This document shows positions 1-64,000 of a stretch of 64,000 nt of DNA, piece after piece (positions within the stretch are counted from its first letter, which is position 1; the number at the start of each line of letters is the position of its first letter). A model generated the notes under the pieces. That model had not been told where the DNA came from. It saw nothing but the letters and a program-made list of their open reading frames with translations, and did not search any database. Both the position numbers and the translations under genes were made by a program. This DNA comes from Verrucomicrobiia bacterium. GTDB taxonomy: Bacteria > Verrucomicrobiota > Verrucomicrobiia > Palsa-1439. Location of the stretch: contig JBBISF010000001.1 of the NCBI GenBank assembly GCA_037441425.1, positions 632 through 64,631 of the forward strand. The letters are read 5' to 3'.

Positions 1-121
1 AACCCCCCGGGGCGTTCATTTCTGCTTGCCGGCAGGTGCGGCTCCGGTTACCTTCGGTGAAGGCGTTGATTTCCTGCGAGCGGTCGCCCGGGAAATCGTG
101 AACCAGTAGGAGAACCAGATC

Positions 122-2104
122 ATGACGGAGCAGAAGAAAGCCATTTCCACCGATTCCCTAATGACTGAAACCCGGAAGTTCCCGCCGTCGGCCGAGGTCG
201 TCCGCCGCGCCCACGTCAACGCCGCCCAGTATGCCCAGATGTACGCGCGGTCGGTCAAAGATTCCGACGCGTTCTGGCTGGAGCAGGCCGGCACGCTGGA
301 GTGGTTCAAGCCGCCGACCGTGGCCCGCAAGTTCACCTGGAACACCGATAACCGCGTGATCAAGCACACGTGGTTCGAGGATGGGCAACTCAATCTCACG
401 GTCAACTGTCTCGACCGGCACCTGAAAACCGCGACGGCCGACAAGGTCGCCCTCCTCTGGCAGGGCGAACCGGAAAACGAAGTCAAAAAGATCACCTACA
501 GACAGTTGCACGCCGAGGTGTGCCAGTTCGCCAACGTGCTCAAGTCGCACGGCGTGAAGAAGGGCGACCGGGTGGCGATCTACATGGGCATGGTGCCGGA
601 ATTGCCGGTCGTGATGCTCGCCTGCGCCCGCATCGGGGCGATTCATTCGATCATCTTCGGCGGGTTCAGCGCGGATTCGTTGGCGGACCGGATCAATGAT
701 TCGGCGTGCAAGATGTTGATCACCTGCAACGTGTCATTGCGGGCCGGCAAGCAGATCAAACTGAAGGAGATTTGCGACGAGGCCTGCGCCAAAACCAAGT
801 CCATCGAGACGATGGTGGTGTACCGGCGCACGGCTGATCCGTGCGCGATGCAGCCGGGGCGCGATGTTTGGTATCACGAGGAAATGGCGAAGGCCGCGCC
901 GGATTGTCCGCCGGAAAAACTCGACGCGGAAGATTCTCTGTTCATCCTCTACACGTCCGGCTCGACCGGCAAACCGAAAGGCGTGGTCCATTCCACCGCC
1001 GGCTATCTCCTGCACGCGGCGTTGACGCACAAGTACGTCTTCGACATCCACGATGACGACATTTACTGGTGCACGGCGGACATCGGGTGGGTGACCGGCC
1101 ACAGTTACATCGTCTATGGCCCGCTGTGCAACGGCGCGACCAGCGTGATGTTCGAGGGTGTGCCGACGTTCCCGGATGCCGGGCGGTTCTGGCACATCGT
1201 CCAGAAATTCAAGTGCACCGTGTTCTACACCGCGCCGACGGCGATCCGCGCGCTCATCCGGTTGGGCGACGAATGGCCGAACAAGTACGACCTGAGTTCA
1301 CTGCGCGTGCTCGGCACGGTGGGCGAACCGATCAACCCGGAAGCGTGGATGTGGTATTACAAAGTCATCGGCAAGGAACGCATCCCGATTGTGGACACGT
1401 GGTGGCAGACGGAGACCGGCGGGATTCTCATCACGGCGTTGCCGGGGGCGACGACGTTGAAACCCGGCAGCGCCACCAAACCGTTCTTTGGCGTCGAGCC
1501 GGTCATCCTGCGCGACGACGGCAGCGAGTGCCGTCCCAACGAAGGCGGCAAACTCTGCATCCAGAAACCGTGGCCCGGCATGATGCGCACCACGTGGGGC
1601 GACCACAACCGGTTCATCAGCACGTATTTCACCATGTACAAGAACATCTACTTCACCGGCGACGGTTGCCGGAAAGATGAAGATGGGGATTTCTGGTTGA
1701 TGGGCCGGATTGACGACGTGGTCAATGTGTCCGGCCACCGCATCGGCACCGCCGAGGTGGAAAGCGCGCTGGTCAGCCATCCGAAAGTGGCCGAGGCCGC
1801 CGTGGCCCCGATGCCACATGAGATCAAAGGCCAGGCGCTCTACGCCTTTGTCACGCTGCGGGACGGCGTCCATGAAAGCGAGGAACTGAAGAAGGAACTC
1901 GCCGCCCACGTCCGCAAAGAGATTGGGTCCATTGCCGTGCCGGACAAACTCCAGTTTGCGCCGGCACTGCCCAAAACCCGGTCCGGCAAGATCATGCGCC
2001 GGATCCTGCGCAAGATCGCGGAGAATCAAATTGAACAGATCGGCGACACCACCACCCTGGCCGACCCGCACGTCGTGGAAGTGCTCGTCCAGAACCGGCA
2101 GTAG
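122..2104 (+). CDS. acs: acetyl-CoA synthetase (AMP-forming)
   Basis: 660-aa ORF with the AMP-binding signature [19 protein letters not shown] and C-terminal [11 protein letters not shown]. Length and overall layout are typical of Acs. Confidence 0.95.
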
Positions 2105-2170
2105 ACCGGTGATGGACGCGGCGGCTTGTCTTTCCGCAACGGCTCCCGTAAAAGAGACCAGAGGCGGGCA

Positions 2171-2632
2171 ATGAACTATTGCCATACGCAGAAGGCGCCG
2201 TTGTACCTGACCTTGCTCGGCTTGGCGGCAATCCTCGCCATCGTGGCCGCGCGCCAACCGCCGCGATCACCGGACCGTACGGGACTGTTGCTCGGTGCGG
2301 TGATTGTGACGTTGCTGGCGGCGTGTTTCGGCACGCTGACCGTGCGCGATGCCGGCGAGAAACTGGCCGTCAAGTTTGGCCCGGTTCCGCTGTTCCACAA
2401 GAACATCCGGTACACGGACATGCGCGGTGTGGAAGCCGCCCGGTCCAGCTTCCTGGATGGTTGGGGTATCCACTATCGCCCCGGCGGCGGCTGGCTTTGG
2501 AATCTCTGGGGCTACGATTGTGTCCGCATCCAGCTCCAGAAAACCGCCATCCGCATCGGCACCGACGACCCGCTGGGGTTGACCGCGTTCCTGAAGACCA
2601 AACTCTCGGCGGACGATTCGCGCACCTGCTAG
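2171..2632 (+). CDS. hypothetical membrane protein (two predicted TM helices plus a small soluble domain)
   Basis: In-frame ATG at 2171 (MNYCHTQ...) inside ORF 2126..2632. Two hydrophobic stretches (LYLTLLGLAAILAIVAA, LLLGAVIVTLLAACFG). No family recognised. Confidence 0.45.
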   Translation: MNYCHTQKAPLYLTLLGLAAILAIVAARQPPRSPDRTGLLLGAVIVTLLAACFGTLTVRDAGEKLAVKFGPVPLFHKNIRYTDMRGVEAARSSFLDGWGIHYRPGGGWLWNLWGYDCVRIQLQKTAIRIGTDDPLGLTAFLKTKLSADDSRTC

Positions 2633-3966
2633 AACTTGTAGATCACCGACAACTGCTCACGGAGGCTGTTGCCGCCGGCTTGCGCCTTATAACCCGTGCG
2701 CAAGCAGCTGATTTCGGCGCCGAGTGTCAGGCTGGCGTTGAGGGCGTACTGCGCGTTGCCGAAGACGAGTTCGTTGTAGGTCCGGCCCCCGGTGGCCAGC
2801 TCGTCATCGTTGGGGTCGTCACACCCGGCGCCGACGTTGAACTGCCACCTGGCATCCGGGGTCAGCGTGAGTGCGGCCCAGCCGCCACGGGCGCGAATGC
2901 CCCGGTAATCCGTGGCGCTGACCACGCGCACTCCCTGGCCGACGCCGCCGAGGTAGGCATCGAGGTTTTGCCCGACAAACCCTTCGGCTTGGAGCGCAAG
3001 CCAAGTGGTGACCGGCAACGTCAGGTCCACGTTCAACGACCAAGTGTCCACTTTCCGGTGGGCGTTGTATTCCTGCTGGCCCCAGTGGCCGGAAACACCG
3101 ACCGTGGTTGGTTTCTTCGTCAACAGGGGGAGACTGACGCTGGCCCGACCCTGAACCGTGGGGAATCCGACCTCCTGCCCCGTGTCGTAGTTGGCCCCGG
3201 TCCAGGAATTCGTGCAACCAATCGTGCGCGACGCCGCCAGTTCCAACTTGACGGTCAGATTGTCCGTCACCGGAAGCGATTCGGTCAGGCGGATCTGCGG
3301 GCGCCGGTAACCAATGTCGCCCTGCCACCAGCCGACGGTGTAATTGAGCGTGGGCGTCACCAGCGGCGAGATCACGTCGGCGGTCTGACCGGCCAAGGCG
3401 GTCAGATGCCATTGCGGCCACGTGGCCGTGACGTACGCCTGACGCAGCATCGGGTTGGGTTTGTTCTCCGCGCCACCTCCATAGAAGTCAATCTCGACGA
3501 GACCGGCGGTGGTCAGATCCGGACTGGAGGGACCTTTGAGTATGGCCCCCAACCGGGTTTGGTTGGCCGTTAGGTTGAACAGATCGCTGTGCCGGCCCCC
3601 TTCCTCGGATTCCACCCACCGCGCGTAATCGCCACTGGACGTGCGGGCGGAATCAAATGCCGCGTCGAGCTTGATGTAGCCGTAGAGTTGGAGATCCAGA
3701 CCGGAATGAACCGGTTGGCCTTTGATGGCCGCCAGCGTCTTGAGTTTGCCCACCTCTTCCTGAGTCAACGCCGGAATCGGCGCGGAAGCGCGTTGGTGGA
3801 GCAGTTGTTTGATTTCGCCCAACTCGCCCTCGACTTTCTCCAGGCGCTGACGGAGTTCGGCGTTCTCCTGTTTCAGCGCCTCCACCTCCGCAGGCGCGGA
3901 GTCACCCAACGCCTGCCGACCTGCGAGCAGTGCGAGAACGGACAAAACACGGAAGATATTTTTCAT
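2629..3966 (-). CDS. outer-membrane beta-barrel porin with N-terminal coiled coil (DcaP-like architecture)
   Basis: Signal peptide MKNIFRVLSVLALLAG and a coiled-coil segment (AEVEALKQENAELRQRLEKVEGELGEIKQLL). The body is Gly/Tyr/Thr-rich with alternating residues, and the terminus ...SVIYKF is aromatic as in OM barrels. Confidence 0.6.
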   Translation of the reverse strand: MKNIFRVLSVLALLAGRQALGDSAPAEVEALKQENAELRQRLEKVEGELGEIKQLLHQRASAPIPALTQEEVGKLKTLAAIKGQPVHSGLDLQLYGYIKLDAAFDSARTSSGDYARWVESEEGGRHSDLFNLTANQTRLGAILKGPSSPDLTTAGLVEIDFYGGGAENKPNPMLRQAYVTATWPQWHLTALAGQTADVISPLVTPTLNYTVGWWQGDIGYRRPQIRLTESLPVTDNLTVKLELAASRTIGCTNSWTGANYDTGQEVGFPTVQGRASVSLPLLTKKPTTVGVSGHWGQQEYNAHRKVDTWSLNVDLTLPVTTWLALQAEGFVGQNLDAYLGGVGQGVRVVSATDYRGIRARGGWAALTLTPDARWQFNVGAGCDDPNDDELATGGRTYNELVFGNAQYALNASLTLGAEISCLRTGYKAQAGGNSLREQLSVIYKF

Positions 3967-4032
3967 GGAATCACCCAGTCCATCACCGATATTCAGGCGC
4001 AGTCAGAGCGCCTCTCCGAGGCGCCGAACAGG

Positions 4033-4517
4033 TTAGCACCGGGAATACCAACGAGACACAACATGGACAACAAACGCGAACCGAAGGCCTTGCGCACAAC
4101 CGGTCGCGCGCACGAGGCGACGCGCGGTGACAAAGTGTCGACTCCAACCGCAATTGCTGACACTTTGTCCCGCCGCGCGCTGCATGTCGCGGAACGGCCG
4201 GTTGCTGCCCTGCCACACTGCCGGGTCGCTGCCACTGTGCTGAATGTGAACGCTGACGTACCCGGGACTCGCCCAGAACCGGTCCAGATACTCATAGCCT
4301 TCCCGGGAGCCACCCAGTCCATGCGAAAAGATGATCACCGGAAACGGACCGGCGCCATCCTGCGGATAATAGATGCGTGCCGGCACGGGCCGGTGCCGGG
4401 CTTGATCCACCCAATCCAAGTTGATGACGCCCACCCTGTGCGGTCCCGGTTGCTGATTTGTCCGTACACATCGGCCACCACCAACGCCGACATCATCCAT
4501 TGAAGAATCGGTTTCAT
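4033..4517 (-). pseudogene. alpha/beta hydrolase (PAF-acetylhydrolase / dienelactone-hydrolase-like) remnant, frameshifted and 3'-truncated
   Basis: A signal-peptide-like start (MKPILQWMMSALVVADVYGQ, ATG 4517) is in one frame. The hydrolase core (PARIYYPQDGAGPFPVIIFSHGLGGSREGYEYL...VSVHIQHSGSD) is in another frame, with the shift near 4450. No GxSxG nucleophile region follows, and the porin gene begins at 3966. Confidence 0.5.
4035..4050 (-). promoter_or_regulatory. candidate sigma-54 (-24/-12) promoter upstream of the porin gene
   Basis: The minus strand reads TGGTATTCCCGGTGCT, with GG-N10-GC spacing as in TGGCACG-N4-TTGCW. It lies about 70-85 nt upstream of the porin ATG (3966). The -12 element is GTGC rather than TTGC. 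Confidence 0.25.
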
Positions 4518-4610
4518 CTCGGTCAGCCTCCGTGGTATAAGATTGCGGGGGAAAAGTAATGGTTACAGGCCGCATCTCACCTGTAACTTTCGGCAGGCCG
4601 GCGGCTCAGT

Positions 4611-4787
4611 ATGGGCGACATGATTGCCAAACTTGTCATCGGAATCGTCATCGGCGGGGCGCTCGGTTATGCCAACTACCGGTTCATCGGTTGCTCGACC
4701 GGCACGTGCCCGCTTTCCAGCAATCCGTGGATCAGCACCGTGTACGGCATGGTGATCGGCGGACTGATCGGCGGGAGTTTTCGTTAA
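4611..4787 (+). CDS. small membrane protein, DUF6132-like (not in the ORF track, 58 aa)
   Basis: Hand translation: MGDMIAKLVIGIVIGGALGYANYRFIGCSTGTCPLSSNPWISTVYGMVIGGLIGGSFR, stop TAA at 4785..4787. It has two Gly-rich TM segments around a CSTGTCP motif and is followed by a GGAGGA RBS for the next gene. Confidence 0.55.
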   Translation: MGDMIAKLVIGIVIGGALGYANYRFIGCSTGTCPLSSNPWISTVYGMVIGGLIGGSFR

Positions 4788-4804
4788 TCGGAGGAAACAA
4801 CATC

Positions 4805-5017
4805 ATGACCATTGAACGCTACATCCGTATCATTGCCGGCACATTCATCCTGATCAGTCTCGCGCTGGCGCATTGGGTAAGCCCGTACTGGCTGTGGTTC
4901 ACGGCCTTTGTCGGTGCCAACCTCTTCCAATCCGGCATTACCAAGTGGTGCCTGATGGAGGACATCCTCAAGAAATTCGGCGTTGGCAGCAGTGGCGGCA
5001 GTTGCTGCGGAAAATGA
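4805..5017 (+). CDS. DUF2892 (YgaP-like transmembrane domain) protein with Cys-rich tail
   Basis: Internal ATG at 4805 preceded by GGAGGAAACA. MTIERYIRIIAGTFILISLALAHWVSPYWLWFTAFVGANLFQSGITKWC is the typical DUF2892 pattern. The tail is GGSCCGK, and the stop overlaps the next start (ATGA). Confidence 0.7.
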   Translation: MTIERYIRIIAGTFILISLALAHWVSPYWLWFTAFVGANLFQSGITKWCLMEDILKKFGVGSSGGSCCGK

Positions 5018-6342
5018 AATGGGCCGTCGCCATTCTTGTCGTTGCTCTGACCGCGAGCGTTCACGCCCAAGACGCACCCCGCGTTTTGACGCTGGATGAA
5101 GCCATCCGGCTCGCGCTGGCGAAGAACCCGGACCTGGCCACCGCCCAGCAACGCATTGCCGCCGCGCGCGCCGGACTGCGCCAAGCCGACGCCGCATTCT
5201 GGCCACAGGTGCGGGTCAGTGAAAGCTACGCCGCCAGCGACAATCCAGTGCAGGCGTTCATGATGACGCTCAACCAACGGGCGTTCAACTTCGGCGCGAA
5301 CTTCAACCACCCGGAAACCACCGACAATCTCAACACCAAGATCCTCGCCCAATGGTCGCTGTACGACGGCGGGCGCAATGTCGCCACCCGGCAAGCCGCG
5401 CGCCTCGGCGCGGAAGCCACCGAACAATCGCTCGCCGCGGTCCGCAACGACCTTGTCTTTGAAGTCACCCGCGCGTTCCACACCATCGGCAAAGCCCGGC
5501 AATTCATCGCGGCCGCCGCCGCCGCCGTGAACAGCATGGCATCCAACGTCAACGTGGCCAGCAACCGGTTCAGCCAGGGCGCGGTATTGAAGAGCGACCT
5601 GCTTGACGCCGAAGTCCGGCTCGCGGAAGCCCGCGAGAATCTCGTTCGCGCCCGCAACGCGCTGGCCCTTTCGGAAACGGTCTTCCGCAACGTGCTCGGC
5701 GTGGGGGAAGATGAAAATGTGACGGCGGGCGACGGTGGGTTTGGCTCCGACCAAGCCGTTCCGCCGGGCGGCGCGGCGGGACGCGCGCCCGCCAATGAAT
5801 TGGTTGCCCGCCCCGAACTGCTCGCCGCGCAAAAAGCGGTCGCGGCGGTGGAGAAACAAGTGCGGATTGCGGCCAGCGGCAATCGGCCGCATCTCCATGC
5901 GTTTGCGAGTTACGACCTCGACAGCGGTGATGCCCGGCATTATGCCAATAGCTGGGTCGGGGGCGTGAGTGTGGAGTTGAATGTGTTCGACGGTTTCCTC
6001 ACGCGCGGCCAAGTGGCCGAAGCCCGCGCCCATCTCGCCGCCACCCGGGAACAATTGCGCAAACTGGAGTTGGCGATTCAATTCGAAGTCAAACAAGCGC
6101 GGTTGAATCTCGACGAGGCTCAAGCCCGGTTGGAAACCACCACCCATGTCGTGGCCCAAGCCGAAGAAAGCCGGCAGATTACGAAGGACCGATACGCCAA
6201 CGGCCTCGCACTGCTCACCCAGTTGCTCGATGCCGAAACGGCGGTAACCTCCGCCCGGCAACGCCGCGCCGCGGCGAAAGCGGATTATTTGATCGCCCTA
6301 GCCGCCCTCGACCGGGCCTTGGGCAAATCGTGGAAGGAATGA
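5014..6342 (+). CDS. TolC-family outer membrane efflux protein
   Basis: Signal peptide MKWAVAILVVALTASVHAQ at in-frame ATG 5014. Two repeated OEP-type coiled-coil halves (LTLDEAIRLALAKNPDL..., ...AAAKADYLIALAALDRALG). Confidence 0.85.
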   Translation: MKWAVAILVVALTASVHAQDAPRVLTLDEAIRLALAKNPDLATAQQRIAAARAGLRQADAAFWPQVRVSESYAASDNPVQAFMMTLNQRAFNFGANFNHPETTDNLNTKILAQWSLYDGGRNVATRQAARLGAEATEQSLAAVRNDLVFEVTRAFHTIGKARQFIAAAAAAVNSMASNVNVASNRFSQGAVLKSDLLDAEVRLAEARENLVRARNALALSETVFRNVLGVGEDENVTAGDGGFGSDQAVPPGGAAGRAPANELVARPELLAAQKAVAAVEKQVRIAASGNRPHLHAFASYDLDSGDARHYANSWVGGVSVELNVFDGFLTRGQVAEARAHLAATREQLRKLELAIQFEVKQARLNLDEAQARLETTTHVVAQAEESRQITKDRYANGLALLTQLLDAETAVTSARQRRAAAKADYLIALAALDRALGKSWKE

Positions 6343-6345
6343 TGG

Positions 6346-7291
6346 ATGAAACGGACCTCTTGGATTTTTCCGGCGATCGCCCTCCCGTTGCTGTTCGGCT
6401 GCGGGCCGAAACAGGAACGTGCTGAAGACAACCGCCCGGCGGTCAAAGTGCAGACACTCACTGCCGCACTGAAAAGCGTGCCGGACATTCATGAGGTGGT
6501 CGGCACGGTGCGGCCCAAGCTTGCCGCGACGGTTTCCGCCAAGGTCATGGCGTCCATCGAACAAATTCCCGTCACCGCCGGGGACACTGTCACCGCGGGT
6601 CAGTTGTTGGCGAAGCTCGACGACCGGGACCTGCGCGCGGAATTCGAACGCGCCCAAGCCGACTACAACCGCTTCAAGGCGTTGCTCGACAAACAAGCCG
6701 CAACCCGCGCGGAGTTCGACGCCGTGCAATCGCGTTACCGGGTGGCCGAAACCGCACTGAGTTATGCGACGCTCACCGCCCCGTTCACCGGAGTTGTCGC
6801 GCAAAAGTTGTGCGATGCCGGTGATATGGCGGCTCCCGGCAAGCCGTTGTTCGTCATCGAGCAAGCAGGCGCGTTCCGGCTTGAAGCGCAGGTGCCGGAC
6901 CGGTTTGCCGAAGCGGTGGTGGTCGGCAAGAGCGCGAACGTCGTGGTGGATGCTACCGGGGAGAAATGCGCTGGCCCGATCGCGGAAGTCGTTCCGGCGG
7001 CGGATCCCGCCACCCGCAGCTTTCTCGTCAAAATTGATTTGGACTGCCGGCAACCGTTGCGGTCCGGCATGTTTGGCCGCGCGCAACTGCTCATCGGTGA
7101 ACGCACGGCCATATTCGTTCCGAAGTCGGCGCTGCACGAGCGGGGGCAGTTGACCTATCTGTTCGTGGTCACGGACGGCCAGGCGCAGATGCGGCTGGTG
7201 AAACCCGGCAAAGAATATCTCGACGCCGTCGAGATTTTATCCGGCTTGGAACCCGGCGAGAAAGTGGTCGTGCGTGCCGAAGCGGAACTGA

Positions 7292-7320
<29 letters not shown>
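6346..7320 (+). CDS. RND efflux periplasmic adaptor (membrane fusion protein)
   Basis: Lipoprotein-like N-terminus (LLFGCG). HlyD/biotinyl-lipoyl-like motifs ([40 protein letters not shown]). Confidence 0.9.
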
Positions 7321-10609
<3,289 letters not shown>

Positions 10610-10642
10610 CAAGGTGTCAGTCTCCTTTTAGTCTGAGCCGAT

Positions 10643-12196
10643 ATGGCGGGTTCGGAACGCGAGCAACGACTGGAATTCCTCAGCATCAAAGTGCGCGACA
10701 CAGAGTTGTTGCGCGCATTGCGTCCGTTCTTTGAGCAGCAGGCACCGCTGGTGGTCGACGAGTTTTACGAGCACCTGAAGTTTTTCCCGGAAACGGCGCA
10801 GTTGCTCCACGACCGTACGACCGTGGAGCGGCTCAAGAAGTTGCAGTACGACTATCTGCTGCGCATTACTGCCGGCAACTTCGATGACGCTTATTTTGCG
10901 GAGCGGTTGCGGATCGGGCAGGCGCACGAGCGGGTGGGCTTGTCGCCGCGCTGGTATCTGGCGGCATACAGCCATTACCTGAACTTGTTCACCCCGTTGC
11001 TCCAGCGGCGCTTCGCGAACGATCCGGAGCGGGCCGCGGCCAGCGTGCAGGCGTTGACCAAAGTGTTCATGCTCGACGCTTCGCTGGCCATGGACGCGTA
11101 CATCGCCAGCGACCGGTACCGGCAACTGCAACAACTCCAGAGTATCGTCAATGACTCCGCCGATGTGATCTTCATGCTCGACAATGAGAAATGCTTTCGG
11201 ACCTGGAATCGCGCCGCCGCCCATATCTTTGGTTGGAAGGCGGATGAGATCATCGGCAAACATGTGAACCTCATCATCCCGCCGGACCGCATCAAAGCCG
11301 GCGAGCTGGCGTATATTGACCAGAAGATTGCGCAGCACGGATTCTGTCAACTCGAGACGACCCGGCTGGCCCGGGAGGGCCGGGAAGTGCCGGTGGAACT
11401 CACGTTGTCCATGCTCCGCGATCCGCAGGGCGCGCCGCTGGGGCGCTCCGTCATCCTGCGCGACATCACCGACCGCAAACGCCTCGAAGAAGCGAAGCTG
11501 CAATCCGAACGGCTCGCCACCATCGGGGCGATGGCCGCGCGGTTGGCCCATGAAATCCGCAATCCGCTCAGCTCGATCACGTTAAACATCGAGTTGGTGC
11601 GCGACGAGGTGGAAACGTTGACCGCCCCCAGTCCGCCCGCCGGCCGCGAGGCGCGGACGTTGTTGAGTTCGATTGATTCCGAGGTGCGGCGCATCCAGCG
11701 CGTGACGGAAGATTATCTCCAGTTTGCCCGGCTGCCGAAGTTGCGGCGCGAACAGGTCTTGCTGCAGGATTTGCTGACCCAAGGATTGTCCTTTATGGGC
11801 TCACTGTTTGAGGCCGCCGCGATCAAGGTCGAGACGACGTTGCCGGCGGATCTGCCCCCCATGCACGTGGACGAGAGCCAGCTCTGGCAGGCGTTGTTGA
11901 ATCTGATCCGCAACGCCATCGAAGCGATGCCGCAAGGCGGCACGTTGCGCATCGAAGCCGCCATGGCGGATCGCGAAGTGCTCCTGCGCGTCGCGGATAC
12001 CGGCAAGGGGATGACGCCCGAGGAGCGCTCGAAAATTTTCAAACCCTTCTTCAGCACCAAAGCGGGCGGGACCGGTCTGGGGTTGCCGCTCACGCAACAG
12101 ATCGTTGACGAGCATGGCGGCCGGATCGAATGCACGAGCACGGCCGGCAAAGGCACGGTGTTCACCATTCATCTGCCGCTGACAAAGGAATCCTGA
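10643..12196 (+). CDS. globin-coupled sensor histidine kinase (protoglobin - PAS - HisKA - HATPase_c)
   Basis: The N-terminus matches the globin-coupled-sensor pattern (EFYEHL distal Tyr region; RLRIGQAHERVGLSPRWYLAAY proximal His). A PAS domain follows (ADVIFMLDNEKCFRTWNRAAAHIFGW...). The H-box is LAHEIRNPLSS, and N/G boxes are present (IRNAIEAM, DTGKGM, GGTGLGL). Confidence 0.85.
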   Translation: MAGSEREQRLEFLSIKVRDTELLRALRPFFEQQAPLVVDEFYEHLKFFPETAQLLHDRTTVERLKKLQYDYLLRITAGNFDDAYFAERLRIGQAHERVGLSPRWYLAAYSHYLNLFTPLLQRRFANDPERAAASVQALTKVFMLDASLAMDAYIASDRYRQLQQLQSIVNDSADVIFMLDNEKCFRTWNRAAAHIFGWKADEIIGKHVNLIIPPDRIKAGELAYIDQKIAQHGFCQLETTRLAREGREVPVELTLSMLRDPQGAPLGRSVILRDITDRKRLEEAKLQSERLATIGAMAARLAHEIRNPLSSITLNIELVRDEVETLTAPSPPAGREARTLLSSIDSEVRRIQRVTEDYLQFARLPKLRREQVLLQDLLTQGLSFMGSLFEAAAIKVETTLPADLPPMHVDESQLWQALLNLIRNAIEAMPQGGTLRIEAAMADREVLLRVADTGKGMTPEERSKIFKPFFSTKAGGTGLGLPLTQQIVDEHGGRIECTSTAGKGTVFTIHLPLTKES

Positions 12197-12197
12197 C

Positions 12198-13553
12198 ATG
12201 GCCAAACGCGCTGATATTTTGTTGGTGGACGACGAAGAAGCGTTGTGCACCGCCGCGGAGAAGATTCTCGCCAAAGAGGGCTACCACGTGACGTGCGTCC
12301 ACACGGCGGCGGCCGGGTTGGAGACGTTCGTGAGCCAAGGCGCGGACCTGATGATCACCGATTTGATGTTGCCGGATCGCGACGGCGTGGAGGTGCTGCG
12401 CCGCGCAAAGGAAGCCCGCCCGGATGTGGAGGTCATCATCATTACCGGCCACGGCACGGTGGAGAAGGCCGTCGAGGCGATGCGGCTCGGCGCGTACGAC
12501 TTCATCGAGAAACCACTGGACCGCGCGCAACTGCTGCGGGCCGTCTCGCGGGCCGTCGAAAAACAGCGGTTGGCCTCCGAGAACCGGCAACTCCGTGAGA
12601 AACTCCAACTGCAACTCAATGAGGCGGCCTTTGTCGGCAACAGCCCGTCGATGGTGGCCGTCAAAAAACTCGTCAGACAAATCGCGCCCACCGATGTCAG
12701 TGTGTTGATTCAGGGCGAGAGCGGCACCGGCAAGGAAGTCGTGGCCGATCTGATTCACAGTCTGAGCATGCGCCGCGAGAACGCGATCGTGAAGATCAGT
12801 TGCGCGGCCATTCCGGAGACACTGCTGGAAAGCGAATTGTTCGGTTACGAACGCGGCGCGTTCACGGGCGCATCCACTTCCAAGCCTGGCAAGTTCGAGC
12901 TGGCGCATGGCGGCACCTTGTTCCTCGACGAAATTGCCGAGATGACGCCGACGTTGCAGGCCAAGTTGCTGCGAGTGTTGCAGGATGGCCGGTTGCAACG
13001 GCTGGGGAGCACCAAGGATATTCAGATTGATGTCCGGGTGATCAGCGCCACGCACGTGGACATTCACAAGGCGATTGCGGATAATAAGTTTCGTGACGAC
13101 CTGTATTTCCGGCTCAACGTCGTGCAGGTGTTGCTGCCGCCGTTGCGGGAACGCAAGGAAGATATCCCGTTGCTGGCCGATCATTTTCTGAAAAAGTATG
13201 CGGCCCGGATGCGCAAAGAGGTGCGTTCCATCGCGCCCGAAGGCCTTGACCAACTTCTGGCGCATTCCTGGCCCGGCAATGTTCGCGAACTCGAAAACAC
13301 CCTGCAACGCGCGCTGGCCGTCGCGACCGAAGACACGATCAAACGCTTCCAGCTCATTCACTCGCCGGGCGCAGGCCGGGCCACGGGACCGTCCGTAACC
13401 ATTCCCATCGGCACGCCGTTGGCCAAGGCGGAAGATCAACTCATTCAGGAGACGCTCAACATTTGCGGTGGCGACAAGGAACGCGCGGCGCGGATGCTCG
13501 GCATCTCGTCGCGCACGCTCTACCGGCGCTCCTCGCGAGAACCGAGTTGCTGA
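12198..13553 (+). CDS. sigma-54-dependent response regulator (NtrC family)
   Basis: Receiver domain (ILLVDDEE...DLMITDLMLPDRDG) and AAA+ sigma-54 activator domain (GESGTGKEV, GAFTGA, ELFGYERGAFTG). C-terminal Fis-type HTH (ERAARMLGISSRTLYRR). Confidence 0.92.
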   Translation: MAKRADILLVDDEEALCTAAEKILAKEGYHVTCVHTAAAGLETFVSQGADLMITDLMLPDRDGVEVLRRAKEARPDVEVIIITGHGTVEKAVEAMRLGAYDFIEKPLDRAQLLRAVSRAVEKQRLASENRQLREKLQLQLNEAAFVGNSPSMVAVKKLVRQIAPTDVSVLIQGESGTGKEVVADLIHSLSMRRENAIVKISCAAIPETLLESELFGYERGAFTGASTSKPGKFELAHGGTLFLDEIAEMTPTLQAKLLRVLQDGRLQRLGSTKDIQIDVRVISATHVDIHKAIADNKFRDDLYFRLNVVQVLLPPLRERKEDIPLLADHFLKKYAARMRKEVRSIAPEGLDQLLAHSWPGNVRELENTLQRALAVATEDTIKRFQLIHSPGAGRATGPSVTIPIGTPLAKAEDQLIQETLNICGGDKERAARMLGISSRTLYRRSSREPSC

Positions 13554-13631
13554 CCTGCCAATTTGTCGGTCGAAACGGACTTCGCTGACATTGTGACCGA
13601 CACACCGCCGCGGCCGGCTTCCGCTTAAGTT

Positions 13632-14099
13632 GTGATACGCCAAGGCGTTGCCGCGCTGGACCCCTCCGTGGCACCGGCAGTGCTCCCCTGCCGGCTGGTG
13701 ATAACCACGGGGAAAGTCTCAACCATTTTGCTCGTTGACGACGACGTCGAGTTGTTGAAGGCCCTGACCAAGGTGTTGGAGAAAGAAGGGTTCACTGTGC
13801 TCGCCCACCCGGACGCCGTCAGCGCGATGGACTACATCAACGCGACACATGCGCCGTTCGATCTGGTCGTCACGGATGTTTCCATGCCGCGGATGCAGGG
13901 GGTGACGTTCCTTCAGACCTTGAAAGCGGCGTTCCCCAAAATCCCGGTGATTATCATCACGGCGTTTGGCGATTGGGGGCAGTACATGGAAGCTGTCCGC
14001 GAAGGCGTGTACGAGTACCTGAGCAAACCGCTAGATAAGGCCCAATTGCTCCACACGATCCGCCGCGCCCTGGCCAACGGCGCGGCGGTGACCCAGTAA
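13632..14099 (+). CDS. stand-alone response regulator receiver protein (CheY-like)
   Basis: ILLVDDDVELLKAL...DLVVTDVSMPRMQG...YLSKP is the receiver pattern. The track start is GTG at 13632, but the true start may be GTG near 13716. Confidence 0.8.
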   Translation: MIRQGVAALDPSVAPAVLPCRLVITTGKVSTILLVDDDVELLKALTKVLEKEGFTVLAHPDAVSAMDYINATHAPFDLVVTDVSMPRMQGVTFLQTLKAAFPKIPVIIITAFGDWGQYMEAVREGVYEYLSKPLDKAQLLHTIRRALANGAAVTQ

Positions 14100-14111
14100 T
14101 CCCCCACCGGC

Positions 14112-15662
14112 TTACTGGCCGTAGCGTTGCTGGTACATCTTCCGGAGCGCTTCGGCTTCTTCAGGTTTCAATCCCTTGATCCAGATGTGTTCGTCGCGCG
14201 TCAGCAACGCGGCGACCTGTTTCCGGTATTTCTCACCCAGTTCCGGGCTTTTCTCCGCGGCGGCCTTGACCACCGCCGGCAGAAATGCGGTGTAGAAATG
14301 TTTGCCGACCTCGTACATGCCGTGCCAGTGCGTGTAGTCGGGCCCCATCATGCTCGCGCCGTGCCGGGCGCGCCGGCCTTCGTGATGCCACAACTCCCAG
14401 AACACCCATTGCACCTCATGCGCGAACGGCGCTTTCGGGTTGAGCACACCGTCCTGGGTCAACTCATCCATCATGGCCTGCGCCGGTTTGGCGAACTTGT
14501 TGTTGTACAACTCGACCAACTCGTCGAACTGGACGTAAAAATTGTCCACGTAGGTATGGTCGTGGCAATTGAGACACACGCCTTTCATCTTCGCGCGGCG
14601 TTGCTCCCACGTCGTGACGCTTCGCACCTTGCGCGGGACGATCCTGGCCACCAGCTTTTCATTTTCGACCACTTTCTCCGTGGTGTTCACCGTTTCACCG
14701 ACTTTCGGCAACGGCTTGTTTTCCGGGTAGTCTTCCTTGTACCCGTCCTCGTATGTGACCAGGTTCAGCTTGGTGCTGATGACCGGCCGCAATGTCCACG
14801 AGATGCGTTCGCCGACATCGTGACTGTTGCCTTGCGCCACCCCTTGCGGCGTCATGTAACTGCCAAGGTGACACGTCGCGCAGGTTGGCGCGGCGGAATA
14901 ATCTTTGCCGAGCACCCAATCGCCTTCCTTGTCGAGCGCCATCAAGTTGCGGTTGGCATAAAACGCGATGCCGTGTTTGCTCTCGTTGTAGATTTCGATC
15001 TGCGGATGATCCGGCCCCATGTGACATTTGCCGCAGTTTTCCGGCGACCGTGACAACTTCGCCTCGAAGGAATGCCGGGAATGACAGGCGTGACATGATC
15101 CTTTCGAACCGTCCGGGTTCAACCGCCCCATCCCGCTGTTGGGCCAGGTGTTCGGATCGAGCAACGGTTCGCCTTCCTTGCCATGGAGAATGTTCCCCTG
15201 CGCGTCCCGTTGAAATTTGACGATCGTGCCGTGGCACTGCCAGCAGCCATTCACGGCGTCGGCGATGTTGCCCGGCATCCCGGCCATCTTTTCCGCCAGC
15301 ACATTGTCGAGACTGGCCAGGATTTCACCCGCTTTCGCGTGATGACTTGCTTCAAACTCGTTGTACTCCGTGTCGTGGCACTGCGCGCAATCCTTGGGCG
15401 TCACTAATGTTGACACCCACACGCCTGCGTGTTTCCACACGCCCGGTTTGCTCTCCTTCGCGCCGTGGCAATCCCGGCAACCCACGCCTACCCCTGCGTG
15501 TCGCGAACGTTCCCACTCCATGACCAAAGCCGGCGAGTTCTTCCGGTGACAATCCACACAGGCTTTGTTCTCATCCGTGATGACCGGTTCCGGCTTTTCC
15601 GCCGCCCGTAATCCGGTCGTCAATCCCAATAAGAATAATCCGCAAACTACGGTACGCTTCAT
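14112..15662 (-). CDS. hao: octaheme c-type cytochrome, hydroxylamine oxidoreductase (HAO) family
   Basis: Sec signal peptide and exactly eight CxxCH motifs (CVDCH, CRDCH, CAQCH, CWQCH, CHACH, CGKCH, CATCH, CLNCH). HAO-like CGKCHMGPDHPQIEIY and WHHEGRRARHGASMMGPDYTHWHG segments. Confidence 0.85.
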   Translation of the reverse strand: MKRTVVCGLFLLGLTTGLRAAEKPEPVITDENKACVDCHRKNSPALVMEWERSRHAGVGVGCRDCHGAKESKPGVWKHAGVWVSTLVTPKDCAQCHDTEYNEFEASHHAKAGEILASLDNVLAEKMAGMPGNIADAVNGCWQCHGTIVKFQRDAQGNILHGKEGEPLLDPNTWPNSGMGRLNPDGSKGSCHACHSRHSFEAKLSRSPENCGKCHMGPDHPQIEIYNESKHGIAFYANRNLMALDKEGDWVLGKDYSAAPTCATCHLGSYMTPQGVAQGNSHDVGERISWTLRPVISTKLNLVTYEDGYKEDYPENKPLPKVGETVNTTEKVVENEKLVARIVPRKVRSVTTWEQRRAKMKGVCLNCHDHTYVDNFYVQFDELVELYNNKFAKPAQAMMDELTQDGVLNPKAPFAHEVQWVFWELWHHEGRRARHGASMMGPDYTHWHGMYEVGKHFYTAFLPAVVKAAAEKSPELGEKYRKQVAALLTRDEHIWIKGLKPEEAEALRKMYQQRYGQ

Positions 15663-15682
15663 AATTCAGCCTCCGTTACGCC

Positions 15683-16423
15683 TCAGCCGAGGCGAATGCC
15701 CACAATCAGCCCTGCGGCGTATACCAGCGAGTACGCCACCTCCATCCAACCCAGTCGCTTAATCCGCAAGACCGGCGACAATCGCACCGCGCCCACCACC
15801 GCCCGCGTTACCACCGGCACGAACGCCAACACCACCCACCATGAAAAACCCGCCACCCCCATCAGCGCCAGCAAAAAAACTGTCAGGCAACCGTGATACA
15901 GCAGATTGGCGCGCACCGCCTCTGTGCGACCGCGTTTCATGGCCGCGGCAATGTGCATCTTCACATAGAACACGCCGCCGGCAAAATAGAGCGCGTTCAA
16001 TAACCACAGCCAGAAGGCCCACCGATTCAGTTGTCCGGTCGCCGCGTACCACGCCGCCGGGGCCGTCAGCGTCAATCCGGCTACCGCCAGCAACTGCATC
16101 GGCACCGCGCGCTCGGTTTTTCGAAACGCCAACGGCGCCGCCACCACGCCAACCGCAGCTAACCACCACAAGTTCCATACCACCAGCAGCGGCAGGACCG
16201 TCGCCCCGCTCAGCGCTAACAACAGAACCATCCACTGCGTGGCGCCCTTCAAATAACTCGTCCGCGCCAGATAAAAACAGAGGAGGCTCGCCAGCAGCAG
16301 CGTCACCGGCAAGTTCCACACTCCGGCCACGCCGACGGCAGTTGCAAAGGGAATCAGCAAAATGCCCCACGCCCCGTGTTCCCGGGGCAGCGGCGGCTTG
16401 CGGGCTTGAGGAGTCGTCAGCAC
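15683..16423 (-). CDS. YwiC-like family integral membrane protein
   Basis: 246 aa and about 8 TM helices. The N-terminal PREHGAWGILLIPF motif is as recalled for YwiC-like proteins. It sits between norZ and hao with gaps of 1 nt and 20 nt. Confidence 0.6.
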   Translation of the reverse strand: MLTTPQARKPPLPREHGAWGILLIPFATAVGVAGVWNLPVTLLLASLLCFYLARTSYLKGATQWMVLLLALSGATVLPLLVVWNLWWLAAVGVVAAPLAFRKTERAVPMQLLAVAGLTLTAPAAWYAATGQLNRWAFWLWLLNALYFAGGVFYVKMHIAAAMKRGRTEAVRANLLYHGCLTVFLLALMGVAGFSWWVVLAFVPVVTRAVVGAVRLSPVLRIKRLGWMEVAYSLVYAAGLIVGIRLG

Positions 16424-16424
16424 A

Positions 16425-18674
16425 TCAGTCTGTCTTCACCGACCAACCGGTCTTCAAGCCGATCACGAACCAACCGAGCGCCAGCGCGCCGACGGCAAAG
16501 ATGCTGTCACCGATCACCCGTAACCAGCGCAACCGTTCCATCAGACCGGTCTGCAAAAACTCCGCCGACCGGGCGTACCACATGCCGTGTTCGACACTGG
16601 CCAGAGTTTGCAGGAAACCGATGGGCAGCAGACTCAGCAATACCATCAGCGCCAACCCGCCGTTGATCGCCCAGAACGAGAACCGTAACGCCCCCGTGCG
16701 CCAAGCCTGGTGCGTCGCCAGCCCGCGCAGACAGAACAGCATCAACCCGATCCCCAACATGCCGTACACGCCGAACAACGCCGTGTGCGCGTGGACCGGC
16801 GTCGTATTCAATCCCTGCATGTAGTACAGCGCGATGGGCGGATTGATGAAGAAGCCGAACAGTCCGGCGCCCACCAGATTCCAAAACCCGACAGCCACGA
16901 AAAAGTAAATCGGCCACCGGTAGGTCGCCACCCAATCCCGCGCCCGGCTCAGGGTCAGATTGCCGTACGCCTCAAACCCGATCAGCACTAGCGGCACCAC
17001 CTCCAGCGCGCTGAACGTCGCGCCCAACGCCAAAATCGCCGTCGGCGTGCCGGTGAAATACAAGTGATGGAACGTCCCGATGATGCCGCCCGACAGGAAA
17101 ATCACCGTCGAAAACAACACCGCGCTCGTGGCGCCGGTCACGCGCAGCAGTCCCATCCGCACGAATAAAAACGCCATCACCACCGTGGCGAACACTTCAA
17201 AAAATCCTTCCACCCACAAGTGCACCACCCACCACCGCCAGTATTCCGCCAGCGCGAGATGGGTTTGCCGATGCCACATCAACCCGGCGCCGTAGAATCC
17301 CGCAATCGCCAACGACGCGATCAGAAACAGGGCCAGCAAATGCCGGCTCTCACTCGGTTTCTTCAGGACCGGCCACAACGCCCGCCCCATCAACCCCAGC
17401 CAGACGAACAACCCCACGAATAGGAACAACTGCCAGAACCGGCCGAGATCCACGTACTCGTAGCCCTGCTCGCCAAACCAGAAATTCGTCACCAACCCGA
17501 GCTTCTGCTCGATGCCGAGCCATTCGCCGAACAGCGACCCGGCCACGATGATCAACAGACAGACGAACAGGAAATTTACTCCGGCCCGCTGAAACTTCGG
17601 CTCGTACCCCGACACGGCGGGCGCGACGAACAACCCGGTCGCCAGCCACGCTGTCGCGATCCAGAAAATCCCCAACTGCGTGTGCCACGTCCGCGTCACG
17701 GCATACGGCAACCATTTTGCGAGTGGAATGCCGTAGAACCCGCCGCCTTCCACGCCGTAATGCGCCGTGATGGCCCCCATGCCGACCTGCACCAGCAGCA
17801 ACAACATGACCACCCAGAAATACTTCAACGTTGCGCGCATCGAAGGCGTGGGCGTCAACGCCCGCAACGGATCCGTCGCCGGGATCGCATCGCCATTCCC
17901 GTTACCGTGTTTCTTTTCCGCCGCCGAATACCATGCCAGCGCACCCACGCCGGCCAGCAACAACACAAAACTGATCACCGACCACACCACCAACGAACCG
18001 GCCGGCCGGTTATCAATCAACTCTTCCGACGGCCAGTTTTGCGTGTACGTGATCGCCTGTCCGGGGCGGTCGGTGGCGCACGCCCAGGCCGCCCACCAGA
18101 AAAACGCGTTCATCTTCCGCTGTCGTTCCGGGTCCTTGATCGTATCGGCGGGAACGGCATACGCATCGCGCAGTTTGGCCAGCGCCGGATCATGGCCAAA
18201 CAATCCCGCATAATGTTGCCCCACCGCCGCGATGGCCGCGGCGCGCAATGGGGACACCACCAAGTCGCCGGTATCGCCGTGATAAGTGTTGGCGCGAATC
18301 TCGTCTTTGAGCCGCGCTTTCAACTGCGCCCGGGTTTCATCGTCGAGCTGCGCGAAGGATTTTCCATGCTCCGTCTGCGCCCAGTGATCGAGCATCCAGG
18401 TCAATTCCCGGTGCAATTCGTCTGCCGTCCAATCCGGCGCCACATAGGCGCCGTGGCCCCAGATCGTGCCGACCTCCTGTCCGCCCATGGATTGCCAGAC
18501 GTTCTGGCCGTCGCGGATGTCCTGGCCGGTAAACAACACCTGCCCGTCGGTGGTCATCACCCGTCGCGGAATCGGCGGGGCCATCCGGTAAATCTCGTGG
18601 CCGAAAAATCCGAGCACGCTGAAGGAGCAGACAATCACCAACCCAAATGCAACCCAAAGCCGCCGATAGTTCAT
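16425..18674 (-). CDS. norZ: quinol-dependent nitric oxide reductase (qNOR, NorZ-type large subunit)
   Basis: 749 aa. It has an N-terminal TM helix plus the periplasmic extension typical of qNOR, then a heme-copper-oxidase-like core (HLWVEGFFE, FHHLYFTG, HTALFGVYG). Confidence 0.9.
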   Translation of the reverse strand: MNYRRLWVAFGLVIVCSFSVLGFFGHEIYRMAPPIPRRVMTTDGQVLFTGQDIRDGQNVWQSMGGQEVGTIWGHGAYVAPDWTADELHRELTWMLDHWAQTEHGKSFAQLDDETRAQLKARLKDEIRANTYHGDTGDLVVSPLRAAAIAAVGQHYAGLFGHDPALAKLRDAYAVPADTIKDPERQRKMNAFFWWAAWACATDRPGQAITYTQNWPSEELIDNRPAGSLVVWSVISFVLLLAGVGALAWYSAAEKKHGNGNGDAIPATDPLRALTPTPSMRATLKYFWVVMLLLLVQVGMGAITAHYGVEGGGFYGIPLAKWLPYAVTRTWHTQLGIFWIATAWLATGLFVAPAVSGYEPKFQRAGVNFLFVCLLIIVAGSLFGEWLGIEQKLGLVTNFWFGEQGYEYVDLGRFWQLFLFVGLFVWLGLMGRALWPVLKKPSESRHLLALFLIASLAIAGFYGAGLMWHRQTHLALAEYWRWWVVHLWVEGFFEVFATVVMAFLFVRMGLLRVTGATSAVLFSTVIFLSGGIIGTFHHLYFTGTPTAILALGATFSALEVVPLVLIGFEAYGNLTLSRARDWVATYRWPIYFFVAVGFWNLVGAGLFGFFINPPIALYYMQGLNTTPVHAHTALFGVYGMLGIGLMLFCLRGLATHQAWRTGALRFSFWAINGGLALMVLLSLLPIGFLQTLASVEHGMWYARSAEFLQTGLMERLRWLRVIGDSIFAVGALALGWFVIGLKTGWSVKTD

Positions 18675-18724
18675 GCCGGCCTCCCCGTCGCGATCTTCTT
18701 CCGGATGGTTTTGATAAGGCTCAT
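18671..18724 (-). CDS. 17-codon upstream ORF overlapping the norZ start (speculative leader or micro-protein)
   Basis: Hand translation: ATG at 18724, MSLIKTIRKKIATGRPA, TGA overlapping the norZ ATG (ATGA). AAAGGAGAG lies 9 nt upstream of its ATG. Confidence 0.25.
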   Translation of the reverse strand: MSLIKTIRKKIATGRPA

Positions 18725-18867
18725 CTTGTCGCTCTCCTTTGGATGTCTTCGATCACCACCGCGCGCCACGATACGCGGTCGCCGCGCCGGGCGAATTGAC
18801 GCAGGTCAACTCCGTCGCGATGAGACACCGCCGGCATCAGCCGGGGATTACGACTGGACCAAAGGGG

Positions 18868-20277
18868 CTACTCGCCGCCCTTGCCGCGGATGCCGGGCTC
18901 GGTGAGTTGCCGGAGATTGAAGATTGCGTCGAGCTGCTTTGCGCTGAGACCGGACTTTTCGCGGGCGACTTCCCGGACGGTCTTACCTTCTTTGTAGGCC
19001 GTCTTGGCGATTTCAGCCGCTTTGTCGTAGCCGATCACCGGAGCGAGCGGCGTGCACATCGCGAGGCTTTGTTCAACGAGCGACCCGCAGCGTTCCCGGT
19101 CCGCCTCGATGCCCTTCACACAAGCGTCGGCAAAGTTCCGCGCGCCGGCAGCGAGGAGCTGAACGCTCTCCAGCATCTGCGCGCCGATGAGCGGCATGCC
19201 GACGTTCAACTCAAAGAAACTCTGCAACCCGCCCAGCGTGACCGACAAGTCAGCGCCGATGACCCAGAGACACACTTGGATCAGACTTTCCGCAATGACC
19301 GGGTTCACCTTGCCGGGCATAATCGAGCTGCCGGGTTGGACGGCCGGGATCTTGAGTTCGCCGAGGCCGCACCGCGGGCCGCTGCCGAGCAACCGGATAT
19401 CGTTGGCGATTTTGGCGAGGCTGACCGCGACAGTTTTCAGGCTGCCGTTCGCCTCGACGCAGGCGTCGCGGGTGGCCGCGGCTTCGAAGTGATTGCCGGC
19501 TTCGGTCAGCTTCATGCCGAGTTCCTTGCCGAGCTTGGCGATGGTTTGCTTCGGAAACTCCGGGTGCGCGTTCAGACCGGAACCGACGGCGGTGCCGCCG
19601 AGCGGCAATTCGCTGAGAATGGCGATGGCGCGTTTGGCGCGCGTGATGCCTTGCTCGACCTGCGCCGCATAGCCGCCAAATTCCTGGCCGAGCCTTACAG
19701 GCGTCGCGTCCTGCAAGTGGGTTCGGCCAATTTTGATGATGCCGTCGAAGGCTGTGGCTTTCTTCGCGAGTTCGCCGTGGAGATGTTGCAGCGCCGGCAA
19801 CAGCTCATCCTGAATCGCCTGGATGACGCCGAGATGGATCGCCGTCGGGAACACATCGTTGCTGGACTGGCAGAGATTGACGTGGTCGTTGGGATGGACC
19901 GGTGACTTGTCACCACGTTTACCGCCCAGGATTTCATTGGCCCGGCTGGCGATCACCTCGTTGGTGTTCATGTTGGTCGAGGTGCCGGAGCCGGTTTGGA
20001 AGATGTCCACCGGAAACTGCGCGTCGAGCTTGCCGTCCACCACTTCGGTCGCCGCGGCGATAATGGCTTCCGCGACCTTCTTCTCCGTCAATCCGAGTTC
20101 GAGATTCGTTTTGGCCGCGGCGCGTTTGATGCGGCCCATGGCGTGAATCAAACGCGGGGGCAACGGCCACCCGCTGATGGGGAAGTTGGTGACGGCGCGC
20201 TGGGTCTGCACGCCATAGTACGCGTCCACCGGTACTTCCAGCGGACCCATCGAATCTTTTTCAGTGCGTGTTTTCAT
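18868..20277 (-). CDS. fumC: class II fumarate hydratase
   Basis: An internal ATG at 20277 (MKTRTEKDSMGPLEVP) gives 469 aa. Motifs GSSIMPGKVNP, QSSNDVFPTA and SGPRCGLGEL match FumC better than aspartase. The upstream 259 codons of the 728-aa track ORF overlap nuoN out of frame. Confidence 0.85.
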   Translation of the reverse strand: MKTRTEKDSMGPLEVPVDAYYGVQTQRAVTNFPISGWPLPPRLIHAMGRIKRAAAKTNLELGLTEKKVAEAIIAAATEVVDGKLDAQFPVDIFQTGSGTSTNMNTNEVIASRANEILGGKRGDKSPVHPNDHVNLCQSSNDVFPTAIHLGVIQAIQDELLPALQHLHGELAKKATAFDGIIKIGRTHLQDATPVRLGQEFGGYAAQVEQGITRAKRAIAILSELPLGGTAVGSGLNAHPEFPKQTIAKLGKELGMKLTEAGNHFEAAATRDACVEANGSLKTVAVSLAKIANDIRLLGSGPRCGLGELKIPAVQPGSSIMPGKVNPVIAESLIQVCLWVIGADLSVTLGGLQSFFELNVGMPLIGAQMLESVQLLAAGARNFADACVKGIEADRERCGSLVEQSLAMCTPLAPVIGYDKAAEIAKTAYKEGKTVREVAREKSGLSAKQLDAIFNLRQLTEPGIRGKGGE

Positions 20278-21716
20278 CGTAGTCCAAAGATGCTGGCGGC
20301 GTCCACGGCGGCGTCCACGAGCGGGCGCTGGAAAATCCCGATCCCGATCATGGCGATCATGCAAATGTAGAGCGCCACGCGCATCGCCGGGCTGACCGGG
20401 ATGGGCGTGGTGTCCGTGGCTTCTTGCAGGTAAATGGCGCGGCCGATATTGAAATAGAAATACAGCGAAACCACCACCGCGGCGGCGCCGATGCCGGCCA
20501 ATGCGTAATACCGGGAATCCCATTGCGCGCGTTCGATCACGGCGGCGAACAACTGGAATTTGCCGAAGAACCCGCTCAGCGGCGGCACGCCCGCGAGTGA
20601 GGCCATCGCGAGGAACAGCGCGACGCCCAGAATCGGCGAGCGTTTGCCCAGCCCGGCGAATGCCGGAATGTCGTCGCTGCCGATGACTTTGGTCGCCGCG
20701 ATGATGGCGAGGAAGGCGCAGAGGTTGGTGAAGGCGTATTGACCGAGATAGAACAGCACCGCGCCCGCGCCCAAGGCGTTCACCGCCGCCAAGCCCATCA
20801 GCATGTAACCGGCGTGTCCGATGGAGGAGTAACCGAGCAGGCGTTTGATATTGCGTTGGGGCAATGCGCCGAGGTTGCCGTACACCAACGTGGCCGCGGC
20901 CAGCACAAGCACCAGCGTCATCCAGAGGTGATTCACCGGCAAGAGTCCCACCAACATCACGCGCAGCAAGAGCGCGAATCCGGCGGCTTTGCTGCCGGTG
21001 GCGAGAAACGCCGTGACCGGCGTCGGCGCGCCCTGGTAAACGTCCGGCGCCCAAATCTGGAACGGCACGCTCGCGATCTTGAAGCCGAGGCCGGTCACCA
21101 CCAGCAGCATCCCCAGTTTGAACGCAGCGCCCGTCGCGCCGTGTTCAAGAGTCGCCGCCAGCGTGTCGAAGTTCGTCGTGCCGGTCGTGCCGAAGATGTA
21201 GGCGATGCCGTAAACAGTGAACCCGCTGGAGAGCGCGCCGAGGATCAAATACTTGGTGCCGGCTTCCAGCGAGGTCAGTTGCCGACGCAGATAGCTCGTC
21301 AGGATGTAGAAGGTGATCGTCACCAGCTCCAGCGCGACAAACAGGAGAATGAAGTCGTTGACCGAGGCGATAATCAACATGCCGGTGGCGGCCAACAGCA
21401 CCAGCGCATAAAATTCCGCCATTCCACCTTCAATCCGGTCCGCAAACTCGGCGCTGGCCACCAAGACCAACGCCGTCACGACGAGAAACAACCGCTTGAA
21501 GAAGAGCGCGAAGGCGTCCAGCCGGTAGGTTCCGTGGAAGAACGTGTTCGCCACCGGGTGCATGAGAAAACTGGCGACTAAGGTGAGGCCAACCAACACG
21601 GCCAAGAGCAAACCGAGCTTCCGCTTGTCCGCAGTCGGCCGAAAGGCATCAGTCAACAGCGTTCCCAGCGCCAGCACCACCAGCAAACATTCCAATTGGG
21701 TCGCGTACAGACTCAT
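20274..21716 (-). CDS. nuoN: NADH-quinone oxidoreductase subunit N
   Basis: Start MSLYATQLE at 21716 overlaps the nuoM stop (ATGA). Polytopic antiporter-like subunit in last position in the nuo order. Confidence 0.9.
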   Translation of the reverse strand: MSLYATQLECLLVVLALGTLLTDAFRPTADKRKLGLLLAVLVGLTLVASFLMHPVANTFFHGTYRLDAFALFFKRLFLVVTALVLVASAEFADRIEGGMAEFYALVLLAATGMLIIASVNDFILLFVALELVTITFYILTSYLRRQLTSLEAGTKYLILGALSSGFTVYGIAYIFGTTGTTNFDTLAATLEHGATGAAFKLGMLLVVTGLGFKIASVPFQIWAPDVYQGAPTPVTAFLATGSKAAGFALLLRVMLVGLLPVNHLWMTLVLVLAAATLVYGNLGALPQRNIKRLLGYSSIGHAGYMLMGLAAVNALGAGAVLFYLGQYAFTNLCAFLAIIAATKVIGSDDIPAFAGLGKRSPILGVALFLAMASLAGVPPLSGFFGKFQLFAAVIERAQWDSRYYALAGIGAAAVVVSLYFYFNIGRAIYLQEATDTTPIPVSPAMRVALYICMIAMIGIGIFQRPLVDAAVDAASIFGLR

Positions 21717-23233
21717 CGCTTCTCCATTTGTGCAAATCCGTGTGAATCTGTGGCCACAATTTTGTCCGCCACGGTCTTCTGAATGATGTCGGTCAGCAAC
21801 CGGGGACAGAACCCCACGGTCAGCAGCACCACAATCAGCAACACATAGGGGAACTTCTTCAATGGACCAACTGCGTCCCTGAGCATGTTCCACTTCTCAT
21901 CGAATGGGCCGAAGAAACTGATTCGCACGGCCCACAAGAGGTACGTGGCCGTTACCACAATGCCCCAGACGGCGCAGATGGTGGCGATGCGGAACACGGT
22001 CGAACCCTGCTTCCAGGCACCGATGAACACCATCACTTCGCTCACAAAATTCGCAAACCCCGGCAGTCCGCTCGAGGCCATCGCCGCCATCACCATGCAC
22101 ACGCCGATGAACGGAATCTTCCGCGCCAGCCCGCTCAGGTCCGGCACGTTACGATTATGCGTCTGGTGATAGAAGAAGCCGATCAACGAAAACGTCAGCG
22201 CCGCCATGATGCCGTGGGCGAACATCAGCAGCACCGCGCCGCTCACGCCAATGACGTTCAACGTCGCGATGCCCAATAGCACGTAGCCCATGTGACTGAC
22301 CGAGCTGTAGCCGATGACAAACTTCCAATCCTTCTGCGTCAACGCCGACCAACCGGCGTACAGAATGTTGAAGCACGCCAGAATGGCGATCAGGTTCGCC
22401 CAATGGCGCGCGCCTTCCGGCAACAACGGCAGCGCGAGCCGGATGATCCCGTACGCGCCGAGTTTCTTCAGCACGCCGGCATGCATCATGGACGCCGCCG
22501 TCGGCGCCGCGGCGTAACCAAGCGGCGACCAGGTGTGAAACGGCCACATCGACGCGAGGAAACCGAAGCCGAACAGCAGACAGCCGAACACCCACTTCTG
22601 CGTATTCGACGCCACCCACACGCTCCGCTGCAACTTCTCGATGTCCATCGTCCCGCCGGTAAAATAAATCGTCAGCAACCCGATCAACGCCAGCACCGCG
22701 CCCGCCGTCAGATACAGCGTCAACTTCATCGTGGCGTATTCTTTCGTGCGCCCGTGCTTGCCGGGCGGCAGCGACCCGTACATCCCGATCAGTAAGTACA
22801 TCGGGATCACCGCCATCTCGTAGAAGAAATAGAAGAAGAACAAATCCATCGTGCAGAACGTCCCGCTGATCCCGGTCGTCAACGCGAGAAACAGGATGTA
22901 GTACTCCTTTTGCCGCTCGTGGATCTCGCTGCTGACCAGCGTGCCGGCAAACGACACGAACCCGACCAACAGCAAGAGCGTCATCGAAATCCCGTCCACG
23001 CCAAACTTCAGCGAACACCCGAAACTCGGCAGCCATTCGATGCTGTAGACGAACTGATAGCCGCTTTGCGACCGGTCAAACTGCGAAAAGATATAAAGGA
23101 TCAGCAGCAAGGACACACCGGTTGCGGTGATCGCCAGCGCCCGGATCGCCCCTGGTTTGTTGGCCGGAAACAAGAACGTCAAAAACGCCGCCGCCAGCGG
23201 CAGTAGAATCGCTATGGTTAACAGGTTTTCCAT
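21713..23233 (-). CDS. nuoM: NADH-quinone oxidoreductase subunit M
   Basis: 506 aa, Mrp-antiporter-like (WLPSF..., HAGVLKKLGAYGIIR), positioned before nuoN. Confidence 0.92.
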   Translation of the reverse strand: MENLLTIAILLPLAAAFLTFLFPANKPGAIRALAITATGVSLLLILYIFSQFDRSQSGYQFVYSIEWLPSFGCSLKFGVDGISMTLLLLVGFVSFAGTLVSSEIHERQKEYYILFLALTTGISGTFCTMDLFFFYFFYEMAVIPMYLLIGMYGSLPPGKHGRTKEYATMKLTLYLTAGAVLALIGLLTIYFTGGTMDIEKLQRSVWVASNTQKWVFGCLLFGFGFLASMWPFHTWSPLGYAAAPTAASMMHAGVLKKLGAYGIIRLALPLLPEGARHWANLIAILACFNILYAGWSALTQKDWKFVIGYSSVSHMGYVLLGIATLNVIGVSGAVLLMFAHGIMAALTFSLIGFFYHQTHNRNVPDLSGLARKIPFIGVCMVMAAMASSGLPGFANFVSEVMVFIGAWKQGSTVFRIATICAVWGIVVTATYLLWAVRISFFGPFDEKWNMLRDAVGPLKKFPYVLLIVVLLTVGFCPRLLTDIIQKTVADKIVATDSHGFAQMEKR

Positions 23234-23328
23234 CTCTCTAAATTGTCATTCCTTCCGGTCTGTCGTTCTTCGCCACCGCCTCTTGAAACCAACCTTCACT
23301 CAAATCTCTCCAGCACTGATTTTTCTCT

Positions 23329-24411
23329 TCAATAGGCGCGGCTGCGGCATGGTCGCTTCCCCTTCTTGCCGGGTTTCTTAGCGGAGTCCGCTTGCGCCAA
23401 TTCATAAAACTCATGGAGCTTCTGCTGCAAGAGCTTCTTCGCCGGCAGGCAGGTCTGGTATTCGGCAATGAGCGCGGGCGAGACCGACCGGCTTAGGGCA
23501 TACTCCACGACCTCGTTGTCCTTGGAGGCGCACAGCAGCACGCCGATGGAGGGACGTTCGTGGGGCTTCTTCACGTCCCGGTCGAGCGCCTCCAAGTAGA
23601 ACTCCAGCTTGCCGAGGTATTCCGGTTTGAAGTCGTCAATCTTGAGTTCGAAATCCACGAGGCACTGGAGACCGCGATGGTATAAGAGCAGGTCGGGATA
23701 GAAATCCTGCCCGCCCACCTGCAACTGGTATTGCTCGCCAACAAAACAGAAATCACGGCCCAATTCCAAAAGAAACGTCTTCAGATTGGCCACCAACGCC
23801 CTCTGCAAATCCGCTTCCGAATGGCCTGCCGGCAGATTCAGAAAATCTAGCAGGTAAGAATCCTTAAATACCGTTTCAGCAGTGGGATGTAATTGTCTCA
23901 GCAGTGCCGAGACTTTTGGCGGAGAAAGAACCGCCCGGGCGAACAACGCACCGGCAAGCTGCCGCTCCAACTCGCGGCTCGACCACTTCTCCTGCACCGC
24001 CATGCGCAAATAGAACTCGCGTTCCTCGGCGCGCTTGCAGCCCGCAAGAATTAACACGTTATGCGTCCACGGCAATTGTCTCAGCAGTGCCGAGATTTTT
24101 TCATCCTGCCGGTAAGCCAAATAAAACTGTCGCATCCGAAACAGATTCGGGCGGGCAAATCCGCGAAGATCGGGGTGATGTTGTCTGAGATACCGGGCCA
24201 ATTCGTCCACCACGCCTTCGCCCCATTCTGCCGTCTCAAGCTTGCGGCTGATGTACTCGCCGACTCGCCAGTACAGATTGATCAACTCCGTGTTGACGGC
24301 TTGCAGCGCCCGCGAGCGAGCGGACTGAATCAGCGTAACCACTTCACGAAACGCTGGCTCGTGATCCGCCTTCCGCTTCACAATCCTGCGCTCTGCCTTC
24401 ATTATTGCCAT
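23329..24411 (-). CDS. YhcG/DUF1016-family PD-(D/E)xK nuclease-domain protein
   Basis: The N-terminal helical region is as in DUF1016 (LINLYWRVGEYISRKL, NLFRMRQFYLAY, LPWTHNVLIL, EREFYLRMAVQEKWSSRELERQL). The C-terminal nuclease-like core is DLLLYHRGLQCLVDFELK. Its ATG shares one nt with the nuoL stop (TAATG). Confidence 0.85.
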   Translation of the reverse strand: MAIMKAERRIVKRKADHEPAFREVVTLIQSARSRALQAVNTELINLYWRVGEYISRKLETAEWGEGVVDELARYLRQHHPDLRGFARPNLFRMRQFYLAYRQDEKISALLRQLPWTHNVLILAGCKRAEEREFYLRMAVQEKWSSRELERQLAGALFARAVLSPPKVSALLRQLHPTAETVFKDSYLLDFLNLPAGHSEADLQRALVANLKTFLLELGRDFCFVGEQYQLQVGGQDFYPDLLLYHRGLQCLVDFELKIDDFKPEYLGKLEFYLEALDRDVKKPHERPSIGVLLCASKDNEVVEYALSRSVSPALIAEYQTCLPAKKLLQQKLHEFYELAQADSAKKPGKKGKRPCRSRAY

Positions 24412-26240
24412 TACCTCACCACCACGTAATAAATGATCACCGTCACGCCGAGGCCGAAAAAGAACGCATAGCTCTGGATGTTACCGGTCTGCAAAAGCCG
24501 CAGCGTCTTACCGGCGATGCTCGTCGTGCTGGCCAGACCGCCAATGCCGAGGCGCTGGAGAATCCAGCGGTCGAACAATTCGCACGTCGCGGCGATCGTG
24601 CCTTGCACGTACTTCACAATCCACAGGTACAACTCATCGAAGTAGTACTTGTTCTCGACCCACGTCCAAACCTTGCCCAACGCGGCCTTGACCGGAGCGT
24701 CGCTGGGCTCGGCTTTCCAGTAAATCTTGGCGGCGAACGCGAACCCGGCCAGCGGCACCAGCAGCAGTACGTAACCCAAATTGCTGTGCTCGATTTCCGT
24801 CGCTGGGTCGAGGAAATGCGGGACCGCGGAATGCCAGCCGCCAATCACCGAGAGAATCGCCAGAAATACCAACGGCAGGGTCATCACCCACGGCGATTCA
24901 TGGGCGTGCTCGTAGGCATGATGATCGCGGGGCTTGCCGAAGAACACCACGAAGACCTCCCGGCCCATGTAATAGGCCGTCAGAAACGCCGTGGCCGTGC
25001 CGAGGATGAACAGCGGCAGGCTATGCGCCTTGGCCAGCAACAGGATTTCGTCTTTGCTGTAAAACCCGGCAAACGGAAACACCCCGGCCAGCGCCAGCGT
25101 GCCGATCATGAAAGTCGCGAACGTGATCGGCGTCTTCTTCCACAGTCCGCCCATCTTCCAGATGTCCTGTTCGTGATGCAACGCGAGGATCACGCTGCCA
25201 GCTCCGAGGAACAACAACGCCTTGAAGAACGCATGCGTCGTCAGGTGGAACATCGCCGCCGTCGTGCCGCCCAATCCGACCGCCATTACCATGTAACCAA
25301 GTTGCGAAAGTGTGGAGTAGGCGAGGATGCGTTTGATGTCGTTTTGGGCAATGGCAATCGTTGCCGCCATCACCGCCGTAATGCCGCCAATCCACGCAAT
25401 GAGTGTCAACGCCGTATGGCTCGGAAGAATCAGAAACGACACCCGGCAAAGCATGTAAACACCGGCCGCCACCATCGTCGCCGCGTGGATGAGCGCGGAA
25501 ACCGGCGTCGGCCCCTCCATCGCATCCGGCAACCAGACATGCAGCGGGAACTGCGCGCTTTTGCCCACCGCCCCGCAGAAAATCAACGCGCCAATCAACC
25601 CCAGCGTCCCGGCAGGAATCGCGGCAATCTTGCCGGGAAGCTCCGCGAAGTTGAACGTCCCGGTCTGCGTCCACAGCAACAACACGCCGAGCATCATCCC
25701 GAAGTCGCCGATGCGGTTGACGAGAAACGCTTTCTTGCCGGCTTCCGCCGCGCTGGGTTTCTCGAACCAGAACCCGATGAGCAAGTAGCTGCTGACGCCG
25801 ACCAGTTCCCAGAAGATGAAAATCTGGATGAAATTGTTCGCGAGCACGATGCCGAGCATCGAAAAGGTAAACAGCGACAGGCAGGCGAAGAATCGCGAGA
25901 ATCCCGGGTCGCCCTTCATATATCCAACTGAGTAAATGTGAATCGCGGAGCCGACGCCGGTCACCACGAGCAGCATCAGGATGCTGAGCCGGTCCATCGT
26001 CGCACCAAACTCGATCTTCACGAGGTCGCCGATCACCAACCACTGGAAGGGCCGGGGTTGGATGAGTTCCAGATTGCCGCCCGTTGCCAAAAACTTGAAA
26101 ATGGAGAGCGAGAACGCGAACCCAATCAGGATGGCCGCGATCGAGATCAGCGCGCTGAGCATCTGGAAACGCCGGGTGAACACCGTGATCACCACGGCGG
26201 CAACAAGCGGGGAAAACAGAATGATCCAAGGGAGGTTCAT
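24411..26240 (-). CDS. nuoL: NADH-quinone oxidoreductase subunit L
   Basis: 609 aa, antiporter-like with a long C-terminal lateral-helix region. Order is K-L. Confidence 0.93.
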
Positions 26241-26548
26241 AGGCGCATCGAATTCAATTCATCCACGCTCACCGTTTGTTTCCGGCGGTACAACGCCACG
26301 ATGATCGCGAGGCCGACCGCCACCTCGGCGGCGGCGATGGCGATGATGAAAAACACGAACACCTGGCCGTCCACGAGCCGGTTGAACTTCGAGAACGCCA
26401 CGAGGGCGAGGTTGGCGGCGTTGAGCATCATCTCCAGCGCCATGTAGATGACCAACGCGTTGCGGCGCAGCACCACGCCGCCCATCCCCAATGCGAACAG
26501 GACGCCGCTAACGATCAAGTAATGGTTGAGCGTGATGGTGCTGGTCAT
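26237..26548 (-). CDS. nuoK: NADH-quinone oxidoreductase subunit K
   Basis: Only the last 103 codons of the 352-aa track ORF ([21 protein letters not shown]...). The start overlaps the nuoJ stop (ATGA). Confidence 0.9.
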
Positions 26549-27045
26549 TTCAGTTCTTTCTTGGAGAGCAGAATCACGCCGATCATCGCCACCAGCAGCA
26601 GCAACGCGGTCACCTCGAACGGGAGCATGTAATTCGCGAACAATGGCTTCACCACGTCTTTCAGTCCGGCTTGGAAGCCGGCGGGGCCGGTCGCCAGCGG
26701 TTGAATGGGTTGGATGAGGATGAACGCGAGTTCCCACACCAGCGCGGCAACTATGACAAGTCCACCAATGATCCCCAGCCACCGGAACTTGCGGCGTTCG
26801 CTGGCTTTGATGTCGAGCAGCATGATGACAAACAGGAACAACACCATGACCGCGCCCGCGTACACCAAAATCTGGATCGCCGCGAGAAAGAACGCCTCCA
26901 GCAGCACGAACAATCCGGCCAGAAAGACGAACAACAGCACCAGCGACAGCGCGCTGGCGACAGGATTGTGGTTCACAATCACCAGCACGCCGCACAGCAG
27001 CATCGCAATGCTGAAAAACCAAAACAATGTATCGTGAACAATCAT
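26545..27045 (-). CDS. nuoJ: NADH-quinone oxidoreductase subunit J
   Basis: 166 aa and five TM helices. [19 protein letters not shown] motif. Confidence 0.88.
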
Positions 27046-27048
27046 CGT

Positions 27049-27624
27049 CTAGTGCCCACCGGCCTTCGGTTCGACTGGCGTGCCGTCGCGGACCGGCGCG
27101 ATTGGCGTGCCGGGCGGCGGCGCGCCCTTGTACTTCCACTTCCAAATCGAGTCCGGCTGCACGCCGCCGAGTTCCAGCAGCTTCGGCTTGTTGAACCGCA
27201 TCTCCTCGCGCTTGTAGCCGGTGATCGCGAAAACGTTCTTCAGGAAGATCGCCTCCTCCGGGCAGACTTCCTCGCAGTAACCGCAGTAAATGCACCGCAG
27301 CATGTCGATGACAAATTCCTTCGGCTCTTTCTCGACGTTCGCGTCAAACGCCTGTTCCGCGCGAAAGCCCGGTGTGATGCGAATCGCCTTCGGCGGGCAC
27401 ACGAACTCGCAAAGCTGGCACGACACGCATTTCACCCGGCCGTCCGGGTCTTTCACCAACGTCGGCGCGCCCCGGTAATCCCCGAACAGCACCGGCTTTT
27501 CTTCCGGGTACATGCGCGTGAACTTCCGCCGTGGGATGTGCCGCAACGTCAGCCACAGCCCGTGCACGATCTGCGGGATGTATGACTTTTCCCAGAACGT
27601 CAATTTTGGCCGTTTAACTTGCAT
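27049..27624 (-). CDS. nuoI: NADH-quinone oxidoreductase subunit I (2x[4Fe-4S] ferredoxin-type)
   Basis: Two CxxCxxCxxxCP motifs ([24 protein letters not shown]). The likely start, [13 protein letters not shown] at 27624, shares one nt with the nuoH stop. Confidence 0.9.
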
Positions 27625-28655
27625 TACTTGGTCACCACCGCCAGCACCACGCCGGTGATCAAAATGTTCAGGATCGTCAATGGGATGAAAATCTTCCAAC
27701 CCAGCGCCATCAGTTGGTCATACCGGAACCGCGGCAACGTCCACCGCACCCAGATGAAGAAGAACAGGAAACAGAGTACTTTCGCCAGGAAAATTCCGAT
27801 TTGCGCCAGCCCGACGCCCAGCGTCTGCGCGGGCGCATTGAACGGCGCGAACGGCAACGACCACCCGCCGCAGAACAACGTCACCATCACCGCTGATGCC
27901 ACAAACATGTTGGCGTATTCGCCGAGGAAAAACATCGCGAACTTCATCGAACTGTACTCAGTGTGATACCCGCCCACCAGTTCCTGCTCCGCTTCCGGGA
28001 AATCGAACGGCAGCCGGTTGGTTTCCGCAAACGCGCTCACGAGGAAAATGAAGAACGACAGTGCGAGATACGGATAGCAGACGAAGGGCAGATGCCGTCC
28101 TTGGTACTCCACCACCTTCATCAGATTCAACGTGCCGGCCTGCATGAAGACCGGAACCACGCTTAAGCCGAGGCACACCTCGTAGGAAATCATCTGCGCG
28201 CTGGAGCGAATTCCGCCTAGGAATGGATACTTCGAATTGCTCGACCAGCCGGCCAAGACAATGCCGTACACGCCCAACGATGCGACGGCAAAAATAAACA
28301 GGATGCCCACGTTCAAATCCGCGATGACGCCGGTGATCGCGTGTCCGGCAATCGGCAGATTACTACCCCACGGAATAACCGCAATCGTGATCAAGGCCGG
28401 CACCATCGTCAGCGCCGGCGCCAGCGTGAAGTAGAACTTGTGCACGTGCCACGGCAACACGTCTTCCTTGAAAATGAACTTCAGCCCATCCGCCAACGGC
28501 TGCAACACGCCGAACGGCCCGACCCGATTCGGCCCGATCCGGTCCTGCATCCACGCGCAAATCCAGCGCTCGGCCATCACCGTGTACGCCACAATCCCCA
28601 GCATCACGCCGATCACGCAAACGATCTTAATCAAATGGATGATGAGCTCGTTCAT
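27624..28655 (-). CDS. nuoH: NADH-quinone oxidoreductase subunit H
   Basis: 343 aa. [24 protein letters not shown]-like N-terminus ([25 protein letters not shown]) and [15 protein letters not shown] motif. Confidence 0.93.
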   Translation of the reverse strand: [343 protein letters not shown]

Positions 28656-30289
28656 TTCTTATCAGCCACTAATCCACACGAATCTTTAAGAATTGGTGTT
28701 TCATTCGTGTCTATTTGTGGCTTCAATTCGATTCCTTGATCGCCAATCTTCGAAAGATTTAATCCCGCCAAGGCCGGCAACGACCGCGCCATGTCGGCAA
28801 AGACGTCTTCGATGGCGGCGTAGTTTGCGCCAAGCAGTGCGGTCAATGTCTGCCATTCCGGCCGCGCGATGCCCACCGGCTGGATTGCCGCTTGGAAACG
28901 CTGCAACCGGTTCTTCGCATTGATAAACGTACCGCGTTTCTCGGCAAAGGTCGCGCCCGGCAATACGTAGTGCGCGTGCTCAGTCACCTTCGTCGGCAAG
29001 GTGTCGATGACGACGAGCAGATCGAGTTTCTTCGCCAGCTCTTCATCCAAATCCTCGCCGAGCACGACGAGCGTCTTGATCTTGCCGGCTTTGATGCCTT
29101 CGAGAATCTCCGGCAACTTGCCGGTCGCACAACCGGTAAGTTTCGCGCCAGCAGTATTCGAATTCCGGTCGGCTTGTAACAGCTTGCCGTCGGCTTCGCC
29201 GGTATGGGGGACGATGTCCACTATGTCGCCGACGAGTTTCTTGAACAGGAAAAGTTCTTCGGTCGTGGCCCGGGCACTCGCGATGCCGGCGATGTTGCCG
29301 GCGGCTTTGAGCTTACCGGTGATTTGCCGGGTGGCTTCGAGCCAGGTGAGATTGACGCGCTCGCCGTAGACGGCGCTTTTGACGCTCGGCGAGGTGATGC
29401 GGCGCGGGTCGTTGATGAATTTGTAGTTGAGCCGGCCGTAGTCGCACATCCAGCATTGGTTGACGGCGTCGTTGTCGCGCGGCGTTTGCCGGTAGACGAC
29501 GCCTTCGCGCGACCAGAGGACGGTGTTGCAGCCGGTCGCGCAGTTCGGGCAGACCGACTTCGTCTCCTTCAAGAACCAGACGCGTTGCTCAAATCGAAAA
29601 TCCGTCTGCGTCAGCGCGCCGACGGGACAGATGTCGACGATGTTGAGATCGTAATTCGTTTTTGGCTCTTGGCCGGGGTAGCAGGTGAGCGTCGAGTAGC
29701 TGCCGCGGTTGACGAAGCCGAGGCAATCCTGCCCGGCCACTTCTTTCATGAAGCGGATGCAACGCGAGCAGAGGATGCAGCGTTCGTCGTCAAGCGTGAT
29801 TTTCGCGTTGAGCTTGGTCTGTTTCGGCTTGTGCACTTTTTCTTCGACGAACCGGCTCTGGCCTTTGCCGTAGTCGACGCTGAACTCTTGTAACCGGCAT
29901 TCCCCTGCTTGGTCGCAGATTGGGCAATCGAGCGGGTGATTGATGAGGAGAAATTCCATCACGCCTTCGCGCGCTTTGACGACTTTCGGCGAACGCGTGT
30001 GCACCACCATGCCGTCGGCGACCGGTTTGTTGCAGCCGATTTCCAACTTCGGCGCGAACATGATCACCGGCTTGCCGCCTGGCCCGATTTCCGGTTTCTT
30101 ATCTTTATCGAGCTTCGGCATGCCGACATCGCACAAGCACATGCGGCAATTGCCGGCGATGGTCAGCTTCGGGTGATAGCAATAATGCGGCACTTCGATG
30201 CCGGCGATTTTCGCCGCCTCGATGAGGTTCATCCCCTTCGGCGCGACGACTTCCTTGCCATCAATTGTCAGTTTTACAGTATCAGCCAT
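28652..30289 (-). CDS. nuoG: NADH-quinone oxidoreductase subunit G (short form)
   Basis: N-terminal 2Fe-2S and 4Fe-4S motifs (CYHPKLTIAGNCRMCLCDV, HPLDCPICDQAGECRLQ, CILCSRCIRF). The C-terminal tail ...KPQIDTNETPILKDSCGLVADKK is encoded by the repeat element, so the functional C-terminus is uncertain. Confidence 0.9.
   Translation of the reverse strand: MADTVKLTIDGKEVVAPKGMNLIEAAKIAGIEVPHYCYHPKLTIAGNCRMCLCDVGMPKLDKDKKPEIGPGGKPVIMFAPKLEIGCNKPVADGMVVHTRSPKVVKAREGVMEFLLINHPLDCPICDQAGECRLQEFSVDYGKGQSRFVEEKVHKPKQTKLNAKITLDDERCILCSRCIRFMKEVAGQDCLGFVNRGSYSTLTCYPGQEPKTNYDLNIVDICPVGALTQTDFRFEQRVWFLKETKSVCPNCATGCNTVLWSREGVVYRQTPRDNDAVNQCWMCDYGRLNYKFINDPRRITSPSVKSAVYGERVNLTWLEATRQITGKLKAAGNIAGIASARATTEELFLFKKLVGDIVDIVPHTGEADGKLLQADRNSNTAGAKLTGCATGKLPEILEGIKAGKIKTLVVLGEDLDEELAKKLDLLVVIDTLPTKVTEHAHYVLPGATFAEKRGTFINAKNRLQRFQAAIQPVGIARPEWQTLTALLGANYAAIEDVFADMARSLPALAGLNLSKIGDQGIELKPQIDTNETPILKDSCGLVADKK
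28664..28722. repeat. intact (empty) palindromic intercistronic element of the 'cacgaat' family at the nuoG/nuoH junction
   Basis: Arm agccactaatccacacgaat (28664..28683) pairs with attcgtgtctatttgtggct (28703..28722) at 17/20 positions around a 19-nt loop. It lies inside the last about 25 codons of the nuoG ORF. Confidence 0.75.
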
Positions 30290-30296
30290 GTTTTCT

Positions 30297-30316
30297 TAGC
30301 CACGAATTACACGAAT
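30297..30316. repeat. 'cacgaat' repeat arm (left or outer arm of the nuoF/nuoG junction)
   Basis: tagccacgaattacacgaat starts 8 nt from the nuoG ATG. Its inverted partner is at 31635..31665. Confidence 0.7.
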
Positions 30317-30372
30317 AGCCGAGTCCGACGAGACGCCGTCCTCGGCAAACACGAATCCACACAACCCAGCCT

Positions 30373-30403
30373 TGTCATTCTGAGCGAAGCGAAGAATCTC
30401 TGT
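30373..30403. repeat. left copy of a perfect 31-bp inverted repeat (REP-like, core tcattctgagcgaagcgaagaatctctg)
   Basis: Checked base by base. The reverse complement equals 31330..31360. Confidence 0.9.
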
Positions 30404-30423
30404 TGTCCGGTCTGCCGTTTCAT

Positions 30424-31293
30424 TCAACTCGCCTTGTACTCCTCAACAGCTTTTTCAACCAGTTCGGCGAGGAGCTTGTGGCACGGGTTGCAATGTTTTT
30501 GTTCGACCGCTACCCACAATCTCTCGTCATAGATCCCGGCTTCGATACCAGCCTCTTCAAATCGACCAACCCACTTCGCGCCGTCCGAAATATCAACGCG
30601 TAGCTCCAGCCATTTCTTCTTCGGTTTGAAGTCGATGAAGTTGCGGGCACGCAATCCGTCGTGCAACCCGATGTAATACCGGTTGAACTTCAACTGAAGC
30701 TTTGGATCGGCCGTTTGGTTGATGAGATCGAGGAATGTATCAGCCAACTTGACAGTCTCAGGCGTCGCTCTTGTGTTCCAGTAGTCTCGACCAACCGGCT
30801 TGTTCCCCTCGCCTTCATCGTCCTGCCTCAGAGCAACACGGTCGAGGACGCGTACGAAGTCCAACACGATTTGGTCGCCAACCTTGAGAGCATTCAGTTG
30901 TATCGCGATGAACGGAATCGTCCCGGAGAAGAGAGCAAGGATGTTCAGAAACCGGGTAGTGATGTCTTCGGCGACTAATACCGCGCAGTGGTCGTAGCCG
31001 GGGTATCTACGCCTTTCGATGTCCCAGTACTCAATGCACCGAATGATGTGGCTCTCGTCAGTCTGCCCAAGCATCAACTCAACTTCGTACCGGCAATTTT
31101 CTTCACGACTAAACAACAGTAGATCTAGCCGCCCAGCTTTGTCCTGCTTGCGCTCTTGATCAATGACCTCAACGTCTCCCAAACCGAGAATGGTAGGGTC
31201 TTCATAGATGCGGTCCTGAAGCCATCGCTCGGTGAACTCGCCGTGATTCTTCAACTCAATCGGTTCAGGCTTGGTGTATCGGAGAGCAGCCAT
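30424..31293 (-). CDS. hypothetical protein with an N-terminal NucS/DUF91-like PD-(D/E)xK-fold domain
   Basis: 289 aa, AAGGAG RBS at 31301..31306. EDPTILGLGDVEVIDQERKQDKAGRLDLLLFSREENCRYEVELMLGQ resembles the D...E.K nuclease core of NucS-like proteins, but the Lys position reads ELM. The C-terminal half has a YYIGL...F..FKPKKKWLELRV pattern of unknown function. Confidence 0.45.
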   Translation of the reverse strand: MAALRYTKPEPIELKNHGEFTERWLQDRIYEDPTILGLGDVEVIDQERKQDKAGRLDLLLFSREENCRYEVELMLGQTDESHIIRCIEYWDIERRRYPGYDHCAVLVAEDITTRFLNILALFSGTIPFIAIQLNALKVGDQIVLDFVRVLDRVALRQDDEGEGNKPVGRDYWNTRATPETVKLADTFLDLINQTADPKLQLKFNRYYIGLHDGLRARNFIDFKPKKKWLELRVDISDGAKWVGRFEEAGIEAGIYDERLWVAVEQKHCNPCHKLLAELVEKAVEEYKAS

Positions 31294-31329
31294 GTCTTAC
31301 CTCCTTGTTCCTTTCCTGCGACTGGTACG

Positions 31330-31360
31330 ACAGAGATTCTTCGCTTCGCTCAGAATGACA
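31330..31360. repeat. right copy of the perfect 31-bp inverted repeat
   Basis: acagagattcttcgcttcgctcagaatgaca is the exact reverse complement of 30373..30403. Confidence 0.9.
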
Positions 31361-31532
31361 GGGCGAGGGAGGAGGGGCGGCACGATAGCGTATCCGCTGA
31401 CGTAGCTGCCGTTCGTCGTGTGCGTCCACGTCCATTGCACGTCTTCGTTCGGCGCGAGCATGACGCCTTGAACCGCTGGCGCCCCCGGCAGGGCTGATTG
31501 CGGTGCTAAGACCCAACGAATGCCGGCTTTCC

Positions 31533-31622
31533 TAGCCACTGATTCACACAGATGGGACACGGATCGGCGCTTCGCAGAAGCGCCGCTACACCGTCTGTGT
31601 TTATCTGTGTTCATCTGTGGCT
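31533..31622. repeat. palindromic element, 'cacagat' variant of the cacgaat family, with an inner hairpin
   Basis: tagccactgattcacacagat (31533..31553) pairs with atctgtgttcatctgtggct (31603..31622) at about 17/21 positions. An inner 7-bp hairpin ggcgctt-cgcag-aagcgcc lies at 31566..31584. Confidence 0.65.
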
Positions 31623-31634
31623 TCAATGCCGGCC

Positions 31635-31665
31635 ATTCGTGTTTATTCGTGTTCATTCGTGGCTA
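31635..31665. repeat. 'cacgaat' repeat arm (right or outer arm of the nuoF/nuoG junction)
   Basis: attcgtgtttattcgtgttcattcgtggcta. It encodes the last residues and the stop of nuoEF (..SSHE, TGA at 31653..31655). Confidence 0.75.
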
Positions 31666-33404
31666 CTGCCGTTGCCGTTCTTCTTGCAGGCCGCCTCGAA
31701 TTCGCTGCGGTAATTTTTTAGGAACGCTTTGACCGGCCACGCGGCGGCTTCGCCGAGGGGGCAGATCGTTTTGCCGTCGATATTGTCGGCGACTTCGAAG
31801 AGGAGATCGACGTCCTCCGGGCGGCCGTGGCCGTCTTTGATGCGGTGGAGCATTTTCTCCATCCAGAGCGTGCCTTCCCGGCACGGCGTGCATTGACCGC
31901 AACTTTCGTGGGCGTAAAATTGGGAGACGTTGAGCGTGGTGTCGACGATGTTGACATCTTCGGTGAGGACGACGATGCCGCCGCTACCGGCCATCGTGCC
32001 GGCTTTGCGGAGGCTTTCGAAATCGAGGGGGACGTCGAGATTATTCGCAGGCATTACCGGCATTGAACTCCCACCGGGAATGACGCCTTTGATTTTCTTG
32101 CCGTCTTTGACGCCGCCGCAAACGTCTTCGATGAGTTGGCGCATCGTGAGTTTGCCCATCTCGAATTCGTAGTAGCCGGGGCGTTTGACTGGACCGCTGA
32201 CGCAGACGAGTCGCGTGCCGGTCGAGCCGGGGACACCCATCGCTTTGAACCACGCCGCGCCGTTTTTGACGATGTGCGGGATGTTTGAAAGAGTCTCGAC
32301 GTTGTTGACGACGGTCGGGCAGCCGAACAAACCGACGATGGCCGGGAACGGCGGTTTGATGCGCGGGTAAGCGCGTTTGCCTTCGAGCGATTCGATGAGG
32401 CCGGTCTCTTCGCCGCAAATGTACGCGCCCGCGCCGCGGTGGACGTAGATCTCGGCGGTCTTGCCGACGTAACCTTTGGCGCGCGCTTCTTCTATGGCTC
32501 CCAGAAGAATCTGCGCGCCGACCGGCATCTCACCGCGAATATATATGTAGGCCACCTTCGCGCCGGTCGCGTAACAGGAGATGAGGATGCCTTCGATGAG
32601 CTGGTGCGGATCGTAATTGATCAGTTGCCGGTCCTTGAAAGTTCCCGGCTCAGACTCGTCGGCGTTGCAAACGAGGTACGTCGGCTTGCCGGTATTCTTC
32701 GCGAGGAAACTCCATTTGAGACCGCATGGAAAACCGGCGCCGCCGCGTCCGCGAATCTCGCTGTTTTTGACTTCGTTGACGATGTCCTCGGGCTTCATCG
32801 TCAGCGCTTTCGCCAACGCCTGATAGCCGCCTTCCTTCTCGTAATCGGTCAGCGAGCCCGTGTAGCCGGGTTTGGTGATGTTCGCGAGCAGGATGCGTTT
32901 TTCGAGCGGATGCGCCGGTAACGGCTTGGCGACCGGCTCTTTCGCGAGCGTGCCGGTGCGCTTGATGTCGGCGATGATCTGGTCGAGGCGTTCCGGCGTC
33001 ATCCTGTCGTAATGCTCGTCATTGATCATCATCGCCGGGCCGGTGCCGCACGAGGCGAGACATTCAACGGTCGAGACTTCGAAGTCCGGGCCGAGATTTT
33101 TCAGGCGTTCCAACAGTTTCGCGCTCCCGGCCAGTTGACAGGAGAGTGTCCGGCAAATCTTGATGTGAAACCTGGCGCGCGGCTTCTGCGTGAACATCGG
33201 GTAGAACGTGACCACTTCCCAGACATTGATCGGCTGGAGGCCGAGTTTGCCGGCAATCCATTCGACTTGTTCCGCGCCGAGACAGCCGCAGTGATCCTGA
33301 ATCAAATGACAGAGCCACAACACCGCCGCCCGTTTCGTCGGGTAATGCGTGATGATCTCGTCGATGTGACGTTCGAGGTCGGCAGGGATGATTAAGTTAG
33401 CCAC
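31653..33404 (-). CDS. nuoEF: fused NADH-quinone oxidoreductase subunits E and F
   Basis: The N-terminal about 150 aa is NuoE-like (YPTKRAAVLWLCHLIQ, ICRTLSCQLAG, CLASCGTGPAMMIND). The rest is NuoF (GRGGAGFPCGLKW, ESCGQCTPCREG). It is one 583-aa frame with a GTG start at 33404 inside the repeat. Confidence 0.9.
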   Translation of the reverse strand: MANLIIPADLERHIDEIITHYPTKRAAVLWLCHLIQDHCGCLGAEQVEWIAGKLGLQPINVWEVVTFYPMFTQKPRARFHIKICRTLSCQLAGSAKLLERLKNLGPDFEVSTVECLASCGTGPAMMINDEHYDRMTPERLDQIIADIKRTGTLAKEPVAKPLPAHPLEKRILLANITKPGYTGSLTDYEKEGGYQALAKALTMKPEDIVNEVKNSEIRGRGGAGFPCGLKWSFLAKNTGKPTYLVCNADESEPGTFKDRQLINYDPHQLIEGILISCYATGAKVAYIYIRGEMPVGAQILLGAIEEARAKGYVGKTAEIYVHRGAGAYICGEETGLIESLEGKRAYPRIKPPFPAIVGLFGCPTVVNNVETLSNIPHIVKNGAAWFKAMGVPGSTGTRLVCVSGPVKRPGYYEFEMGKLTMRQLIEDVCGGVKDGKKIKGVIPGGSSMPVMPANNLDVPLDFESLRKAGTMAGSGGIVVLTEDVNIVDTTLNVSQFYAHESCGQCTPCREGTLWMEKMLHRIKDGHGRPEDVDLLFEVADNIDGKTICPLGEAAAWPVKAFLKNYRSEFEAACKKNGNGSSHE

Positions 33405-33428
33405 GAATGCACACGAATGTTCACGAAT
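33398..33428. repeat. left 31-nt 'cacgaat' arm flanking the GxxExxY gene
   Basis: tagccacgaatgcacacgaatgttcacgaat matches the reverse complement of 33808..33838 at 28/31 positions. Confidence 0.85.
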
Positions 33429-33453
33429 CGGCTGGTCATTACATGACCAGCCG
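33429..33453. other. 11-bp perfect stem-loop containing the GxxExxY stop codon
   Basis: cggctggtcat-tac-atgaccagccg, immediately adjacent to the left arm. Confidence 0.7.
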
Positions 33454-33819
33454 TTTGAATTCGCACTTCGTCCTTCCGAAGTTGGTCAACACGCCGACCT
33501 TCAGCCCGGTTGCCTTCAAATAGTTTAGCAACTGCGCTTCGTGCTGTTTGTTGTATGTTTGCTCGGCTTTCAATTCTACGATCACTTTGTCATCAACTAT
33601 CAAATCGGCCACGTAGTCACCCACGATGGCTTCTTTGTACTTCACTTTCAGCGCGTGCTGCGCTTCCACTTTCACGCCGCGTTTGGCCAACTCGATCAAC
33701 AGTGCGTTCTCATACACCTTCTCTAAAAATCCGTATCCCAAAACATTGTGCACCTCGAACGCCGCTCCCACAATTTGACCGACCAAATCGCCATGAATCA
33801 GTTCCTTATTCGTGTCCAT
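33439..33819 (-). CDS. GxxExxY-family protein (PD-(D/E)xK nuclease fold)
   Basis: 126 aa. IVGAAFEVHNVLGYGFLEKVYENAL..EL (the GxxExxY motif), DLIVDDKVIVELKA (D..ExK core), AQLLNYLKATGLKVGVLTNFG. Confidence 0.88.
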   Translation of the reverse strand: MDTNKELIHGDLVGQIVGAAFEVHNVLGYGFLEKVYENALLIELAKRGVKVEAQHALKVKYKEAIVGDYVADLIVDDKVIVELKAEQTYNKQHEAQLLNYLKATGLKVGVLTNFGRTKCEFKRLVM

Positions 33820-33838
33820 TCGTGTGGATTCGTGGCTA
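33808..33838. repeat. right 31-nt 'cacgaat' arm flanking the GxxExxY gene
   Basis: attcgtgtccattcgtgtggattcgtggcta. It contains the GxxExxY ATG (33819) and the nuoD stop TAG (33836..33838). Confidence 0.85.
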
Positions 33839-35074
33839 CCGGTCGCACTCTCCCATCACGAAATCGATGCTCGACAAGATTGCCACCATATCGCTGACCA
33901 TGTGGCCGCGGGAAACAACCGGGAGCATCTGCAGATTGACAAACGACGGCGCGCGGATCTTCAACCGGTGCGGGGTGCCGCCACCTTTGCTGATAATGTA
34001 AAAACCGAGTTCGCCTTTCGGGTTTTCCGCAGAGAAATAAACTTCGCCGGGGGGGGCGTTGATGCCTTGGGTGACCGCGATGAAGTGGTGGATGAGTTCC
34101 TCCATCTTCGTCAGGACGGCTTTCTTTTCCGGCAACACAATCTTCGCTTCGGGCGCGTTGACCGGGCCGTCCGGCAGCTTGTCCAACGCCTGCTGGAGGA
34201 TCCGAACGCTCTGACGCATTTCTTCCATCCGCACCAAATACCGATCGTAGCAATCACCCACGGCGCCGACCGGCACATCAAAATCAAAATTCTCGTACCC
34301 GCCGTAGGGATGCGTTTTCCGAAGGTCCCAATCCACACCCGACCCGCGCAAGCATGGGCCCGTTACACCGAGATCAATGGCGTCTTCTTTGCTGAGGACG
34401 CCGATCTCCTGGGTGCGCTCAATGAAAATCTTGTTGCGGCTCAGCAGCTTGTCCACCTCGTCAATCGTGGCCGGAAACTCTTTCAAGAATTGCCGCACCA
34501 TCGGCAGAAATGTTGCCGGCATGTCGTTGGCGAGACCACCGATGCGCGTGTAGCTCGTCGTGAACCGCGCGCCGCTGATGCACTCGGCGAGGTCGTAAAT
34601 CTTCTCGCGTTCCCGGAACGTGTAGAGGAACACCGTCATTGCCCCCACGTCCATGCCGAAGCAGCCAATGCCGAGCAGATGCGAGCTGATGCGCGCCAGC
34701 TCCGAGCAAATCACGCGGATATATTTGCAGCGTGGCGGCACGTCAATGCCCAGGAGTTTTTCGACGGCGTAGGCGTAGGCGACATTGTTGGCGAGCGGGG
34801 CGATGTAGTCCAACCGGTCGGTGTAGGGAATGAACTGCGTGTACGTCATGTTCTCGGCGATTTTCTCGTCGCCGCGATGCAGATAACCGACATCCGGCCA
34901 TGCGTTGAGAATCTCCTCGCCGTCCAACTCCAGCACCACGCGCAACACCCCGTGCGTGCTGGGATGCTGCGGCCCCATGTTGATGATCATCTTCTCGCCG
35001 TGCAATTCTTCTTCCATCATCTGCTGCGCGCGCGCGGCGGAATCAATCAATTCCATTTCTTGCGTGGTCGCCAT
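33836..35074 (-). CDS. nuoD: NADH-quinone oxidoreductase subunit D
   Basis: 412 aa. INMGPQHPSTHGVLR, LHRGDEKI and C-terminal ..DFVMGECDR. Confidence 0.94.
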   Translation of the reverse strand: MATTQEMELIDSAARAQQMMEEELHGEKMIINMGPQHPSTHGVLRVVLELDGEEILNAWPDVGYLHRGDEKIAENMTYTQFIPYTDRLDYIAPLANNVAYAYAVEKLLGIDVPPRCKYIRVICSELARISSHLLGIGCFGMDVGAMTVFLYTFREREKIYDLAECISGARFTTSYTRIGGLANDMPATFLPMVRQFLKEFPATIDEVDKLLSRNKIFIERTQEIGVLSKEDAIDLGVTGPCLRGSGVDWDLRKTHPYGGYENFDFDVPVGAVGDCYDRYLVRMEEMRQSVRILQQALDKLPDGPVNAPEAKIVLPEKKAVLTKMEELIHHFIAVTQGINAPPGEVYFSAENPKGELGFYIISKGGGTPHRLKIRAPSFVNLQMLPVVSRGHMVSDMVAILSSIDFVMGECDR

Positions 35075-35077
35075 CGC

Positions 35078-35719
35078 TTAAACCGACTCCTTCTTCGTCG
35101 GCGTCTTCAACTTGTCCTGCTGCTCCGCAATCGTGTCGTATTGCCGGGGTTCTTTGCGTAATGAACTGCGTGTGCCGGAGCCCGCCACGAACGGCCCGCC
35201 CAACATCGGTGCCGTTTCGACTATTCCGGCATTGACTGCTGTTTCCGGTAACTCCGTCGGCACGCCGGCCAACGGGAAATCTTTGCGCAACGGGTGATGG
35301 GGATACCCGTCCCACATCAGAATCCGCTTCAAATTCGGATGCTGGCGGAAGCGGATGCCGTACATGTCGAACGCCTCGCGCTCCTGCCAGTCCGCGCCGC
35401 GCCACACGGCCGTCACGGAGTCCACAACCAAATCGTCTTCCGGCACGGTGATCTTCAATCGCAACCAGCACCGGTGCGTGAACGAATACAGCAGGTAATC
35501 CACCTCGTAACGCGGGTCTTCACCGTAGTTATCCACACCGGCCAGATCGGTCAGCATGTCGAATCCGCATTCCTTTTTCAGAAACTGGCAGACCGGCGCG
35601 ATTTGCTCGCGCGTCACACTGACCGTGACTTCGCCGCGAAATTCGCTCGGCTCGCCAATGGCGGCGGCGAATTGGGCTTTCAGTTTCCCGACGGCTTCCT
35701 GCGGCGTCATACCTTCCAA
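35078..35719 (-). CDS. nuoC: NADH-quinone oxidoreductase subunit C
   Basis: 213 aa. [12 protein letters not shown]-type motif ([14 protein letters not shown]) and PLRKDFPL. Confidence 0.9.
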
Positions 35720-36273
35720 CCCTCAAACTTCCCGGCATACTCCCCGCGGACGATGACCGGGCCTTGGACCGGTTGCGCTGTCGGCGCCTGATGCGCGCCG
35801 CTTTTCATACCCGCCAGGGCACTTTCCGCTTGGATCTTCCGTTGAATCGCCATCAATCCTTCAAGCAACGCTTCCGGCCGCGGCGGGCAACCGGAGATGT
35901 ACACGTCCACCGGCAGAAAATGATCCACGCCTTGCACCACCGCGTAACTGCGATACATCCCACCCGAACTGGCGCACGCGCCCATCGCGATGCACCATTT
36001 CGGATTTGGCATCTGGTCCCACACGCGTTTGACCGTCCCGGCCATCTTGTACACGCATGTGCCGGCCACGATCATCAAATCGGCTTGCCGGGGCGAGAAC
36101 CGCATCACTTCCGCGCCGAATCGGGCAATATCAAACCGGCTCGCGCCCACCGCCATCAACTCGATCGCGCAACACGCCAACCCCATCGGCATCGGCCAAC
36201 AGGAATTCTTGCGCACCCAGTCAATCGCCGCGTCCACGCGCGTCACCATCACATCGGCGGTTTCAACCTTCAT
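35707..36273 (-). CDS. nuoB: NADH-quinone oxidoreductase subunit B
   Basis: The start MKVETADV at 36273 overlaps the nuoA stop (ATGA). [16 protein letters not shown] and GCPPRPE cluster N2 motifs. Confidence 0.92.
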
Positions 36274-36674
36274 GATGGTCGCCTCGGTTTCTTGGGGGAC
36301 CAGTCGAGCGCGCCCTTCTTCCAAGCGTAGATGTGGCCGACTTCCAAAATCAGCAGAAACACCGCCGCGCCGGCCAGAATTTTCCAGCCCATTTCATGGA
36401 GCAAGTCGCGATACACCGCCGCCCACCCGAGGAAGAACACGACTTCGATGTCGAACAAGATGAAGAGCATCGCGATCAGGTAGAACTTCACGCTGAACCG
36501 CGTGTGCGCCTCGGTCATGGCCGGCATGCCGCACTCGTACGCGCTGTCCTTGACCGGATCGTGGACGCGTTTCTTGCCGATCACATACGGCAACACCAAG
36601 TTGGTTCCGGCGAACCCGATGGCCACCAGCAACAACAATCCAACCGGCACATATTGATAAAGTTGCTCGCTCAT
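36270..36674 (-). CDS. nuoA: NADH-quinone oxidoreductase subunit A
   Basis: 134 aa and three TM helices. YECG..P and FDIEVVFF motifs. First gene of the operon. Confidence 0.9.
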
Positions 36675-36709
36675 ACCTGCGGACCCGCCCTGCGACTTCG
36701 GCGGGGCTT

Positions 36710-36725
36710 TGTGACAAAATTCACT
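36710..36725. promoter_or_regulatory. CRP-like palindrome in the nuoA / midA-like divergent region
   Basis: TGTGAcaaaatTCACt matches TGTGA-N6-TCACA at 9/10 half-site positions. It lies 36 nt from the nuoA ATG. Confidence 0.2.
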
Positions 36726-37729
36726 TGAAAACTACCGGGATTGCCCGTGCCATGCAAGAGCTATTTCGCTATCCTAGGGCCGTGACCGGCAACCCAGTTT
36801 TGATCGAGGAAATCCGCCGTGCAATCCGCGCAGCGGGCGGGCGCATCACCTTTGAGAGGTTCATGGAGTTGGCATTGTATCACCCGCAGCACGGCTACTA
36901 CACGACCGGGAGCCAACGCATTGGGAAAGCCGGTGATTTTTTCACCAGTGTCAGCGTCGGGCCGTTGTTCGGACGGATTCTGGCCCGGCAATTTCAGCGG
37001 TGGGGTGTGAAAGAAGTGGTGGAATTCGGCGGGCACCGCGGCCAGTTGCGGGACGACGTGCTGGCGGTCGCGTCCGATCTCGCGTATCGCGTCGTGGAGG
37101 TGGGTGATCCATTACCGGAGCGCATCACCGGCTGCGTATTTTCCAACGAGTTTCTCGACGCGTTGCCGGTGCATCGGCTTTGCGGTGACCGTGAAGTGTA
37201 TGTCAACGCACGCCTTGAGGAAGAACTGAGGCCGTTGTCGGATCACCGATTGCCCCGGTTGCCGCAAGGCTACCGGTCGGAAATCAATCTGCGCGCGTTG
37301 GACTGGCTGACGAACATCGCCGGCCGACTCACCGGGTCGGCCTACATCCTGACGATTGATTATGGGTTTGAACGCGCCGCGTATTTCGCGCCGCATCACC
37401 AGGACGGTCATTTGCAGTGCTACTACCGGCACACGAAGAACACCAACCCGTACCAGCATATCGGCGAACAGGACATCACGGCGCACGTGGAATTCACTTC
37501 GCTCATCGAACATGGCCGGCAGCTCGGGTTGGAGCCGGTGTTGTTCACTGACCAAGCGCACTTTCTCCTGCAAGCCGGTGAGGCGGAGATTACCGAGATC
37601 GTGGCCCGCACCGCCGGTCAACTCAGCCGGGACCGCGCCGCGCTTCATCAACTCCTGCATTCCTCGATGGGCCACGCGTTCAGGGTTTTGGTCCAACAAA
37701 AGCCGCCGGCGGCTGGTAACCCACAATAA
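36725..37729 (+). CDS. MidA/NDUFAF7-family (DUF185) class I SAM-dependent methyltransferase
   Basis: ITFERFMELALYHPQHGYY, GDFFTSVSVGPLFG, SNEFLDALPVHRL, TIDYGF and DITAHVEFTSL follow the Methyltransf_28 pattern. The track start is TTG at 36725, and the first in-frame ATG is at 36752. Confidence 0.8.
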   Translation: MKTTGIARAMQELFRYPRAVTGNPVLIEEIRRAIRAAGGRITFERFMELALYHPQHGYYTTGSQRIGKAGDFFTSVSVGPLFGRILARQFQRWGVKEVVEFGGHRGQLRDDVLAVASDLAYRVVEVGDPLPERITGCVFSNEFLDALPVHRLCGDREVYVNARLEEELRPLSDHRLPRLPQGYRSEINLRALDWLTNIAGRLTGSAYILTIDYGFERAAYFAPHHQDGHLQCYYRHTKNTNPYQHIGEQDITAHVEFTSLIEHGRQLGLEPVLFTDQAHFLLQAGEAEITEIVARTAGQLSRDRAALHQLLHSSMGHAFRVLVQQKPPAAGNPQ

Positions 37730-37903
37730 TCATGACTGCTTGTTGCGCACGGGGGCATCTTGTGCTATCAAAATGGCGAGAAGCGTCGGGGTTGATTGGC
37801 GCAGCGAGAATTGGCGAGGAGGCGTTTTCCATGATCGCCAAGGGGCATGGCAGCGACGCTTCCGTTAGGCGGACAACATGAGCAACCATGAAAGGAGACC
37901 CAC

Positions 37904-38329
37904 ATGGGCATGGTGAAGGAGTTCAAGGAGTTCGCGATGCGCGGCAATGTCGTGGATATGGCCGTGGGCATCATCATCGGCGGGGCGTTTGGCAAGATCG
38001 TCAGTTCGTTGGTCAACGATGTGCTGATGCCGCCGATCGGCGCGCTGCTGGGAGGCATGGACTTCAGCAGTCTGGCAGTCACGGTCAGGGAGGCGTCTTT
38101 TGGCAAAACCGCCGTCGTGATCAGTTATGGCAAGTTCATTAACACGGTGATTGATTTCATCATCGTGGCGTTCTGCATCTTCATGGTAATCAAGGCCATG
38201 AATGCGTTGAAAAAGAAGGAAGCGCCGGCCCCGGCCCCTGCGCCGACTACCAAGAATTGCTCGTTCTGTCTTTCGGCAATTCCGTTGAAGGCCACGCGCT
38301 GCCCGTGTTGTACGTCCGAAGTCAAATAA
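37904..38329 (+). CDS. mscL: large-conductance mechanosensitive channel with C-terminal CxxC...CxxC tail
   Basis: [44 protein letters not shown] is the canonical MscL N-terminus. RBS AAAGGAG. The tail is [23 protein letters not shown]. Confidence 0.93.
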
Positions 38330-38354
38330 CCAAAACCAAACAGGAGGAAATCCA

Positions 38355-39953
38355 ATGAGAAACAAGATGCACCTACTGGCCGCGACCGCGTGTGCGGCGG
38401 CAGTCGTCGTTACGTGGAGCGGTTGCTCCACCCAGTCGTACGAAGAAGGACGCCCGCGGATTTACGGCGAGCAAGAGTATAACACGCTGGACACCGCCGG
38501 TCGCGCGGGCCGCACCGACGTGCCCCGCTATACCCAGCGCGAAGAAGCCCCGCCAGCACCGGCACCCGCGCCGGCGCCGGTTGCAACGCCGCGCGCCAAG
38601 CCCACTTCATGTGGCGTCAATGAGTTCACGTTGAAGTCTGACCTATTACAGTTGGTCAAGCGCGTGCCCGCGGAAGCGACCCTCGGCCAAACGGTGGAGA
38701 ACGACATTGTGGTGACGCCACTCGCCGACTGCGCCAACGTGGCGATTACCGACACCGTTCCCGACAATGCGACGTATGTGAAGAGCGAGCCGGCCGCCCA
38801 GGTCAATGGCAAGAAGCTGACTTGGACGATGGATACGCTTGATAAGGGCAGCCCGGTCACCATCAAGGTCTGGTTGAAACCCGATCACGAAGGTTGCCTG
38901 GTCACCTGCGCCACCATGACCGCTATCCCGCGCGGTTGTGCCGCCACCCTGATTGGCGTCGCCAAACTCGCGATCTCCTGCTCGATGCCGGCGGCGGCCA
39001 ACGTCGGCGCGCAGCTTAACAAGGTCATCGAGGTCCGCAATACCGGCAGCGCCGTGGCCAAGAATGTGGTGATCACTGACACTCTGCCAGCCGGCCTGAG
39101 CGCGGCGGGCGCCACGACGTTCACCATCGGCGACCTCGCGCCCGGCCAAGCCAAGCAGGTGACCGTGCCGTTGAAAGCGGCCGCCCGCGGCTTGCAGACC
39201 AACTCCGCGACCGCCGAGTCGGCCAACGCGGGTGAAGCCAAAACGGAATGCGCGACCATGGTTAATCAGCCCGGCCTTGCGATTAGCAAGGACGGCACCA
39301 AGCAGCAGTTCTTGGGGCGCAACGCCACCTATAACATTGTCGTCAGCAATACCGGCGACACGGACCTGCAAAACGTGGTGGTTACGGATAAAGCCCCGGC
39401 TGAGACCAAGATTGTCAGCGCCGAAGGCGCCAGCGTTAGCGGCAATACCGCCGCTTGGACACTCGCCAGCTTGGCCAAAGGCGCCAAGCAATCACTCGGC
39501 ATCGTGTTGACCAGCGGCACCGCCGGCGAGCACTGCAACGTGGTCGGCGTCAAGAGTGCCGAGGGCCTCACGGCCGATGCGCAAGCGTGCACGTTGTGGA
39601 AGGGTGTGCCGGCCATCCTGCTCGAAACACGGGATGACCCCGATCCAGTGAGCATTGGCGATACGGTCACCTACACGATTCGCGTGACCAATCAAGGCAC
39701 GGCCAACGACACCAACATCAAGGTTGTGGCCCACTTCGCCAAGGAAGTTGATCCAATCAGCGCCTCGAACGGCGTGGTTGATGGTAAGACGGTCACGTTT
39801 ACGACCGTCCCAGTACTCGGGCCCAAGCAGGTCGTGACGTACACGATCACGGCCAAAGGCGTCGCCGCGGGCGACCATCGCCTGAAGGTTGACCTGACCT
39901 CGGATATGTTGACCGAGCCGGTCACCCACGAAGAAAGCACGCACGTTTACTAA
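38355..39953 (+). CDS. DUF11 (conserved repeat domain) lipoprotein
   Basis: Lipobox VTWSGC. There are four to five about 100-aa repeats with V.ITDT.P / VVVTDKAP... and GDTVTYTIRVTNQGTA signatures. RBS AGGAGGA. Confidence 0.8.
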   Translation: MRNKMHLLAATACAAAVVVTWSGCSTQSYEEGRPRIYGEQEYNTLDTAGRAGRTDVPRYTQREEAPPAPAPAPAPVATPRAKPTSCGVNEFTLKSDLLQLVKRVPAEATLGQTVENDIVVTPLADCANVAITDTVPDNATYVKSEPAAQVNGKKLTWTMDTLDKGSPVTIKVWLKPDHEGCLVTCATMTAIPRGCAATLIGVAKLAISCSMPAAANVGAQLNKVIEVRNTGSAVAKNVVITDTLPAGLSAAGATTFTIGDLAPGQAKQVTVPLKAAARGLQTNSATAESANAGEAKTECATMVNQPGLAISKDGTKQQFLGRNATYNIVVSNTGDTDLQNVVVTDKAPAETKIVSAEGASVSGNTAAWTLASLAKGAKQSLGIVLTSGTAGEHCNVVGVKSAEGLTADAQACTLWKGVPAILLETRDDPDPVSIGDTVTYTIRVTNQGTANDTNIKVVAHFAKEVDPISASNGVVDGKTVTFTTVPVLGPKQVVTYTITAKGVAAGDHRLKVDLTSDMLTEPVTHEESTHVY

Positions 39954-39970
39954 ACGTGCGTAATGGGTTG

Positions 39971-40003
39971 CAGGGGCTGACGGCCTGGCGCCGTCAGCCC
40001 CTG
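39971..40003 (+). terminator. 13-bp GC-rich stem-loop downstream of the DUF11 gene
   Basis: caggggctgacgg-cctggcg-ccgtcagcccctg, 18 nt after the stop. No U-tract follows, so its function as an intrinsic terminator is uncertain. Confidence 0.45.
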
Positions 40004-40032
40004 TCCGGGCCAAGTCCACGGAAAGGATCCAT

Positions 40033-40776
40033 ATGAAACGTCTGCTCGGTTTTCTAGTTCTCGTTGTGCCCCTGACCGTCGTCTATGCCGGTCTCTTCGA
40101 TTGGATTACCAAGCCCACCGCGCCTACGAACACTTCCGCCGCCGCCTCCACCGCTGGTTTGACGCAAACCGAAATCACCGGCGGGCTTAAAGAGGCGCTG
40201 GCCAACGGCATCCAGCACGCCATCGCCCAACTGGGCAAGGAGGGCGGTTTTCTTAACAATCTCGACGTCAAAATCCCCATGCCGGACAATCTGCAAAGGA
40301 TTGACAAGACCCTGCGCACCCTCGGCCAAGGAAAGATCGCCGACGAATTCATCGCCACAATGAACCATGCCGCCGAGCAAGCCGTACCGGAAGCCGCACA
40401 GGTTTTCGGCGACGCCATCAAAACGATGACTGTTGACGACGCCCGCGCCATTCTGACCGGCCCCAATGACGCCGCGACGCAGTATTTCCGCAAGACCAGT
40501 GAAGACCAACTCCGGCAGAAGTTTCTCCCCATCGTCAAGGCGACGACCGCAAAAGTCGGTGTCACCAGCGCCTACAAAAATCTCATGGCTAAAGCCGGTC
40601 CCGCCGCCGCCTTCCTCGGCCCGGATGCCGGCGACCTCGACGGTTACGTCACCCAAAAATCGCTCGATGGTCTGTTCAAAATGATCGCCGTTGAGGAAGC
40701 GCGCATCCGCCAGAACCCGGTCGCCCGCAGCACTGAGTTGCTCAAAAAAGTTTTCGGGGCCGTCCAACCGAAATAG
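40033..40776 (+). CDS. DUF4197 domain-containing secreted protein
   Basis: Signal peptide, then GLTQTEITGGLKEALANGIQHAIAQLGKEGGFLNN..VKIPMP, the characteristic DUF4197 opening. Confidence 0.8.
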   Translation: MKRLLGFLVLVVPLTVVYAGLFDWITKPTAPTNTSAAASTAGLTQTEITGGLKEALANGIQHAIAQLGKEGGFLNNLDVKIPMPDNLQRIDKTLRTLGQGKIADEFIATMNHAAEQAVPEAAQVFGDAIKTMTVDDARAILTGPNDAATQYFRKTSEDQLRQKFLPIVKATTAKVGVTSAYKNLMAKAGPAAAFLGPDAGDLDGYVTQKSLDGLFKMIAVEEARIRQNPVARSTELLKKVFGAVQPK

Positions 40777-40827
40777 ACACGCGCCGGCTTGCCGGTCTGC
40801 GCGGGCTGCGCTACCTTCGCAGCCGGT

Positions 40828-41802
40828 ATGCAAACTCTGGTCTTGTGGCTCTTGGCGGCAACGCTGGCCGCGGCCGAGCCCCCCAACAATTTCGCGCGCG
40901 CCATCCGCCAATTGGGCGCCGCGGACTTCAAAGCCCGCGAGGCGGCGACGCAACAACTCTGGGCCGCCGGCCCGGCGGCTGAACCAGCTTTGGAGCAAGC
41001 CAGCCAAAGCCACGATCCGGAAGTGGCGATCCGCGCGCGACGGGTGTTGGCCGATTTGCGCATGGGGATCCGCCCGGACACGCCGCCGGCAATCCGGGAT
41101 CTGTTGCGGAATTACCGGGACGGCTCGCTCGACGAAAAACAAGCCATGGTGAGCGAGTTGGTCGACGCCACCGAGCCGAATGACGCTTTGTTGGGCCAGC
41201 TTTCGGCCACGGAAACTAATCCGGCGCAGCGCGCCCTGATTTTCGGCACCGCGCTGCAACCGGTGGCGTTGGCCATCACCGACCTAGCCGGACAGGACGA
41301 ACCGGATGACGTGTCGTTCAACAAATTGATGAAAGCGGTGCGGTTGTGGCAGGTGGTGATGCCGGAAGACCTCAGCGTGCCGGTTCTCTTGCTGCCGCCG
41401 TTGGACAAATGGGGCAAGAAAGAGCAGGCCGACGCGTTGTTCGCCAAAGCGTTTGCCGCGCAAAAGAAGCTCTGCGCGCAAACACCACTCAGTGCCGATG
41501 CGGACAACAATCTCGCCTGGCTTTGTGCGGTCGCGCGCCGGGAACTGGAGGCCGCATTACTCTACGCGCAAAAGGCGGTGGAGCTGGCGCCCAAAAGTGC
41601 GGCGTATTGGGACACCGCGGCGGAAATCGAATTTCAGTTGGGGCATCAGGCCCGGGCGTTGGAACTGATCAAGAAGGCGGTCGAGTTGGAGCCGCAGTTT
41701 CATTACTTCCGGCAACAGCAGGAGCGGATGCAGAAAGGCGACCGGAAATCGCTTCCGCCGGAATTGAACGACGAAGACGCGGAACAACTTCCGACGCAGT
41801 AA
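40828..41802 (+). CDS. secreted HEAT/TPR-like repeat protein
   Basis: Signal peptide MQTLVLWLLAATLAAAEP at in-frame ATG 40828. C-terminal TPR-like helices (NNLAWLCAV..., YWDTAAEIEFQLGHQARALELIKKAVELEP). Confidence 0.6.
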   Translation: MQTLVLWLLAATLAAAEPPNNFARAIRQLGAADFKAREAATQQLWAAGPAAEPALEQASQSHDPEVAIRARRVLADLRMGIRPDTPPAIRDLLRNYRDGSLDEKQAMVSELVDATEPNDALLGQLSATETNPAQRALIFGTALQPVALAITDLAGQDEPDDVSFNKLMKAVRLWQVVMPEDLSVPVLLLPPLDKWGKKEQADALFAKAFAAQKKLCAQTPLSADADNNLAWLCAVARRELEAALLYAQKAVELAPKSAAYWDTAAEIEFQLGHQARALELIKKAVELEPQFHYFRQQQERMQKGDRKSLPPELNDEDAEQLPTQ

Positions 41803-41805
41803 GGT

Positions 41806-43812
41806 CTAAGCCTTGGCCGTTTCTGGTCCGACCCCGGGCGGCGGCAGCACCGGCTCCACACCGGTTGTGTCGGAAGTCGCCGCGGGCGCGGCGGCAGCCG
41901 GCGGTTGTTTGTTGCTGGAACGCGTGGGCGGTTTGGCCAGCTTGCCGGTTTCGAACAATTCTTCGATCTCCTGCGCATCGAGCGTCTCGTACTCGATCAG
42001 CGCTTCGGCCAGCGCCACCAGTTTATCGCGATTCTGCGTGATGATCTCGCGGGCGCGGGCGTAACAATGGTCAATGAGGCTGCGGACTTCCTCGTCCACT
42101 TCGCGCGAGGTCTGTTCGCTGACCTCGCGGCCCTTGAAGAGATCCCGGCCGAGGAACATGTGCTCCTCGTGGTCGCTGACGTTGACCATCCCGATCTTCT
42201 CGCTCATGCCCCATTCGGTGACCATCTTGCGGGCGATGTGCGTGGCTTGTTTGATGTCACCCGCCGCGCCGCTGGTGTAATCGCTGAAGGTTAACTCCTC
42301 CGCGATCCGGCCACCCATGATACCCGTAATCTCATCAAGCAACTGGTTCTTGCTCTCGTGGTATTTGTCCTTCTCCGGCAATGAGAACGTCGCGCCCAGA
42401 TACATGCCGCGCGGAATGATCGTGACCTTGTGCAGCGGCTCGGTGTGCTCCAGCTTGTACATCACCAGCGCGTGACCGGCCTCGTGATAAGCGGTGATCT
42501 TCTTGTCTTTCTCATCGAGCGCGCGGCTACGGCGTTCGCGGCCCCAACGGACCTTGTCGCGGGCTTCTTCCAGTTCTTCCATGCCGACCGCTTTTTTCTC
42601 CCGGCGCGCCGCCAGCAAGGCGGCTTCGTTGATCAAGTTCGCGAGGTCGGCCCCGGAAAAACCGGGTGTGCCGCGCGCAATCACCTTCATATCCACGTCT
42701 TTGCCTAGCTTCACGGCGCGGGCGTGGACTTTGAGGATTTCCTCGCGCCCCACGAGGTCCGGCATATCAATGACAATCTGCCGGTCGAACCGGCCCGGCC
42801 GCAGCAGCGCGGCATCGAGCACGTCGGGCCGGTTGGTGGCCGCGATGATAATGACGCCTTCCTGCGTGTCGAAACCGTCCATTTCGACGAGCAACGCGTT
42901 CAACGTCTGCTCGCGTTCATCATGGCCGCCGCCGATGCCGCTGAACCGGGACCGGCCGACCGCATCAATTTCATCAATAAAGATCAGGCACGGCGCGCTG
43001 CGTTTGCCTTGCTCGAACATGTCACGCACGCGGCTGGCCCCGACGCCGACGAACATCTCGACGAAATCGGAACCGCTAATCGAGAAGAACGGCACGTTCG
43101 CCTCGCCGGCAATCGCCTTGGCCAGCAGCGTCTTGCCGGTGCCCGGCGGGCCGATCATCAACACGCCTTTGGGAATCCGGCCGCCCAAGCGCTGGAACTT
43201 CTTCGGGTCCTTGAGAAACTCGATGATCTCTTCGACTTCTTCCTTCGCCTCCTGCATGCCGGCGACTTCCTTGAAGGTGACCTTGTTCTTGTCGCGGCTC
43301 AACATCCGGGCGCGGGACTTGCCGAAACTCATCGCGCCTTTGCCGGCCATCTTGATCTGCCGGACAAAGAAGAAATAGAGCAGCCCGAACAACAACAGGA
43401 TCGGCAGCGCGCCCCAGAAAAATTGCGTCAGCAACGTGCTGGCCTCGTCGAAGTCCAACGCCACGTTGTGTTGGCTGAAATACTTCTGCATTTCGTCGCC
43501 CCACGCGAGCTTCGAGGTGAACTTAACCGGGGTGTGCGTGGTGGGATCGGGGTACTCGCCTTTGACGGTCGCCAGCAAGCCCTGCCCGGTCACGACGGTG
43601 ATGGCCTTCACGTCGCCAGCATTGATTTTCTCCTGAAGCTGGCCAAAGGTGATTTCTTTGACGTCGCTGAGCCGTTTGTCTTTGAGAATGAGCAGGGCCG
43701 GCACGATCAGCAAGAGGATGACCCACAAGATGATCATCCGCGGGGAAAACCGCGGGTCGCGTCCCTCGCCGGGCCGTTTCAGTTTTGGCAGCCGTGATTC
43801 GTTGTTATCCAT
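41806..43812 (-). CDS. ftsH: ATP-dependent zinc metalloprotease FtsH
   Basis: Walker [14 protein letters not shown], Walker [13 protein letters not shown] region and zinc site HEAGHAL. 668 aa. Confidence 0.96.
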
Positions 43813-43976
43813 TGCTTCCTAATCATATCCAAAAAGACTCGCCCACGGGGAGGGGGGACTTCCCGGAAAATGTTGGCGCAACCTAACACACCCACCCCTA
43901 CCGGCGCAACCGCTTTAGACAGTCCGGGCGTGCACCGCCGATGGTGGTTCAACCGCTGAATGACCCGCAGCCTGCG

Positions 43977-44213
43977 CTACAATTTCTTATGCGCGCCGTC
44001 GCAGAAGGGCGCGCCGCCGGTATGCTTGCACTGGCACAACGCGACGCGCTTGGGCTGGTCGAGTTTGAATTCGAGGGGCGAAAACTCCGAGCCTTTGTGC
44101 GCGCCGTCGCAGAACGGTTGGTTCTTCGACTTGCCGCACCGGCACCACCAGTACGTGCCCGCCTGGAGATCCAACACCGCCGGCTTCTTGTCCGCAATCA
44201 CAGGTTCGCTCAT
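43977..44213 (-). CDS. CDGSH iron-sulfur domain-containing protein (two CDGSH motifs)
   Basis: MSEPVIAD start at 44213. C.C..S...PFCDGAHK occurs twice (CRCGKSKNQPFCDGAH, CQCKHTGGAPFCDGAH). Confidence 0.85.
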   Translation of the reverse strand: MSEPVIADKKPAVLDLQAGTYWWCRCGKSKNQPFCDGAHKGSEFSPLEFKLDQPKRVALCQCKHTGGAPFCDGAHKKL

Positions 44214-44318
44214 GGGCGGAAGGATAGCACAGAGCCGCGCCACGCGCCACTTCGACCACTACCGTCGGCCGATGAATACATTATCGCAACCCGGCGTCTG
44301 TTGTCGTAGATTATCCCG

Positions 44319-46070
44319 ATGAAAGACGGTGATCATATGAAGACTTATTCAACTTCGCTACACAGTCTGTTGACGGCGCTCGTGGTTCTTGGAATCAGCT
44401 TCAATCTGGCCGGTTACGGCGCGACCCCGGCGGACACAGGTGATGATCAGGACGTGGAAGTCCAGACCCGCGGCCCGGTGCATGAGGCGTTCGCGGGGGT
44501 CGTCACCTACAATCCCGAGCCGGGCGTCATCGTCCCGAAAGCGCCGCCACCCAACATTCAGGAAGTCCCGCCTGACGAAAAACCCGCGGGCGACAACGTC
44601 GCGTGGATTCCCGGCTACTGGGCGTGGGATGATGACCGCCATGATTTCCTCTGGGTCAGCGGCGTGTGGCGCGCCCTGCCGCCGGGCCGGCAATGGGTGC
44701 CGGGATACTGGAGCAAGGTGGACACCGGCTATCAGTGGATTTCCGGTTACTGGGCCGATGCCAGGGCGACCGAGACCACCTACTTGCCGGCCCCGCCCGC
44801 CACGCTCGAAAACGGTCCCAACATCCCCGCGCCCGCGCCGGACGACTACTGGGTGCCGGGCTGCTGGGTCTGGTCGGACGGTCAATTCGCGTGGCGCCCC
44901 GGCTACTGGGTCGGCGGCCAGCCGGACTGGGAATGGGTGCCCGCCTGTTACACTTGGACGCCGCGCGGCTACATCTTCGTGGAAGGCTACTGGGATTATC
45001 CCGTCGAACGCCGCGGCGTCCTGTTCGCCCCCGTGTACTACGCCGGCCCCGTGTACGCCCAACCCGGTTACTACTACTCGCCCGTGGTGGTCATTGATCT
45101 GACCGTGTTTCCCGACTACCTGTTTATCCGGCCGCGTTGCCACCACTACTACTTCGGCGACTACTATGCCCTCAGCTATTACCACGCGGGCTTCTACGCG
45201 TGGTTCTCGTTCCAATCCCGGCATCACGGCTACGATCCAATCTATGCCCATCGCAGCTGGGAACATCGCCGTGACCCCACCTGGCGGCGCGACATCATCA
45301 AGACCTACAATTACCGGCGCAACCACGAAGACGCCCGGCCGCCGCGCACCTGGCGGGCCGAGCACAATCTTTCCGCTTCCGCCGTGGCCCAGAATCGCAG
45401 CCTCGCGGTCGCCATGACATTCAATCAACTCACCCGACGCCAAGACAGCCCAGTCCGCTTCCAGCCGGTGGCCCAAGACGAGCGCCAACGGATCGTCCAG
45501 CGCGAACGGGAAGTCATCCAAACCCGGGAAGAACGACGCACCGTGGAAACCCATGCTGGCCCGGCCAAGTCCGGCAAACAAATCCAGCCGTCCAAGGCTA
45601 AGCTGGCTCCATCGCCCATCATCGCGCCGCCCACGGAACAACCGGGCGATTTCCGGTCGCCGCCGCGCGAACGGAAGATTTCCCAACCGGAACGCAAGAT
45701 CGAGTACAAGAGCACGCCGCCCGCGTCCGGTGAACGCCCGAAGAATCAGTTGATGGAGAAACCGGCCCCGCGCCGTGAGACGCCGACCGTCGTCCAACCG
45801 TCGGCCCCGCGCCGCGAATCGGCGCCCAAAGTGCAGCCGGCGCCACAAGGACAATCCGCGCCCAGTCGCCGCGAAGCGCCGCCGCAGACCGAGCAACCAT
45901 CCCGGCGCGAGCCGCCGCCGCGCGAAACCAAGCCGGACCGGTCTGTTAAGGAGCGCGCGCCGGACAACAGCCGGGGCGGAGACCAGGGCCGCGATCAGAA
46001 CCGTGACCGCAGCCCACACAAAGGCAACGACAAGGGCAACGATCAATACCAGCAGCCGCCGGACCGGTAG
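44319..46070 (+). CDS. YXWGXW-repeat secreted protein with a Pro/Arg-rich low-complexity C-terminus
   Basis: Repeated W.PGYW units (WIPGYWAW, WVPGYWSK, WISGYWAD, WVPGCWVW, WRPGYWVG, FVEGYWDY). A signal-like N-terminus and a long basic Pro-rich tail. Confidence 0.7.
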   Translation: MKDGDHMKTYSTSLHSLLTALVVLGISFNLAGYGATPADTGDDQDVEVQTRGPVHEAFAGVVTYNPEPGVIVPKAPPPNIQEVPPDEKPAGDNVAWIPGYWAWDDDRHDFLWVSGVWRALPPGRQWVPGYWSKVDTGYQWISGYWADARATETTYLPAPPATLENGPNIPAPAPDDYWVPGCWVWSDGQFAWRPGYWVGGQPDWEWVPACYTWTPRGYIFVEGYWDYPVERRGVLFAPVYYAGPVYAQPGYYYSPVVVIDLTVFPDYLFIRPRCHHYYFGDYYALSYYHAGFYAWFSFQSRHHGYDPIYAHRSWEHRRDPTWRRDIIKTYNYRRNHEDARPPRTWRAEHNLSASAVAQNRSLAVAMTFNQLTRRQDSPVRFQPVAQDERQRIVQREREVIQTREERRTVETHAGPAKSGKQIQPSKAKLAPSPIIAPPTEQPGDFRSPPRERKISQPERKIEYKSTPPASGERPKNQLMEKPAPRRETPTVVQPSAPRRESAPKVQPAPQGQSAPSRREAPPQTEQPSRREPPPRETKPDRSVKERAPDNSRGGDQGRDQNRDRSPHKGNDKGNDQYQQPPDR

Positions 46071-46097
46071 CGGTCCGCGTTCAGTCGTCGGCCAGTC

Positions 46098-46115
46098 TGG
46101 TAGGGCGGGCTGCTG
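46098..46115. repeat. 18-nt short interspersed repeat ggtagggcgggctgctgc (copy 1)
   Basis: An identical 18-mer recurs at 47673..47690 in the same orientation. Here it can also pair with cagcccgcc at 46152..46160. Confidence 0.7.
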
Positions 46116-46194
46116 CCACTCGGCGAAGTAGGTCGCTACGTAGCACGAGCTCCAGCCCGCCGCTGTCTACCGGCACTCTGTCCCACCAACCGCG

Positions 46195-46611
46195 TTACTT
46201 CGTGAGGCCGCCGAGGGTGCTGCCCACCTTGTCGGCCGCCGCTTTCGCCGCCGCATCCGCCATCATCTTTTTGATCTGGGTGATGCTGTCGTCGATCAGC
46301 TTCTTGGCTTCCGGGTTTGATTGGACCTCGGTCGAGGTCTGCTGCAACAACGCCAACGCCTCGGTGTACTTGCCTTGGTTGGCCAGGGCCATCGCGTCGC
46401 TCACGCCGGTCTTGGCGCTCGCCAACAGATCGATGGCCGAAGGCGGGGTGCTCGGTGCTGTCGCCGCCGGAGCCGCGGGAGCTGGTGCCGGTGCGGGGGC
46501 GGCCACAGTCGGCTGGGCCGGGGTGGCCGGGGTTTCTTGTTTCTGGCCGCAACCGGTGAGCAACACCGTGCCCGCCAACGCGACCGCAATGAATTGGATG
46601 AGTTGTTTCAT
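46195..46611 (-). CDS. small secreted lipoprotein, Ala/Pro-rich linker plus helical domain
   Basis: Internal ATG at 46611 (MKQLIQFIAVALAGTVLLTGC lipobox). No family recognised. Confidence 0.6.
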   Translation of the reverse strand: MKQLIQFIAVALAGTVLLTGCGQKQETPATPAQPTVAAPAPAPAPAAPAATAPSTPPSAIDLLASAKTGVSDAMALANQGKYTEALALLQQTSTEVQSNPEAKKLIDDSITQIKKMMADAAAKAAADKVGSTLGGLTK

Positions 46612-46714
46612 GGACAGGGCTCCTTTGGTTACTCCCTTGGTATCACAACCTTCCCGGCGGGACAAGGACGACGATGGGGTGAGGCTGAAAGCCAACATCC
46701 GCCCGTCGTCTCCT

Positions 46715-47125
46715 CTACAACAGCGAGGGGAAGAGTTCGTTTTCCTTGGCGGAATGCTTTTCCAAGTGTTTCGCCAGATCCCGCAGTTGTTTGCGCACGG
46801 CGGCGACTTCCCGGTCGGTTTGCGGATTGCGCGCGAGCGCGCGGCTCAGGCGGCGGGTTTCGTCCTCGATCACCCGGTGCTCGGCTTCCAATTCCGCCAG
46901 CAGCGCGCCGGTGGCGGGCGTGGGGGGCGTGGCCGCCAGGACGGGAAACAGCCGGCGTTCTTCGTAGGCCATGTGACCGCAGAGCTGCTGCGTAAAGGTC
47001 TGGGTCGCCTCGACGGCCTTCCGGGGAAGCGGCCCGGGGCCGGCCGCACAGAGTAGATTGCAATGGGCGACAAACTGCGCCAGCAACCGGTGATCTTCCA
47101 TGGCGACGTGCACCGGGCGCGACAT
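46715..47125 (-). CDS. hemerythrin-like (HHE cation-binding) domain protein
   Basis: Internal ATG at 47125 (MSRPVHVAMEDHRLL...). H..., E.RRLFP, EAEHRVIE and H..KENELFP spacing is typical of hemerythrin-like four-helix bundles. Confidence 0.6.
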   Translation of the reverse strand: MSRPVHVAMEDHRLLAQFVAHCNLLCAAGPGPLPRKAVEATQTFTQQLCGHMAYEERRLFPVLAATPPTPATGALLAELEAEHRVIEDETRRLSRALARNPQTDREVAAVRKQLRDLAKHLEKHSAKENELFPSLL

Positions 47126-47276
47126 GGAATCCTTCGAGTTCGATTTGCTCGGCACAGTGGCGACCTTTGCCACGGAATATAGTGATGCCCGACCACCTGT
47201 CAATGGCTTGGCCGAGGGCTCTCAGCGGTCAGCCGTCAGCCAAACCGTCCGGGCAGAAGCAGATCACCACTGAAGC

Positions 47277-47306
47277 TTCACCCCGCCCGGGGCGGGGCAA
47301 GCGAAG
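47277..47306. repeat. 30-nt direct repeat containing a GC palindrome (copy 1)
   Basis: ttcaccccgcccggggcggggcaagcgaag matches 47578..47607 at 29/30 positions. The core ccccgccc/gggcgggg is self-complementary. Confidence 0.8.
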
Positions 47307-47577
47307 AACACTGAGCGGAGAACGAACCACACCACGCGCAACCTTGCCAGCGCGCCGGTGTTGAACCGGACAGCGGCAAGTCAACCCTTGGACAACCGAC
47401 AAAGCCCACATGAGCAAAGCCATTCTCTTGATCATCCTCGTGGCGGCATTGGTCAGTCCGGCCAGCGCCGCGGAAAACAATCGCACCCAGACGACCACCA
47501 AGACCTCCGACCTCGACGAGTTCGAGGGCACGATTGGTTCCCGACCGTATCCCGCGTCGCGCGGAACAAGCTGGAGG

Positions 47578-47607
47578 TTCACCCCGCCCGGGGTGGGGCA
47601 AGCGAAG
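47578..47607. repeat. 30-nt direct repeat containing a GC palindrome (copy 2)
   Basis: ttcaccccgcccggggtggggcaagcgaag. Confidence 0.8.
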
Positions 47608-47672
47608 GGCACAGAGTTCCCACTCCAACATTCCGGATGACTGGCTTGCCCGCCGTAGCCTCGGCGGAGGTG

Positions 47673-47690
47673 GGTAGGGCGGGCTGCTGC
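47673..47690. repeat. 18-nt short interspersed repeat ggtagggcgggctgctgc (copy 2)
   Basis: Identical to 46098..46115. Confidence 0.7.
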
Positions 47691-48316
47691 TAACTGAGAA
47701 ACGGCAACTCTCGCCGCGCTTCATCGGAGCAATAGAGCCGGTTGTTCCCATCCCAGACCAAGAGAATGTTGCGGTCAGCGCGCAAGAATGGTTCTATCCA
47801 AGACAGCGGGCGTGGCAGCGGATTTTCAAGCACCAAGACCAGCTTCGCTGGCTCGATTTTCTGGAGATACCGATACTCGTAGAGTTGCGACAGGCCACGC
47901 CGTACTTGGGCTTGTACGTTCGTATCCGTCGTCGATTTCATCTCGAAAAGAAAATTCTCCCCGCTGACTTTCGCCGCGAGATCAATGTAGCGGTTCGCTT
48001 TCGGAATCGCGCGGGCGTCGCGCAGCCGCGAGGCAACCAAGTCGATGAGCATCTGATGGCTGTTCGCCGCGCGTTCGCGGCTCGCTTGATCTATGAACAC
48101 CGTGACCGACTCGCGGCGTTCGCGGAATTCGCGCGCCCGGGCCTCGTACTCGCGAAGCTCGCAGCGCGTCGGAAACAACGGTTCATCGTCAGCGGTGAAA
48201 TTCACGACCGGCACGGCAGCCGGTAACACTTGTAGAACCAAGTGTCCCTGTCGGATCTTGGCTAGACCAAACTCGCACATCCAGTGGATGTATGACGAGG
48301 CCCGGCGATGCGCCAT
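47690..48316 (-). CDS. hypothetical protein with RecB-like PD-(D/E)xK nuclease motifs
   Basis: 208 aa. RYIDLAAKVSGENFLFEMKSTT (D...E.K) is followed by QLYEY (a QxxxY motif). It reads lower in GC than its surroundings. Confidence 0.45.
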   Translation of the reverse strand: MAHRRASSYIHWMCEFGLAKIRQGHLVLQVLPAAVPVVNFTADDEPLFPTRCELREYEARAREFRERRESVTVFIDQASRERAANSHQMLIDLVASRLRDARAIPKANRYIDLAAKVSGENFLFEMKSTTDTNVQAQVRRGLSQLYEYRYLQKIEPAKLVLVLENPLPRPLSWIEPFLRADRNILLVWDGNNRLYCSDEARRELPFLS

Positions 48317-48359
48317 GCTCTGTTGCGTGCCTAGCTCGGTGAAGCCAGCAAGAAAACGT

Positions 48360-48632
48360 TCAAGCTCTGCGTGCGTTGCGTCGCCGGGAAACCACCCTCA
48401 GTTCTTCCTTCCAGAACTCCTCGATGCGCCCGCGATACTCAACGCCGATCATTGGGTCGTCTGGAAATGTCTGACCGCATCCGCAGGCATAGTCGAGGAA
48501 TGTGACCACGCCGGCACGACCAAGCCACCGCTTGTTACCGGTTTCATCCGTAAGTCTAACCACGCGCACTGGCGTGCCGATCTTAAACGGCGCACCCGGA
48601 ACATCGCGGAGAATATGCTTCGCGCCTGTCAC
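48360..48632 (-). CDS. hypothetical small protein (90 aa)
   Basis: The ORF sits between two nuclease-like genes on the same strand. No recognisable family, possibly a small beta-rich domain. Confidence 0.3.
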   Translation of the reverse strand: MTGAKHILRDVPGAPFKIGTPVRVVRLTDETGNKRWLGRAGVVTFLDYACGCGQTFPDDPMIGVEYRGRIEEFWKEELRVVSRRRNARRA

Positions 48633-48653
48633 ATTATTCTGAAAGCAGCGGAG

Positions 48654-49388
48654 CTACGAACCCCACTGGCTGTCGATTGCGGCAACTTCACTTTCTTTGG
48701 CGTGCTTATCGGAGACCAACTCGTAGCTCGTGAATCGGGCTCTAGCGGCAATCGTGGCGAATGATGGGTGAGCAACTTTGGACGCAAACTCTTGTTTGCG
48801 GGCTGCCGGTGAGACAATCCTGAAGGTGACGTAAAACGCGTCGAGAAGCACAAACTTCAGAAAAGCGCTGTGCATGTCCGTCGTGTTTTCTACCTCGATG
48901 AACTCTGTCGGCATTTTCCGGTCGTTGAACCAGATGACATCAACCGTCGCCGCCCGGCGAACGATGTCGTCGTAGGTAAACGGATAGATGTCGTCGACCG
49001 TGATCATCTCGCCCAGCGGTTTCCCAAGAAACGATTTTCCACGATCTTGCTTTGGCACAAACGTTCGCTGCTTCTTAAGATTGCCAAGCTCCACAAGCAA
49101 ACCTTGGTAGTAGGTGTGATCGCTTTCGGGCTTCGGCTTCGACCTAATGTCCGCCGGCAGCTTATCTTTCGCTTCAAGCAGCGCCCATAAGCCCGGACGG
49201 ATCTTGAAAAAGAATCGCGGGTCTTGCACGATACGATTGATAGATTTGAACGGCGTCTTTGTCTTCCACTCGACGTCCGGGATTTTCAGCGCCTCCCGGT
49301 AAAGGTGTCCCAGCGTCGCGAAGCCGCCGTTAACACGCATCACCTCGATCACTGCGTCGTGTTGCTTCTTCTTCACGCTTACCAGCAT
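48654..49388 (-). CDS. winged-helix (Mrr_N/HARE-HTH-like) plus restriction-endonuclease-like domain protein
   Basis: 244 aa. The N-terminal wHTH pattern is [23 protein letters not shown]...[13 protein letters not shown]. The C-terminal pattern [13 protein letters not shown]...VDVIWFND...FIEVENTT resembles a D...EVE nuclease core. Confidence 0.45.
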
Positions 49389-49828
49389 CTTACTGGACGC
49401 TTGCCGGAAGCGCAGCCAAAAAACGGCACGGAATTGGCCGGGGTGTAGCGTTTGAAGTCCGAGTACACCGCGCCACCACCGAGGAACGGCTCGACGTACC
49501 GTTCGACTTCAGCCGGGAAGACTTCATCGAGCTTGGGCAGCAATGAGATTTTGCCGCCCGCCCATTTCAGAAACGGCTGCGCTTCGACGCGGGCGACTTC
49601 CGGGGCATCGGCAAATTCCATCGCTCGTTGTTCATCGTAGGCATAGAGAAGACCATCCGGCTCGCGGCTTGTCGCCCCGACAAGTTTGTCGGGGCTCCCA
49701 CGAGACGGAGGAAGTTTGGCGAGTTTACGGGCGAGTTTGGATTTTGGTTTCGGATCGGATCTCTGATCCACCCGTACTTTGTACGCGGTTTTGCTCTCCC
49801 TGACGACGGGCCGCGATTTTTTCGCCAC
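49379..49828 (-). pseudogene. truncated Dam-like DNA adenine methyltransferase (N-terminal fragment only)
   Basis: [17 protein letters not shown]...[12 protein letters not shown] is the Dam N-terminus and AdoMet motif I. The ORF ends about 25 aa later with no DPPY motif anywhere downstream. GTG start, basic 85-aa N-terminal extension. Confidence 0.55.
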
Positions 49829-49833
49829 ATGGC

Positions 49834-49869
49834 GATCCGATCCATAGATCCACCGCCGGGATCAAGATC
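49834..49869. promoter_or_regulatory. cluster of five GATC sites directly upstream of the Dam-like fragment
   Basis: GATC at 49834, 49839, 49847, 49860 and 49866 within 36 bp, starting 6 nt from the GTG start. Confidence 0.5.
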
Positions 49870-49885
49870 TAAATTGGAAGAACAG

Positions 49886-49917
49886 CAGAGATTCGGTTCC
49901 CTGCGCTCAGAATGACA
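49886..49917. repeat. solo REP-like copy related to the 31-bp inverted repeat of the nuo cassette
   Basis: cagagattcggttccctgcgctcagaatgaca shares both ends (cagagattc ... gctcagaatgaca) with 31331..31360 but has a different centre. Confidence 0.65.
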
Positions 49918-50032
49918 GACTGGGGCGGCGCGGTTTGATGTGAGCCGGTAGCTCAGTTGGTCGAGCAACGGCTCCGCCTTCGCCACGCTTCGGCGCGGCG
50001 GGGCTTTTGAGCCGGTGAGGTAGCGCGTAGAA

Positions 50033-50308
50033 TTACCGGCGTGTGCGTTTTCGACGGTGACGTGGCCGCTCGCTGATAAAGATGTCGGGCCACCCGCAGT
50101 TGAACAATTTCTTCAGGTAGCAGAGGTGATCGAGGCGGAAGCGCTTGAGGTGTCCCTGCTCCCAGCGGCGTAACTGTTCCGGATGAAAGCCGGTGACCTC
50201 GGCAAATTGCCGGAAGGACAGTTCACCCCGTTGCCGGCGTAGGAATTTGGTCACGTCCCGACGGACTCGCTCCACAGCTTTGTCAGCGCCTGTCATGGCG
50301 GAGGACAC
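50033..50308 (-). CDS. XRE-family helix-turn-helix protein
   Basis: LSFRQFAEVTGFHPEQLRRWEQG is an HTH_3-type motif. 91 aa with a basic C-terminus. Confidence 0.65.
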   Translation of the reverse strand: MSSAMTGADKAVERVRRDVTKFLRRQRGELSFRQFAEVTGFHPEQLRRWEQGHLKRFRLDHLCYLKKLFNCGWPDIFISERPRHRRKRTRR

Positions 50309-50444
50309 TTTACGGAGTCTTCTTCACGCCGGCAAGGACCGCGTTTTATCCGGGCGAGACTTTTACGGTACCGGCATCGTTGCAGAGTGCGCCGACAACA
50401 TGCGGGTCGCTGGTGGGCAAACTCGCGCCGAGACCGGCCAGCAT

Positions 50445-50479
50445 GGCGGGATGCCCATAAATCTTCAGGGCATCCCGCC
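50445..50479 (-). terminator. 12-bp perfect stem-loop just downstream of the 50490..51338 gene
   Basis: ggcgggatgccc-ataaatcttca-gggcatcccgcc, 11 nt after the stop codon. No clear U-tract. Confidence 0.45.
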
Positions 50480-50489
50480 GGACAACCAA

Positions 50490-51338
50490 CTAGCCGCCCA
50501 CGACCACGGCGACTGCGGCGCTCCATTGGCCGACGCGTTGGTCGCCGACCCGATAGATCGCCCGGTATTGCCATTTGACCGGGGTGGCCGGGATGGGTTC
50601 GGTGTCGTTGTAACCGGGCGTGGTGTCGAACGCCAGCAACTGCCAGCCGGCGCCGCCCCCGCGGTCCACTTGAATCTCGATGATGTCGAGGAACGCTTGT
50701 TTACCTTGCCAGCCCCAGCCGACGGTGATGCCCGCCGGCGCGCGGGTGATTTTCAGCACGGGGCCGAACGTGGCGAAGTCGGGGGCGCTCTTCTCGCTGC
50801 CGATGACGCCGAGGTCGCTGCCGATGGCTTCGGTGTACCCGGCGGCGTTCTTGATGGTCTGCACCAGATCAAAAATCCGGGTCAACGCGCCGGTGTTGGT
50901 GGGCACGCCGCCCGCCGGCGGGGTGAACGTGGGCAGGCTCATCAGCGCGGCGCCATCGCCGGTCTGCGCCTCAGTGGCGGCGTCGGTGCCGGCTTCGGCA
51001 AACGCGCGGATGGCCGGCAACCAGGTGCCGAGCACGTAGCTCACCCAGTCGCAATCCGCTTCCGCGGCGGTCACCACGCCGGCGGCCAGGCCCAAGGGCG
51101 TCGCGTAGCCGGGCAGTTTGTTTTTGAAGTTCCCGAGCCAGGTGACTTGGTCACCGACTTTGAGCGGGAAGTACGTATTGTGTCGCATTCCTTTTCTCCT
51201 TTTGGGTTTGGGTTGGTTGATGGGGGCCGGGGGCGGCACGTAACCGGGGTCGCCGGCCTCCAGTTGATAGCTGGGGTTGCCCCAATAACTGTTCGGGTCG
51301 TCGAAAGTGAACCCGGAATCGAACTTGATGACCTTCAT
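50490..51338 (-). CDS. hypothetical protein with a C-terminal fibronectin-type-III-like beta domain
   Basis: The most plausible start is ATG 51338 (MKVIKFDSGFTFDDPNSYWGNP). The C-terminus ITVGWGWQG...EIQVDRGGGAGWQLLAFDTTPGYNDTEP..VKWQYRAIYRVGDQRVGQWS looks Fn3-like. Confidence 0.55.
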   Translation of the reverse strand: MKVIKFDSGFTFDDPNSYWGNPSYQLEAGDPGYVPPPAPINQPKPKRRKGMRHNTYFPLKVGDQVTWLGNFKNKLPGYATPLGLAAGVVTAAEADCDWVSYVLGTWLPAIRAFAEAGTDAATEAQTGDGAALMSLPTFTPPAGGVPTNTGALTRIFDLVQTIKNAAGYTEAIGSDLGVIGSEKSAPDFATFGPVLKITRAPAGITVGWGWQGKQAFLDIIEIQVDRGGGAGWQLLAFDTTPGYNDTEPIPATPVKWQYRAIYRVGDQRVGQWSAAVAVVVGG

Positions 51339-51356
51339 AGGGGTATTTCTGCGTAA

Positions 51357-51650
51357 GTGGCTGATTTGGAACGATAAGTGACGCAGCACTTGCGGTAAGT
51401 GTTGCATCACCAACGAAAGGTGGCGGGCCATCCGCCGAAAGTGACGCGGCACCAGCCAAAGGTGTTGCGCCACCCATCAGAGGTGGTGCGTCCCCTGCCA
51501 AAAGGGATGCGCCACTTGCCGCGCGGGGTGCGCCACCTGTGAGAAGTGTTGCGTCACCAGCCGATGGTGTTGCGCGACCTGCGCCGGGTGGCGCAGCACC
51601 CGCCGCAAGTTGGTCGCCACCTGCCGGAAGTGGCGCACCACCTGCCGCAG
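51357..51650. repeat. tandem array of 14 x 21 bp (consensus GTGnyGCGnCACCnGCCGnar), no indels
   Basis: Units were aligned by hand from 51357 to 51650 with exact 21-nt phasing. Columns 1-3, 6-7 and 10-13 are conserved. The core GTGnnGC/GnnCAC is semi-palindromic. Confidence 0.9.
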
Positions 51651-51668
51651 AAAGTTGACCTCGTGCCT

Positions 51669-51914
51669 TCATGCCCGCGGTTTCCGGTCGTCCCCGTTGG
51701 CGCGGTGGGGGAAGCTGGGCGCGATCTCGTGGATGTCGCAGTTGTACGCGGCGCACAGCAGCCACATGGTTTGCAGCGTGGGCATGTTCCGGGCGTTCAA
51801 CAGGCGGTGAATTGTCTTCTCGGGAAGATCGGCTTCATCGGCCAACTCGCGGGCTTTTCGCCCATTCAATTTTTGCCGGAGAAATCCGGCGACTTCACTC
51901 CGCACTCGAACCAT
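51669..51914 (-). CDS. XRE-family helix-turn-helix protein
   Basis: RKARELADEADLPEKTIHRLLNARNMPTLQTMWLLCAAY is an HTH_3-type motif. 81 aa. Its stop lies 19 nt from the tandem array. Confidence 0.65.
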   Translation of the reverse strand: MVRVRSEVAGFLRQKLNGRKARELADEADLPEKTIHRLLNARNMPTLQTMWLLCAAYNCDIHEIAPSFPHRANGDDRKPRA

Positions 51915-52140
51915 TGCGGGACGCAGGATGCCCGAAATGTTGTCTCATGGGTGAGAAAAATCGAGGGCGCGCAGGTAACCAGTGCGGGGAGCACATAACC
52001 GGCTCGGGGGAGGAAGTGATTCCTCTTTTGCGTGTGCGGTTCTTGTATTCCATCGCGGCGACTCCTCGATGTGCTCGGTCGTTAGAGTCTCCGGACGGGC
52101 CGGCCTCGACTTTGGCCGGCGGGCGTGCAGAATGCCAAGT

Positions 52141-52491
52141 ATGAGCGATTTCCTTCCCGTCAACGATCTCGACCGGGCCATTCGGGCGGTGCAGAAGAGT
52201 CCGGCGGCGATGCCGGACGTGTACCGGCACCTCTGCGAAGGGGAACTCTGGTTCGCCATCAAGTATCACCCGGAACTGGAGGACGGCGGCGGCCTTGAAC
52301 TCCAGAACGGTGATCCCGTGCCGTTTGCGATGCTCGACGACGGGAAGGGGCACACCTATGTTCCCTTGTTTTCCTCCGACGCGCGGTTCGATGAAAGTTT
52401 GGAGCGGGGCAAGGTGCCGGAGAAAACGTTCATCGCCGCCGCGATGCCGGCCAAACAGATTCTGGAAATCCTCAGCAAGCTGAACCTGTAG
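52141..52491 (+). CDS. SseB-like domain protein, ending at an in-frame TAG
   Basis: MSDFLPVNDLDRAIR...ELWFAI...TYVPLFSSDARF... resembles the SseB family. The same frame stays open after the TAG (52489..52491) to 53793. Confidence 0.45.
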   Translation: MSDFLPVNDLDRAIRAVQKSPAAMPDVYRHLCEGELWFAIKYHPELEDGGGLELQNGDPVPFAMLDDGKGHTYVPLFSSDARFDESLERGKVPEKTFIAAAMPAKQILEILSKLNL

Positions 52492-52713
52492 GCCAACGTC
52501 AACATGGGCGGCACCACCGGCAGCATCCTGACCGGGCCGGACTTGATGCGCGATCTGGCCAGCGGCAAAGTGTTCCAGCCCTCCCCGTTGCACAACCAGC
52601 CGCCGGTGCCCCCGGCGGAGGAATGTCCGTCATCTTGTCGCCGCGCCGGCAGGAACCGGGCTTGCATCGGGCGCGCGAATTTGTTCCACTGCTACACCAG
52701 CGAGGCGTTGATC

Positions 52714-53793
52714 ATGGCGGATATTTTCTTCAAGTGCACGGCCTGCGGGCAGAATCTGTTGATCGAGGAAACCGGGGTGGGGCTGACCTACGATTGTCTG
52801 CATTGCGGCCACCAGATGGTGGTACCACCCCCCGGGGACGAAGTGGAATGTGAGAATTGCCGGCAAACGCTCAAGGTGGCCCGCGGGATGGAGGGCGAAT
52901 CCGTGCGCTGCCCGCACTGCGGCGGCACCGTGACAGTGCCGACCGAGGATCGTCCCCGGGTGAAACTGAAAAGCGAGAGCGCGCCCCCCCCGTTGCCGAC
53001 CGCGATGCCGGCGGCGACACCATCGGAATGTCCCAGTTGCCACGCCCCGGTGATGGCCGATGCGGTGATCTGCATCCAATGCGGCTTGAATTTGAAAACC
53101 GGCCAGAAGCACGCCACGGCGACAGCATCGGCGGGGCGGACCACAAACCGCGCGGCGCAAGAAGCGCGGGCGAAGTTGATCAAGAATCTGGTGTTGGTGG
53201 CGGTGGTGGTGGGAATTTTCGCGTTTGCCATTCCACGGCTCTGGGACGTGTTCTTTCCGCCCAGGCCGCAGTACGCGCAACAACCGCTGCCGGTGACCAA
53301 GAACAAGCCGGTCACATCACCCGCGAAGCCTCCCACCAAGATGCCGATGCTGCCGCCCATGCCCGGGCCGATGCCGCCGCCAATGGCGCCGAAGCTGCCG
53401 GCTCCGTCCACAAACGCCCGGCCGGCTGCGGCCACGCCCGTGGTCGCCCGTCCGCCAATGCCACCGGGACCGCCGCTGCCGATGTTGCCCCCCATGCCAC
53501 CCCCCAACGTGGCTCCGCCAGCCGCGACAGCGAAAGTTGTCACGCCACCCAAGCCACCGCCGGCTCCGGTCAAACCACCCTCGCCGTTGTTGACCGCCGA
53601 GGACCTGCAGAAATTAGGGCCGTTGAAGACGCTGACCGTGGATGGCATCACGTATGAGAACGTGCGGTGGACGCGGGTATCGCCGTGGGAAGCGTTCTTT
53701 TTCCATCAAGGCGGCGCGGCGAGTGTGTTGATCACGAAGCTGCTGCCGGCGCTGAAAGAGCAGTACCACTACGCGCCGCCGAAGCACGAATGA
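52714..53793 (+). CDS. multi-zinc-ribbon, single-pass membrane protein with a Pro-rich periplasmic linker
   Basis: In-frame ATG at 52714. CxxC pairs form three ribbons (CTACG..CLHCG, CENC..CPHCG, CPSC..CIQCG). One TM helix (LVLVAVVVGIFAFAI) and a long PPMP-rich region. The stop overlaps the next start (ATGA). Confidence 0.6.
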   Translation: MADIFFKCTACGQNLLIEETGVGLTYDCLHCGHQMVVPPPGDEVECENCRQTLKVARGMEGESVRCPHCGGTVTVPTEDRPRVKLKSESAPPPLPTAMPAATPSECPSCHAPVMADAVICIQCGLNLKTGQKHATATASAGRTTNRAAQEARAKLIKNLVLVAVVVGIFAFAIPRLWDVFFPPRPQYAQQPLPVTKNKPVTSPAKPPTKMPMLPPMPGPMPPPMAPKLPAPSTNARPAAATPVVARPPMPPGPPLPMLPPMPPPNVAPPAATAKVVTPPKPPPAPVKPPSPLLTAEDLQKLGPLKTLTVDGITYENVRWTRVSPWEAFFFHQGGAASVLITKLLPALKEQYHYAPPKHE

Positions 53794-56162
53794 GATGGCT
53801 TTGTCTGGCGGCAGTGCTGAGCGCGGCGGTCGCGGTGGCCGCTGAACCGGTGACGGTCCGGGTGTTTCGGTTGCCGGACAAAAGCTTGTCCACCGGCGTG
53901 TTCCGCGGCCAGGCGGAAGCGCTCGACGTGTTTCGGGCGCAGCATCCCAACATCCGTCTGGAACAAGCCTCCCAGTTGCAGATCGAAGGGCACACGATGG
54001 ATACAGGGGTGTTGCTGGCGATTGCCGGCGGCGTGTCGCCCGATGTCATCTACGTGAACTTCCGGCAATCCGACAGCTACATCCAACAGGGTTTTCTCGC
54101 GCCGCTGGACGACTACATCGCCAAGCTGCCGCCGGGCGCGTTTGAGGAACGGGTGGCGGCCCCGGTACGCCCGGTGATTCGCCGCAAGGGTCCGCCGGAC
54201 GGCAAGGAACACGTGTACGCGTTGCCGTACACGATGATCGTCTCCACGATGATTTACCGGAAGGATCTGTTTGCCGGGGCGGGACTGGACCCGGAGCGTC
54301 CACCGCAAACGTGGGATGAATTGCTGGCGTACGGCCAGAAACTGACGAACCCGGAGAAGGGCGTTTACGGTCTGGGGTTCGCGCAGGGCGCGGGCGAGTT
54401 GTATTCGCTGTTTTCCTTTCTGAGTTCGGCGGGAGCCCAAGCCGTAACCCAGCAGCCGGATGGTTCGTGGCGGGCAACATTCGACACCCCGGCAGCCGTG
54501 GACGCCTATTACTTCTGTTGGCGGCTGCTGAATTGCCGGTGGAACTTCAAAGGTCGTCCGATGAAGGGCGTGTGCTATTCGGGCACGGATCTCTGGGATA
54601 AATGGGCGCAGGGCAAGATCGCGATGTTGACGGTGAATTACCTGAGCGAAAACCAACTCACCGAGGAGAATCCCGAACTCTGCGGTTTTGCCCCCCCGCC
54701 GCGCGGGCCGACCGGCCTCAGTAGCGCGGAAATCAATTGTCTGATGATGGGCATTTTTGCCGGCCAGAAAGACAAACGCGTCCGCGATGCCGCGTGGGAC
54801 TACCTGTGGTTCATTGACAGTCCCGCCGCGCGGCGCATCGTCACGCGGTATCTGGTCGAAAGCGGCAACGCCCAGCTCGTCAACCCGCTCTACCTGCAAC
54901 GGTACGGTTATCCCGATTTGGTGTCGCAAGTGCCGAAAGGATTGGCCGAGATTTTTGATTTCGCCGTGAAACACGGCACGCCGGAGCCGTACGGCAAGAA
55001 TTGCCAACTTGTGTATGACTACCTCGCCAAGCCGCTGGAGGAAATTCGCGACCGCGATTTTACAGGTCTGAGCGAACCGCAGATCAAAGCCGCGATTGCC
55101 GGGATTCTCAAACGCACCGTTGCGGAAACCAACGAGAAGATGATCGGTTATCTCCCGCCGCAACAGCAGCACCGCCGCAACGCGGTCGCGTGGGCCGTGG
55201 TGATTCTGGTGGCGGCGAGTTTTATTCTGATCTTCCGGCGCATCCGGACAACGTTCCGCGCCGGAGTAGCCGGCGGGCAATGGGGTTTCCGCAAATACAA
55301 ATGGGCGTACATCGTCTTGCTGCCGGCCGCGCTGTTGATTCTAACCTGGCAATACTACCCGCTTGCTCGCGGCTCGTTGATCGCGTTTCAGGATTACATG
55401 ATCGTCGGCCGGTCGCGCTGGGTCGGACTGGAAAACTTCGCGAATGCGCTGTTTGACGCGGAGTTCCGGCACTCGTTTCTGTGCAGTTTGTATTTCATGA
55501 TGCTGTGGATGGCGCTGGGTTTTTTCCCGCCAATCTTGCTGGCGGTGCTCCTGCAGGAGGTGCCGCGCGGCAAGGCGTTGTTCCGCACGCTGTACTATTT
55601 GCCGGCTGTGGTCACGGGCGTGGTGGTGCTGTTCTTGTGGAAAGAGTTTTATGATCCCTCCGCGCAAGGGTTGTTGAATCAACTGCTCCACTTCTTCCAC
55701 GTGTCGCCCCAGAACTGGCTGCAAAATCCGCGGTTGGCGATGTTGTGCGTGGTGGTTCCGCTGGCGTGGATGAACCTCGGTCCCGGCTGCATCATCTACC
55801 TCGCCGCGCTCAAGTCCGTCCCGGAAGAACTTTACGAAGCCGCGGAAATTGACGGTGCCGGCTTCCGTCGCAAAGTGACCTTGATCGCCCTGCCGTACCT
55901 GAAACCGCTGTTGATCATCAATTTCGTCGGCGCGTTCATCGGGGCGTTCAAGTCGGTGGACTTCATTCTCGCGATGACCGGCGGCGGTCCGGCGGGCGCC
56001 ACCAACGTCGTCGGCATGCAGATCTTCAACCAATCATTCCTCGACCTGAAATTCGGTCTGGCCACGGCGATGGCGTGGATTCTCGGTTCCCTGCTGCTCG
56101 GCTTCACGGCACTGCAACTGCGAACGCTGAGCCGGGTGGAGTTTCGGACCGCGAAAGCATGA
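53790..56162 (+). CDS. fusion of an ABC extracellular solute-binding protein (family 1, sugar type) with an ABC permease (MalF/CUT1-like)
   Basis: Signal peptide MRWLCLAAVLSAAVAVAA. An about 470-aa SBP-like region, then six TM helices with the EAA-type loop (EELYEAAEIDGAGFRRKVTLIALPYLKP). Confidence 0.8.
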   Translation: MRWLCLAAVLSAAVAVAAEPVTVRVFRLPDKSLSTGVFRGQAEALDVFRAQHPNIRLEQASQLQIEGHTMDTGVLLAIAGGVSPDVIYVNFRQSDSYIQQGFLAPLDDYIAKLPPGAFEERVAAPVRPVIRRKGPPDGKEHVYALPYTMIVSTMIYRKDLFAGAGLDPERPPQTWDELLAYGQKLTNPEKGVYGLGFAQGAGELYSLFSFLSSAGAQAVTQQPDGSWRATFDTPAAVDAYYFCWRLLNCRWNFKGRPMKGVCYSGTDLWDKWAQGKIAMLTVNYLSENQLTEENPELCGFAPPPRGPTGLSSAEINCLMMGIFAGQKDKRVRDAAWDYLWFIDSPAARRIVTRYLVESGNAQLVNPLYLQRYGYPDLVSQVPKGLAEIFDFAVKHGTPEPYGKNCQLVYDYLAKPLEEIRDRDFTGLSEPQIKAAIAGILKRTVAETNEKMIGYLPPQQQHRRNAVAWAVVILVAASFILIFRRIRTTFRAGVAGGQWGFRKYKWAYIVLLPAALLILTWQYYPLARGSLIAFQDYMIVGRSRWVGLENFANALFDAEFRHSFLCSLYFMMLWMALGFFPPILLAVLLQEVPRGKALFRTLYYLPAVVTGVVVLFLWKEFYDPSAQGLLNQLLHFFHVSPQNWLQNPRLAMLCVVVPLAWMNLGPGCIIYLAALKSVPEELYEAAEIDGAGFRRKVTLIALPYLKPLLIINFVGAFIGAFKSVDFILAMTGGGPAGATNVVGMQIFNQSFLDLKFGLATAMAWILGSLLLGFTALQLRTLSRVEFRTAKA

Positions 56163-56166
56163 CGCC

Positions 56167-58041
56167 ATGCCGATTCTTTCCCCCATCGGTCGCAAACAAC
56201 CCAAGACGCGGCTCTTGATCGCGGCAATCTACGTGGTGCTCAGCCTCGGCGCGCTCACGATGGTGTACCCGTTTCTGTTGATGATTTCCGGGTCATTCAA
56301 GAGCCACCTCGACCGGCAGGATTGGGACATCATCCCGCGTTACCTGCACGACGACACGTTGCTGTTTCGCAAGTTCGTCGAATCGAAGTACAACGAATCG
56401 CTCGCGGCGGCCAACAGCGCTTACCGGACGACCTACTACAGTTTCGAGAACGTCGCGCCGCCCCCCCGGATTCACGAACGCGCCGTGGCGGATTACCGGG
56501 AATTCCTGGCCTGCGGGCGATTGCGCGATGATTGGCGGACGTTGGGGTTCATCTTCGCGTATCAGATGGCGCCGCAAAACCTCCGGCTGTTGATCAACGA
56601 GCTGCGGTCGCAGTGCGCTGGCGACATCCGAAAGTTCAACGACCGGTACGGCTCGACCTACGAGAGATGGGACGACATCCGCCTCAGTCTCTACGCCGAA
56701 CGCTGGATTGACCGGCATTATCAGGAGATTCAGTCGCCCCTCGGCCCGTTCTACCGGAAGCTGCGCGACGCGCGCCCACACTACGAGTCAGCGACCATCA
56801 GCCTCGACGGTGATTTCCTCGAACGCCGGATTTGCCCGCAGTTCGGCGAGTTCAGCGTCGCGCGCCTGAACGAAGCCTATGGTACGAACCTAGCCACGTT
56901 CGCCGACCTGCACCTGCCGGCGCGCGTGCCTGCCAACCCGGCGTTCGCCAAGGATTGGGAAATCTATGTGCGGACGTTATTGCATCCACGGTTCATTCGC
57001 TTCGACAAGTCCGCCCGCCCGGCATTTGAGTTGTTCCTGCGCCAGAAATACGAAACGCTGGTGGCATTCAACCACATCCACGGCACGCACTACCGGGAAT
57101 GGGCGGATTGTCCGTTGCCGGATGAAGTGTCCACTGCCGGCGCGACGCTGGCTGATGCAATGCAGTTCTTGGAATCGGCCGCGCCGCGCGGTGCAATTGA
57201 GATTACCGGGCCGGAATTCCAGTTCCGGGCGTTCTTGAAACACAAATACGGCGACCTCGCGGCGCTCCGACAGGCGCACGGAATCGAGTACGCCAGCTTC
57301 GATACCGTGCCCTTGCCGGAGCGGGAATACGATTGGGTGGAAATGCAGGCGCATCACCGGGCGGTGGTGCGGGAGTTTGTCGTCCGCAACTACGCCATCG
57401 TTCTGGATTACCTGTTTCTGCACGGACGCGCGTTGTGGAACACATTGATCTTCTGTGCGCTCGCCATTGTCACGGCGTTGTTAGTCAACCCGCTCGCCGC
57501 GTACGCACTGTCCCGGTATCAGTTGCCGAGCCAGTACAAGCTTCTGTTCTTCCTGATGGCGACGATGGCCTTCCCGGCCGAGGTCACGTTGATTCCCGGT
57601 TTCCTGCTGTTGAAACAACTCCACCTGCTCAACACCTTCTGGGCGCTCGTCCTGCCGGCGGCGGCCAACGGTTACGCCATCTTCTTGCTGAAAGGCTTCT
57701 TCGACAGCCTGCCGCGCGAACTGTACGAGTCCGCAATGATGGACGGCGCGGGCGAGTGGACGATGTTCTGGCAGGTCACGATGTCGTTGAGCAAACCGAT
57801 TCTGGTCGTCATCGCGCTCGGCGCGTTCACGGCGGCCTACGGCGCGTTCATGTTTGCGTTGATCGTCTGCCAGAACGAAAAAATGTGGACGATCATGGTG
57901 TATCTCTACCAACTCCAACAACGCTACGCCCAACCAGTCGTGTTCGCGTCTTTGCTGGTGGCCGCCATTCCGACGTTGCTGGTCTTCGTCTTCTGCCAGA
58001 ACATCATCATGCGCGGCATCGTCGTGCCGGTCGAAAAGTGA
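56167..58041 (+). CDS. ABC permease (MalG/CUT1-like) with an about 370-aa insertion after TM1
   Basis: TM1 (LLIAAIYVVLSLGALTMVYPFLLM), then a large soluble region. The canonical permease core follows, with the EAA loop RELYESAMMDGAGEWTMFWQVTMSLSKP. Confidence 0.8.
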   Translation: MPILSPIGRKQPKTRLLIAAIYVVLSLGALTMVYPFLLMISGSFKSHLDRQDWDIIPRYLHDDTLLFRKFVESKYNESLAAANSAYRTTYYSFENVAPPPRIHERAVADYREFLACGRLRDDWRTLGFIFAYQMAPQNLRLLINELRSQCAGDIRKFNDRYGSTYERWDDIRLSLYAERWIDRHYQEIQSPLGPFYRKLRDARPHYESATISLDGDFLERRICPQFGEFSVARLNEAYGTNLATFADLHLPARVPANPAFAKDWEIYVRTLLHPRFIRFDKSARPAFELFLRQKYETLVAFNHIHGTHYREWADCPLPDEVSTAGATLADAMQFLESAAPRGAIEITGPEFQFRAFLKHKYGDLAALRQAHGIEYASFDTVPLPEREYDWVEMQAHHRAVVREFVVRNYAIVLDYLFLHGRALWNTLIFCALAIVTALLVNPLAAYALSRYQLPSQYKLLFFLMATMAFPAEVTLIPGFLLLKQLHLLNTFWALVLPAAANGYAIFLLKGFFDSLPRELYESAMMDGAGEWTMFWQVTMSLSKPILVVIALGAFTAAYGAFMFALIVCQNEKMWTIMVYLYQLQQRYAQPVVFASLLVAAIPTLLVFVFCQNIIMRGIVVPVEK

Positions 58042-58199
58042 GCCGCCCGATTGCGGAACCAAGCAAGCGCGCCTCTTCTGCAGGGCTCTGGCGCGCTCCC
58101 CTCCGAGCATGTCCAAGGATGGGCATGCATGAATTTTTGACGGAACAGGAACCGGGGGACAAGAAATCTGTCTCACAAGGATGTTGGGTACGCAGTGTC

Positions 58200-59129
58200 C
58201 TACACGAAATCCTGCGCCGGACTCTGCTCGCGATACGCGGTGGGCGACCGGCCGATTGTTTTGCGGAACAGGGCTGTAAAGTAGGTCGGGTCGCGGAAGC
58301 CGACCCGGCGGGCGATGACCGCCACTGGCAAGTCGGTGTCACGCAACAACAGTTTGGCCCGACTGAGGCGCTGGGTTTTGACGTAGGCCAACGGCGCGAT
58401 ACCGTACTCTTTGCGAAACACGCGACAGGCGTGCTCATAGCGGCAACCGAGTGAGGCCAGCAGTTCGGTCATCCGCGGCGGGGAATCGCTCGGGATGAAC
58501 CGCTCGTCCAAGAGTTGCCGGATGCGGCTGGCCAGATCGACTTGTTGCGGCTCGGGACCAGCCACGCGGCGGTCGAAAAGCTCGATTAGCAGCCGCAGCA
58601 ACACGCCGCGCGCCGCGAGTAGATCGTGGCCGCCGCGCCGGGCCAAGACGGCCAGTTGTTCGTGGAGTTCGTAGACCACGGCCGGCCGTTGGATCACGCC
58701 GTGCAGGATGCCGGGCGGGACGAACCGCGGTGCCCGCCGGTACCGCTTCGGTGACGGCACACCCGGATGGAATGTCATTACCGGGGTGTCGCCGATGGAG
58801 CCCTGATACACCCAATCAAAATGACACCAGTAACGATACAACGGGACCGGGCCCGCATTGGTGGTGACATGCCATTGCCCCGGCGGGACGATGAAGAACG
58901 AGCCGGGCGCGAGGTTGAATTTCTGGTCGGCAATCCGCATCCGCGCGTTGCCCCGACGAAACAGGAGCAGTTCGTGATCGTAGATCACCCGCAATCCTTC
59001 GATCCAGCCCGGCGGACTTTCCCCGTGGCTGGTGTGCGTCATCACCGAATCCGTGGCCCGCGCCGGCCGGACACAAGGAGCGATCCGCGATAACCAGATG
59101 GCATCGGGGGGATAAGTCAATTTTGTCAT
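58200..59129 (-). CDS. AraC-family transcriptional regulator (cupin plus HTH)
   Basis: C-terminal AraC HTH (LASLGCRYEHACRVFRKEYGIAPLAYVKTQRLSRAKLLLRDTDLPVAVIARRVGFRDPTYFTALFRK). Confidence 0.88.
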   Translation of the reverse strand: MTKLTYPPDAIWLSRIAPCVRPARATDSVMTHTSHGESPPGWIEGLRVIYDHELLLFRRGNARMRIADQKFNLAPGSFFIVPPGQWHVTTNAGPVPLYRYWCHFDWVYQGSIGDTPVMTFHPGVPSPKRYRRAPRFVPPGILHGVIQRPAVVYELHEQLAVLARRGGHDLLAARGVLLRLLIELFDRRVAGPEPQQVDLASRIRQLLDERFIPSDSPPRMTELLASLGCRYEHACRVFRKEYGIAPLAYVKTQRLSRAKLLLRDTDLPVAVIARRVGFRDPTYFTALFRKTIGRSPTAYREQSPAQDFV

Positions 59130-59223
59130 GGTTACGTCATAAAATTCACGATTACAAGCACAGCGGATTGTGCGATAAATACATTGCCATTGTCAAAAGC
59201 GCAATGGAGAAAGGGACAAGCAA

Positions 59224-59985
59224 ATGAAAGAAACAACCGTTACGAAAGGGACAACTGCAATGAAACAACCACGATTCGCCATCATGGTGGCCGGATTGGC
59301 GGCCATCGCCATGCTGTTCACCGCTGTGTCGGACGCGTCCGCCGCAGTCATCTACCAGGACAACTTCACCGGCTCGGGCAGCGCTCCGCTGAACGGAACG
59401 ACGCCCACCGTTACAACGGGCGCAGCCACATGGTGGGCTGAATCTGGGTGGACCGCTGATGGGGCCGTATCTGGTGGTGGGCAGGCGTATCTACCGCTCA
59501 CACCGATAGAAAAGGGCACCTATACGTTATCTGCAGACCTGACTGTGACATCGAGTGGGATTGACTGGATTGCTCTTGGCTTCGACAATAACACCGGTGG
59601 TGGCTACTTCATTGGTGGCGGCGCGGCTTGGATGCTGAATGACGGAAACGGCAATGTCACTGCGTTTACCAATGGCGTGTCTGCTTCGTTCCCGTTGGGA
59701 AATTACGGCACGAATGTCCCCGTATCGGCCAAAATTGTACTCAACACCATGCAGCCGCAATGGACTGCCGCGTGGTACGTGAATGGCACGCAAATGAAAA
59801 CGGTCACATTTAACACCAATCCCACAATCGACAGGGTGGAACTCTACGGTTTCTCTCCGGTAACCGGTAGCGTCGCTAACTTCCAACTGGACTTCGTGGG
59901 GGTTCCTGAACCGTCCACAGGGCTGCTGCTTCTCGTGGGTGGCGGGCTGTTGGCGTGGTGGAAACGGGCCGGTGGCCGGCGGTAA
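59224..59985 (+). CDS. PEP-CTERM sorting-domain protein
   Basis: Signal peptide and the C-terminal VPEPSTGLLLLVGGGLLAWWKRAGGRR anchor motif. A GGAGAAAGGGA RBS lies upstream of 59224. Confidence 0.85.
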   Translation: MKETTVTKGTTAMKQPRFAIMVAGLAAIAMLFTAVSDASAAVIYQDNFTGSGSAPLNGTTPTVTTGAATWWAESGWTADGAVSGGGQAYLPLTPIEKGTYTLSADLTVTSSGIDWIALGFDNNTGGGYFIGGGAAWMLNDGNGNVTAFTNGVSASFPLGNYGTNVPVSAKIVLNTMQPQWTAAWYVNGTQMKTVTFNTNPTIDRVELYGFSPVTGSVANFQLDFVGVPEPSTGLLLLVGGGLLAWWKRAGGRR

Positions 59986-60099
59986 GCCGTTGTCGGGCGC
60001 GATGCCGCCGTGGGGTACCGTGCCCAGTAAAAACGTCGTGAACAATGCCGGTGGAGGCAAGCGATTAAAAAGCGGCGGTCAGCGGTTCTAGCCCGAAGC

Positions 60100-60756
60100 C
60101 TGCGGTTTCGCAACGGCTTCACTTTAATCGAACTGTTGGTGGTCATTGCGATCATCGCGCTGCTGGCGGCGATGTTGTTGCCGGCATTGAAACAGGCCCG
60201 GGAGAAGGGGCGGCAGGCGGTCTGTCTCAGCAATGAACAGCAGATCGGCCGAGCCTGTGTCATGTACATGGATGATTACGGGGGCTATATCTACAATGGC
60301 AACGGCGTGCCCGGAGTGAACATCTTCGGTTGGTCGGTGTACCTGCAACCCTACCTGCCTGTCCATGACGTCAACACGAACCCCACCTGGATGTGTCCCA
60401 GTTCCCATCCCCCGAATGATACGTGGGCGGTGTCCGGCTACCCCGTGGGCGTCCCCGGGGATTTGCGGTACGCGTACGGCTACGCTTTCAATTGCGAACT
60501 CAGCTACGTGTTTGGCTCCTCGCCCAGCTTGAGCCAGGTCAATTCACCGGCCAACAAGGCACTCCTGCTTGAAGGGGCTGGTCCTGCGCTTTTCGCGACA
60601 TGGGTCGAGAATGAGAATGACCCTTGGGGGCGGAACCCGATGTACTGGCACTCCGCCGGCATGGACCTGTTGTTTTTCGACGCGCACGTGCAGTGGCTGC
60701 CGCGAGCCGTTGTCAAAGGCGACCAAAACAATTTACTGGATCCGCAACTTCCGTAA
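60100..60756 (+). CDS. prepilin-type N-terminal cleavage/methylation domain protein with an H-X9-D(G)-like C-terminal motif
   Basis: [25 protein letters not shown] is the class III signal motif. The C-terminus has [16 protein letters not shown]. The frame is open from 60031 with no ATG before the motif, so the start is unresolved (CTG 60100 is shown; the track uses TTG 60136, which would cut the motif). Confidence 0.7.
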
Positions 60757-60796
60757 ACAGGCCGCCATCACCCGTGGTGAACTGCGGAAATCAATC

Positions 60797-63700
60797 ATGG
60801 AACTCCTGAAACGCAAAATCGTGTCCTACTGCTCCCTGATCGCCCTCCTCGTGCTGGCGGGCTGCCAGGTCGCCGCGCCCCCCCCGCCCGTGGCACAGGT
60901 GCCGGCGCCAAAACCGGCCGGCACGCCGGCGGTGTTATTCGCGCCGGGATATTACGGCGGCTGTGACTACGAGTTCGCCCGGTGGCTGGTACGGGACGGG
61001 TTCGCGGTGAACTCCCGGAACCAAAGTCTCGGCGACGCGCCGCTGACGTGGGATGAGGTCAAACCGTACAACGTTCTGGTGGTGCCCGGCATCGGCATGG
61101 CCAACGCGGATGGCACACTGACGGACAACAACCGGCAGAATCTGGAAGTGATCAACCGGTTTCTCCAAGCCGGCGGCGGCGTGTTGTATTTTCCCTCTTA
61201 CTCCCAGATGGACCGGCTAATTCCGCCGCAGAAAGCCTTGCTCCAACCCCTGGGGTTGACGCCGCTTTTCGAAGAAATGGTGTTCGACCACGAGACACCG
61301 GTCATCGCCACGCCCTGGCAGATTCCCTTCGCCTACAGCGACGCGATCCGGCCTTCGCCAATCACCACCGGCGTGAAGGGTTTGTGGTTGCCGGTGGCGA
61401 CTCGGGCGGGCTGGGAGGCTCACCTGGTGCCGTTCACGGCCGACCCGTCGTGGGACGTGGTGGTCACCGGCGGGGCCACATCGTACACCATCACCGTGCC
61501 CTGGCCGGCGATGGCGGCGACAAAGGAGATGACCAAGGGCCGGTTTGAGTTCCAGGTTCCCTTGGTGGCGCAGCGCGCGGTGGGGCCGGGCCGGCTGGTG
61601 GTCTGTGGGATCGATCCACAATGGCTCTGGGGGCAGTGGGCGGGGCTGACCTTGGAGGGTGTGACCCGTGATCGCGGGCTGCGCGGCAAACCCTCGGATG
61701 GCTATCCGATGGTCCTCGATTCGTTGCGCTGGTTGAGCGCGCCGTCACTGGCGACCGGGGCACTGGGCGGAGCCCAAACGTCGCCCAGCCAACTCGAGAA
61801 TCCGTTTGTGATGAAGTTCTGCGCGCCGACCGATTGGACACATCTGGCCCAGGCGCCGTTTCCGCAGGCAGGCAAGGAGTGGGCCGGGGTGATTGGGGCA
61901 CGCACGTCGTTGTCCGGCGGGAAAGGAACAGTGGCCGAGTGGGTCGCGCAAGCCAAAGCGCTTGGTCTGGGGTATCTGGTGTTCTTGGAGGATTTCGCGC
62001 GACTCACCGAAAAAGATTTTGACCAGCTCAAAGCCGACTGCGCGCAGTTCACGACCTCCGAGTTTGCGGCGATTCCCGGATTCCGGATTCAGGACGAAAT
62101 CGGGAACAACTATTTCTATACTTCACCGAAGCTGTTGTATCCGCCGAAGTATCTCCTCAGCGACAACGGCAAAGTGTTCATCGGGTACGACGCGCAGATT
62201 GGGCTGAAAGACCCGCGGACCGCGAAAGGTCAACTCGCCGCCACCACGCTCACCTACACCTACGTGCTCCAAGCGTTCAAGTTGCTGGCTGGAAATTACC
62301 TGTTCAACCGCGAGACGGTGCCCGTGGCGAATTGGTTCAGTGATTATGATTCCGTTGGAGTCATCACCCGGCAGGGGGGACGCGAGGTGCAGGACGCCAC
62401 GGCGGACTACCTGCAGCTCGTGGCCGCCGGGCAAGCCCCGTTGCCCGTGGTGGTGGATCTGCTCGACGACCCGGCGCAACTGGCGCAGACGCCATGGCGG
62501 ACCGTGTTGCCGATGACGTCCAGCGACACGATCGTGCCTGGCTGTTATGGCGATTCCGGCAAGCTTGACGGGGTGAATCCGGTCGCCGCCTATTTCAGCC
62601 AATGGCATTTCTGGCCCGACAATCCCACGCGGATCTACGTGACGGCCGGGCCGCAGATCGACTACTGGTCATTGGTCGGTCCGCGCAACTACGAATTCAA
62701 CAATCGGGGCGACTTCGTCTGGCAAAACTACCGGTGGCGGGTCGGCGGCAAGGTGCGCAGCACGGCCGGGCTTCGCGCGGTGGCGGTGTACGACGGGGCC
62801 CGCCTGGTGCGACGGTTCGCGCCGGGCGGCGCGAAGGAGTTCGCCTTCACGTTGGATCTGACCCACAATCAGCAGCACAACTTGGTGCTGCTCGTCACGG
62901 ACCAAGCGGGGCATCGCGCCCTGAGTGTCGAGCAGTGTGACTGGAATCACCGGCTCGAAGAGTACAACTGTGCCGACCGTCACAACCAACTGACCTGCGG
63001 GTACAACACGCGCACCAAAGACGACACCTCTATCCAGCTCGGTGGCCAGGCGTTTGCGACTCCTGACAAGCGGGTGCCCGGCCAGTGGATGTTTCCGGCG
63101 GGAATGTTCAAGAACGATCCGTTCCTAGGCGCCCCCGCCTTCGATGGCGCCGCCTACGGCGACCCATCGGTGGTGACGCCGGTGTTGACGTCGTGCGACA
63201 CGAAGGATGGACGGAAAATCATTGGCCCGCCCGTGGCCGACTCGCGCCGGCTGATGTGCAGCGGGGATGTTAACATTGGCGAGACCCGTAACGAGTACCG
63301 GTTTGCCGACAACGTGGATACGCTCAACGTCTGGCACACCTTGTGGCGACCGGTCGCCTCCTCCGACATTGTCACCTCGCTGCGGTGTTATCTGTTCCAA
63401 GTTGACCCGGACAGTCCGCTGGCCGTGACCCTGTGGCACGAGCGCGTGGGTTTACGGGCCGATCTCCCCATCCAGACGGCCACTGTGGGCGCAATCTCTC
63501 TGGGGCAATCCCAGTTGTGGGCCGTGTGCGGCAGCGACGGCACGGCATTGTCCGGCACGCGCGAAGAGACGTCACTGTCGCAGCCGCACTCCGAAGAACT
63601 GCCCTTCGGTTTCGGGGCGTACGCGGCCGCGCTCGGTTCGCCCATGGGGGGCTGTGCGGTATTCTCACTGACGGATGGACTGAACTTCACCTGGTCCACG

Positions 63701-64000
63701 CCGAAGACGGACGTGCTCTACCTCCGCCTGCCGGCGGCGATGGCTCCCCAGAAAAAGGATGAGAGTTGGGAGTTCGACCTGCTGGTGCTCGGGATCCCCC
63801 GCTCAACCAAGTACACCCAGATGTTTCTACAGCGGACGACCCAGGTCGTCGAACGGTTCCGCCGCGACTTCGGGTTAAGCGCCGCCGGTCCGAGTTACCG
63901 CGTGAAGCTGACCGCCGGCACGATCACCAGCCAGCGGTATCTGCTGCGGGTGGACGGCGCCGACGCCCAAGCTTTCTCCGGCGTCATTGACGGCGACCTG
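60797..64000 (+). CDS. large hypothetical lipoprotein, 3'-incomplete (runs off the window)
   Basis: Absent from the ORF track. Hand translation from ATG 60797 (MELLKRKIVSYCSLIALLVLAGCQ lipobox) gives 1068 codons with no stop to position 64000. No competing long ORF exists in this 3.2-kb stretch. Confidence 0.75.
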   Translation, partial: MELLKRKIVSYCSLIALLVLAGCQVAAPPPPVAQVPAPKPAGTPAVLFAPGYYGGCDYEFARWLVRDGFAVNSRNQSLGDAPLTWDEVKPYNVLVVPGIGMANADGTLTDNNRQNLEVINRFLQAGGGVLYFPSYSQMDRLIPPQKALLQPLGLTPLFEEMVFDHETPVIATPWQIPFAYSDAIRPSPITTGVKGLWLPVATRAGWEAHLVPFTADPSWDVVVTGGATSYTITVPWPAMAATKEMTKGRFEFQVPLVAQRAVGPGRLVVCGIDPQWLWGQWAGLTLEGVTRDRGLRGKPSDGYPMVLDSLRWLSAPSLATGALGGAQTSPSQLENPFVMKFCAPTDWTHLAQAPFPQAGKEWAGVIGARTSLSGGKGTVAEWVAQAKALGLGYLVFLEDFARLTEKDFDQLKADCAQFTTSEFAAIPGFRIQDEIGNNYFYTSPKLLYPPKYLLSDNGKVFIGYDAQIGLKDPRTAKGQLAATTLTYTYVLQAFKLLAGNYLFNRETVPVANWFSDYDSVGVITRQGGREVQDATADYLQLVAAGQAPLPVVVDLLDDPAQLAQTPWRTVLPMTSSDTIVPGCYGDSGKLDGVNPVAAYFSQWHFWPDNPTRIYVTAGPQIDYWSLVGPRNYEFNNRGDFVWQNYRWRVGGKVRSTAGLRAVAVYDGARLVRRFAPGGAKEFAFTLDLTHNQQHNLVLLVTDQAGHRALSVEQCDWNHRLEEYNCADRHNQLTCGYNTRTKDDTSIQLGGQAFATPDKRVPGQWMFPAGMFKNDPFLGAPAFDGAAYGDPSVVTPVLTSCDTKDGRKIIGPPVADSRRLMCSGDVNIGETRNEYRFADNVDTLNVWHTLWRPVASSDIVTSLRCYLFQVDPDSPLAVTLWHERVGLRADLPIQTATVGAISLGQSQLWAVCGSDGTALSGTREETSLSQPHSEELPFGFGAYAAALGSPMGGCAVFSLTDGLNFTWSTPKTDVLYLRLPAAMAPQKKDESWEFDLLVLGIPRSTKYTQMFLQRTTQVVERFRRDFGLSAAGPSYRVKLTAGTITSQRYLLRVDGADAQAFSGVIDGDL

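Follow-up and report, generated by a model that had tools for sequence, protein, structure and literature searches.

Nuclease-type genes are wedged into the operon of respiratory complex I in the window, i.e. the whole 64-kb stretch of Verrucomicrobiota DNA analysed here, and related genomes show that the junctions holding them are lineage-wide insertion hot spots whose cargo turns over. The nuo operon lies on the minus strand and carries a gene insert at three intercistronic junctions; the gene order is nuoA-B-C-D, a GxxExxY gene, a fused nuoEF, a gene of 289 aa, nuoG-H-I-J-K-L, a DUF1016 gene and nuoM-N. The GC content of the inserts is 0.51-0.55 versus 0.58-0.61 for the nuo genes. We detected no promoter or terminator proper to the inserts, promoter-like and terminator-like sites being no commoner than in shuffled sequences, so that they are presumably transcribed together with the operon.

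An earlier note on this DNA assigned all three inserts to the PD-(D/E)xK fold, which is borne out by the PDDEXK_3/TIGR04256 and YhcG_C/DUF1016_N profiles and, for the NucS-like fold of the 289-aa protein, by AlphaFold/Foldseek. It also described two inserts framed by inverted repeats, with an empty copy near. Indeed the GxxExxY and 289-aa genes occupy the loops of inverted repeats of 31 and 38 nt, and there are two empty hairpins. The reading frame orf119 (31656-31297) was rejected as a gene; it is a read-through of repeat DNA.

The GxxExxY cassette at nuoD/nuoEF

33808-33838, minus strand: 5' arm, with the nuoD TAG stop and then three CACGAAT at 10-nt spacing
33439-33819, minus strand: GxxExxY / PDDEXK_3 gene, 126 aa, E, D and ExK residues intact
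33429-33453, minus strand: local 11-bp hairpin over the stop codon of the GxxExxY gene, kept among orthologs via compensatory and G-U changes
33398-33428, minus strand: 3' arm, with three ATTCGTG heptamers

The gene matches Pfam PDDEXK_3 (E = 3e-42) and TIGR04256 GxxExxY (146.7 bits, cut-off 35). Its arms form a 31-nt inverted repeat, 90% complementary, with three CACGAAT copies at a 10-nt period; its ATG lies inside the 5' arm, and the nuoEF GTG start is likely in the last heptamer of the 3' arm. The long-range stem predicted to enclose the ORF has an MFE z of -4.5 (0/100 shuffles fold equally well). Pairing in the stop-codon hairpin is 97% retained, with two compensatory and five G-U changes. 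In the long stem we found no covariation, 22 of its 31 pairs being invariant and its spacers often mismatched; the heptamers of both arms are nearly invariant in seven orthologs although synonymous sites are saturated. As judged from these alignments, conservation of the long stem need not stem from pairing; a protein that binds the sequence specifically, or concerted evolution, could also produce it.

Orthologs of the gene, 79-94% identical, were found in at least seven related contigs, all at the nuoD/nuoEF junction. Their dN/dS (0.07-0.17, dS being saturated) resembles that of nuoD; their identities follow nuoEF, not nuoD. No second copy of the cassette was seen, one locus being kept across species.

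The 289-aa gene and the 38-nt repeat at nuoEF/nuoG

31635-31665, minus strand: outer 5' CACGAAT arm, which provides the TGA stop of nuoEF
31516-31640, minus strand: empty hairpin of CACAGAT-type heptamers (arms 31603-31640 and 31516-31553), conserved in the relative L002
31365-31515, minus strand: 150-nt spacer between two hairpins, about 75-80% conserved versus L002
31327-31364, minus strand: 5' arm of the 38-nt inverted repeat, core GTCATTCTGAGCGAAGCGAAGAATC
30424-31293, minus strand: 289-aa gene, with a NucS/EndoMS-like PD-(D/E)xK N-terminal fold and a DUF5655-like C-terminal domain
30369-30406, minus strand: 3' arm of the 38-nt inverted repeat
30301-30356, minus strand: outer 3' arm, two adjacent ATTCGTG and one beyond a short insert
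28664-28722, minus strand: empty heptamer hairpin at nuoG/nuoH, 20-nt arms and 19-nt loop

The 289-aa protein has no sequence match in Pfam, NCBIfam or PDB. Its AlphaFold model (pLDDT 89) matches NucS/EndoMS 2vld and 5gke with a Foldseek probability of 1.0, over about 105 columns at rmsd 2.3-2.7, and one source labels a homolog “PDDEXK family nuclease / DUF5655”. D57, E70 and E72 are present and the Lys position is Met; all 30 aligned homologs have Met or Gln there. The catalytic residues, a point raised by the earlier note, are complete in part of the inserts: D...ExK is intact in the GxxExxY and DUF1016 genes, but the NucS-like family lacks the lysine.

The 38-nt repeat, 95% complementary, is nested within the outer CACGAAT arms. 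Elsewhere it encloses other cargo, in L001 a PLD nuclease and also a GIY-YIG gene, or is empty (in L002); a homolog that shares 67% identity with the 289-aa gene has no repeats around it. A homolog of this gene adjoins cas3 and an hsdM fragment. Translation of the nuoG/nuoH hairpin yields the ~20 C-terminal residues of NuoG.

The DUF1016 gene at nuoL/nuoM

23329-24411, minus strand: DUF1016_N + YhcG_C PD-(D/E)xK gene, its start overlapped by the nuoL stop (TAATG)
23234-23328, minus strand: 95-nt spacer before nuoM, with a 17-nt stretch common to the nuoL/nuoM tail of L001

The gene matches YhcG_C (E = 1e-54), DUF1016_N (E = 3e-45) and the PADLOC candidate PDC-S02 (E = 8e-138). Flanking repeats are absent in the window and in every ortholog examined. 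L214 and L215 have orthologs, 81-87% identical, at this junction too, followed by duplicates of the nuoL 3' end (scores 39 and 22 respectively, background maximum 12); in L214 the duplicate is closer to the window-type nuoL end (89% identity) than to L214's own (80%). In the window's spacer no significant nuoL duplicate was found.

The same junctions in related genomes

Orthologous junctions are empty in L005, at nuoL/M in L002, and at nuoD/E in L004, L005 and L007 (L004-type sequence GAGTGCGACCGATGACCATCCC); bare hairpins stand at nuoF/G in L002 and at nuoG/H in L003 and L007. The cargo is not specifically PD-(D/E)xK: ORF6N, PLD, GIY-YIG, 23S_rRNA_IVP, DUF6036, RhuM, WapI and Y1_Tnp genes share the niches, nucleotidyltransferase genes are also among the small co-oriented genes, and all family-assignable cargo points in the direction of nuo. 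The nuoL/M junction has collected WapI immunity and RhuM genes. The IVS protein family PF05635 occurs at nuo junctions of L047, L050, L053, L057, L065, L068 and L071, framed in the last by an inverted repeat, and a nuo junction of L031 carries a Y1-transposase element flanked by REP-like palindromes.

The presence/absence polymorphism raised in the earlier note is found among these relatives. The GxxExxY cassette is present in L212 and absent from L001 and L002, despite their 92-93% NuoD identity to L212; it is present in L206 and absent from L004 and L005. This patchy distribution goes with a mosaic, drawn from a small number of draft MAGs, two for each clade: nuoA-D of the window are nearer L001/L002, nuoEF-G nearer L004/L007/L206, and the sign of the difference flips at nuoD/E, at nuoG/H and near nuoL/M, indicating that the ancestry of the operon changes at the insert-bearing junctions. 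Selection unrelated to the inserts may place breakpoints at gene boundaries, and MAG chimerism may be a source of the signal. Of recent transposition we saw no sign: both GxxExxY and DUF1016 have orthologous inserts in several species, which evolve under purifying selection (dN/dS about 0.1) and are stably inherited inside sub-lineages.

How the inserts may have moved

The explanation that we favour, though tentatively and as somewhat short of probable, is that hitch-hiker genes are swapped by recombination in conserved flanks, while the hairpins act in the mRNA like the intervening sequences (IVS) of rRNA. The three inserts would be independent, long-lived hitch-hikers, selfish or accessory of the defence type, lodged co-oriented in the junctions of a conserved operon; they would pass from one related genome to another through recombination anchored in the nuo flanks, either homologous or illegitimate and facilitated by homology. 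The hot spots, the orthology, the patchiness, the ancestry switches and the foreign-type nuoL 3' end of L214 all point to such movement, which would account for the colonisation of a conserved operon.

Free-standing genes of the homing-endonuclease kind would leave part of the same traces: each nuclease would cut the conserved, insert-free junction of a related genome, and repair from the allele with the insert would copy the gene with flanking DNA. Such intronless homing is documented in phage (seg and mob of T4). The nuclease genes lie exactly between conserved genes, are polymorphic in relatives and destroy the junction sequence by their insertion; most cargo families are nucleases, including the classical homing family GIY-YIG, and the mosaic with breakpoints at junctions resembles co-conversion tracts. 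The GxxExxY identities, which go with nuoEF, also favour homing. However, genes kept intact at a dN/dS of about 0.1 past synonymous saturation would be unusual unless reinvasion is frequent, the nuoL duplications of L214 and L215 point to imprecise illegitimate joins, the sites also take cargo other than nucleases (IVS protein, WapI, RhuM, ORF6N), and the NucS-like family misses its catalytic Lys. We consider homing unlikely.

A benefit of the inserts to their host could explain the long-term purifying selection equally well. The nucleases, ORF6N, RhuM, WapI and PLD would then be immunity or stress genes, placed where a constitutively expressed operon secures their expression and makes their deletion costly, and the repeats would be incidental. 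The PDC-S02 match of DUF1016, the match of the relatives' ORF6N to PDC-S05 (1e-57), the DrmC-like PLD gene, the cas3 and hsdM neighbours, the WapI and RhuM genes collecting at nuoL/M and the carriage of DUF1016 by conjugative elements (PMC4316617) go in this direction. On the other hand the PDC families have no more than candidate status, defence catalogues contain GxxExxY only in the form of weak Cas4-like matches, patchiness among close relatives speaks against a general benefit, and the precise pairing of arms around cargo and the heptamer conservation are left unexplained. This explanation too is improbable.

Heptamer arrays and hairpins

The only substantial inverted repeats of the window are those of the nuo operon, and 14 of its 19 CACGAAT heptamers lie within nuo junctions. 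An unbiased scan, which took in the window and 80 related loci, scored the flanks of 1156 ORFs for inverted repeats: the background is 6-13 and just 11 ORFs reach 18 or more, both window cassettes included; the cargo so framed is mostly nucleases. GxxExxY genes with 10-nt-periodic arrays recur in independent contigs and lineages with CACGAAT, CACGGAT, ACAGGAT or CACAGAT. In the window and the 80 nuoH-anchored loci there are four distinct GxxExxY insertions at nuo junctions, and each has heptamer arrays on both sides or directly adjoining it. Of about 8 metagenome CACGAAT pairs whose loops measure 380-700 nt, 5 contain GxxExxY. Roughly half of the CACGAAT arrays stand alone, unable to form a hairpin, and the pairs are mostly empty hairpins. 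The hairpin elements showed no target-site duplication.

The earlier note read this arrangement as possibly REP/RAYT-like, with PD-(D/E)xK proteins that might recognise or cleave the hairpins around them. In its full form the reading would have these proteins also disperse the hairpins through the genome, the flanked gene being the autonomous copy and the empty, REPIN-like hairpins non-autonomous ones. The recurrence of GxxExxY with the arrays, the empty doublets close by, the heptamers conserved beyond pairing with a 10-bp phasing compatible with protein binding, the predominance of nucleases in framed cargo and the Y1 element of L031 favour it. Nevertheless the proteins do not cluster by heptamer type (37-52% identity within CACGAAT, 67% between two with different heptamers), the arrays occur on contigs of 39-66% GC, many solitary or with other cargo, and the GxxExxY cassette keeps to one locus across species. 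The association of repeats and nucleases holds for GxxExxY but not for the 38-nt repeat, which frames unrelated nucleases, nor for DUF1016, which has no repeats; this reading has partial support and, as a full account, is very unlikely.

In the hitch-hiker explanation the arms are a separate layer, made of dispersed repeat families (heptamer arrays, 38-nt repeat) that stand alone, form an empty hairpin or hold a gene in the loop. By analogy with the 23S rRNA IVS, their pairing in the polycistronic mRNA would loop out the cargo and so insulate the host genes, and the stem might be an RNase III substrate. As the arms contain the stop of nuoD as well as the starts of the cargo and, probably, of nuoEF, translation may remain coupled. 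Dispersed arms may also supply homology for exchanging cargo between hairpins.

Comparison with known systems

The PADLOC candidates PDC-S02 and PDC-S05 are matched strongly, but by genes that stand in a respiratory operon instead of a defence island. In T4-like phages seg and mob likewise lie between conserved genes, present or absent in relatives, with mosaic flanks suggestive of co-conversion; they have no hairpin arms, whereas here the setting is a bacterial chromosomal operon, the nuclease families are mostly others, purifying selection is long-term and cleavage is hypothetical.

The Correia elements of Neisseria, co-transcribed and MITE-like, are also short intergenic or operonic inverted-repeat elements forming hairpins in mRNA; these hairpins are RNase III substrates. 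Ours differ by their arms of phased heptamers, the genes in their loops and the lack of a detected target-site duplication. With REP/RAYT and REPIN they share a dispersed repeat whose inverted copies flank a gene, many hairpin doublets without one and an intergenic, presumably co-transcribed location; the protein is however no Y1/HUH transposase, the arms lack the palindromic form of REPs, protein and repeat do not co-vary and the cassette is positionally stable across species.

From the rRNA IVS with an S23p / 23S_rRNA_IVP ORF (Leptospira, Coxiella; PMC4990558) the cassette differs by its host RNA, a polycistronic mRNA junction instead of an rRNA helix, by its PD-(D/E)xK cargo, by its 10-nt-periodic heptamer arms, which also occur alone, and by an RNase III processing that is here a prediction. 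The likeness is nonetheless close: both are elements of 0.4-0.45 kb with terminal inverted repeats and a small ORF, sporadic, of lower GC than the host and sited in highly transcribed conserved RNA. The Coxiella 23S rRNA IVS has 428 nt and a 28-bp stem cut by RNase III (PMC4990558), the GxxExxY cassette 441 nt and a 31-bp stem with the ORF in the loop, and the IVS protein family itself resides at nuo junctions of relatives.

The nuo operon and its three inserted genes

The minus strand carries the whole nuo operon (complex I), and three of its junctions hold an additional gene, each co-oriented with the operon:

36674-36270, minus: nuoA
between nuoA and nuoD, minus: nuoB, nuoC
35074-33836, minus: nuoD
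33819-33439, minus: GxxExxY gene (126 aa), nuoD/nuoEF junction
33404-31653, minus: fused nuoEF
31293-30424, minus: 289-aa gene, nuoEF/nuoG junction
30289-28652, minus: nuoG
between nuoG and nuoL, minus: nuoH, nuoI, nuoJ, nuoK
26240-24411, minus: nuoL
24411-23329, minus: DUF1016_N + YhcG_C gene (360 aa), nuoL/nuoM junction
23233-21713, minus: nuoM
after nuoM: nuoN, then fumC

The GC content is 0.51-0.55 for the inserts and 0.58-0.61 for the nuo genes. The source belongs to the Verrucomicrobiota; NuoH finds its best genome matches, with 83% identity, in MAGs of Verrucomicrobiia. Besides, nuoE and nuoF form a single 583-aa ORF (31653-33404, minus) with 2Fe-2S thioredoxin-like and Nuo51 domains, and are also contiguous in related loci.

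The earlier note placed the inserts in three PD-(D/E)xK families, and these assignments are correct, as follows from Pfam and NCBIfam profile matches for the GxxExxY and DUF1016 proteins and from the Foldseek match of an AlphaFold model for the NucS-like 289-aa protein. The 126-aa protein matches PF13366 (PDDEXK_3) with E = 3e-42 and TIGR04256 with 146.7 bits (curated cut-off 35); it reads GYGFLEKVYENAL ... ADLIV ... VELK, so that both the GxxExxY motif and the D...ExK residues are present. The latter are also intact in the DUF1016 protein (PDLLL...FELK), whose N-terminal domain is encoded by a region containing a 27-nt direct repeat (23891-23917 and 24074-24100, 96% identical, 183 nt apart), SALLRQL being encoded by both copies.

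The 289-aa protein has no sequence match in Pfam, NCBIfam, PADLOC or the PDB (phmmer), and its fold was resolved solely by structure prediction and Foldseek. The matches listed include over 7000 homologs, spread across phyla and 52-67% identical; one of them is named 'PDDEXK family nuclease / DUF5655' in one source. The model (30 homologs as input, pLDDT 89) superposes on the NucS/EndoMS nuclease domain (2vld, 5gke) with a Foldseek probability of 1.0 and an rmsd of 2.3-2.7 over about 105 columns. One domain only is alignable, the partner domain being DUF5655/YdhG-like, and the family motif is D57...E70-V-E72-L-M, with Met or Gln at the Lys position in 30 of 30 aligned sequences; neither the catalytic D-E-K triad nor the two-domain architecture of NucS is found. 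The catalytic residues are thus intact in two of the inserts but not in the third, for whose family the replacement of the Lys makes catalytic activity uncertain.

A fourth candidate insert, orf119 (31656-31297), was rejected as a read-through of repeat arms and spacer with no family match. Promoter-like or terminator-like sites that the inserts could own do not rise above those of shuffled sequences; Rfam, at E-value and gathering thresholds, gave no family and no rRNA in the region or the whole window, and no tRNA or tmRNA was found as a possible integration site.

Inverted repeats and hairpins in the window

The GxxExxY gene stands between two 31-nt arms (33808-33838 and 33398-33428, 90% complementary, 379-nt loop), each made of TAGCC followed by three CACGAAT heptamers with 3-nt spacers. 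The 5' arm opens with the TAG that ends nuoD and also includes the GxxExxY start codon, ATG (CACGAATGGACACGAAT); nuoEF probably starts at a GTG in the final heptamer of the 3' arm. The long stem, which encloses the whole cassette with its ORF, is predicted by the MFE as well as by the centroid fold (z = -4.5).

The 289-aa gene occupies the loop of a separate 38-nt repeat (31327-31364 and 30369-30406, 95% complementary). Outer CACGAAT arms (31635-31665 and 30301-30356) enclose this repeat, a 150-nt spacer and an empty CACAGAT-type hairpin (31516-31640), empty meaning arms without gene; the 3' end of nuoG is formed by another empty hairpin (28664-28722). The framing of two inserts by inverted repeats, with empty copies nearby, is therefore as first described, and the DUF1016 gene has no flanking inverted repeat. 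The 64-kb window contains no other strong inverted repeats than those of the nuo junctions, where 14 of its 19 CACGAAT heptamers are also found. Compared by eye with empty junctions, the arm ends display no consistent target-site duplication.

Two details of these junctions deserve mention. The empty heptamer hairpin codes for the C-terminal ~20 residues of NuoG (KPQIDTNETPILKDSCGLVADKK; 28652-28722, minus), the NuoG of relatives without hairpin being ~20 residues shorter. The ATGA overlap with nuoH is retained. The 150-nt nuoF/G spacer (31365-31515, minus) is ~75-80% conserved with the related locus L002 (about 8020-8170), one frame reading W.WTHT..GSYVSGY.IV in both; it has no Rfam match, and could be either an RNA element or a micro-ORF.

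The junctions in related genomes

The nuo junctions are shown to be insertion hot spots with cargo turnover. The presence/absence polymorphism to be expected of mobile inserts is indeed found in related genomes, where junctions are empty, hold a bare hairpin or carry other cargo:

L005, all junctions covered by the contig (nuoA to nuoL): insert-free
L002, nuoL/M: empty, TGATG overlap
L002, nuoF/G: CACAGAT hairpin, spacer and 38-nt hairpin as in the window, a 17-nt loop replacing the 289-aa gene
L001, nuoF/G: ORF6N gene and an ORF of no known family
L001, nuoL/M: PLD nuclease and GIY-YIG genes within 38-nt arms (left 14365-14400, right 15400-15435 and 15816-15885)
L004 and L007, nuoF/G: ORF6N gene
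L004, nuoK/L: ORF6N gene as well
Luteolibacter and relatives, nuoI/J: 23S_rRNA_IVP genes
Akkermansiaceae: DUF6036 nucleotidyltransferase gene
Acidobacteriaceae MAG, nuoD/E: 23S_rRNA_IVP gene between GCGATTG arrays

Wherever cargo could be assigned to a family, it reads in the same direction as the operon. Since ORF6N, PLD, GIY-YIG, 23S_rRNA_IVP and DUF6036 genes occupy these junctions, the range of cargo is wider than PD-(D/E)xK: this superfamily, which the earlier note saw as the colonising class, accounts for all three inserts of the window but shares the junctions of relatives with other families.

Some neighbouring arrangements were noted as well. In four Akkermansiaceae genomes (L041, L042, L061, L078) the DUF6036 gene of nuoH/I or nuoI/J is accompanied by an overlapping 85-92-aa ORF, and the two may be a toxin-antitoxin-like pair. 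In the close relative L206, a contig with a GxxExxY ortholog, a 207-aa ORF of no family and then a caspase-like Peptidase_C14 gene come after nuoEF (5155-6381), and not nuoG directly. Among the matches listed, the homolog nearest to the 289-aa gene (67%; L201, 4001-5650) adjoins an ORF6N gene, the pair lying between acyl-CoA dehydrogenase and ETF-quinone oxidoreductase genes; from this context the same cargo pair colonises another metabolic operon. No inverted repeats surround this homolog.

Age, constraint and patchy presence

The closest GxxExxY homologs among the matches listed are 79-94% identical, have 126 aa throughout and begin with M-x-TNKE; without exception they occupy the nuoD/nuoEF junction, on independent contigs (L206-L213, L218-L223). 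Their pS is near saturation (0.65-0.86) in five of six pairs and 0.30 for the pair window-L206, with a dN/dS of 0.07-0.17, in the range found for nuoD. DUF1016 orthologs (81-87%, among the matches listed) are likewise at nuoL/M in L214 and L215/L216, and the contig of L215, which is also that of L209, bears both inserts. The GxxExxY and DUF1016 inserts are thereby shown to have been long kept under purifying selection. Nevertheless the GxxExxY cassette, present in L212, is absent from L001 and L002, whose NuoD are 92-93% identical to that of L212, and, present in L206, it is absent from L004 and L005. Vertical inheritance, which would speak against mobility, thus holds in that two inserts are orthologous across contigs, each at its own junction, but they are not fixed: their presence is patchy among close relatives.

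Among seven distinct orthologous GxxExxY cassettes, the spacers of the arms vary while hardly any change is seen in the heptamers on either side. As 22 of the 31 pairs of the long stem are invariant, its pairs hardly vary and no covariation support for it was found in this set. An 11-bp local hairpin over the GxxExxY stop codon (33429-33453) keeps 97% of its pairing, with two compensatory and five G-U changes, a pattern which points to a probable RNA structure on the sense strand.

The operon itself is a mosaic. When 20274-36674 is compared with L001, L002, L004, L007 and L206, a small genome sample, NuoA-D are nearer L001/L002 (e.g. NuoD 84-86% vs 78-81%), and NuoEF-G nearer L004/L007/L206 (87-90% vs 74-77%). 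In 60-residue sliding windows, the sign of ancestry switches at the nuoD/nuoEF junction, at nuoG/nuoH where the empty hairpin lies, and just inside nuoM.

The nuoL/M junction of L214 also carries RhuM and a 126-aa ORF, that of L215/L216 WapI, and no inverted repeats were found around their DUF1016 genes. In L214 a copy of the nuoL 3' end comes after each insert (91 nt at 80% identity, then 35 nt at 89%), and L215 has a 41-nt copy; they score 39 and 22 respectively, against a background maximum of 12:

L214, 3385-3475, 4547-4637 and 5697-5731: nuoL 3'-end duplications (genes DUF1016, RhuM)
L215, 3434-3474 and 4587-4627: nuoL 3'-end duplications

With 89% identity to nuoL ends of the window type but only 80% to that of L214 itself, the L214 copy looks like the footprint expected of homology-facilitated illegitimate recombination with DNA of another lineage, or of tandem accretion at one site. 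In the window, no significant nuoL 3'-end duplicate was found in the nuoL/M spacer downstream of DUF1016.

Repeat-framed genes and the spread of the repeats

In the window and 80 nuoH-anchored loci, 1156 ORFs of at least 80 aa were scored for complementarity between their flanks. The background is 6-13, and 11 ORFs score at least 18:

window: both repeat-framed cassettes
L001: PLD-type nuclease gene, framed by the 38-nt repeat of the window
L071: GxxExxY gene (CACGGAT heptamers)
L027: GxxExxY gene (ACAGGAT heptamers)
L071: 23S_rRNA_IVP gene
L031: Y1 transposase gene, REP-like palindromes on both sides
L067: 82-aa ORF of no family
window nuoEF, L065 nuoE and nuoF: nuo genes lying by chance between two elements

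Nucleases dominate the repeat-framed genes. A fourth nuo-junction GxxExxY gene, in L068, is directly 3' of an empty CACAGAT hairpin. Further copies of the 38-nt repeat core are found on several metagenome contigs and, in L001 and L002, at other junctions of nuo.

In metagenomes, the pattern CACGAAT-N3-CACGAAT-N3-CACGAAT retrieved at least 120 contigs, with 137 arms among the matches listed. An inverted partner lies within 3.5 kb for 67 of these arms, 48 having loops below 200 nt (empty hairpins) and 19 loops of at least 258 nt; the other 70 are solitary, with up to six tandem heptamers. About eight listed pairs have 380-700-nt loops, of which five hold GxxExxY genes whose N-terminus (MDTN.HE...) is encoded by the arm. 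As these cassettes come after co-directional aminotransferase, citrate synthase, Cas4 and hemerythrin genes, their arrangement is not specific of nuo, and the observation that began this work proves more general than it was at first. Solitary arrays just past gene ends are sense in 21 cases and antisense in 4, by crude gene calling. With contigs of 39-66% GC, the same heptamer is present in very different genomes.

CACGAAT arrays also occur on 42 IMG/VR contigs, none with GxxExxY beside the array. A phage vector for GxxExxY was rejected, with no tblastn match in 50,697 phage records and none near the IMG/VR arrays. On one viral-classified IMG/VR contig (L224, 5848-6668), a 247-aa ORF of no family lies between inverted CACGAAT arms.

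A possible origin of the inserts

As the likeliest of the mechanisms considered, we propose that the inserts are selfish or defence-type passengers, which would be transcribed together with the operon; recombination with the conserved nuo flanks as anchors would carry them from one related genome to another. The arms of the hairpins would be an independent dispersed repeat predicted to pair in the mRNA, the stem looping out the cargo as in the 23S rRNA intervening sequence (IVS). That nuoD ends, and that the cargo and nuoEF begin, inside the arms suggests that translation could stay coupled through the cassette. Taken as a whole this mechanism is tentative, its chances coming a little short of even.

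Three other explanations, which are not mutually exclusive, have to be weighed. Active homing by the nucleases is unlikely, even though a nuclease gene between conserved genes, polymorphic among relatives, is what is observed, and ancestry switches at nuoD/E, nuoG/H and near nuoL/M, in a small genome sample, may reflect co-conversion. We find equally improbable a defence role beneficial to the host, the repeats being incidental: DUF1016 matches the PADLOC defence candidate PDC-S02 (E = 7.6e-138, 457.6 bits) and the ORF6N of relatives the candidate PDC-S05, but in the window, L214 and L215 DUF1016 lies in the nuo operon and not in a defence island. DUF1016 has been described as a passenger on conjugative elements (PMC4316617).

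Least probable, indeed very unlikely, is a RAYT-like system with nucleases acting on their own flanking repeats. A nuclease recognising its own repeat should have protein clades that track the repeat type; however the heptamer type does not sort the GxxExxY proteins into clusters, and no co-evolution was found. Proteins framed by CACGAAT are 37-52% identical to the window protein and to one another (71% for L082-L162), no closer than those with other heptamers (44-50%), and the proteins of L071 (CACGGAT) and L068 (CACAGAT) are 67% identical. Many arrays are moreover solitary (70/137 listed arms), unrelated cargo is found within the same arms, and the cassette is positionally stable. A looser, structure-specific nuclease activity on the repeats may exist.

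Beyond the passenger mechanism, GxxExxY genes with phased heptamer arrays could be an undescribed class of mobile hairpin cassettes, an mRNA counterpart of the rRNA IVS: the PD-(D/E)xK nuclease would target either the empty junction or arms in hairpin or cruciform form, copying itself into conserved operons, and the stem would be removed or neutralised at the RNA level, the host operon still working. We consider this set of claims, taken jointly, unlikely; if it were true, one of the largest families of uncharacterised bacterial proteins would acquire a function, and IVS elements an origin. Our literature search found no description of GxxExxY/PDDEXK_3 genes in hairpin cassettes or operon junctions, nor of IVS protein genes with inverted repeats in such an arrangement; what is new here is the IVS-like or REPIN-like hairpin cassettes bearing nuclease genes in mRNA operon junctions.

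GxxExxY/PDDEXK_3, DUF1016 and PDDEXK-DUF5655 are very large families without known function, with at least 8000 candidates each; for PDDEXK_3, the survey of Steczkiewicz reports an unknown function and multiple transfers (PMC3424549). The locus and its relatives provide these families with a defined and comparable context (conserved operon junctions, often hairpin repeats, presence/absence alleles, purifying selection, recombination footprints), link their genes to the unexplained rRNA intervening sequences, and make the nuclease and RNase III questions directly testable. They also suggest a general rule, that conserved operons may owe their colonisation to flanks which permit recombination between species.

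Comparison with known systems

The REP/RAYT analogy of the earlier note is upheld for the layout, a gene framed by inverted repeat copies, in two of the three inserts (not DUF1016). Between the repeats of the window stand PDDEXK_3 and the NucS fold, with YhcG_C/DUF1016_N as the third insert, and not a Y1 (HUH) IS200/IS605-like transposase; in the nuo junctions a Y1_Tnp gene is found only in the relative L031. The arms, as seen in 64 kb of the source genome, are non-palindromic heptamer arrays that are common in metagenomes. As both the Y1 transposase and a cognate repeat for each protein clade are absent, the likeness of the GxxExxY cassette to REP/RAYT is one of layout only. The Y1 transposase gene of L031 (4003-4735, nuoH/nuoI junction) is of the IS200/IS605 family and matches the model for REP-associated tyrosine transposases less strongly; inverted REP-like palindromes (GCACCCGGCTTTAGCCGGGTG) stand on either side of it, and there is a third copy downstream.

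With free-standing homing endonuclease genes the cassette shares the intergenic niche and the polymorphism, cleavage being putative. The closer parallel is with the rRNA IVS: that of Coxiella has 428 nt, a 28-bp terminal stem cut by RNase III and an ORF in the loop (PMC4990558), and the GxxExxY cassette shares this architecture and size, its terminal inverted repeats forming a predicted long stem around the element and its ORF. On the other hand the host RNA and the cargo differ: the cassette lies between nuoD and nuoEF and not in a 23S rRNA helix, and it carries PDDEXK_3 instead of PF05635 (23S_rRNA_IVP), which is found as cargo of nuo junctions in L050, L065, L071 and relatives. By analogy, the GxxExxY cassette thus works like an rRNA IVS, with putative RNA processing, but is no member of that class.

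Follow-up and report, generated by a model that had tools for sequence, protein, structure and literature searches.

A repeat-bounded cassette slot probably holds a NucS-like nuclease gene between nuoEF and nuoG in a Verrucomicrobiia bacterium

In the minimal mobile elements of Neisseria, whole-gene cassettes that differ by strain lie between two conserved genes, bordered by dRS3/NTS-type repeats and exchanged by homologous recombination, and REP/REPIN–RAYT systems were reportedly set out by Bertels and Rainey in 2011. NucS/EndoMS enzymes are mismatch- and branched-DNA endonucleases with the sequence pattern G.xDLL...VExK...QLxxY. The CGTC class of REP repeats includes Neisseria dRS3 and has no dedicated transposase (Di Nocera et al. 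2013, PMC3733652). The closest described pairing of repeat and enzyme is that of SsnA, a 94-amino-acid (aa) single-domain GIY-YIG nuclease that cuts single-stranded DNA (ssDNA) 5′ of its motif on one strand only (Chenal et al. 2025, PMC11893778). The published cut affects the G.A strand of ssDNA only, a few nucleotides 5′ of the motif, and requires an HGTC tag 5′ of a semi-palindrome, with a 3′ cytosine critical for binding; SsnA does not bind RNA (PMC11893778). Its NTS motif reads CGTCATTCCCGCGMAVGCGGGAATCYRG, and such motifs occur near 71% of ssnA homologues; the authors likened the NTS–ssnA–NTS arrangement to an insertion sequence and called the role of Ssn nucleases and repeats beyond Neisseria open (PMC11893778).

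Here we describe a locus with similar repeats in a 64-kb window, by which we mean the whole stretch of 64,000 nucleotides that was analysed. The gene map confirmed a nested, 1,363-nt insert of non-nuo DNA between nuoG and a fused nuoEF, as claimed by an original prediction made from the sequence. All genes lie on the minus strand, and the features are arranged as follows.

28652–30289, minus strand: nuoG
30297–30362, minus strand: nuoG-proximal outer ‘cacgaat’ arm (repeat search, motif scan, RNA fold)
30369–30406, minus strand: downstream inner arm (repeat search), a (−)-type copy of the putative Ssn-type repeat
30424–31293, minus strand: 289-aa open reading frame (ORF)
31300–31306, minus strand: AAGGAGG Shine–Dalgarno sequence of the 289-aa ORF, read directly, 6 nt 5′ of the ATG
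31327–31364, minus strand: upstream inner arm, a (+)-type copy bearing the G.A strand
31363–31521, minus strand: conserved core of a micro-ORF (full ORF 31297–31656, 119 aa)
31533–31622, minus strand: complete ‘cacagat/cactgat’-type hairpin whose loop holds a GC mini-hairpin
31630–31665, minus strand: nuoEF-proximal outer ‘cacgaat’ arm, overlapping the nuoEF stop codon at 31653
31653–33404, minus strand: fused nuoEF

The insert is co-oriented with nuo and situated in the loop of a resident intercistronic hairpin. Its nuoG-proximal outer arm contains decamer-periodic CACGAAT units at 30301, 30310 and 30350, broken up by a small GC hairpin at about 30319–30345, and pairs with 31630–31665 over 13 nt (30309–30321/31630–31642, 92%) and over a further 15 nt (30348–30362/31639–31653, 87%); the predicted cacgaat arms are thus real though imperfect. 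The decamer-periodic pattern CACGAATNNACACGAAT matched 8 times against 0.17 expected, every time at a nuo junction. The variant hairpin likewise proved complete, folding at −45.1 kcal/mol (z = −5.4), and its counterpart is the sole element at the empty junction of the relative L212. The micro-ORF, whose core (IRWV.APQS.LPGAPAVQGVMLA.NEDVQW.WTHTTNGSYVSGY.IV) directly adjoins the upstream inner arm, differs by 20 synonymous versus 11 non-synonymous codons (8/8/27 by codon position) and is a separate small-protein family outside the arm-bounded cassette. In a relative, the micro-ORF P0361 has a translation that continues through ...VILNKATNL, 10 aa and ...SFASLKVI, and it may represent this slot as an empty doublet. 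A promoter and terminator scan returned nothing above shuffle expectation. Rfam gave no match at the gathering threshold in the whole 64-kb window and, at E ≤ 10, only chance snoRNA/sRNA matches within 30250–31700, so that the feature is not a known RNA family; a hammerhead or other ribozyme for CUGAGCGAAGCGAAG was ruled out by this result and by hand, the core positions being a misfit.

The inner arms are complementary at 95% over 38 nt (30369–30406/31327–31364) and, when read base by base, contain exactly the perfect 31-nt inverted repeat that had been predicted (30373–30403/31330–31360). On the coding strand, the upstream arm reads TGTCATTCTGAGCGAAGCGAAGAATCTC and lies about 41 nt 5′ of the ATG, and the downstream arm reads GAGATTCTTCGCTTCGCTCAGAATGACA and lies 20 nt past the stop codon of the ORF, which has its own ribosome-binding site as proposed. 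Both face outward around the ORF, the canonical orientation. The 25-nt core occurs twice in the window against 0 expected (100 shuffles); these are the only two copies, so the 64 kb show no sign of an extensive repeat population.

Each arm forms its own mini-hairpin, in which ATTCT and AGAAT enclose tandem G.A mismatches and a GCGAAGC tip. The sequence GTCATTC...GAATC is common to the arm and to NTS (CGTCATTCCCGCGMAVGCGGGAATCYRG), as are an unpaired (H)GTC tag 5′ of the semi-palindrome and a C directly 3′; the arm is likewise directional and intergenic, occurs in doublets and in repeat–gene–repeat units, and has as its usual partner a single-domain GIY-YIG gene of about 95–125 aa, flanked on both sides. 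Among 128 copies, the tag appears as T-GTC-ATTCT, with the T 86% conserved and the GTC invariant by construction, while the 3′ cytosine follows as AGAAT-C, the next T and C being 75% and 60% conserved. The semi-palindrome falls within the 20–50 nt of a typical repeat and is evolutionarily maintained, with a 5-bp stem, a GC/GC tip and compensatory variants. Stem variants comprised ATTCT/AGAAT (206 copies), ATCCT/AGGAT (21), ACCCT/AGGGT (11), ATGCT/AGCAT (3) and others, and of 90 non-consensus arms 44 were fully paired, where 12 were expected and 1,000 shuffles never gave more than 21; the stem is maintained by compensatory changes.

The arm also departs from the described repeats in its tandem G.A mismatches and GCGAAGC tip, in that the GIY-YIG gene takes its last 7 codons and its stop codon from the 3′ arm, in that the gene flanked in the window encodes a NucS-like PD-(D/E)xK nuclease with no intact ssn-like gene in the window, and in that one arm class is identical over at least 14 phylum-level groups, whereas lineage-specific pairs are stressed in the published work (PMC11893778). 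The published SRM pattern, HGTCWYN(0-2)YYVSBRHN(0-5)WNVSBRGN(0-2)RNCYNB, matched an NTS control but neither the window arm nor the arm of the relative L213, because the tandem G.A violates its S/B/R positions. In sequence, the arm closely resembles the NTS/SRM repeats while lying outside the pattern used to search for them.

Exact matches to the arm TGTCATTCTGAGCGAAGCGAAGAATCTC were found in more than 150 contigs and at least 14 phylum-level groups. An exact 25-mer scan returned at least 120 genome contigs, with hosts in the Acidobacteriota, Chloroflexota, Bacteroidota, Firmicutes, CPR groups, Cyanobacteria, Nitrospirota, Planctomycetota, Verrucomicrobiota, Campylobacterota and others, and a further 35 viral contigs. 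About half of the copies are short doublets and half are solitary. Our literature search recovered no publication on the arm sequence, nor any on GIY-YIG genes linked to REP/REPIN.

The gene most tightly bound to these arms is a small GIY-YIG nuclease. Clean arm–GIY-YIG–arm units occur in Opitutus sp. GAS368 (L253), in a Gracilibacteria MAG (L014) and at the nuoG/nuoH junction of L213, with further units at nuoL/nuoM in L256 and on the viral contig L247. The encoded proteins are single-domain, 94–125 aa, and match Pfam PF01541; weak matches to the UPF0213 structures 1zg2 and 1ywl were the only other signal. The arm encodes their last codons, DSSLRSE*, and such arm-encoded C-terminal tails end 85 of 120 GIY-YIG homologues as against 0 of 120 in the ORF289 family and 0 of 120 in the NuoG family. 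In all seven cassettes examined the (+)-type arm lies upstream on the coding strand. Small single-domain GIY-YIG genes are thus usually bounded by the arm at both their 5′ and 3′ ends. Seen from the repeat, a GIY-YIG gene lay within 8 kb at only 1 of the 120 arm-bearing genome loci listed and within reach at 1 of 35 viral loci, which shows that most arms are solitary and rules out that GIY-YIG genes adjoin most of them; the association is strong from the gene’s side and not from the repeat’s side. In the 64-kb window there is no intact GIY-YIG gene, and only a decayed 3′ remnant at 23238–23330, at nuoL/nuoM.

The 289-aa ORF encodes a protein of another kind, with an N-terminal NucS/EndoMS-like PD-(D/E)xK domain and a C-terminal DUF5655 (MotA-CTD-like) domain. 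Its AlphaFold model (pLDDT 90.7) has the NucS_C fold of the PD-(D/E)xK catalytic domain, with EndoMS/NucS 5gke_A and 2vld_B as best Foldseek matches in the PDB (E = 2 × 10⁻⁴, probability 1.0), in agreement with the NucS-like assignment first proposed. The motifs GRLDLL...YEVELML...HIIRCIEYW resemble the NucS pattern; within YEVELML lie E70, E72 and M74, and D57, E70 and E72 are invariant across 41 family members, in which position 74 is M or Q, so that the canonical lysine is replaced throughout, as the prediction had read from ELM; H82, R85 and R68 are candidates to stand in for it. Pfam, NCBIfam and PADLOC searches with the ORF found nothing above threshold (0 PADLOC anti-phage defence families at E ≤ 1), neither the single sequence nor the family profile found a sequence match in the PDB, and Pfam NucS_C weakly matched 3 of the 41 members (best E = 0.0012). 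Lacking the NucS N-terminal domain and hence the two-domain NucS architecture, any NucS_C/NucS_N match above threshold and the ExK lysine, the protein is not a NucS family member, although the nuclease fold is common to both.

This family, with more than 7,000 members, has no conserved partner gene; its neighbours are heterogeneous and include the defence genes Mrr_N, TIR_2, EcoRII and Type ISP, and plasmid carriage is rare (14 of 72,556 records, many matches covering part of the protein only). A third-position GC content of 63%, versus 74–82% in the nuo genes, marks a foreign base composition, and the nuclease gene is horizontally acquired. None of 75 ORF-homologous loci with usable flanks had a flanking inverted repeat above shuffle level, the closest homologue (67% identity) has none, and the arm motif was absent from the 386 kb of sequence at the 75 loci; by the conditions that the prediction itself had set, the ORF-specific element is refuted, and the repeat is not the ORF’s own. 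Elsewhere the arms enclose unrelated genes: in L213 both DUF2130 and GIY-YIG, in L115 a trpC-like gene, and in a further case a 68-aa ORF.

The site itself varies among relatives with 85–92% NuoG identity, the contents of the nuoEF/nuoG junction being as follows.

L212: empty
L210 and L216: ORF6N, an insert without arms
L217: ORF6N, a 107-aa ORF and NOV_C
L213 and L215: PhdYeFM, PIN, micro-ORF and arm–DUF2130–arm, that is, a toxin–antitoxin pair and DUF2130 within the same arms
L258: ORF6N, an 88-aa ORF, a methyltransferase and HinfI, forming a HinfI restriction–modification system

The junction is therefore a hot spot, for which this verrucomicrobial clade shows six or more different contents. 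The nuoG-proximal outer segment (30297–30362) is orthologous in L213 and L258. The downstream inner arm, too, is conserved in these two and in the window, each time with a different gene upstream of it. Where two lineages carry different cargo, their homology begins and ends at the inner arm edges (three lineages). Window and L213 arms are 94–97% identical, compared with 83–86% for nuo coding DNA; both L213 arms carry the private variant GAGCGCAGCG and both window arms GAGCGAAGCG. The arms are ancestral at the junction, and what they enclose varies by lineage. The presence of different selfish or defence genes at one site in close relatives argues for a swappable slot and against a self-contained transposon, and we consider it reasonably probable that the locus is an SRM-bounded cassette slot at a hot spot, with the ORF as cargo. 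Counting against this reading are the mismatch with the published SRM pattern, the lack of an intact GIY-YIG gene in the window, the low copy number of the arm there and the predominance of solitary arms elsewhere; moreover, by nearest-neighbour RNA parameters a single arm was no more stable than shuffled sequence.

The arms and the gene might instead be unconnected, an accessory or defence nuclease having settled in a permissive intergenic spot beside two solitary REP-like repeats with no role in exchange. Arms near housekeeping genes (trpC-like, L115), the solitary half of the copies, the heterogeneous neighbours of the ORF family and the armless ORF6N inserts accepted at the junction in L210 and L216 all fit such a coincidence. 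However, the only two copies in 64 kb flank a single ORF at distances of 20 and 41 nt and face outward in the canonical way, L213 repeats the topology at the same site around a different gene with a private variant common to both arms, and the breakpoints of homology coincide with the inner arm edges in three lineages, which leaves coincidence unlikely.

A device acting in the RNA appears less probable again. When the 1,381-nt insert was folded as RNA, the minimum-free-energy and centroid structures both contained nested stems, one formed by the two outer arms and one by the two 31-bp inner arms, and stems of this kind (38 bp for the inner one) might be selected to loop out the insert in nuo mRNA, insulating nuoEF–nuoG expression and controlling that of the ORF. 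They would resemble the stems of 23S rRNA intervening sequences, which RNase III cuts. Empty junctions bear very stable hairpins (z = −9.3 and −4.7) with the same base, AGCCAC...GUGGCU then AAAGAAAC-AUG, the window and L213 arms show a pair-specific compensated difference, and the 23S intervening sequence of Coxiella provides a precedent (PMC4990558). Against this, a stem that spans 920 nt, with a translated ORF in between, would hardly last in vivo, SsnA does not bind RNA (PMC11893778), and the arms are conserved across phyla in sequence and not in structure alone, which argues for protein recognition of DNA.

To a similarly slight degree we entertain that the arms are a platform for general cassette exchange, with the NucS-like/DUF5655 protein as a further candidate for their cognate enzyme: the substrates of NucS-type enzymes are mismatched or branched DNA, and tandem G.A mismatches occur in the extruded arm. 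By analogy with an integron or minimal mobile element, unrelated genes (GIY-YIG, NucS-like, DUF2130, restriction–modification systems) would be swapped in fixed slots of essential operons, driven by ssDNA cleavage beside the arms together with arm homology. Were this so, the protein would be a second, PD-(D/E)xK-based analogue of Ssn.

An autonomous minimal transposon, as first proposed, in which the 289-aa PD-(D/E)xK protein would recognise the 31-bp terminal repeats as an unconventional transposase, draws on the compact unit of about 990 bp with perfect arms, the predicted nuclease with its DNA-binding-like C-terminal domain and the foreign base composition, yet it is largely refuted and very improbable, given that 0 of 75 homologous loci have flanking repeats, that direct reading of the window revealed no target-site duplication beside the inner arms (the 30373–31360 unit), that the arms also bracket DUF2130, GIY-YIG, a trpC-like gene and a 68-aa ORF, and that they are ancestral at a junction where cargo varies by lineage.

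The prediction’s other analogy, a RAYT-style REP-flanked gene, came close, in that the arms are likewise short imperfect palindromes with an unpaired tetranucleotide tag that occur as REPIN-like inverted doublets and flank a nuclease gene, but Pfam, NCBIfam and fold searches led to PD-(D/E)xK and not to Y1_Tnp; the arms go with an enzyme other than an HUH tyrosine transposase, carry a TGTC tag and are present in the window in minimal copy number. Nor are the arms ordinary, lineage-private REPs: they are better described as putative Ssn-type repeats whose cognate gene would be the small GIY-YIG nuclease.

Returning to the cassette slot, the 31-bp inverted repeat would represent a pair of Ssn-type hairpin repeats in a repeat–gene–repeat configuration, TGTC-tagged relatives of NTS/SRM and of the CGTC-tagged REPs, around an ORF that is probably cargo and not the enzyme of the repeats. 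We infer that an Ssn-like GIY-YIG ssDNA nuclease of the lineage, intact in relatives and decayed at nuoL/nuoM in the window, seeded and maintained the arms. These may mark off a slot where recombination swaps accessory, selfish or defence genes, a process that the breakpoints in three or four lineages suggest at the arms, with homology supplied by the arms, by the highly conserved nuo flanks or by both. Given Ssn-type cleavage of the G.A strand, 5′ of the motif, cuts would fall just outside the cassette on either strand and could modulate exchange. The ORF would be read through from the nuo transcript and may be tolerated there because the nested stems re-form around it.

Such a slot recalls the minimal mobile elements of Neisseria, on which the discussion in PMC11893778 touches in part, in its repeat-bounded variable cassettes, with the difference that here the cassette lies between nuoEF and nuoG, two cistrons of a single essential operon, and has to be transcribed along with them, in a lineage not known for natural transformation. 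Free-standing homing endonuclease genes and 23S rRNA intervening sequences offer another parallel, as small nuclease or selfish ORFs that sit in or between essential genes in the same orientation, have inverted repeats at their borders and vary among close relatives; here, however, there is no cognate target site, intron or intein, and several unrelated families use the nuoEF/nuoG slot.

The window locus appears as one instance, known from its sequence, of a junction with at least six contents in close relatives, a natural series that bears on the role of Ssn repeats: conserved arms exactly at the homology breakpoints link the repeats to cassette turnover. The arm extends the repeat family by a class that the published pattern misses and that keeps an identical sequence in many phyla, and it also serves as the 3′ end of the nuclease coding sequence; the spurious arm-derived peptides SEAKNL, LRFAQND and DSSLRSE matter for annotation. 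More broadly, toxin–antitoxin, restriction–modification and several nuclease genes reside in hairpins between the cistrons of an essential respiratory operon, which bears on how selfish genes persist.

The nuoEF/nuoG junction carries a nested insert in a gap of 1,363 nt, in a region where all genes lie on the (-) strand:

28652-30289, (-) strand: nuoG (gene map)
30369-30406 and 31327-31364: inner inverted repeat, 38 nt, 95% complementarity (repeat search), forming the (-)arm and the (+)arm
30373-30403 and 31330-31360: perfect 31-nt core of the inner repeat
30424-31293, (-) strand: 289-aa open reading frame, ORF289 (gene map)
31653-33404, (-) strand: fused nuoEF (gene map)

Gene map and repeat search agree with the original prediction of an insert nested within 'cacgaat' outer arms, which are real though imperfect, and the repeat search recovered the same perfect 31-bp core that had been placed around ORF289; the ribosome-binding site ascribed to this ORF is present as AAGGAGG, 6 nt before its ATG. 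The decamer-periodic 'cacgaat' pattern has 8 matches in the window versus 0.17 expected, at nuo junctions only; the 25-nt arm core has exactly 2 copies in the 64-kb window versus 0 in 100 shuffles.

NuoG homologues place the window in the Verrucomicrobiota, and among relatives the contents of the same junction vary, from empty to a HinfI endonuclease, with breakpoints at the arms:

L212, NuoG identity 89%: empty but for one 'cacagat' hairpin (z = -9.3)
L210 and L216, NuoG identity 92% and 90%: ORF6N
L217, NuoG identity 87%: ORF6N, 107 aa and NOV_C
L213 and L215, NuoG identity 90%: PhdYeFM, PIN and a 129-aa ORF, then DUF2130
L258, NuoG identity 85%: ORF6N, 88 aa, methyltransferase and HinfI endonuclease

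In L213/L215, the DUF2130 gene has the window's arm on either side, as an inverted repeat of 36 nt (94%), with the whole insert enclosed by 34-nt 'cacgaat' outer arms. Compared with L213, the window is 83-86% identical in nuo coding DNA, 94-97% in the arms and 78% in the 200-nt segment directly upstream of the (+)arm, while between the arms the two sequences are unrelated; both window arms have GAGCGAAGCG versus GAGCGCAGCG in both L213 arms, a single compensated difference. When the nuoG-proximal sides of the window, L213 and L258 are aligned, homology starts approximately 7-9 nt inside the (-)arm whichever gene lies upstream; the arms thus mark the boundaries of the exchanged segment. In L258, an N6/N4 methyltransferase and a HinfI-family endonuclease (1463-4405) make up a complete type II restriction-modification system inside the nuo operon, and L213 has a PhdYeFM/PIN toxin-antitoxin pair (2342-3000) at the same junction.

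A micro-ORF (31297-31656, (-) strand; conserved core 31363-31521) starts inside the cacgaat arm ('MNTNKHEW') and stays open through the (+)arm. Its 47-aa core, conserved in L213 (3169-3327), is under purifying selection: 20 codon differences are synonymous and 11 non-synonymous, and third positions account for 27 of the 43 differences. The family comprises 55-125-aa proteins in 119 clusters sharing the motif ...V.W.WTHT..GSYVSGY.I, with no Pfam match. One relative, P0361, reads '...AVILNKATNL-SRADGPKKRP-GSFASLKVIS...'; this resembles the translation of a degenerate (+)arm and a partial (-)arm separated by a loop of 10 codons, so P0361 may represent a cargo-free doublet state of the window slot.

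Beyond this lineage, copies of the inner repeat are widespread. Exact copies of the 25-mer GTCATTCTGAGCGAAGCGAAGAATC are present in at least 120 genome contigs, with Acidobacteriota, Chloroflexota, Bacteroidota, Firmicutes, three CPR groups, Cyanobacteria, Nitrospirota, Nitrospinota, Planctomycetota, Verrucomicrobiota, Helicobacter and more among the matches listed, and in 35 viral contigs. Conservation falls to background directly outside T-[25-mer]-CTC. Each arm is a small hairpin composed of ATTCT, a tandem G.A pair, GCGAAGC (an 'extraordinarily stable mini-hairpin' DNA sequence; PMC13037366) and a closing AGAAT. The 5-bp stem is maintained through compensatory changes: its variants number ATTCT/AGAAT 206, ATCCT/AGGAT 21, ACCCT/AGGGT 11, ATGCT/AGCAT 3, ATGTT/AACAT 2 and ATACT/AGTAT 2, and 44 of 90 non-consensus copies are fully paired versus 12 expected (maximum 21 in 1,000 shuffles). 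By nearest-neighbour RNA energies alone, a single arm is not unusually stable.

About half of the copies form short doublets, 30-100 nt apart with the GTCATTC end outermost, and the other half are solitary. A chance pairing of two solitary repeats around ORF289 is rather unlikely; the window arms differ from those of L213 in compensated fashion and bound different cargo there. Tandem arrays of arm or arm-like units (L089 4323-4493, L104 4815-4953 and L029 77-192; periods of about 28, 57 and 20-25 nt) are organized unlike the doublets. In an unrelated genome (L115 3560-4640), the same arms, with 1 and 5 mismatches, lie on either side of a trpC-like gene and have inverted GCAGAAT heptad arrays outside them, so the nested architecture is not limited to accessory genes. 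In other phyla, the Ssn-type arm lies within heptad-repeat outer arms of other sequence (GCAGAAT, CAGCTNT, GTGTTTC).

Small GIY-YIG genes are the usual partners of the arm. In Opitutus sp. GAS368, the compact unit runs from the (+)arm through 11 nt and ATG...GIY-YIG to a stop codon within the (-)arm, and the same design recurs in a Gracilibacteria MAG, at L213 nuoG/nuoH, at L256 nuoL/nuoM and in one viral contig. Among the L213 GIY-YIG protein's best 120 homologues, 64 have the C-terminus ...DSSLRSE*, which one frame of the arm encodes, and others carry LRCAQND (13), AALRMT (5) or the opposite arm (3); arm-encoded peptides thus occur in 85/120, versus 0/120 for the ORF289 family and 0/120 for the NuoG family.

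This partnership matches that of the Neisseria NTS, CGTCATTCCCGCGMAVGCGGGAATCYRG, a directional hairpin repeat flanking ssnA, which encodes a 94-aa single-domain GIY-YIG protein; 'Ssn-related motifs' (SRMs) lie near 71% of ssnA homologues (Chenal et al. 2025, PMC11893778). Binding of SsnA to the motif requires single-stranded DNA and is confined to one strand, which is cut a few nucleotides upstream; the three nucleotides 5' of the palindrome and the C 3' of it are critical. The authors remarked that NTS-ssnA-NTS resembles an insertion sequence and that NTS cluster around other genes too (PMC11893778). Di Nocera et al. had earlier placed the Neisseria dRS3 repeat among 'CGTC-tagged REPs', which have no dedicated transposase. 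GTCATTC...GAATC, the tag and the 3' C are common to the window arm and the NTS, yet the window arm does not match the published degenerate SRM search string because of its G.A positions. We therefore class it as divergent and SRM-like rather than as a proven SRM.

Other nuo junctions also carry inserts and hairpins:

23238-23330, (-) strand: GIY-YIG gene reduced to a 3' remnant (...WRDLSEGWFQEAVAKNDRPEGMTI*) and accompanied by a degenerate arm, after the YhcG/DUF1016 gene
23329-24411, (-) strand: YhcG/DUF1016 PD-(D/E)xK nuclease gene, inserted between nuoL and nuoM
28664-28722: decamer-periodic hairpin
33402-33428 and 33808-33834, (-) strand: cacgaat hairpin arms around the GxxExxY gene
33439-33819, (-) strand: GxxExxY/PDDEXK_3 gene in the hairpin loop, nuoD/nuoEF junction

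L256 has an intact GIY-YIG cassette at nuoL/nuoM where the window has the remnant. The L212 orthologue of the GxxExxY/PDDEXK_3 gene lies in 'cacagat' arms instead, and decamer-periodic hairpins of CACAGATNNN or CACGAATNNN units occupy most nuo cistron junctions sampled in L212 (about 969-1019, 2278-2705, 4432-4483, 6080-6102, 7173-7226, 7802-7859, 8387-8451 and 8773-8794). Among close relatives the unit sequence varies and the hairpin base AGCCAC/GTGGCT is kept.

With the anatomy, family relations, hot spot and breakpoints established here, we favour, with some reserve, a picture in which Ssn-type arms bound a slot with exchangeable cargo. The arms would be Ssn-type repeats seeded by the GIY-YIG nuclease of the lineage, and would delimit a slot whose cargo is replaced through recombination, using the 30-38-bp arms, the highly conserved nuo flanks or both as homology. 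With cleavage of the published Ssn polarity, which is 5' of the motif and confined to the G.A strand, the cut on each cassette strand would fall immediately beyond its 5' boundary; on single-stranded DNA, such cuts would part the cargo from one flanking homology. Cargo would be expressed via read-through, and insertions may survive in hairpin loops only, because the stems would re-form and keep the AGCCAC...GUGGCU-AAGAAAAC-AUG geometry before nuoG. A primarily RNA-level role, as an insulating or processing stem, is compatible with cargo exchange and as the main explanation improbable. The 1,381-nt insert folds as RNA into nested long-range stems of outer and inner arms in minimum-free-energy and centroid structures alike.

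The repeat itself is evidently not a property of ORF289. No inverted repeat surrounds the closest homologue (67% identity), whose neighbours are genes for an acyl-CoA dehydrogenase and for ORF6N, and among 80 metagenomic loci encoding relatives, none of the 75 with usable flanks carries a flanking inverted repeat that scores higher than the shuffle control for that locus (window score 32, next best 14). The arm motif is absent from 386 kb of these loci except for two loose regex matches (L007, L138) and a Logan contig (L009) that is the window's own cassette. This independent 986-bp assembly ends exactly at the outer bases of both arms. Such ends are expected if perfect 31-bp inverted repeats are collapsed in a k=31 assembly graph, and assemblies of loci of this type should be read with caution. 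Family neighbours are mixed, both defence-type (Mrr_N, TIR_2, EcoRII, Type ISP, ParB_N) and housekeeping. The minimal transposable element originally proposed, encoded by ORF289, is therefore rejected as very improbable, given 0/75 loci with flanking repeats and no target-site duplication at the window cassette.

ORF289 matches no Pfam, NCBIfam or PADLOC model above threshold (DUF5655 weakly), although its family is large and well conserved (>7,000 proteins at E <= 1e-3; typically 53-61% identical, from Planctomycetota, Bacteroidota and others), its members named, where at all, 'PDDEXK family nuclease' or 'DUF5655 domain-containing protein'. A 41-sequence alignment has invariant D57, E70, E72, D79, H82, R85 and E88, with M or Q at the canonical lysine position (ELM), and yields a confident AlphaFold model (pLDDT 90.7). 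In structure searches, the N-terminal domain matches EndoMS/NucS (5gke, 2vld; E = 2e-4, probability 1.0) and the C-terminal domain YdhG-like, T4 MotA-CTD and DR2400-type folds. The predicted NucS likeness with a variant lysine thus holds at the fold level, but architecture, lysine position and Pfam score are unlike NucS/EndoMS, which places ORF289 outside the NucS family; scanned member by member, the family gives weak NucS_C in 3/41 and DUF5655 in 7/41. In the viral library, Bacillus phage G Gp54 is the best full-length match, ahead of RecB-like and restriction-type nucleases. GC3 is 63% versus 74-82% in nuo genes, consistent with horizontal acquisition.

The repeat type, its GIY-YIG partnership and the repeat-gene-repeat layout have been known since 2025. 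New here are an arm sequence class outside the published search pattern and identical across many phyla, an arm serving as the coding 3' end of a GIY-YIG nuclease gene, arms bracketing non-GIY-YIG nucleases (NucS-like/DUF5655, DUF2130), and the coincidence of arms with cassette breakpoints at a hot spot that takes several states within an essential operon.

Follow-up and report, generated by a model that had tools for sequence, protein, structure and literature searches.

Small bacterial elements bounded by inverted repeats are known in several forms. The Correia elements of Neisseria and the MIRUs of mycobacteria have terminal inverted repeats, are transcribed into mRNAs and carry no gene; among them, Correia elements show a duplicated TA target, and RNase III cleaves their hairpins in mRNAs. 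In the REPtron, a RAYT gene has inverted REPs on either side, and REPs lie mainly between co-directional genes and are probably transcribed (PMC3733652). The 23S rRNA IVS of Coxiella, 428–444 nt in length, has terminal inverted repeats, a 28-bp stem and a single loop ORF of ~14 kDa; its GC content is below that of the host, and it lies inside a host transcription unit, occurs sporadically and shows signs of horizontal transfer (PMC4990558).

Here we describe an element of 441 bp (33398..33838, minus strand) in a stretch of 64,000 nucleotides from a Verrucomicrobiia bacterium (hereafter, the window). The nuo operon occupies the minus strand, and the element lies between nuoD and a nuoE–nuoF fusion (nuoEF). 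Its layout is nearly that of the ORF-bearing IVSs of Coxiella and Leptospira: 441 nt, 31-nt arms, an ORF of 126 amino acids, a GC content of 48–51% against 60%, and terminal inverted repeats predicted to pair as a long stem whose loop contains a single small ORF. Unlike an IVS, it is found at a junction in an mRNA operon rather than in helix 9, 25 or 45 of 23S rRNA, its cargo is a PD-(D/E)xK protein (PF13366) rather than a four-helix-bundle S23p/Avd-like protein (PF05635), and its arms are arrays of heptamer units.

From the nuoD side to the nuoEF side, the element consists of an upstream arm (33808..33838; TAGC-CACGAAT-CCA-CACGAAT-GGA-CACGAAT), a GxxExxY (PDDEXK_3) gene (33439..33819), a hairpin over the stop codon of that gene (33429..33453) and a downstream arm (33398..33428; ATTCGTG-AAC-ATTCGTG-TGC-ATTCGTG-GCTA), all on the minus strand. 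The arms are 31 nt each, 379 nt apart and complementary at 28 of 31 positions (90%). Each holds three CACGAAT heptamers at 10-nt spacing, and all three mismatches fall within the 3-nt spacers that separate the heptamers. The arms also contain codons of three genes: the TAG stop (33836–33838) of nuoD (Complex1_49kDa; 33836..35074, minus strand) and the cassette ATG (33817–33819) in the upstream arm, and the GTG start (33402–33404) of nuoEF (31653..33404, minus strand) in the downstream arm. An earlier reading of the letters alone (the sequence-only reading) had placed the arms, the ORF and these codons at the same coordinates, and its count of 28 matches in 31 survives alignment, with compensatory changes. 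It had also described the insert as AT-rich, which is borne out by a GC content of 48–51%, compared with about 56–62% in the flanks and 60.5% in the whole window. The stop-codon hairpin has the perfect 11-bp stem described earlier (dG −19.6 kcal/mol, z −7), but the TAA stop, said to sit in the 3-nt loop, overlaps it by only two bases. The nuo-linked lineage has retained this hairpin, and in L002 it includes G–U pairs.

With 453 nt folded as RNA, the arms are paired in the MFE structure and again in the centroid (z = −6.3). The cassette has the same orientation as the nuo operon, and no sigma-70-type promoter match was found within 33000–34300. Rfam searches of the whole window at gathering thresholds, and of 27500–36800 at E-value thresholds, returned nothing relevant.

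The 126-residue product belongs to the GxxExxY family over its full length, as the sequence-only reading had proposed. It exceeds the curated cut-offs of both PF13366 (3e-42, 144 bits, cut-off 22, over residues 11–123 of 126) and TIGR04256 (GxxExxY; 3e-43, 146.7 bits, cut-off 35). G30, E33, Y36, D72, E82 and K84 are invariant among 14 homologues and make up the GxxExxY motif and the PD-(D/E)xK catalytic set. An AF2 model (pLDDT 90) has the order alpha-alpha-beta-beta-beta-alpha-beta-beta and a restriction-endonuclease-like fold. On the model and these residues, the protein is a predicted nuclease of PD-(D/E)xK fold with an intact catalytic set, reduced to the minimal nuclease core. The top Foldseek matches to the model are Cas4 SSO0001, lambda exonuclease and Hjc; because these are only generic PD-(D/E)xK neighbours, no specific function can be transferred. 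PADLOC gave weak matches to Cas4, none convincing, a PHROGs search returned no match and a sequence search of the PDB found no solved structure. Tandem two-domain GxxExxY fusions of about 260 amino acids exist in the family and suggest that the protein acts as a dimer. A survey of PD-(D/E)XK proteins lists the function of the family as unknown (PMC3424549). The sequence-only reading had stated that these genes lack any described mobility or function, and our searches of the literature for GxxExxY, PDDEXK_3, PF13366 and the arm sequences agree, finding no account of mobility, function or arm architecture.

The segment is inserted into a 4-nt ATGA stop/start overlap that close relatives keep uninterrupted. 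Aligning nuoD–nuoEF junctions revealed the bare ATGA in L218, L220, L222, L225 and L227, which establishes the earlier suggestion of a gene inserted between nuoD and nuoEF; the junction is filled in the window and in L002, L006, L010, L133, L219, L293, L294 and L297. Relative to the empty site, the insertion point falls between the end of nuoD (...GACCG) and the former overlap. In empty-site relatives nuoEF starts at the ATG of the overlap, whereas the element donates the stop codon of nuoD and, in the window genome, relocates the start of nuoEF into its arm. Some relatives have a GxxExxY gene with CACAGAT arms at this junction, where arm unit type follows GxxExxY protein type, and others have empty hairpins of several unrelated palindrome families. 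An empty CACGAAT or CACAGAT hairpin was absent from the junction in all relatives compared, and comparing its empty and filled states revealed no target-site duplication.

The presence of the element is patchy among the closest relatives, and its phylogeny conflicts with that of its flanks, judged against a neighbour-joining nuoD tree without bootstrap support. The nuoD genes of L219, which is filled, and L220, which has the bare ATGA, are 88% identical at the nucleotide level, and the same gene is 90% identical between L006 (filled) and L216, whose junction has an empty hairpin from another family. L010 and L133 are 88/84% identical in nuoD/nuoEF, whereas their GxxExxY genes are 72% identical and their arm types differ; conversely, the GxxExxY genes of L133 and L219 are 79% identical and the hosts 80/70%. 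Recombination among relatives could give this patchiness without active homing. Three homologues on long contigs (P0029, P0031 and P0038; 79–80% identical) again all lie at nuoD–nuoEF, so that transposition between sites in this clade could not be shown. The median dN/dS of the GxxExxY gene is 0.08, with dS mostly saturated, and the gene is under strong purifying selection. The saturation of dS implies long residence at nuoD–nuoEF, with which domestication is also compatible.

The arms are conserved both as a pair and as a sequence. Compensatory double changes were found at 6 of the 31 arm pairs, and the covariation score of 0.166 (0.098 in shuffles) was reached in none of 500 shuffles; judged from these alignments, the arms co-vary so that pairing is kept. 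In five orthologous type-A elements, the heptamers are 97% identical, compared with 53% at synonymous third positions, and for type-B heptamers the values are 92% and 61%; identity in the arm spacers is about 0.70, against 0.92–0.97 in the heptamers. Such conservation beyond the needs of pairing fits a protein that binds specific sequence better than an RNA stem with a structural role only. Across 67 loci, arm mismatches show no significant strand asymmetry (101 G–U to 78 A–C, p = 0.10), so that a DNA-level role for the arms, as a cruciform or a protein-binding array, is as plausible as one in RNA.

This architecture extends across the family, for which our search found 18,182 clusters at 50% identity. 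We sampled 78–80 GxxExxY genes from many phyla of bacteria and archaea. Flanking inverted repeats exceed the 95th percentile of shifted controls at 83% of 78 genes (median score 38, compared with 16 in the controls), and an independent test that paired units by regular expression recovered arms at 65 of 80 loci. The arms are typically two to four inverted heptamer units of the CRCNGAY type (CACGAAT here), about 10 nt apart, and lie a median of 11 nt from the ORF on each side. Between co-directional neighbours, 45 of 50 GxxExxY genes have the same orientation as those neighbours. For pairs drawn from different phyla, protein similarity is 0.558 when the arm unit is the same and 0.519 otherwise, a difference that none of 2,000 permutations reached; the arms thus travel together with the gene. 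In 372 kb of loci chosen for nuoD alone, two of three such arm pairs enclose a GxxExxY gene, and among the 80 loci fetched by profile, nuoD and nuoEF adjoin the gene only at two, both from Verrucomicrobiia. The mean best direct repeat at 61 loci is 2.25 nt, compared with 2.24 nt in shuffled pairings, giving no sign of a target-site duplication. Stop-codon hairpins are no more stable family-wide than internal controls (median dG −5.3 and −5.4 kcal/mol, respectively), so the stop-codon hairpin is specific to the nuo-linked lineage. No rRNA or other Rfam RNA family was found beside the gene at 20 family loci.

The sequence-only reading also turned on whether such arms were unique to nuoD–nuoEF. 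They are not: a two-unit pattern occurs eight times in the window (0.03 expected by chance), each time inside the nuo operon. At the nuoEF–nuoG junction, which the earlier reading had passed over, CACGAAT arms enclose nested palindromes and an ORF of 289 amino acids. The outer upstream arm, at the end of nuoEF, has three CACGAAT units (31635..31661), and the outer downstream arm (30296..30356) has ATTCGTG units at 30350–56, 30310–16 and 30301–07, followed by GGCTAA, before the ATG of nuoG. Nested between them is an empty CACAGAT palindrome with an inner GC hairpin (31534..31622; dG −45 kcal/mol, z −5.6). The copy of the palindrome reported as uninterrupted at nuoG–nuoH (28664..28722; dG −20.5 kcal/mol, z −4.8; these features are all on the minus strand) is real and empty but degenerate, with only two units pairing around a 19-nt loop. 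L006 has an empty hairpin of like kind, its loop 4 nt long, at nuoEF–nuoG, and L219 has another at nuoC–nuoD. The cargo at nuoEF–nuoG varies among relatives, from the 289-residue ORF to a Phd/PIN toxin–antitoxin pair or a multi-gene insert that includes Peptidase_C14. The left and right unit types there are often mismatched (CACGAAT and ATCTGTG in L294), suggesting that several elements have merged into a chimaera and not that a single hairpin was filled. Arms on viral contigs are mostly empty or surround DNA methylase, radical-SAM-like or unidentified genes, although about two-thirds of the three-unit matches there have no partner arm and some may be tandem repeats in coding sequence. As arms can be empty or surround unrelated genes, they do not depend on GxxExxY. 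Restriction–modification and toxin–antitoxin modules have also accumulated between the nuo genes of relatives, suggesting that their nuo operon is a sink for selfish genes.

Set beside other described systems, the element shares features with several. Like REPs, BIMEs and REPtrons, it combines short extragenic palindromes with a single gene between inverted copies and many empty copies, but its arms are tandem heptamer arrays, and the ends of other family members read AACC or AATAGAAC. RAYT genes are usually present in single copy, GxxExxY genes as many paralogues in one genome. We rejected identity with REPs or REPtrons: a REP is a palindrome of 20–40 nt that bears an unpaired GTAG or CGTC tag at one end, but the TAG here belongs to the paired stem (TAGCC pairs with GGCTA), and the cargo is PF13366 rather than a Y1 HUH transposase. 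Correia elements and MIRUs resemble the element in their terminal inverted repeats, intercistronic position and rebuilding of neighbouring stop and start codons, but the present element encloses a nuclease-fold gene and lacks a detectable duplication. Integron cassettes and pdif (Xer) modules likewise carry a promoterless, co-oriented single gene with imperfect palindromic sites, and toxin–antitoxin cargo lies near in relatives. Both identities were rejected by inspection: there is no attC organization of R″/L″/L′/R′ boxes, the halves of the palindrome stand on either side of the ORF instead of together downstream of it, the end, GTTAGCC, departs from the GTTRRRY core, and the 28-nt XerC/XerD site is absent. 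Free-standing homing endonuclease genes, such as that of the PD-(D/E)xK enzyme I-Ssp6803I, provide a further likeness: a small predicted nuclease gene, presence/absence polymorphism at one site with an intact empty allele, a tree incongruent with that of the flanks, no target duplication and little harm to host genes. The element differs from these in having no intron or intein context, and inverted unit-repeat arms are foreign to such genes.

We favour, as somewhat more probable than the alternatives combined, a selfish palindromic cassette that resembles an ORF-bearing 23S rRNA IVS, resides in an mRNA operon, is expressed by read-through and spreads by the homing-like action of its nuclease. 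The cassette would be transcribed by read-through from the nuo promoter, and in the transcript its arms would pair around it as a stem of some 30 bp. By analogy, this stem may be a substrate for RNase III; cleavage would then separate the mRNAs of the cassette and of nuo, limiting harm to the operon. Both spread and maintenance would depend on cutting by the nuclease, with empty alleles, whether targets or hairpins, as its substrates. Repair from a filled copy, with arms or flanks as homology, would then complete the transfer. Nuclease-assisted homing, rather than classical transposition, is thus the mode of movement that we infer.

A broader claim, which we advance only tentatively, is that GxxExxY genes with CRCNGAY arms make up a class of autonomous mobile element, hitherto unrecognized yet extremely abundant among bacteria and archaea, in which a dimeric nuclease of ~120 amino acids copies its own element without target duplication. 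As its recognition site the nuclease would use the phased heptamer arrays of its own element, or a hairpin or cruciform formed by them, and hairpin loops or intercistronic sites would receive the copies; the widespread empty unit-repeat hairpins would be either targets or non-autonomous derivatives.

The sequence-only reading had left two options: either a gene had entered the loop of a hairpin between cistrons, or the whole is a compact ~440-bp element that has terminal inverted repeats and a nuclease-fold protein as its only cargo. The second fits nuoD–nuoEF better, because there is no empty hairpin of like kind there, gene and arms occur together at 81–83% of loci, unit type tracks protein type and the arms lie a median of 11 nt from the ORF; insertion into a hairpin loop finds some support elsewhere, at nuoEF–nuoG, where L006 has the empty hairpin and other relatives have varied cargo. 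In its general form, the first option holds that unit-repeat hairpins are pre-existing host elements, or independently mobile REP/MITE-like intercistronic ones, that stabilize RNA or serve as processing sites, with loops that are insertion hot spots and GxxExxY as the commonest cargo rather than the agent. The empty hairpins at nuoG–nuoH, within nuoEF–nuoG, and in L006 and L219, the cargo that differs at nuoEF–nuoG although the outer arms are similar, the mostly empty or otherwise occupied arms of viral contigs and the several unrelated palindrome families at nuoD–nuoEF in relatives all agree with this. We nevertheless consider it unlikely, given that the empty state at nuoD–nuoEF is a bare ATGA and never an empty CACGAAT or CACAGAT hairpin, that the arms sit tight against the ORF at most GxxExxY genes, that unit type co-varies with protein type both across phyla and at this junction, and that arm types are often mismatched at nuoEF–nuoG, as in L294.

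That the element is a DNA transposon seems less likely again. The arms would then be TIRs whose binding sites, phased by 10 bp, are arrayed along a single helical face, GxxExxY would be the transposase or part of it, and the empty hairpins would be MITE-like deletion derivatives. Such a view accommodates heptamers that recur at the helical period and are conserved beyond pairing needs, the co-inheritance of gene and arms across phyla, the existence of empty derivatives, and two-domain fusions that suggest a dimer on symmetric ends. Terminal inverted repeats are indeed present, but a target-site duplication (at 61 loci) and a recognized transposase are both lacking, some empty hairpins have loops of 4–6 nt, like true hairpins rather than deletion remnants, and elements stay at one orthologous site until dS saturates. 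The sole ORF is a PD-(D/E)xK core of about 120 amino acids; to our knowledge, no transposase consists of such a core only, and TnsA requires TnsB. Domestication, in which the gene would serve the host, for instance in defence or in nuo-coupled RNA or DNA housekeeping, the arms would be an RNA structure that sets translation and mobility would be irrelevant today, strikes us as improbable. Strong purifying selection during long residence at nuoD–nuoEF in many lineages, the cassette and nuoEF start codons inside the arms, where pairing could gate their translation, and the weak sequence similarity to Cas4 are what it would lead one to expect; yet close relatives do without the gene, gene contexts in other phyla are unrelated, the nuo operon of relatives also gathers restriction–modification and toxin–antitoxin modules, and PADLOC gave no convincing match.

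Among nuclease-fold families, PF13366/GxxExxY is a large one. The tight architecture shared by about four-fifths of the 78–80 genes, together with gain-and-loss polymorphism at a single site, raises what was an annotation label to a hypothesis of a mobile element that can be tested, for which the arms and the empty ATGA junction are defined candidate substrates. The finding extends to protein-coding operons the layout of the rRNA IVSs, the origin of which has been debated for decades. It also indicates that an essential respiratory operon can be a sink for selfish cassettes, with nuclease, restriction–modification and toxin–antitoxin genes lodged between the nuo genes of relatives.

The 126-aa GxxExxY ORF (33439..33819, minus strand) lies between nuoD (33836..35074) and a fused nuoE–nuoF gene, nuoEF (31653..33404), in a complex I operon that also includes nuoG (28652..30289) and nuoH (27624..28655), all on the minus strand. 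It has full-length matches to Pfam PF13366 (PDDEXK_3, 3e-42) and NCBIfam TIGR04256 (GxxExxY, 3e-43). The gene is bracketed by 31-nt arms (33808-33838 and 33398-33428) that are complementary at 28 of 31 positions. Each arm holds three identical heptamers, repeated every 10 nt, and the three mismatches are confined to the spacers; the coding-strand sequence is TAGC-CACGAAT-CCA-CACGAAT-GGA-CACGAAT for the upstream arm and ATTCGTG-AAC-ATTCGTG-TGC-ATTCGTG-GCTA for the downstream arm. Within the arms are the nuoD stop codon (TAG), the ATG of the ORF and the predicted nuoEF start codon (GTG), and a perfect 11-bp hairpin overlaps the stop codon of the ORF. The GC content of the insert is 48-51%, compared with 60.5% for the window. 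The two-unit pattern occurs eight times in the window (0.03 expected), always within the nuo operon; no periodic arms of this kind occur in the remaining ~58 kb, and the window has only this one GxxExxY gene. The sequence-only reading had described a split palindrome of 31-nt cacgaat-unit arms that hold these three codons and enclose a GxxExxY ORF in AT-richer DNA. On these measurements, that observation is correct in every measurable respect.

Comparison with relatives establishes the segment as an inserted cassette at a polymorphic site, which rebuilds the stop and start codons of its neighbours. The closest homologues that we looked up (79-88% identical) occupy this very junction in assemblies of related Verrucomicrobiia. 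A nuoD scan of metagenome contigs returned 80 loci (L-numbers denote loci fetched for comparison), and we compared junction states among those with 80-86% nuoD identity. In L218, L220, L222, L225 and the more distant L227, the nuoD TGA simply overlaps the nuoEF ATG (...GACCGATGACGATCCC...; empty junction GAGTGCGACCGATGACGATCCC). Other relatives have the GxxExxY cassette, empty hairpins of other families (CACAGAG units in L216 and L223, GTTAAAA units in L217, and in L213 the GTCATTCTGAGYG family that flanks a 289-aa ORF elsewhere in the window) or a 609-nt insert with an unrelated ORF (L224). Filled and empty alleles place the insert between ...GACCG and ATGAC, with its first bases completing the last Arg codon of nuoD and supplying the TAG stop. 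ATGAC is still kept to the right of the arm in L010 and L297; the window, L002, L133 and L219 have lost the former nuoEF ATG to decay and use the GTG within the arm as the nuoEF start.

The hairpin-only inserts at this junction (L216, L217, L223 and L213) have ATGA or GTGA at the left and ATGA at the right, which could be a 4-bp target duplication or could reflect selection for both a stop and a start; the GxxExxY cassette, in contrast, shows no duplication. Tandem-unit palindromes also occur at nuoD|nuoE in other lineages, with GAAATCC, AAAATTC, GTTAAAA or CACAGAG units (L266 about 3800-3990; L237, L243 and L246 after nuoD; L217 3745-3835; L216 and L223 after nuoD), so tandem-unit hairpins seem to be a general theme that extends beyond CRCNGAY units. 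In relatives further removed, with nuoD about 67-70% identical, the space between nuoD and nuoE is taken by one or other of two conserved small ORFs, without arms (L242, L245, L275 and L292; L251, L252, L276, L280 and L287). One is about 120 aa (MADQIVWCDIPV...) and the other about 100-120 aa with a signal-peptide-like start containing a cysteine; our by-eye guesses are a VOC/glyoxalase-like protein for the former and a small lipoprotein for the latter.

Cassettes at nuoD|nuoEF are of two types: A, with CACGAAT arms and the N terminus M[DNT]TNKELIHG or MTELIHG (window, L002, L006, L010 and L293), and B, with CACAGAT or CACGGAT arms and the N terminus MN[DE]FQHGE (L133, L219, L294 and L297). 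Judging from pairwise identities, host relationships do not track these types. The hosts of L010 and L133 share 88% (nuoD) and 84% (nuoEF) nucleotide identity, whereas their cassettes are of different types and 72% identical. Cassettes of L133 and L219 are 79% identical (hosts, 80/70%), and those of the window and L002 are 88% identical (flanks, 80/81%). Junction state differs within the nearest host pairs, which are 88% identical (L219, filled; L220, bare overlap) and 90% identical (L006, filled; L216, an empty hairpin of another family). In a neighbour-joining nuoD tree, built without support values, filled and empty junctions are scattered. We take the tree and identities together as evidence of recurrent gain, loss or recombinational replacement rather than as a count of events, and the comparisons show a cassette that close relatives have acquired, lost or swapped without target duplication.

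The association between gene and arms extends well beyond this operon. A GxxExxY profile scan with one genome per species yielded 80 loci from Verrucomicrobiota, Planctomycetota, Desulfobacterota, Acidobacteriota, Bacteroidota/Ignavibacteria, Chloroflexota, Bacillota, NC10, Zixibacteria, Methanoperedens, other archaea and more. For the 78 genes with sufficient flanks, the best inter-flank inverted repeat had a median score of 38, versus 16 for shifted controls, and 83% exceeded the 95th percentile of the controls. Independent pairing by a unit regular expression found arms in 65 of the 80 loci. These arms have 2-4 units with a period of about 10 nt and the consensus CRCNGAY (including CACGAAT, CACAGAT, CGCAGAT, CACGGAT, CGCGGAT, CACAGAC and CGCCGAT), typically end outwardly in TTAGCC, AACC or AATAGAAC, and are separated from the ORF by a median of 11 nt at both start and stop. 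Target-site duplications were not detectable at the family loci, and 45 of 50 genes between co-directional neighbours point the same way as these neighbours. In cross-phylum pairs, genes with the same unit are 55.8% identical versus 51.9% for the others (0 of 2,000 permutations reached this difference), so arms and gene tend to travel together. In 372 kb of loci chosen for nuoD alone there are three CRCNGAY-type arm pairs; two of them have a GxxExxY gene inside, and the remaining one is an empty hairpin on the same contig with the same unit type. The family is large (18,182 clusters at 50% identity, E <= 1e-3), and many representatives are tandem two-domain fusions of about 260 aa (for example, P0121-P0125, 250-270 aa), which suggests that single-domain proteins act as dimers. 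In one Desulfobacterales locus (L156), a complete three-unit CACGAAT arm module is present three times in tandem on either side of the gene (2856-2969 and 3375-3485; inverted repeat of about 110 nt); arms can thus be amplified as blocks.

Both parts of the cassette, gene and arms, are under selection, which keeps it intact. The median dN/dS of nine orthologous cassettes is 0.08, with dS mostly >1 or saturated, and neither the catalytic set (E33, D72, E82 and K84) nor the GxxExxY motif varies. Across orthologues, heptamer identity is 97% (type A) and 92% (type B), compared with 53% and 61% for synonymous third positions and about 70% for spacers. Both arms changed together between the types, with changes on both sides in 6 of 31 stem pairs; the covariation score is 0.166 versus 0.098 in shuffles (0 of 500 as high), and pairing collapses once the register is slid. 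This conservation and covariation indicate that the arms are constrained both to pair and in unit sequence.

Arms also occur without the gene. Exact three-unit CACGAAT and CACAGAT patterns each occur on >120 IMG/VR contigs (<1 expected, by estimate). About a third of the CACGAAT matches have a partner arm; most of these pairs form hairpins that are empty, their loops measuring about 10-70 nt, a minority closely flank one other gene each (among them a DNA methylase, a radical-SAM-like protein and unknown proteins), and none encloses a GxxExxY gene. The nuoEF|nuoG junction of L006 holds a three-unit hairpin that is empty, with 4 nt in its loop; outer arms that are similar, in some cases mismatched, enclose toxin–antitoxin pairs, a 289-aa ORF or a multi-gene insert in other relatives, and L010 has an ORF6N gene there with no recognizable arms. 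The hairpin type is therefore independent of GxxExxY, which keeps alive a model in which hairpins are landing pads for inserted genes.

In the window, nuoEF|nuoG is likewise bounded by CACGAAT arms (three units at 31635-31661; ATTCGTG units followed by GGCTAA at 30296-30356). Inside are an empty palindrome built from CACAGAT, a second type of unit (31534-31622), and the 289-aa ORF (30424..31293, minus strand), which is flanked by a third repeat family, a perfect 31-nt inverted repeat TGTCATTCTGAGCGAAGCGAAGAATCTCTGT (30373-30403 and 31330-31360). This ORF had no Pfam, PHROGs or PADLOC match, although a GRLDLLL...YEVELM stretch looks PD-(D/E)xK-like. The TGTCATTCTGAGCGAAGCGAAGAATCTCTGT family recurs in L213, where it forms the empty nuoD|nuoEF palindrome, and L294 and L002 each have a short single copy. 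A ~160-200-nt block without a long ORF (..ccggcattcgttgggt..gtgcaatggacgtggacgcacac..ggcagctacgtcagcgg..; about 31360-31520, minus strand) is conserved within this otherwise variable junction in several relatives (L002 about 9650-9830; L293, L294 and L297 before nuoG) and could be a small ORF or an RNA. At nuoG|nuoH, where an uninterrupted copy of the palindrome had been noted, an empty CACGAAT hairpin is present but degenerate. Relatives carry other selfish-looking genes inside the operon: an N6/N4 DNA methylase with a HinfI-type restriction enzyme at nuoC|nuoD (L293 406-2701) and, at nuoEF|nuoG, Phd/PIN toxin–antitoxin pairs, an ORF6N gene and a caspase-like Peptidase_C14 gene (L293, L294 and L297 at about 6200-7060; L010 8210-8773; L002 8155-10598).

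The AlphaFold model of the 126-aa protein (pLDDT 90) is a minimal restriction-endonuclease-like core, with Foldseek neighbours, all at modest scores, that include Cas4 (SSO0001), lambda exonuclease, the Holliday-junction resolvase Hjc and tRNA-splicing endonucleases. No solved structure was detectable by sequence, PADLOC gave only weak Cas4 matches and PHROGs gave none. The sole survey that we found listing the family gives its function as unknown (PMC3424549); our literature search, like the sequence-only reading, found no described mobility or function, nor any description of the arms or their association with GxxExxY, and Rfam has no family for them.

The cassette is co-oriented with the operon, and no promoter-like site of its own was matched; its expression would depend on transcription reading through from the nuo promoter. 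RNA folding predicts that, once transcribed, the arms close into a stem of about 30 bp. The 23S rRNA intervening sequences (IVSs) of Coxiella and Leptospira, which are closed by a stem that RNase III cuts in mid-stem, have nearly identical dimensions and arms that likewise close (PMC4990558). RNase III cutting of the cassette stem has at most an even chance of being correct. Alternatively, the arms may act at the level of DNA, as phased binding sites or a cruciform, consistent with heptamers conserved beyond the needs of pairing and with a test for RNA-strand-specific G-U pairs that gave no significant result (101 versus 78, p = 0.10). The nuclease, for its part, could promote its own spread or retention in a homing-like manner, a proposal that we regard as a toss-up at best.

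Among known systems, an ORF-bearing rRNA IVS would work alike, yet the location and cargo that define IVSs differ here. REPtrons (PMC3733652) resemble the element, but it lacks their unpaired tag and Y1 transposase. Terminal inverted repeats are present as in a TIR transposon, without target duplication or transposase, and the site structure rules out an integron cassette. In sequence comparisons the element behaves as a homing endonuclease gene would, with cleavage putative. A new class of mobile element driven by the nuclease is less likely than not, yet a real possibility. We describe it as a palindrome-bounded selfish cassette, and the reading of it as a whole as selfish and IVS-like is slightly favoured.

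Follow-up and report, generated by a model that had tools for sequence, protein, structure and literature searches.

Plasmids, phages and a small number of operators offer well-known examples of tandem arrays of protein-binding sites. The iterons of pPS10, R6K, P1 and RK2 are direct repeats of 17-22 bp with a spacing of about 21-22 bp, they are located upstream of rep and they are bound by Rep. In plasmid partition, F sopC consists of 12 repeats of 43 bp, each with an inverted repeat, and the parC sites of R1 and pSK41 are comparable. On such partition arrays a dimeric DNA-binding protein builds a higher-order complex, and the arrays often double as operators. Among the operators, the met-boxes of MetJ, the heptads of the omega repressor and the hexamer arrays of Fur are made of contiguous symmetric units, which are read by adjoining dimers in mutual contact. 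These units are 6-8 bp long, exist in 2-10 copies and have a known, conserved repressor. Intercistronic REP/BIME and mycobacterial MIRU-VNTR repeats are GC-rich and partly palindromic, lie between co-oriented genes and change copy number by whole units. REP/BIME and MIRU may affect mRNA stability or coupling. REP and MIRU repeats are dispersed over many genome loci, and REPs are linked to RAYT transposases.

The array described here is probably an undescribed control element of the gene for an FN3 protein that follows it, and not a site for the neighbouring XRE proteins to which it had been tied in the preliminary description. It is located on the minus strand at 51357-51650 of the window, i.e., the whole 64-kb stretch of DNA that was analysed. 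Unit alignment and TRF (period 21) both give 14 head-to-tail units of 21 nt in one phase, at exact 21-nt spacing and with no indels, as originally reported. Along the gene (minus) strand, the unit is CTGCGGCAG-GTGGTGCGCCAC. In units 2-14, between 13 and 18 of the 21 positions agree with the consensus GTGGTGCGCCACCTGCCGAAA, while unit 1 (51357-51377) is degenerate and agrees with it at only 7. A further degenerate unit, the fifteenth (51336-51356, minus strand), keeps the 21-nt phase, and its last three gene-strand bases are the ATG (51338-51336) of the next gene. Columns 4, 5, 9, 14, 18, 19 and 21 are variable, as the preliminary description had it, and columns 8 and 17 vary too.

The self-identity of the array at lag 21 is 0.60, compared with 0.22-0.36 at the other lags between 15 and 27. 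The best other 273-nt stretch in the window reaches a lag-21 identity of 0.41 (mean 0.29, sd 0.033), and a search across the window finds the core motif GTGNNGCGNCAC inside the array only. All genes around the array are on the minus strand, in the order XRE gene (51914..51669), 18 nt, array, 18 nt, a gene of 282 aa (51338..50490) and a small ORF (50308..50033). Thus, the XRE stop codon (51669-51671) and the ATG of the 282-aa gene each lie 18 nt past an end of the array; the distance of 19 nt first given for both agrees with 18 nt in between. The GC content around the locus is 0.61-0.64. ARAGORN finds no tRNA, and a tRNA-linked island was rejected. The units are contiguous without unique spacers and cas genes are absent among the neighbours, so that a CRISPR array was rejected as well.

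Arrays of the same period are found at the same place in related genomes. A genome scan for homologous loci gave 80 loci, 65 of which had enough upstream sequence for a lag test. A lag-21 array is present within 450 nt upstream of the gene in 56 of these 65 Verrucomicrobiota loci, while lags 20 and 22 score in none of them and only 2 of 320 control segments score. In total, about 60 related Verrucomicrobia loci keep a 21-bp-period array before the same gene family, and the remaining lag-21 arrays in about 800 kb of locus DNA are all upstream of a family member. The periods found by TRF across the related loci are 21, 42, 63 or 84 only; the exceptions in unit length are a few higher-order units of 62 nt and one unit of 20 nt. 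The four closest metagenome relatives (64-68% identity) carry arrays of 11-17 units. The distant relatives are preceded by arrays too, and their gene calls contain translated arrays. A short, 230-aa form of the gene exists, and it is also preceded by an array.

The genes next to the module are not conserved. No homologues of the window's neighbour genes are found by tblastn in the 80 related loci, all-against-all clustering of the ORFs of these loci reveals no conserved neighbour gene, and a conserved downstream partner was rejected, as it is present in about 11 loci only. The loci are instead surrounded by ordinary, unrelated housekeeping or chromosomal genes, on contigs of up to 3.4 Mb. As the arrays track the gene family and have no conserved neighbours, the unit of inheritance is the array plus the gene, and the two form a self-contained module that is co-inherited across Verrucomicrobiota. 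The preliminary description had raised the possibility of an assembly artefact. As a class the arrays are not, since about 60 independent assemblies carry them, including contigs of 0.4-3.4 Mb; the 16-unit array of one relative is identical across three separate metagenome assemblies. A search for strain-level copy-number variation at the window locus gave no exact-match contigs. Full-text literature searches did not find a description of such an element.

The gene to which the array belongs (50490-51338, minus strand) was characterised through its homologues, AF2 and Foldseek. In the protein of 282 aa, a conserved N-terminal segment is followed by a linker rich in Lys and Arg, then by a novel helical domain, and an FN3 beta-sandwich forms the C-terminus. 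In the AF2 model, which is confident (pLDDT 81.5), the conserved N-terminus is extended, the linker is disordered and the helical domain contains a helix of 40 residues. The only Foldseek matches of the model are FN3 domains, including those of phage tail proteins, and a separate model of the helical domain (pTM 0.74) finds nothing in the PDB at E < 1. There are no matches to the protein in Pfam, NCBIfam, PHROGs, PADLOC or the PDB sequences. The protein contains no recognisable nucleic-acid-binding fold, and no feature identifies it as a binder of nucleic acids. A word-indexed search gives 336 homologues, none of them named, and a profile search expands the family to 2,297 clusters at 50% identity. 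Where members have titled genome records or names, almost all belong to Verrucomicrobiota, with a few bins labelled otherwise. Searches of IMG/VR, of 72,556 plasmid records and of 50,697 phage records gave no homologue, and a phage or plasmid origin of the module was therefore rejected.

Among the described systems, the array shares several features with the iterons. Its 14 units at exactly 21 nt fall within the unit length and spacing of iterons, it is placed directly upstream of a gene of about 280 aa, its unit sequence is lineage-specific and its sites lie on one face of the helix. However, there is no Rep, and the downstream protein does not have a winged-helix fold. The array loci are also chromosomal, have no phage or plasmid homologue and lack an AT-rich unwinding region. 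Further, the units are often palindromic, exist in up to 18 copies and do not covary in sequence with the protein. An iteron-type origin was rejected, as searches of Pfam, NCBIfam and PHROGs give no Rep gene and there is no mobile replicon. The downstream protein was likewise rejected as a Rep, Par or HTH protein, as it matches no such family and its fold likeness is limited to FN3. The absence of Rep and Par, which the preliminary description had already noticed, is thus borne out by the family, fold, phage and plasmid searches.

With the partition arrays, the array shares spacer-free, head-to-tail repeats that carry dyads. It differs by the absence of ParA, ParB, ParR and ParM, by its period of 21 bp and by being tied, across a whole phylum, to a gene family that is not a par family. 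A partition centromere (parC, sopC or parS) was rejected, given that the neighbours are unrelated housekeeping genes and none is conserved in the 80 loci. The contiguous, symmetric units resemble the operators of MetJ, omega and Fur, but here they are 21 bp long and reach 18 copies. REP/BIME and MIRU-VNTR repeats have a similar composition, location and mode of copy-number change, but they are dispersed, whereas the array fronts one gene family only. A REP/BIME element was rejected, as the core motif is restricted to the array within the window and arrays occur only before the gene family in the about 800 kb searched.

The symmetry of the unit extends further than first described. The preliminary description had recognised a 12-nt dyad core, as in GTGGCGCACCAC at 51630-51641, which has the half-sites GTG and CAC and a central GC. 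The dyad is real, but its extent is larger, as the presumed spacer CTGC(S)GCAG is a second dyad, for example CTGCCGCAG at 51642-51650, and the whole window unit is reverse-palindromic. The second dyad is centred 10.5 nt from the first, and consequently the array resembles its own reverse complement. At in-phase offsets the window array matches its reverse complement at 57%, compared with 60-63% for its own shifted copies and with 0.447 +/- 0.037 in a column-permuted control. The array also contains an inverted repeat (I1) with arms of 28 nt that are 79% complementary. Taken together, the GTGnnGCnnCAC core and the second dyad have the dyad symmetry and the size, about 14-21 bp, of XRE/Cro-CI operators.

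Dyads are enriched in the related arrays as well. In 28 of 63 arrays the consensus has dyad arms of at least 5 nt, compared with 10.7 in shuffles (maximum 23). Reverse-complement symmetry of the whole circular 21-mer at 8 or more of 10 pairs is found in 14 of 63 arrays, where 1.9 are expected, and at 9 or more pairs in 8 of 63, where 0.1 are expected; L016 and L052 are perfect. The symmetry is however not universal, as there is little of it in the long, homogeneous arrays of L026, L055, L083 and L087-89. Related arrays show symmetric double changes at positions 2:11, 3:10 and 4:9, as read from the sequences. Examples are GGGATGCATCCC versus GGGGTGCGCCCC, GTGG..CCAC versus GGGG..CCCC, and GGCG..CGCC. 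Where two mirrored positions both deviate within an array, the resulting pair is Watson-Crick in 45 of 86 cases, compared with one third expected, although higher-order repeats make the cases partly dependent on one another. The window array has a mirror-symmetric set of conserved columns (GTG..GC..CAC), with no covariation at its variable positions 4/9 and 5/8. Mirror-symmetric conservation without covariation fits recognition of half-sites and does not fit a hairpin.

The period and the position of the arrays stay the same, while the unit sequences differ almost completely between loci. The similarity of unit consensuses is 0.72-0.77 at 75% protein identity or more, and below about 55% it is no higher than expected at random (0.47). 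Arrays and third codon positions diverge at similar rates in close pairs. In the paralogues L004 and L056, the upstream 456 nt are 94% identical and the gene 85.5%, and the arrays do not align. Between L055 and L057, homology starts exactly at the ATG. Paralogues within one genome carry different arrays, and pairs from the same genome show no similarity beyond that expected from their protein identity; a genome-specific host factor was rejected on this ground. The array type does not track the FN3 protein sequence, and no residues in the protein were seen to track it. Some sequence constraint nevertheless exists, as the unit type CAC-yTGCsGCAr-GTG..GC is common to the window, L021, L027 and L034-36 at only 50-55% protein identity. 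A GCyyACC core, read from the printed units, is common to the window, L083 and L087-89.

Whole units are gained and lost. L088 and L089 have arrays that are about 95% identical except for a gap of exactly 84 nt, i.e., four units, and in further close pairs the array is about one or two units longer in one locus than in the other. The copy-number check that the preliminary description had proposed thus gives a mixed answer, as three independent samples of one population carry arrays of the same length. The homology of the module begins 20-180 nt upstream of the array. An 8-nt microsatellite, (GCGCAACM)n, located 60-270 nt upstream of the array, has at least three motif copies in 8 of 70 loci compared with none of 310 control windows, and repeats of 7, 8 or 14 nt are present at other loci.

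Several explanations can be considered for these arrays. The period equals seven codons, one frame is common to XRE gene, array and FN3 gene in the window, and gene callers sometimes fuse the array to the gene (P0067, P0111, P0118, P0234, P0071). It is nevertheless extremely improbable that the array is a translated heptad repeat, whether as a separate ORF upstream or as an extended N-terminus of the FN3 protein. The frame of the downstream gene is interrupted by a TGA at 51477-51479 (minus strand), which is in unit 6 and not in unit 5 as first reported. Across loci, stops are even commoner in the ATG frame, which crosses the array uninterrupted in 37 of 63 loci, than in the other two, which do so in 50 and 49. 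The variable columns show a 3-nt periodicity in none of 44 arrays, and in the ATG frame it is, if anything, the third codon position that varies least. In addition, some of the related arrays contain 1-nt indels, the translated heptads are unrelated between loci, most gene calls in the family begin at a common MK/MR start that gives about 280 aa, and in L088 and L089 an in-frame TGA-TAA-TGA is found just ahead of the start codon. Coding heptads were rejected on the basis of the frame stops, the absent periodicity, the indels and the L088/L089 stops, in agreement with the non-coding status originally proposed. The adjacent XRE-family proteins offer another explanation, in which the array is their operator and they would polymerise along it. 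The HTH_3 gene of 81 aa (51669-51914, minus strand; assigned by Pfam) has the same orientation as the array and ends 18 nt from it, and a typical operator of a dimeric HTH protein has the size of the 21-bp palindromic unit. Same-orientation XRE-like ORFs are also found upstream in L001, L007, L086, L088 and L089, and judged from the coordinates those of L088 and L089 end right at the array. Still, this reading is improbable. The six XRE-bearing loci all belong to the window's sub-clade (56-68% identity to the window protein) and represent, by our count, 6 of its about 14 loci; at most other array-bearing loci no such gene is seen, and none was seen upstream in the sub-clade members L083, L087, L003, L004, L056 and L048. 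When 78 upstream ORFs on the same strand in the related genome loci were scanned with Pfam, only 2 matched HTH_3, even at E <= 0.5. The six ORFs form three groups without demonstrable mutual homology. Between L088 and L089, moreover, the XRE-like ORF has about 50% DNA identity and its presumed recognition helix is highly diverged, while the upstream flanking gene is about 90% identical and the array, as noted, about 95%. A diverged XRE-like ORF beside a conserved array is the opposite of what is expected for a cognate repressor and operator. The small ORF downstream of the FN3 gene (50033-50308, minus strand), the other protein first proposed as a partner, has sub-threshold HTH matches and no counterpart in related loci. 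From tblastn, ORF clustering, Pfam scans and the L088/L089 comparison, it appears that the adjacent XRE protein may use the array within the sub-clade but cannot be its general partner. The XRE gene may be an add-on specific to the sub-clade, where the array may be placed inside an XRE-FN3 operon; as far as these comparisons go, it is not what maintains the array.

Two further explanations do without a DNA-binding protein. In one, which is possible but rather unlikely, the array acts at the RNA level as a transcribed 5' leader, or as the intercistronic stretch that separates the small HTH gene from the FN3 gene. Through hairpins or long inter-unit duplexes of its GC-rich dyads, it would govern the stability of the mRNA, read-through, or how well the FN3 gene is translated, much as intercistronic REP/BIME or MIRU elements may do. 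The array is probably transcribed, which favours such a role: arrays abut the start codon in many loci, with good units ending 20-40 nt away from it in several, and in the window, L083 and L088/L089 the array takes up all of the space between two co-oriented genes. No promoter is detectable between array and gene. Sigma-70-like promoter scores equal the background upstream of, inside and downstream of the arrays, and none of 66 upstream regions scores at least 9/12 for the sigma-54 -24/-12 promoter TGGCACG-N4-TTGCW, compared with 7% of control windows; an array of sigma-54 enhancer sites (UAS) was rejected, as no such promoter follows the dyads in the 66 regions. The module homology upstream of the array leaves room for a promoter there. 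Further, the window, L001, L006, L056 and L057 share a TGCG centre on the gene strand, and the arms around it covary between these loci. In one clade (L038, L043-45, L050) the gene strand of each unit shows a GC dyad and then T5, and for both strands of the window array the predicted fold is better than that of shuffles (z = -4.3 sense, -6.3 antisense). However, the predicted fold is no worse on the antisense strand and depends on long-range pairs between units and not on unit hairpins, and there is no excess of G-U wobble on the gene strand. Arm mismatches are GT in 174 cases, AC in 185 and other in 433, next to 1282 Watson-Crick pairs, with no wobble bias on either strand; just 62% of arm cells pair at the unit level, and the "other" mismatches dominate. 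In the window, the lack of covariation at positions 4/9 and 5/8 leaves a stem of 3 bp. Unit RNA hairpins were rejected given the negative wobble test and the long-range fold. Nor are the spacer dyad and the whole-unit symmetry needed for hairpins, and an RNA element offers no reason for an exact 21-nt period. Rfam 15 gives a chance match to mir-587 only (E = 0.6, 20 bits compared with a gathering score of 80), and a known RNA family was rejected. In the other explanation, which we regard as unlikely, the array is a contingency or VNTR locus and any function lies in the frequent gain and loss of whole units. Expression would be tuned by changing a distance in steps of two helical turns, the unit sequence would be nearly neutral and homogenised by concerted evolution, and the palindromy would be a by-product of recombination within the array. 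This would account for the four-unit difference between the near-identical loci L088 and L089 and for the smaller ones in other close pairs, and it agrees with a divergence at about the rate of third codon positions that ends at the random baseline. Unequal exchange typically gives rise to higher-order periods such as those of 42, 63 and 84 nt, and the 8-nt microsatellite is a second repeat upstream of the array, with the 7-, 8- and 14-nt repeats at other loci. A neutral repeat should, however, mostly have vanished by 40% protein identity, and yet 56 of 65 loci retain one. The symmetry is also far above that of shuffles, some unit types persist at 50-55% protein identity, and the three samples of one population show no length variation.

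We therefore return to duplex DNA as the level at which the array may act. We suggest, with a probability of roughly 40%, that the array is a phased, protein-binding cis-regulatory lattice on duplex DNA that controls the FN3 gene. The array would then act as a lattice of contiguous, largely two-fold-symmetric sites of 21 bp. As 21 bp correspond to two helical turns, these sites would all face one side of the helix. A protein, probably a dimer, would bind cooperatively along that face, the binding would overlap or abut the promoter or leader of the FN3 gene, and the bound lattice would set its transcription. It is the exact two-turn period, the strand symmetry and the mirror-symmetric conservation that make us lean to duplex DNA. 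The two-turn period and the dyad symmetry pointed out in the preliminary description are both real, and they fit such a lattice.

Some observations argue against the lattice. In the sequences compared, no candidate binder is conserved with the array, and the FN3 protein, the only conserved one, has no fold of a nucleic-acid binder. The probable transcription of the array and the lack of any placeable sigma-70-like or sigma-54-like promoter also weigh against it. Paralogues in one genome carry different arrays, which argues against a single sequence-specific host factor. The array type is not linked to the FN3 protein sequence, the dyad symmetry is not universal, and unit similarity is at the random baseline below about 55% protein identity.

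A more far-reaching speculation, which we consider unlikely as well, is that the array and the gene represent a new kind of self-contained control module, widespread in Verrucomicrobiota, in either of two versions. In one version, the product of the gene itself would recognise the strand-symmetric 21-bp lattice through its helical domain or its basic linker. If true, this would be a new nucleic-acid-binding fold, with a fast-drifting specificity that keeps paralogues orthogonal. In the other version, the lattice and the upstream 8-nt microsatellite would form a hypermutable switch that, by steps of two helical turns, alters how strongly a possibly surface-exposed FN3 protein is expressed.

The arrays form a gene-family-specific, non-coding and often strand-symmetric class of 21-bp lattice, in which period and position are conserved and sequence is not. 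What distinguishes them from the known arrays is that they are chromosomal and keep an exact 21-bp period over deep divergence while the sequence drifts, and that they are tied to one protein family of uncharacterised function, with about 2,300 clusters at 50% identity. As for annotation, gene callers at times turn such arrays into spurious heptad-repeat N-termini or small ORFs. The arrays are a natural test case for the idea that selection may maintain the period and the symmetry of a repeat rather than its sequence. They also provide a handle on the control of gene expression in Verrucomicrobia, whose promoters and regulators are poorly known, and on the role of an abundant FN3 protein.

The module formed by the 21-nt array and the gene for the FN3-domain protein also carries a second type of repeat, an 8-nt microsatellite of the form (GCGCAACC)n or (GCGCAACA)n, with a copy number from 3 to more than 12. 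It lies 60–270 nt upstream of the 21-nt array in the related loci L003, L006, L011, L012, L034, L035 and L036, and at least three copies of the 8-nt motif are found in 8 of 70 loci, whereas none of the 310 control windows tested has as many. Short repeats of a related kind occur as (GGGCAACC)n in L015, as about five copies of a 14-mer at L020:1-74 and as (GGCATTC)n at L069:4954-5159. Neither the microsatellite nor any of these three related types is present in the window.

The 21-nt arrays give long open frames on both strands, and this affects gene calls at window 51151-51765 (minus strand), at L083:865-1071 and for P0067, P0071, P0111, P0118, P0232 and P0234. The heptad-repeat N-termini and small ORFs that gene callers derive from the arrays are spurious, i.e., an annotation artefact.

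Many members of the FN3 family exist as a short form of 230 aa, beginning at a methionine that is invariant in the family and corresponds to Met52 of the window protein (50490-51338). A Lys/Arg-rich linker directly precedes Met52. As the DNA encoding this linker would be purine-rich, long-form genes of the family may contain an internal start site.

The window contains other tandem repeats. The ORF 31653-33404 has short 10-nt repeats on both sides (31594-31661, 33402-33428 and 33808-33834), with the units CATTCGTGTT and CACGAATGCA, the second being nearly the reverse complement of the first. These may be either the terminal repeats of a mobile element or sites for a regulator. An 18-nt repeat, GAAAGGGACAACGCAAT, present in about 3.2 copies (59209-59265), overlaps the start of ORF 59224-59985.

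The region 48360-49828 on the minus strand resembles a genomic island or a restriction-modification system in decay. It encodes, all on that strand, a CarS-type SH3 protein (48360-48632), a 244-aa ORF with a weak match to a type II restriction enzyme (48654-49388) and, overlapping the latter, an ORF with a D12/Dam methyltransferase domain, first ~40 residues only (49379-49828). Window 49936-49990, GCCGGTAGCTCAGTTGGTCGAGC, is similar to the 5' half of a tRNA and may be the remnant of an att site; ARAGORN calls no tRNA in the entire window, this segment included.

In about 11 loci of the wider clade of the window, a partner ORF starting MPFDP is located 3' of the FN3 gene, for example at L081:8964-9239 and L083:2089-2832 and also in L086, L087 and L089, while it is absent from the window. 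The protein that follows it in L083 is 1,302 aa long and gives weak Ig-like matches.

Finally, the small XRE-like ORF upstream of the array shares only ~50% DNA identity between L088 (1694-2023) and L089 (334-729), while the flanks are 90–97% identical. From this comparison, the HTH gene looks as if it had either been replaced as a cassette or come under strong diversifying selection.
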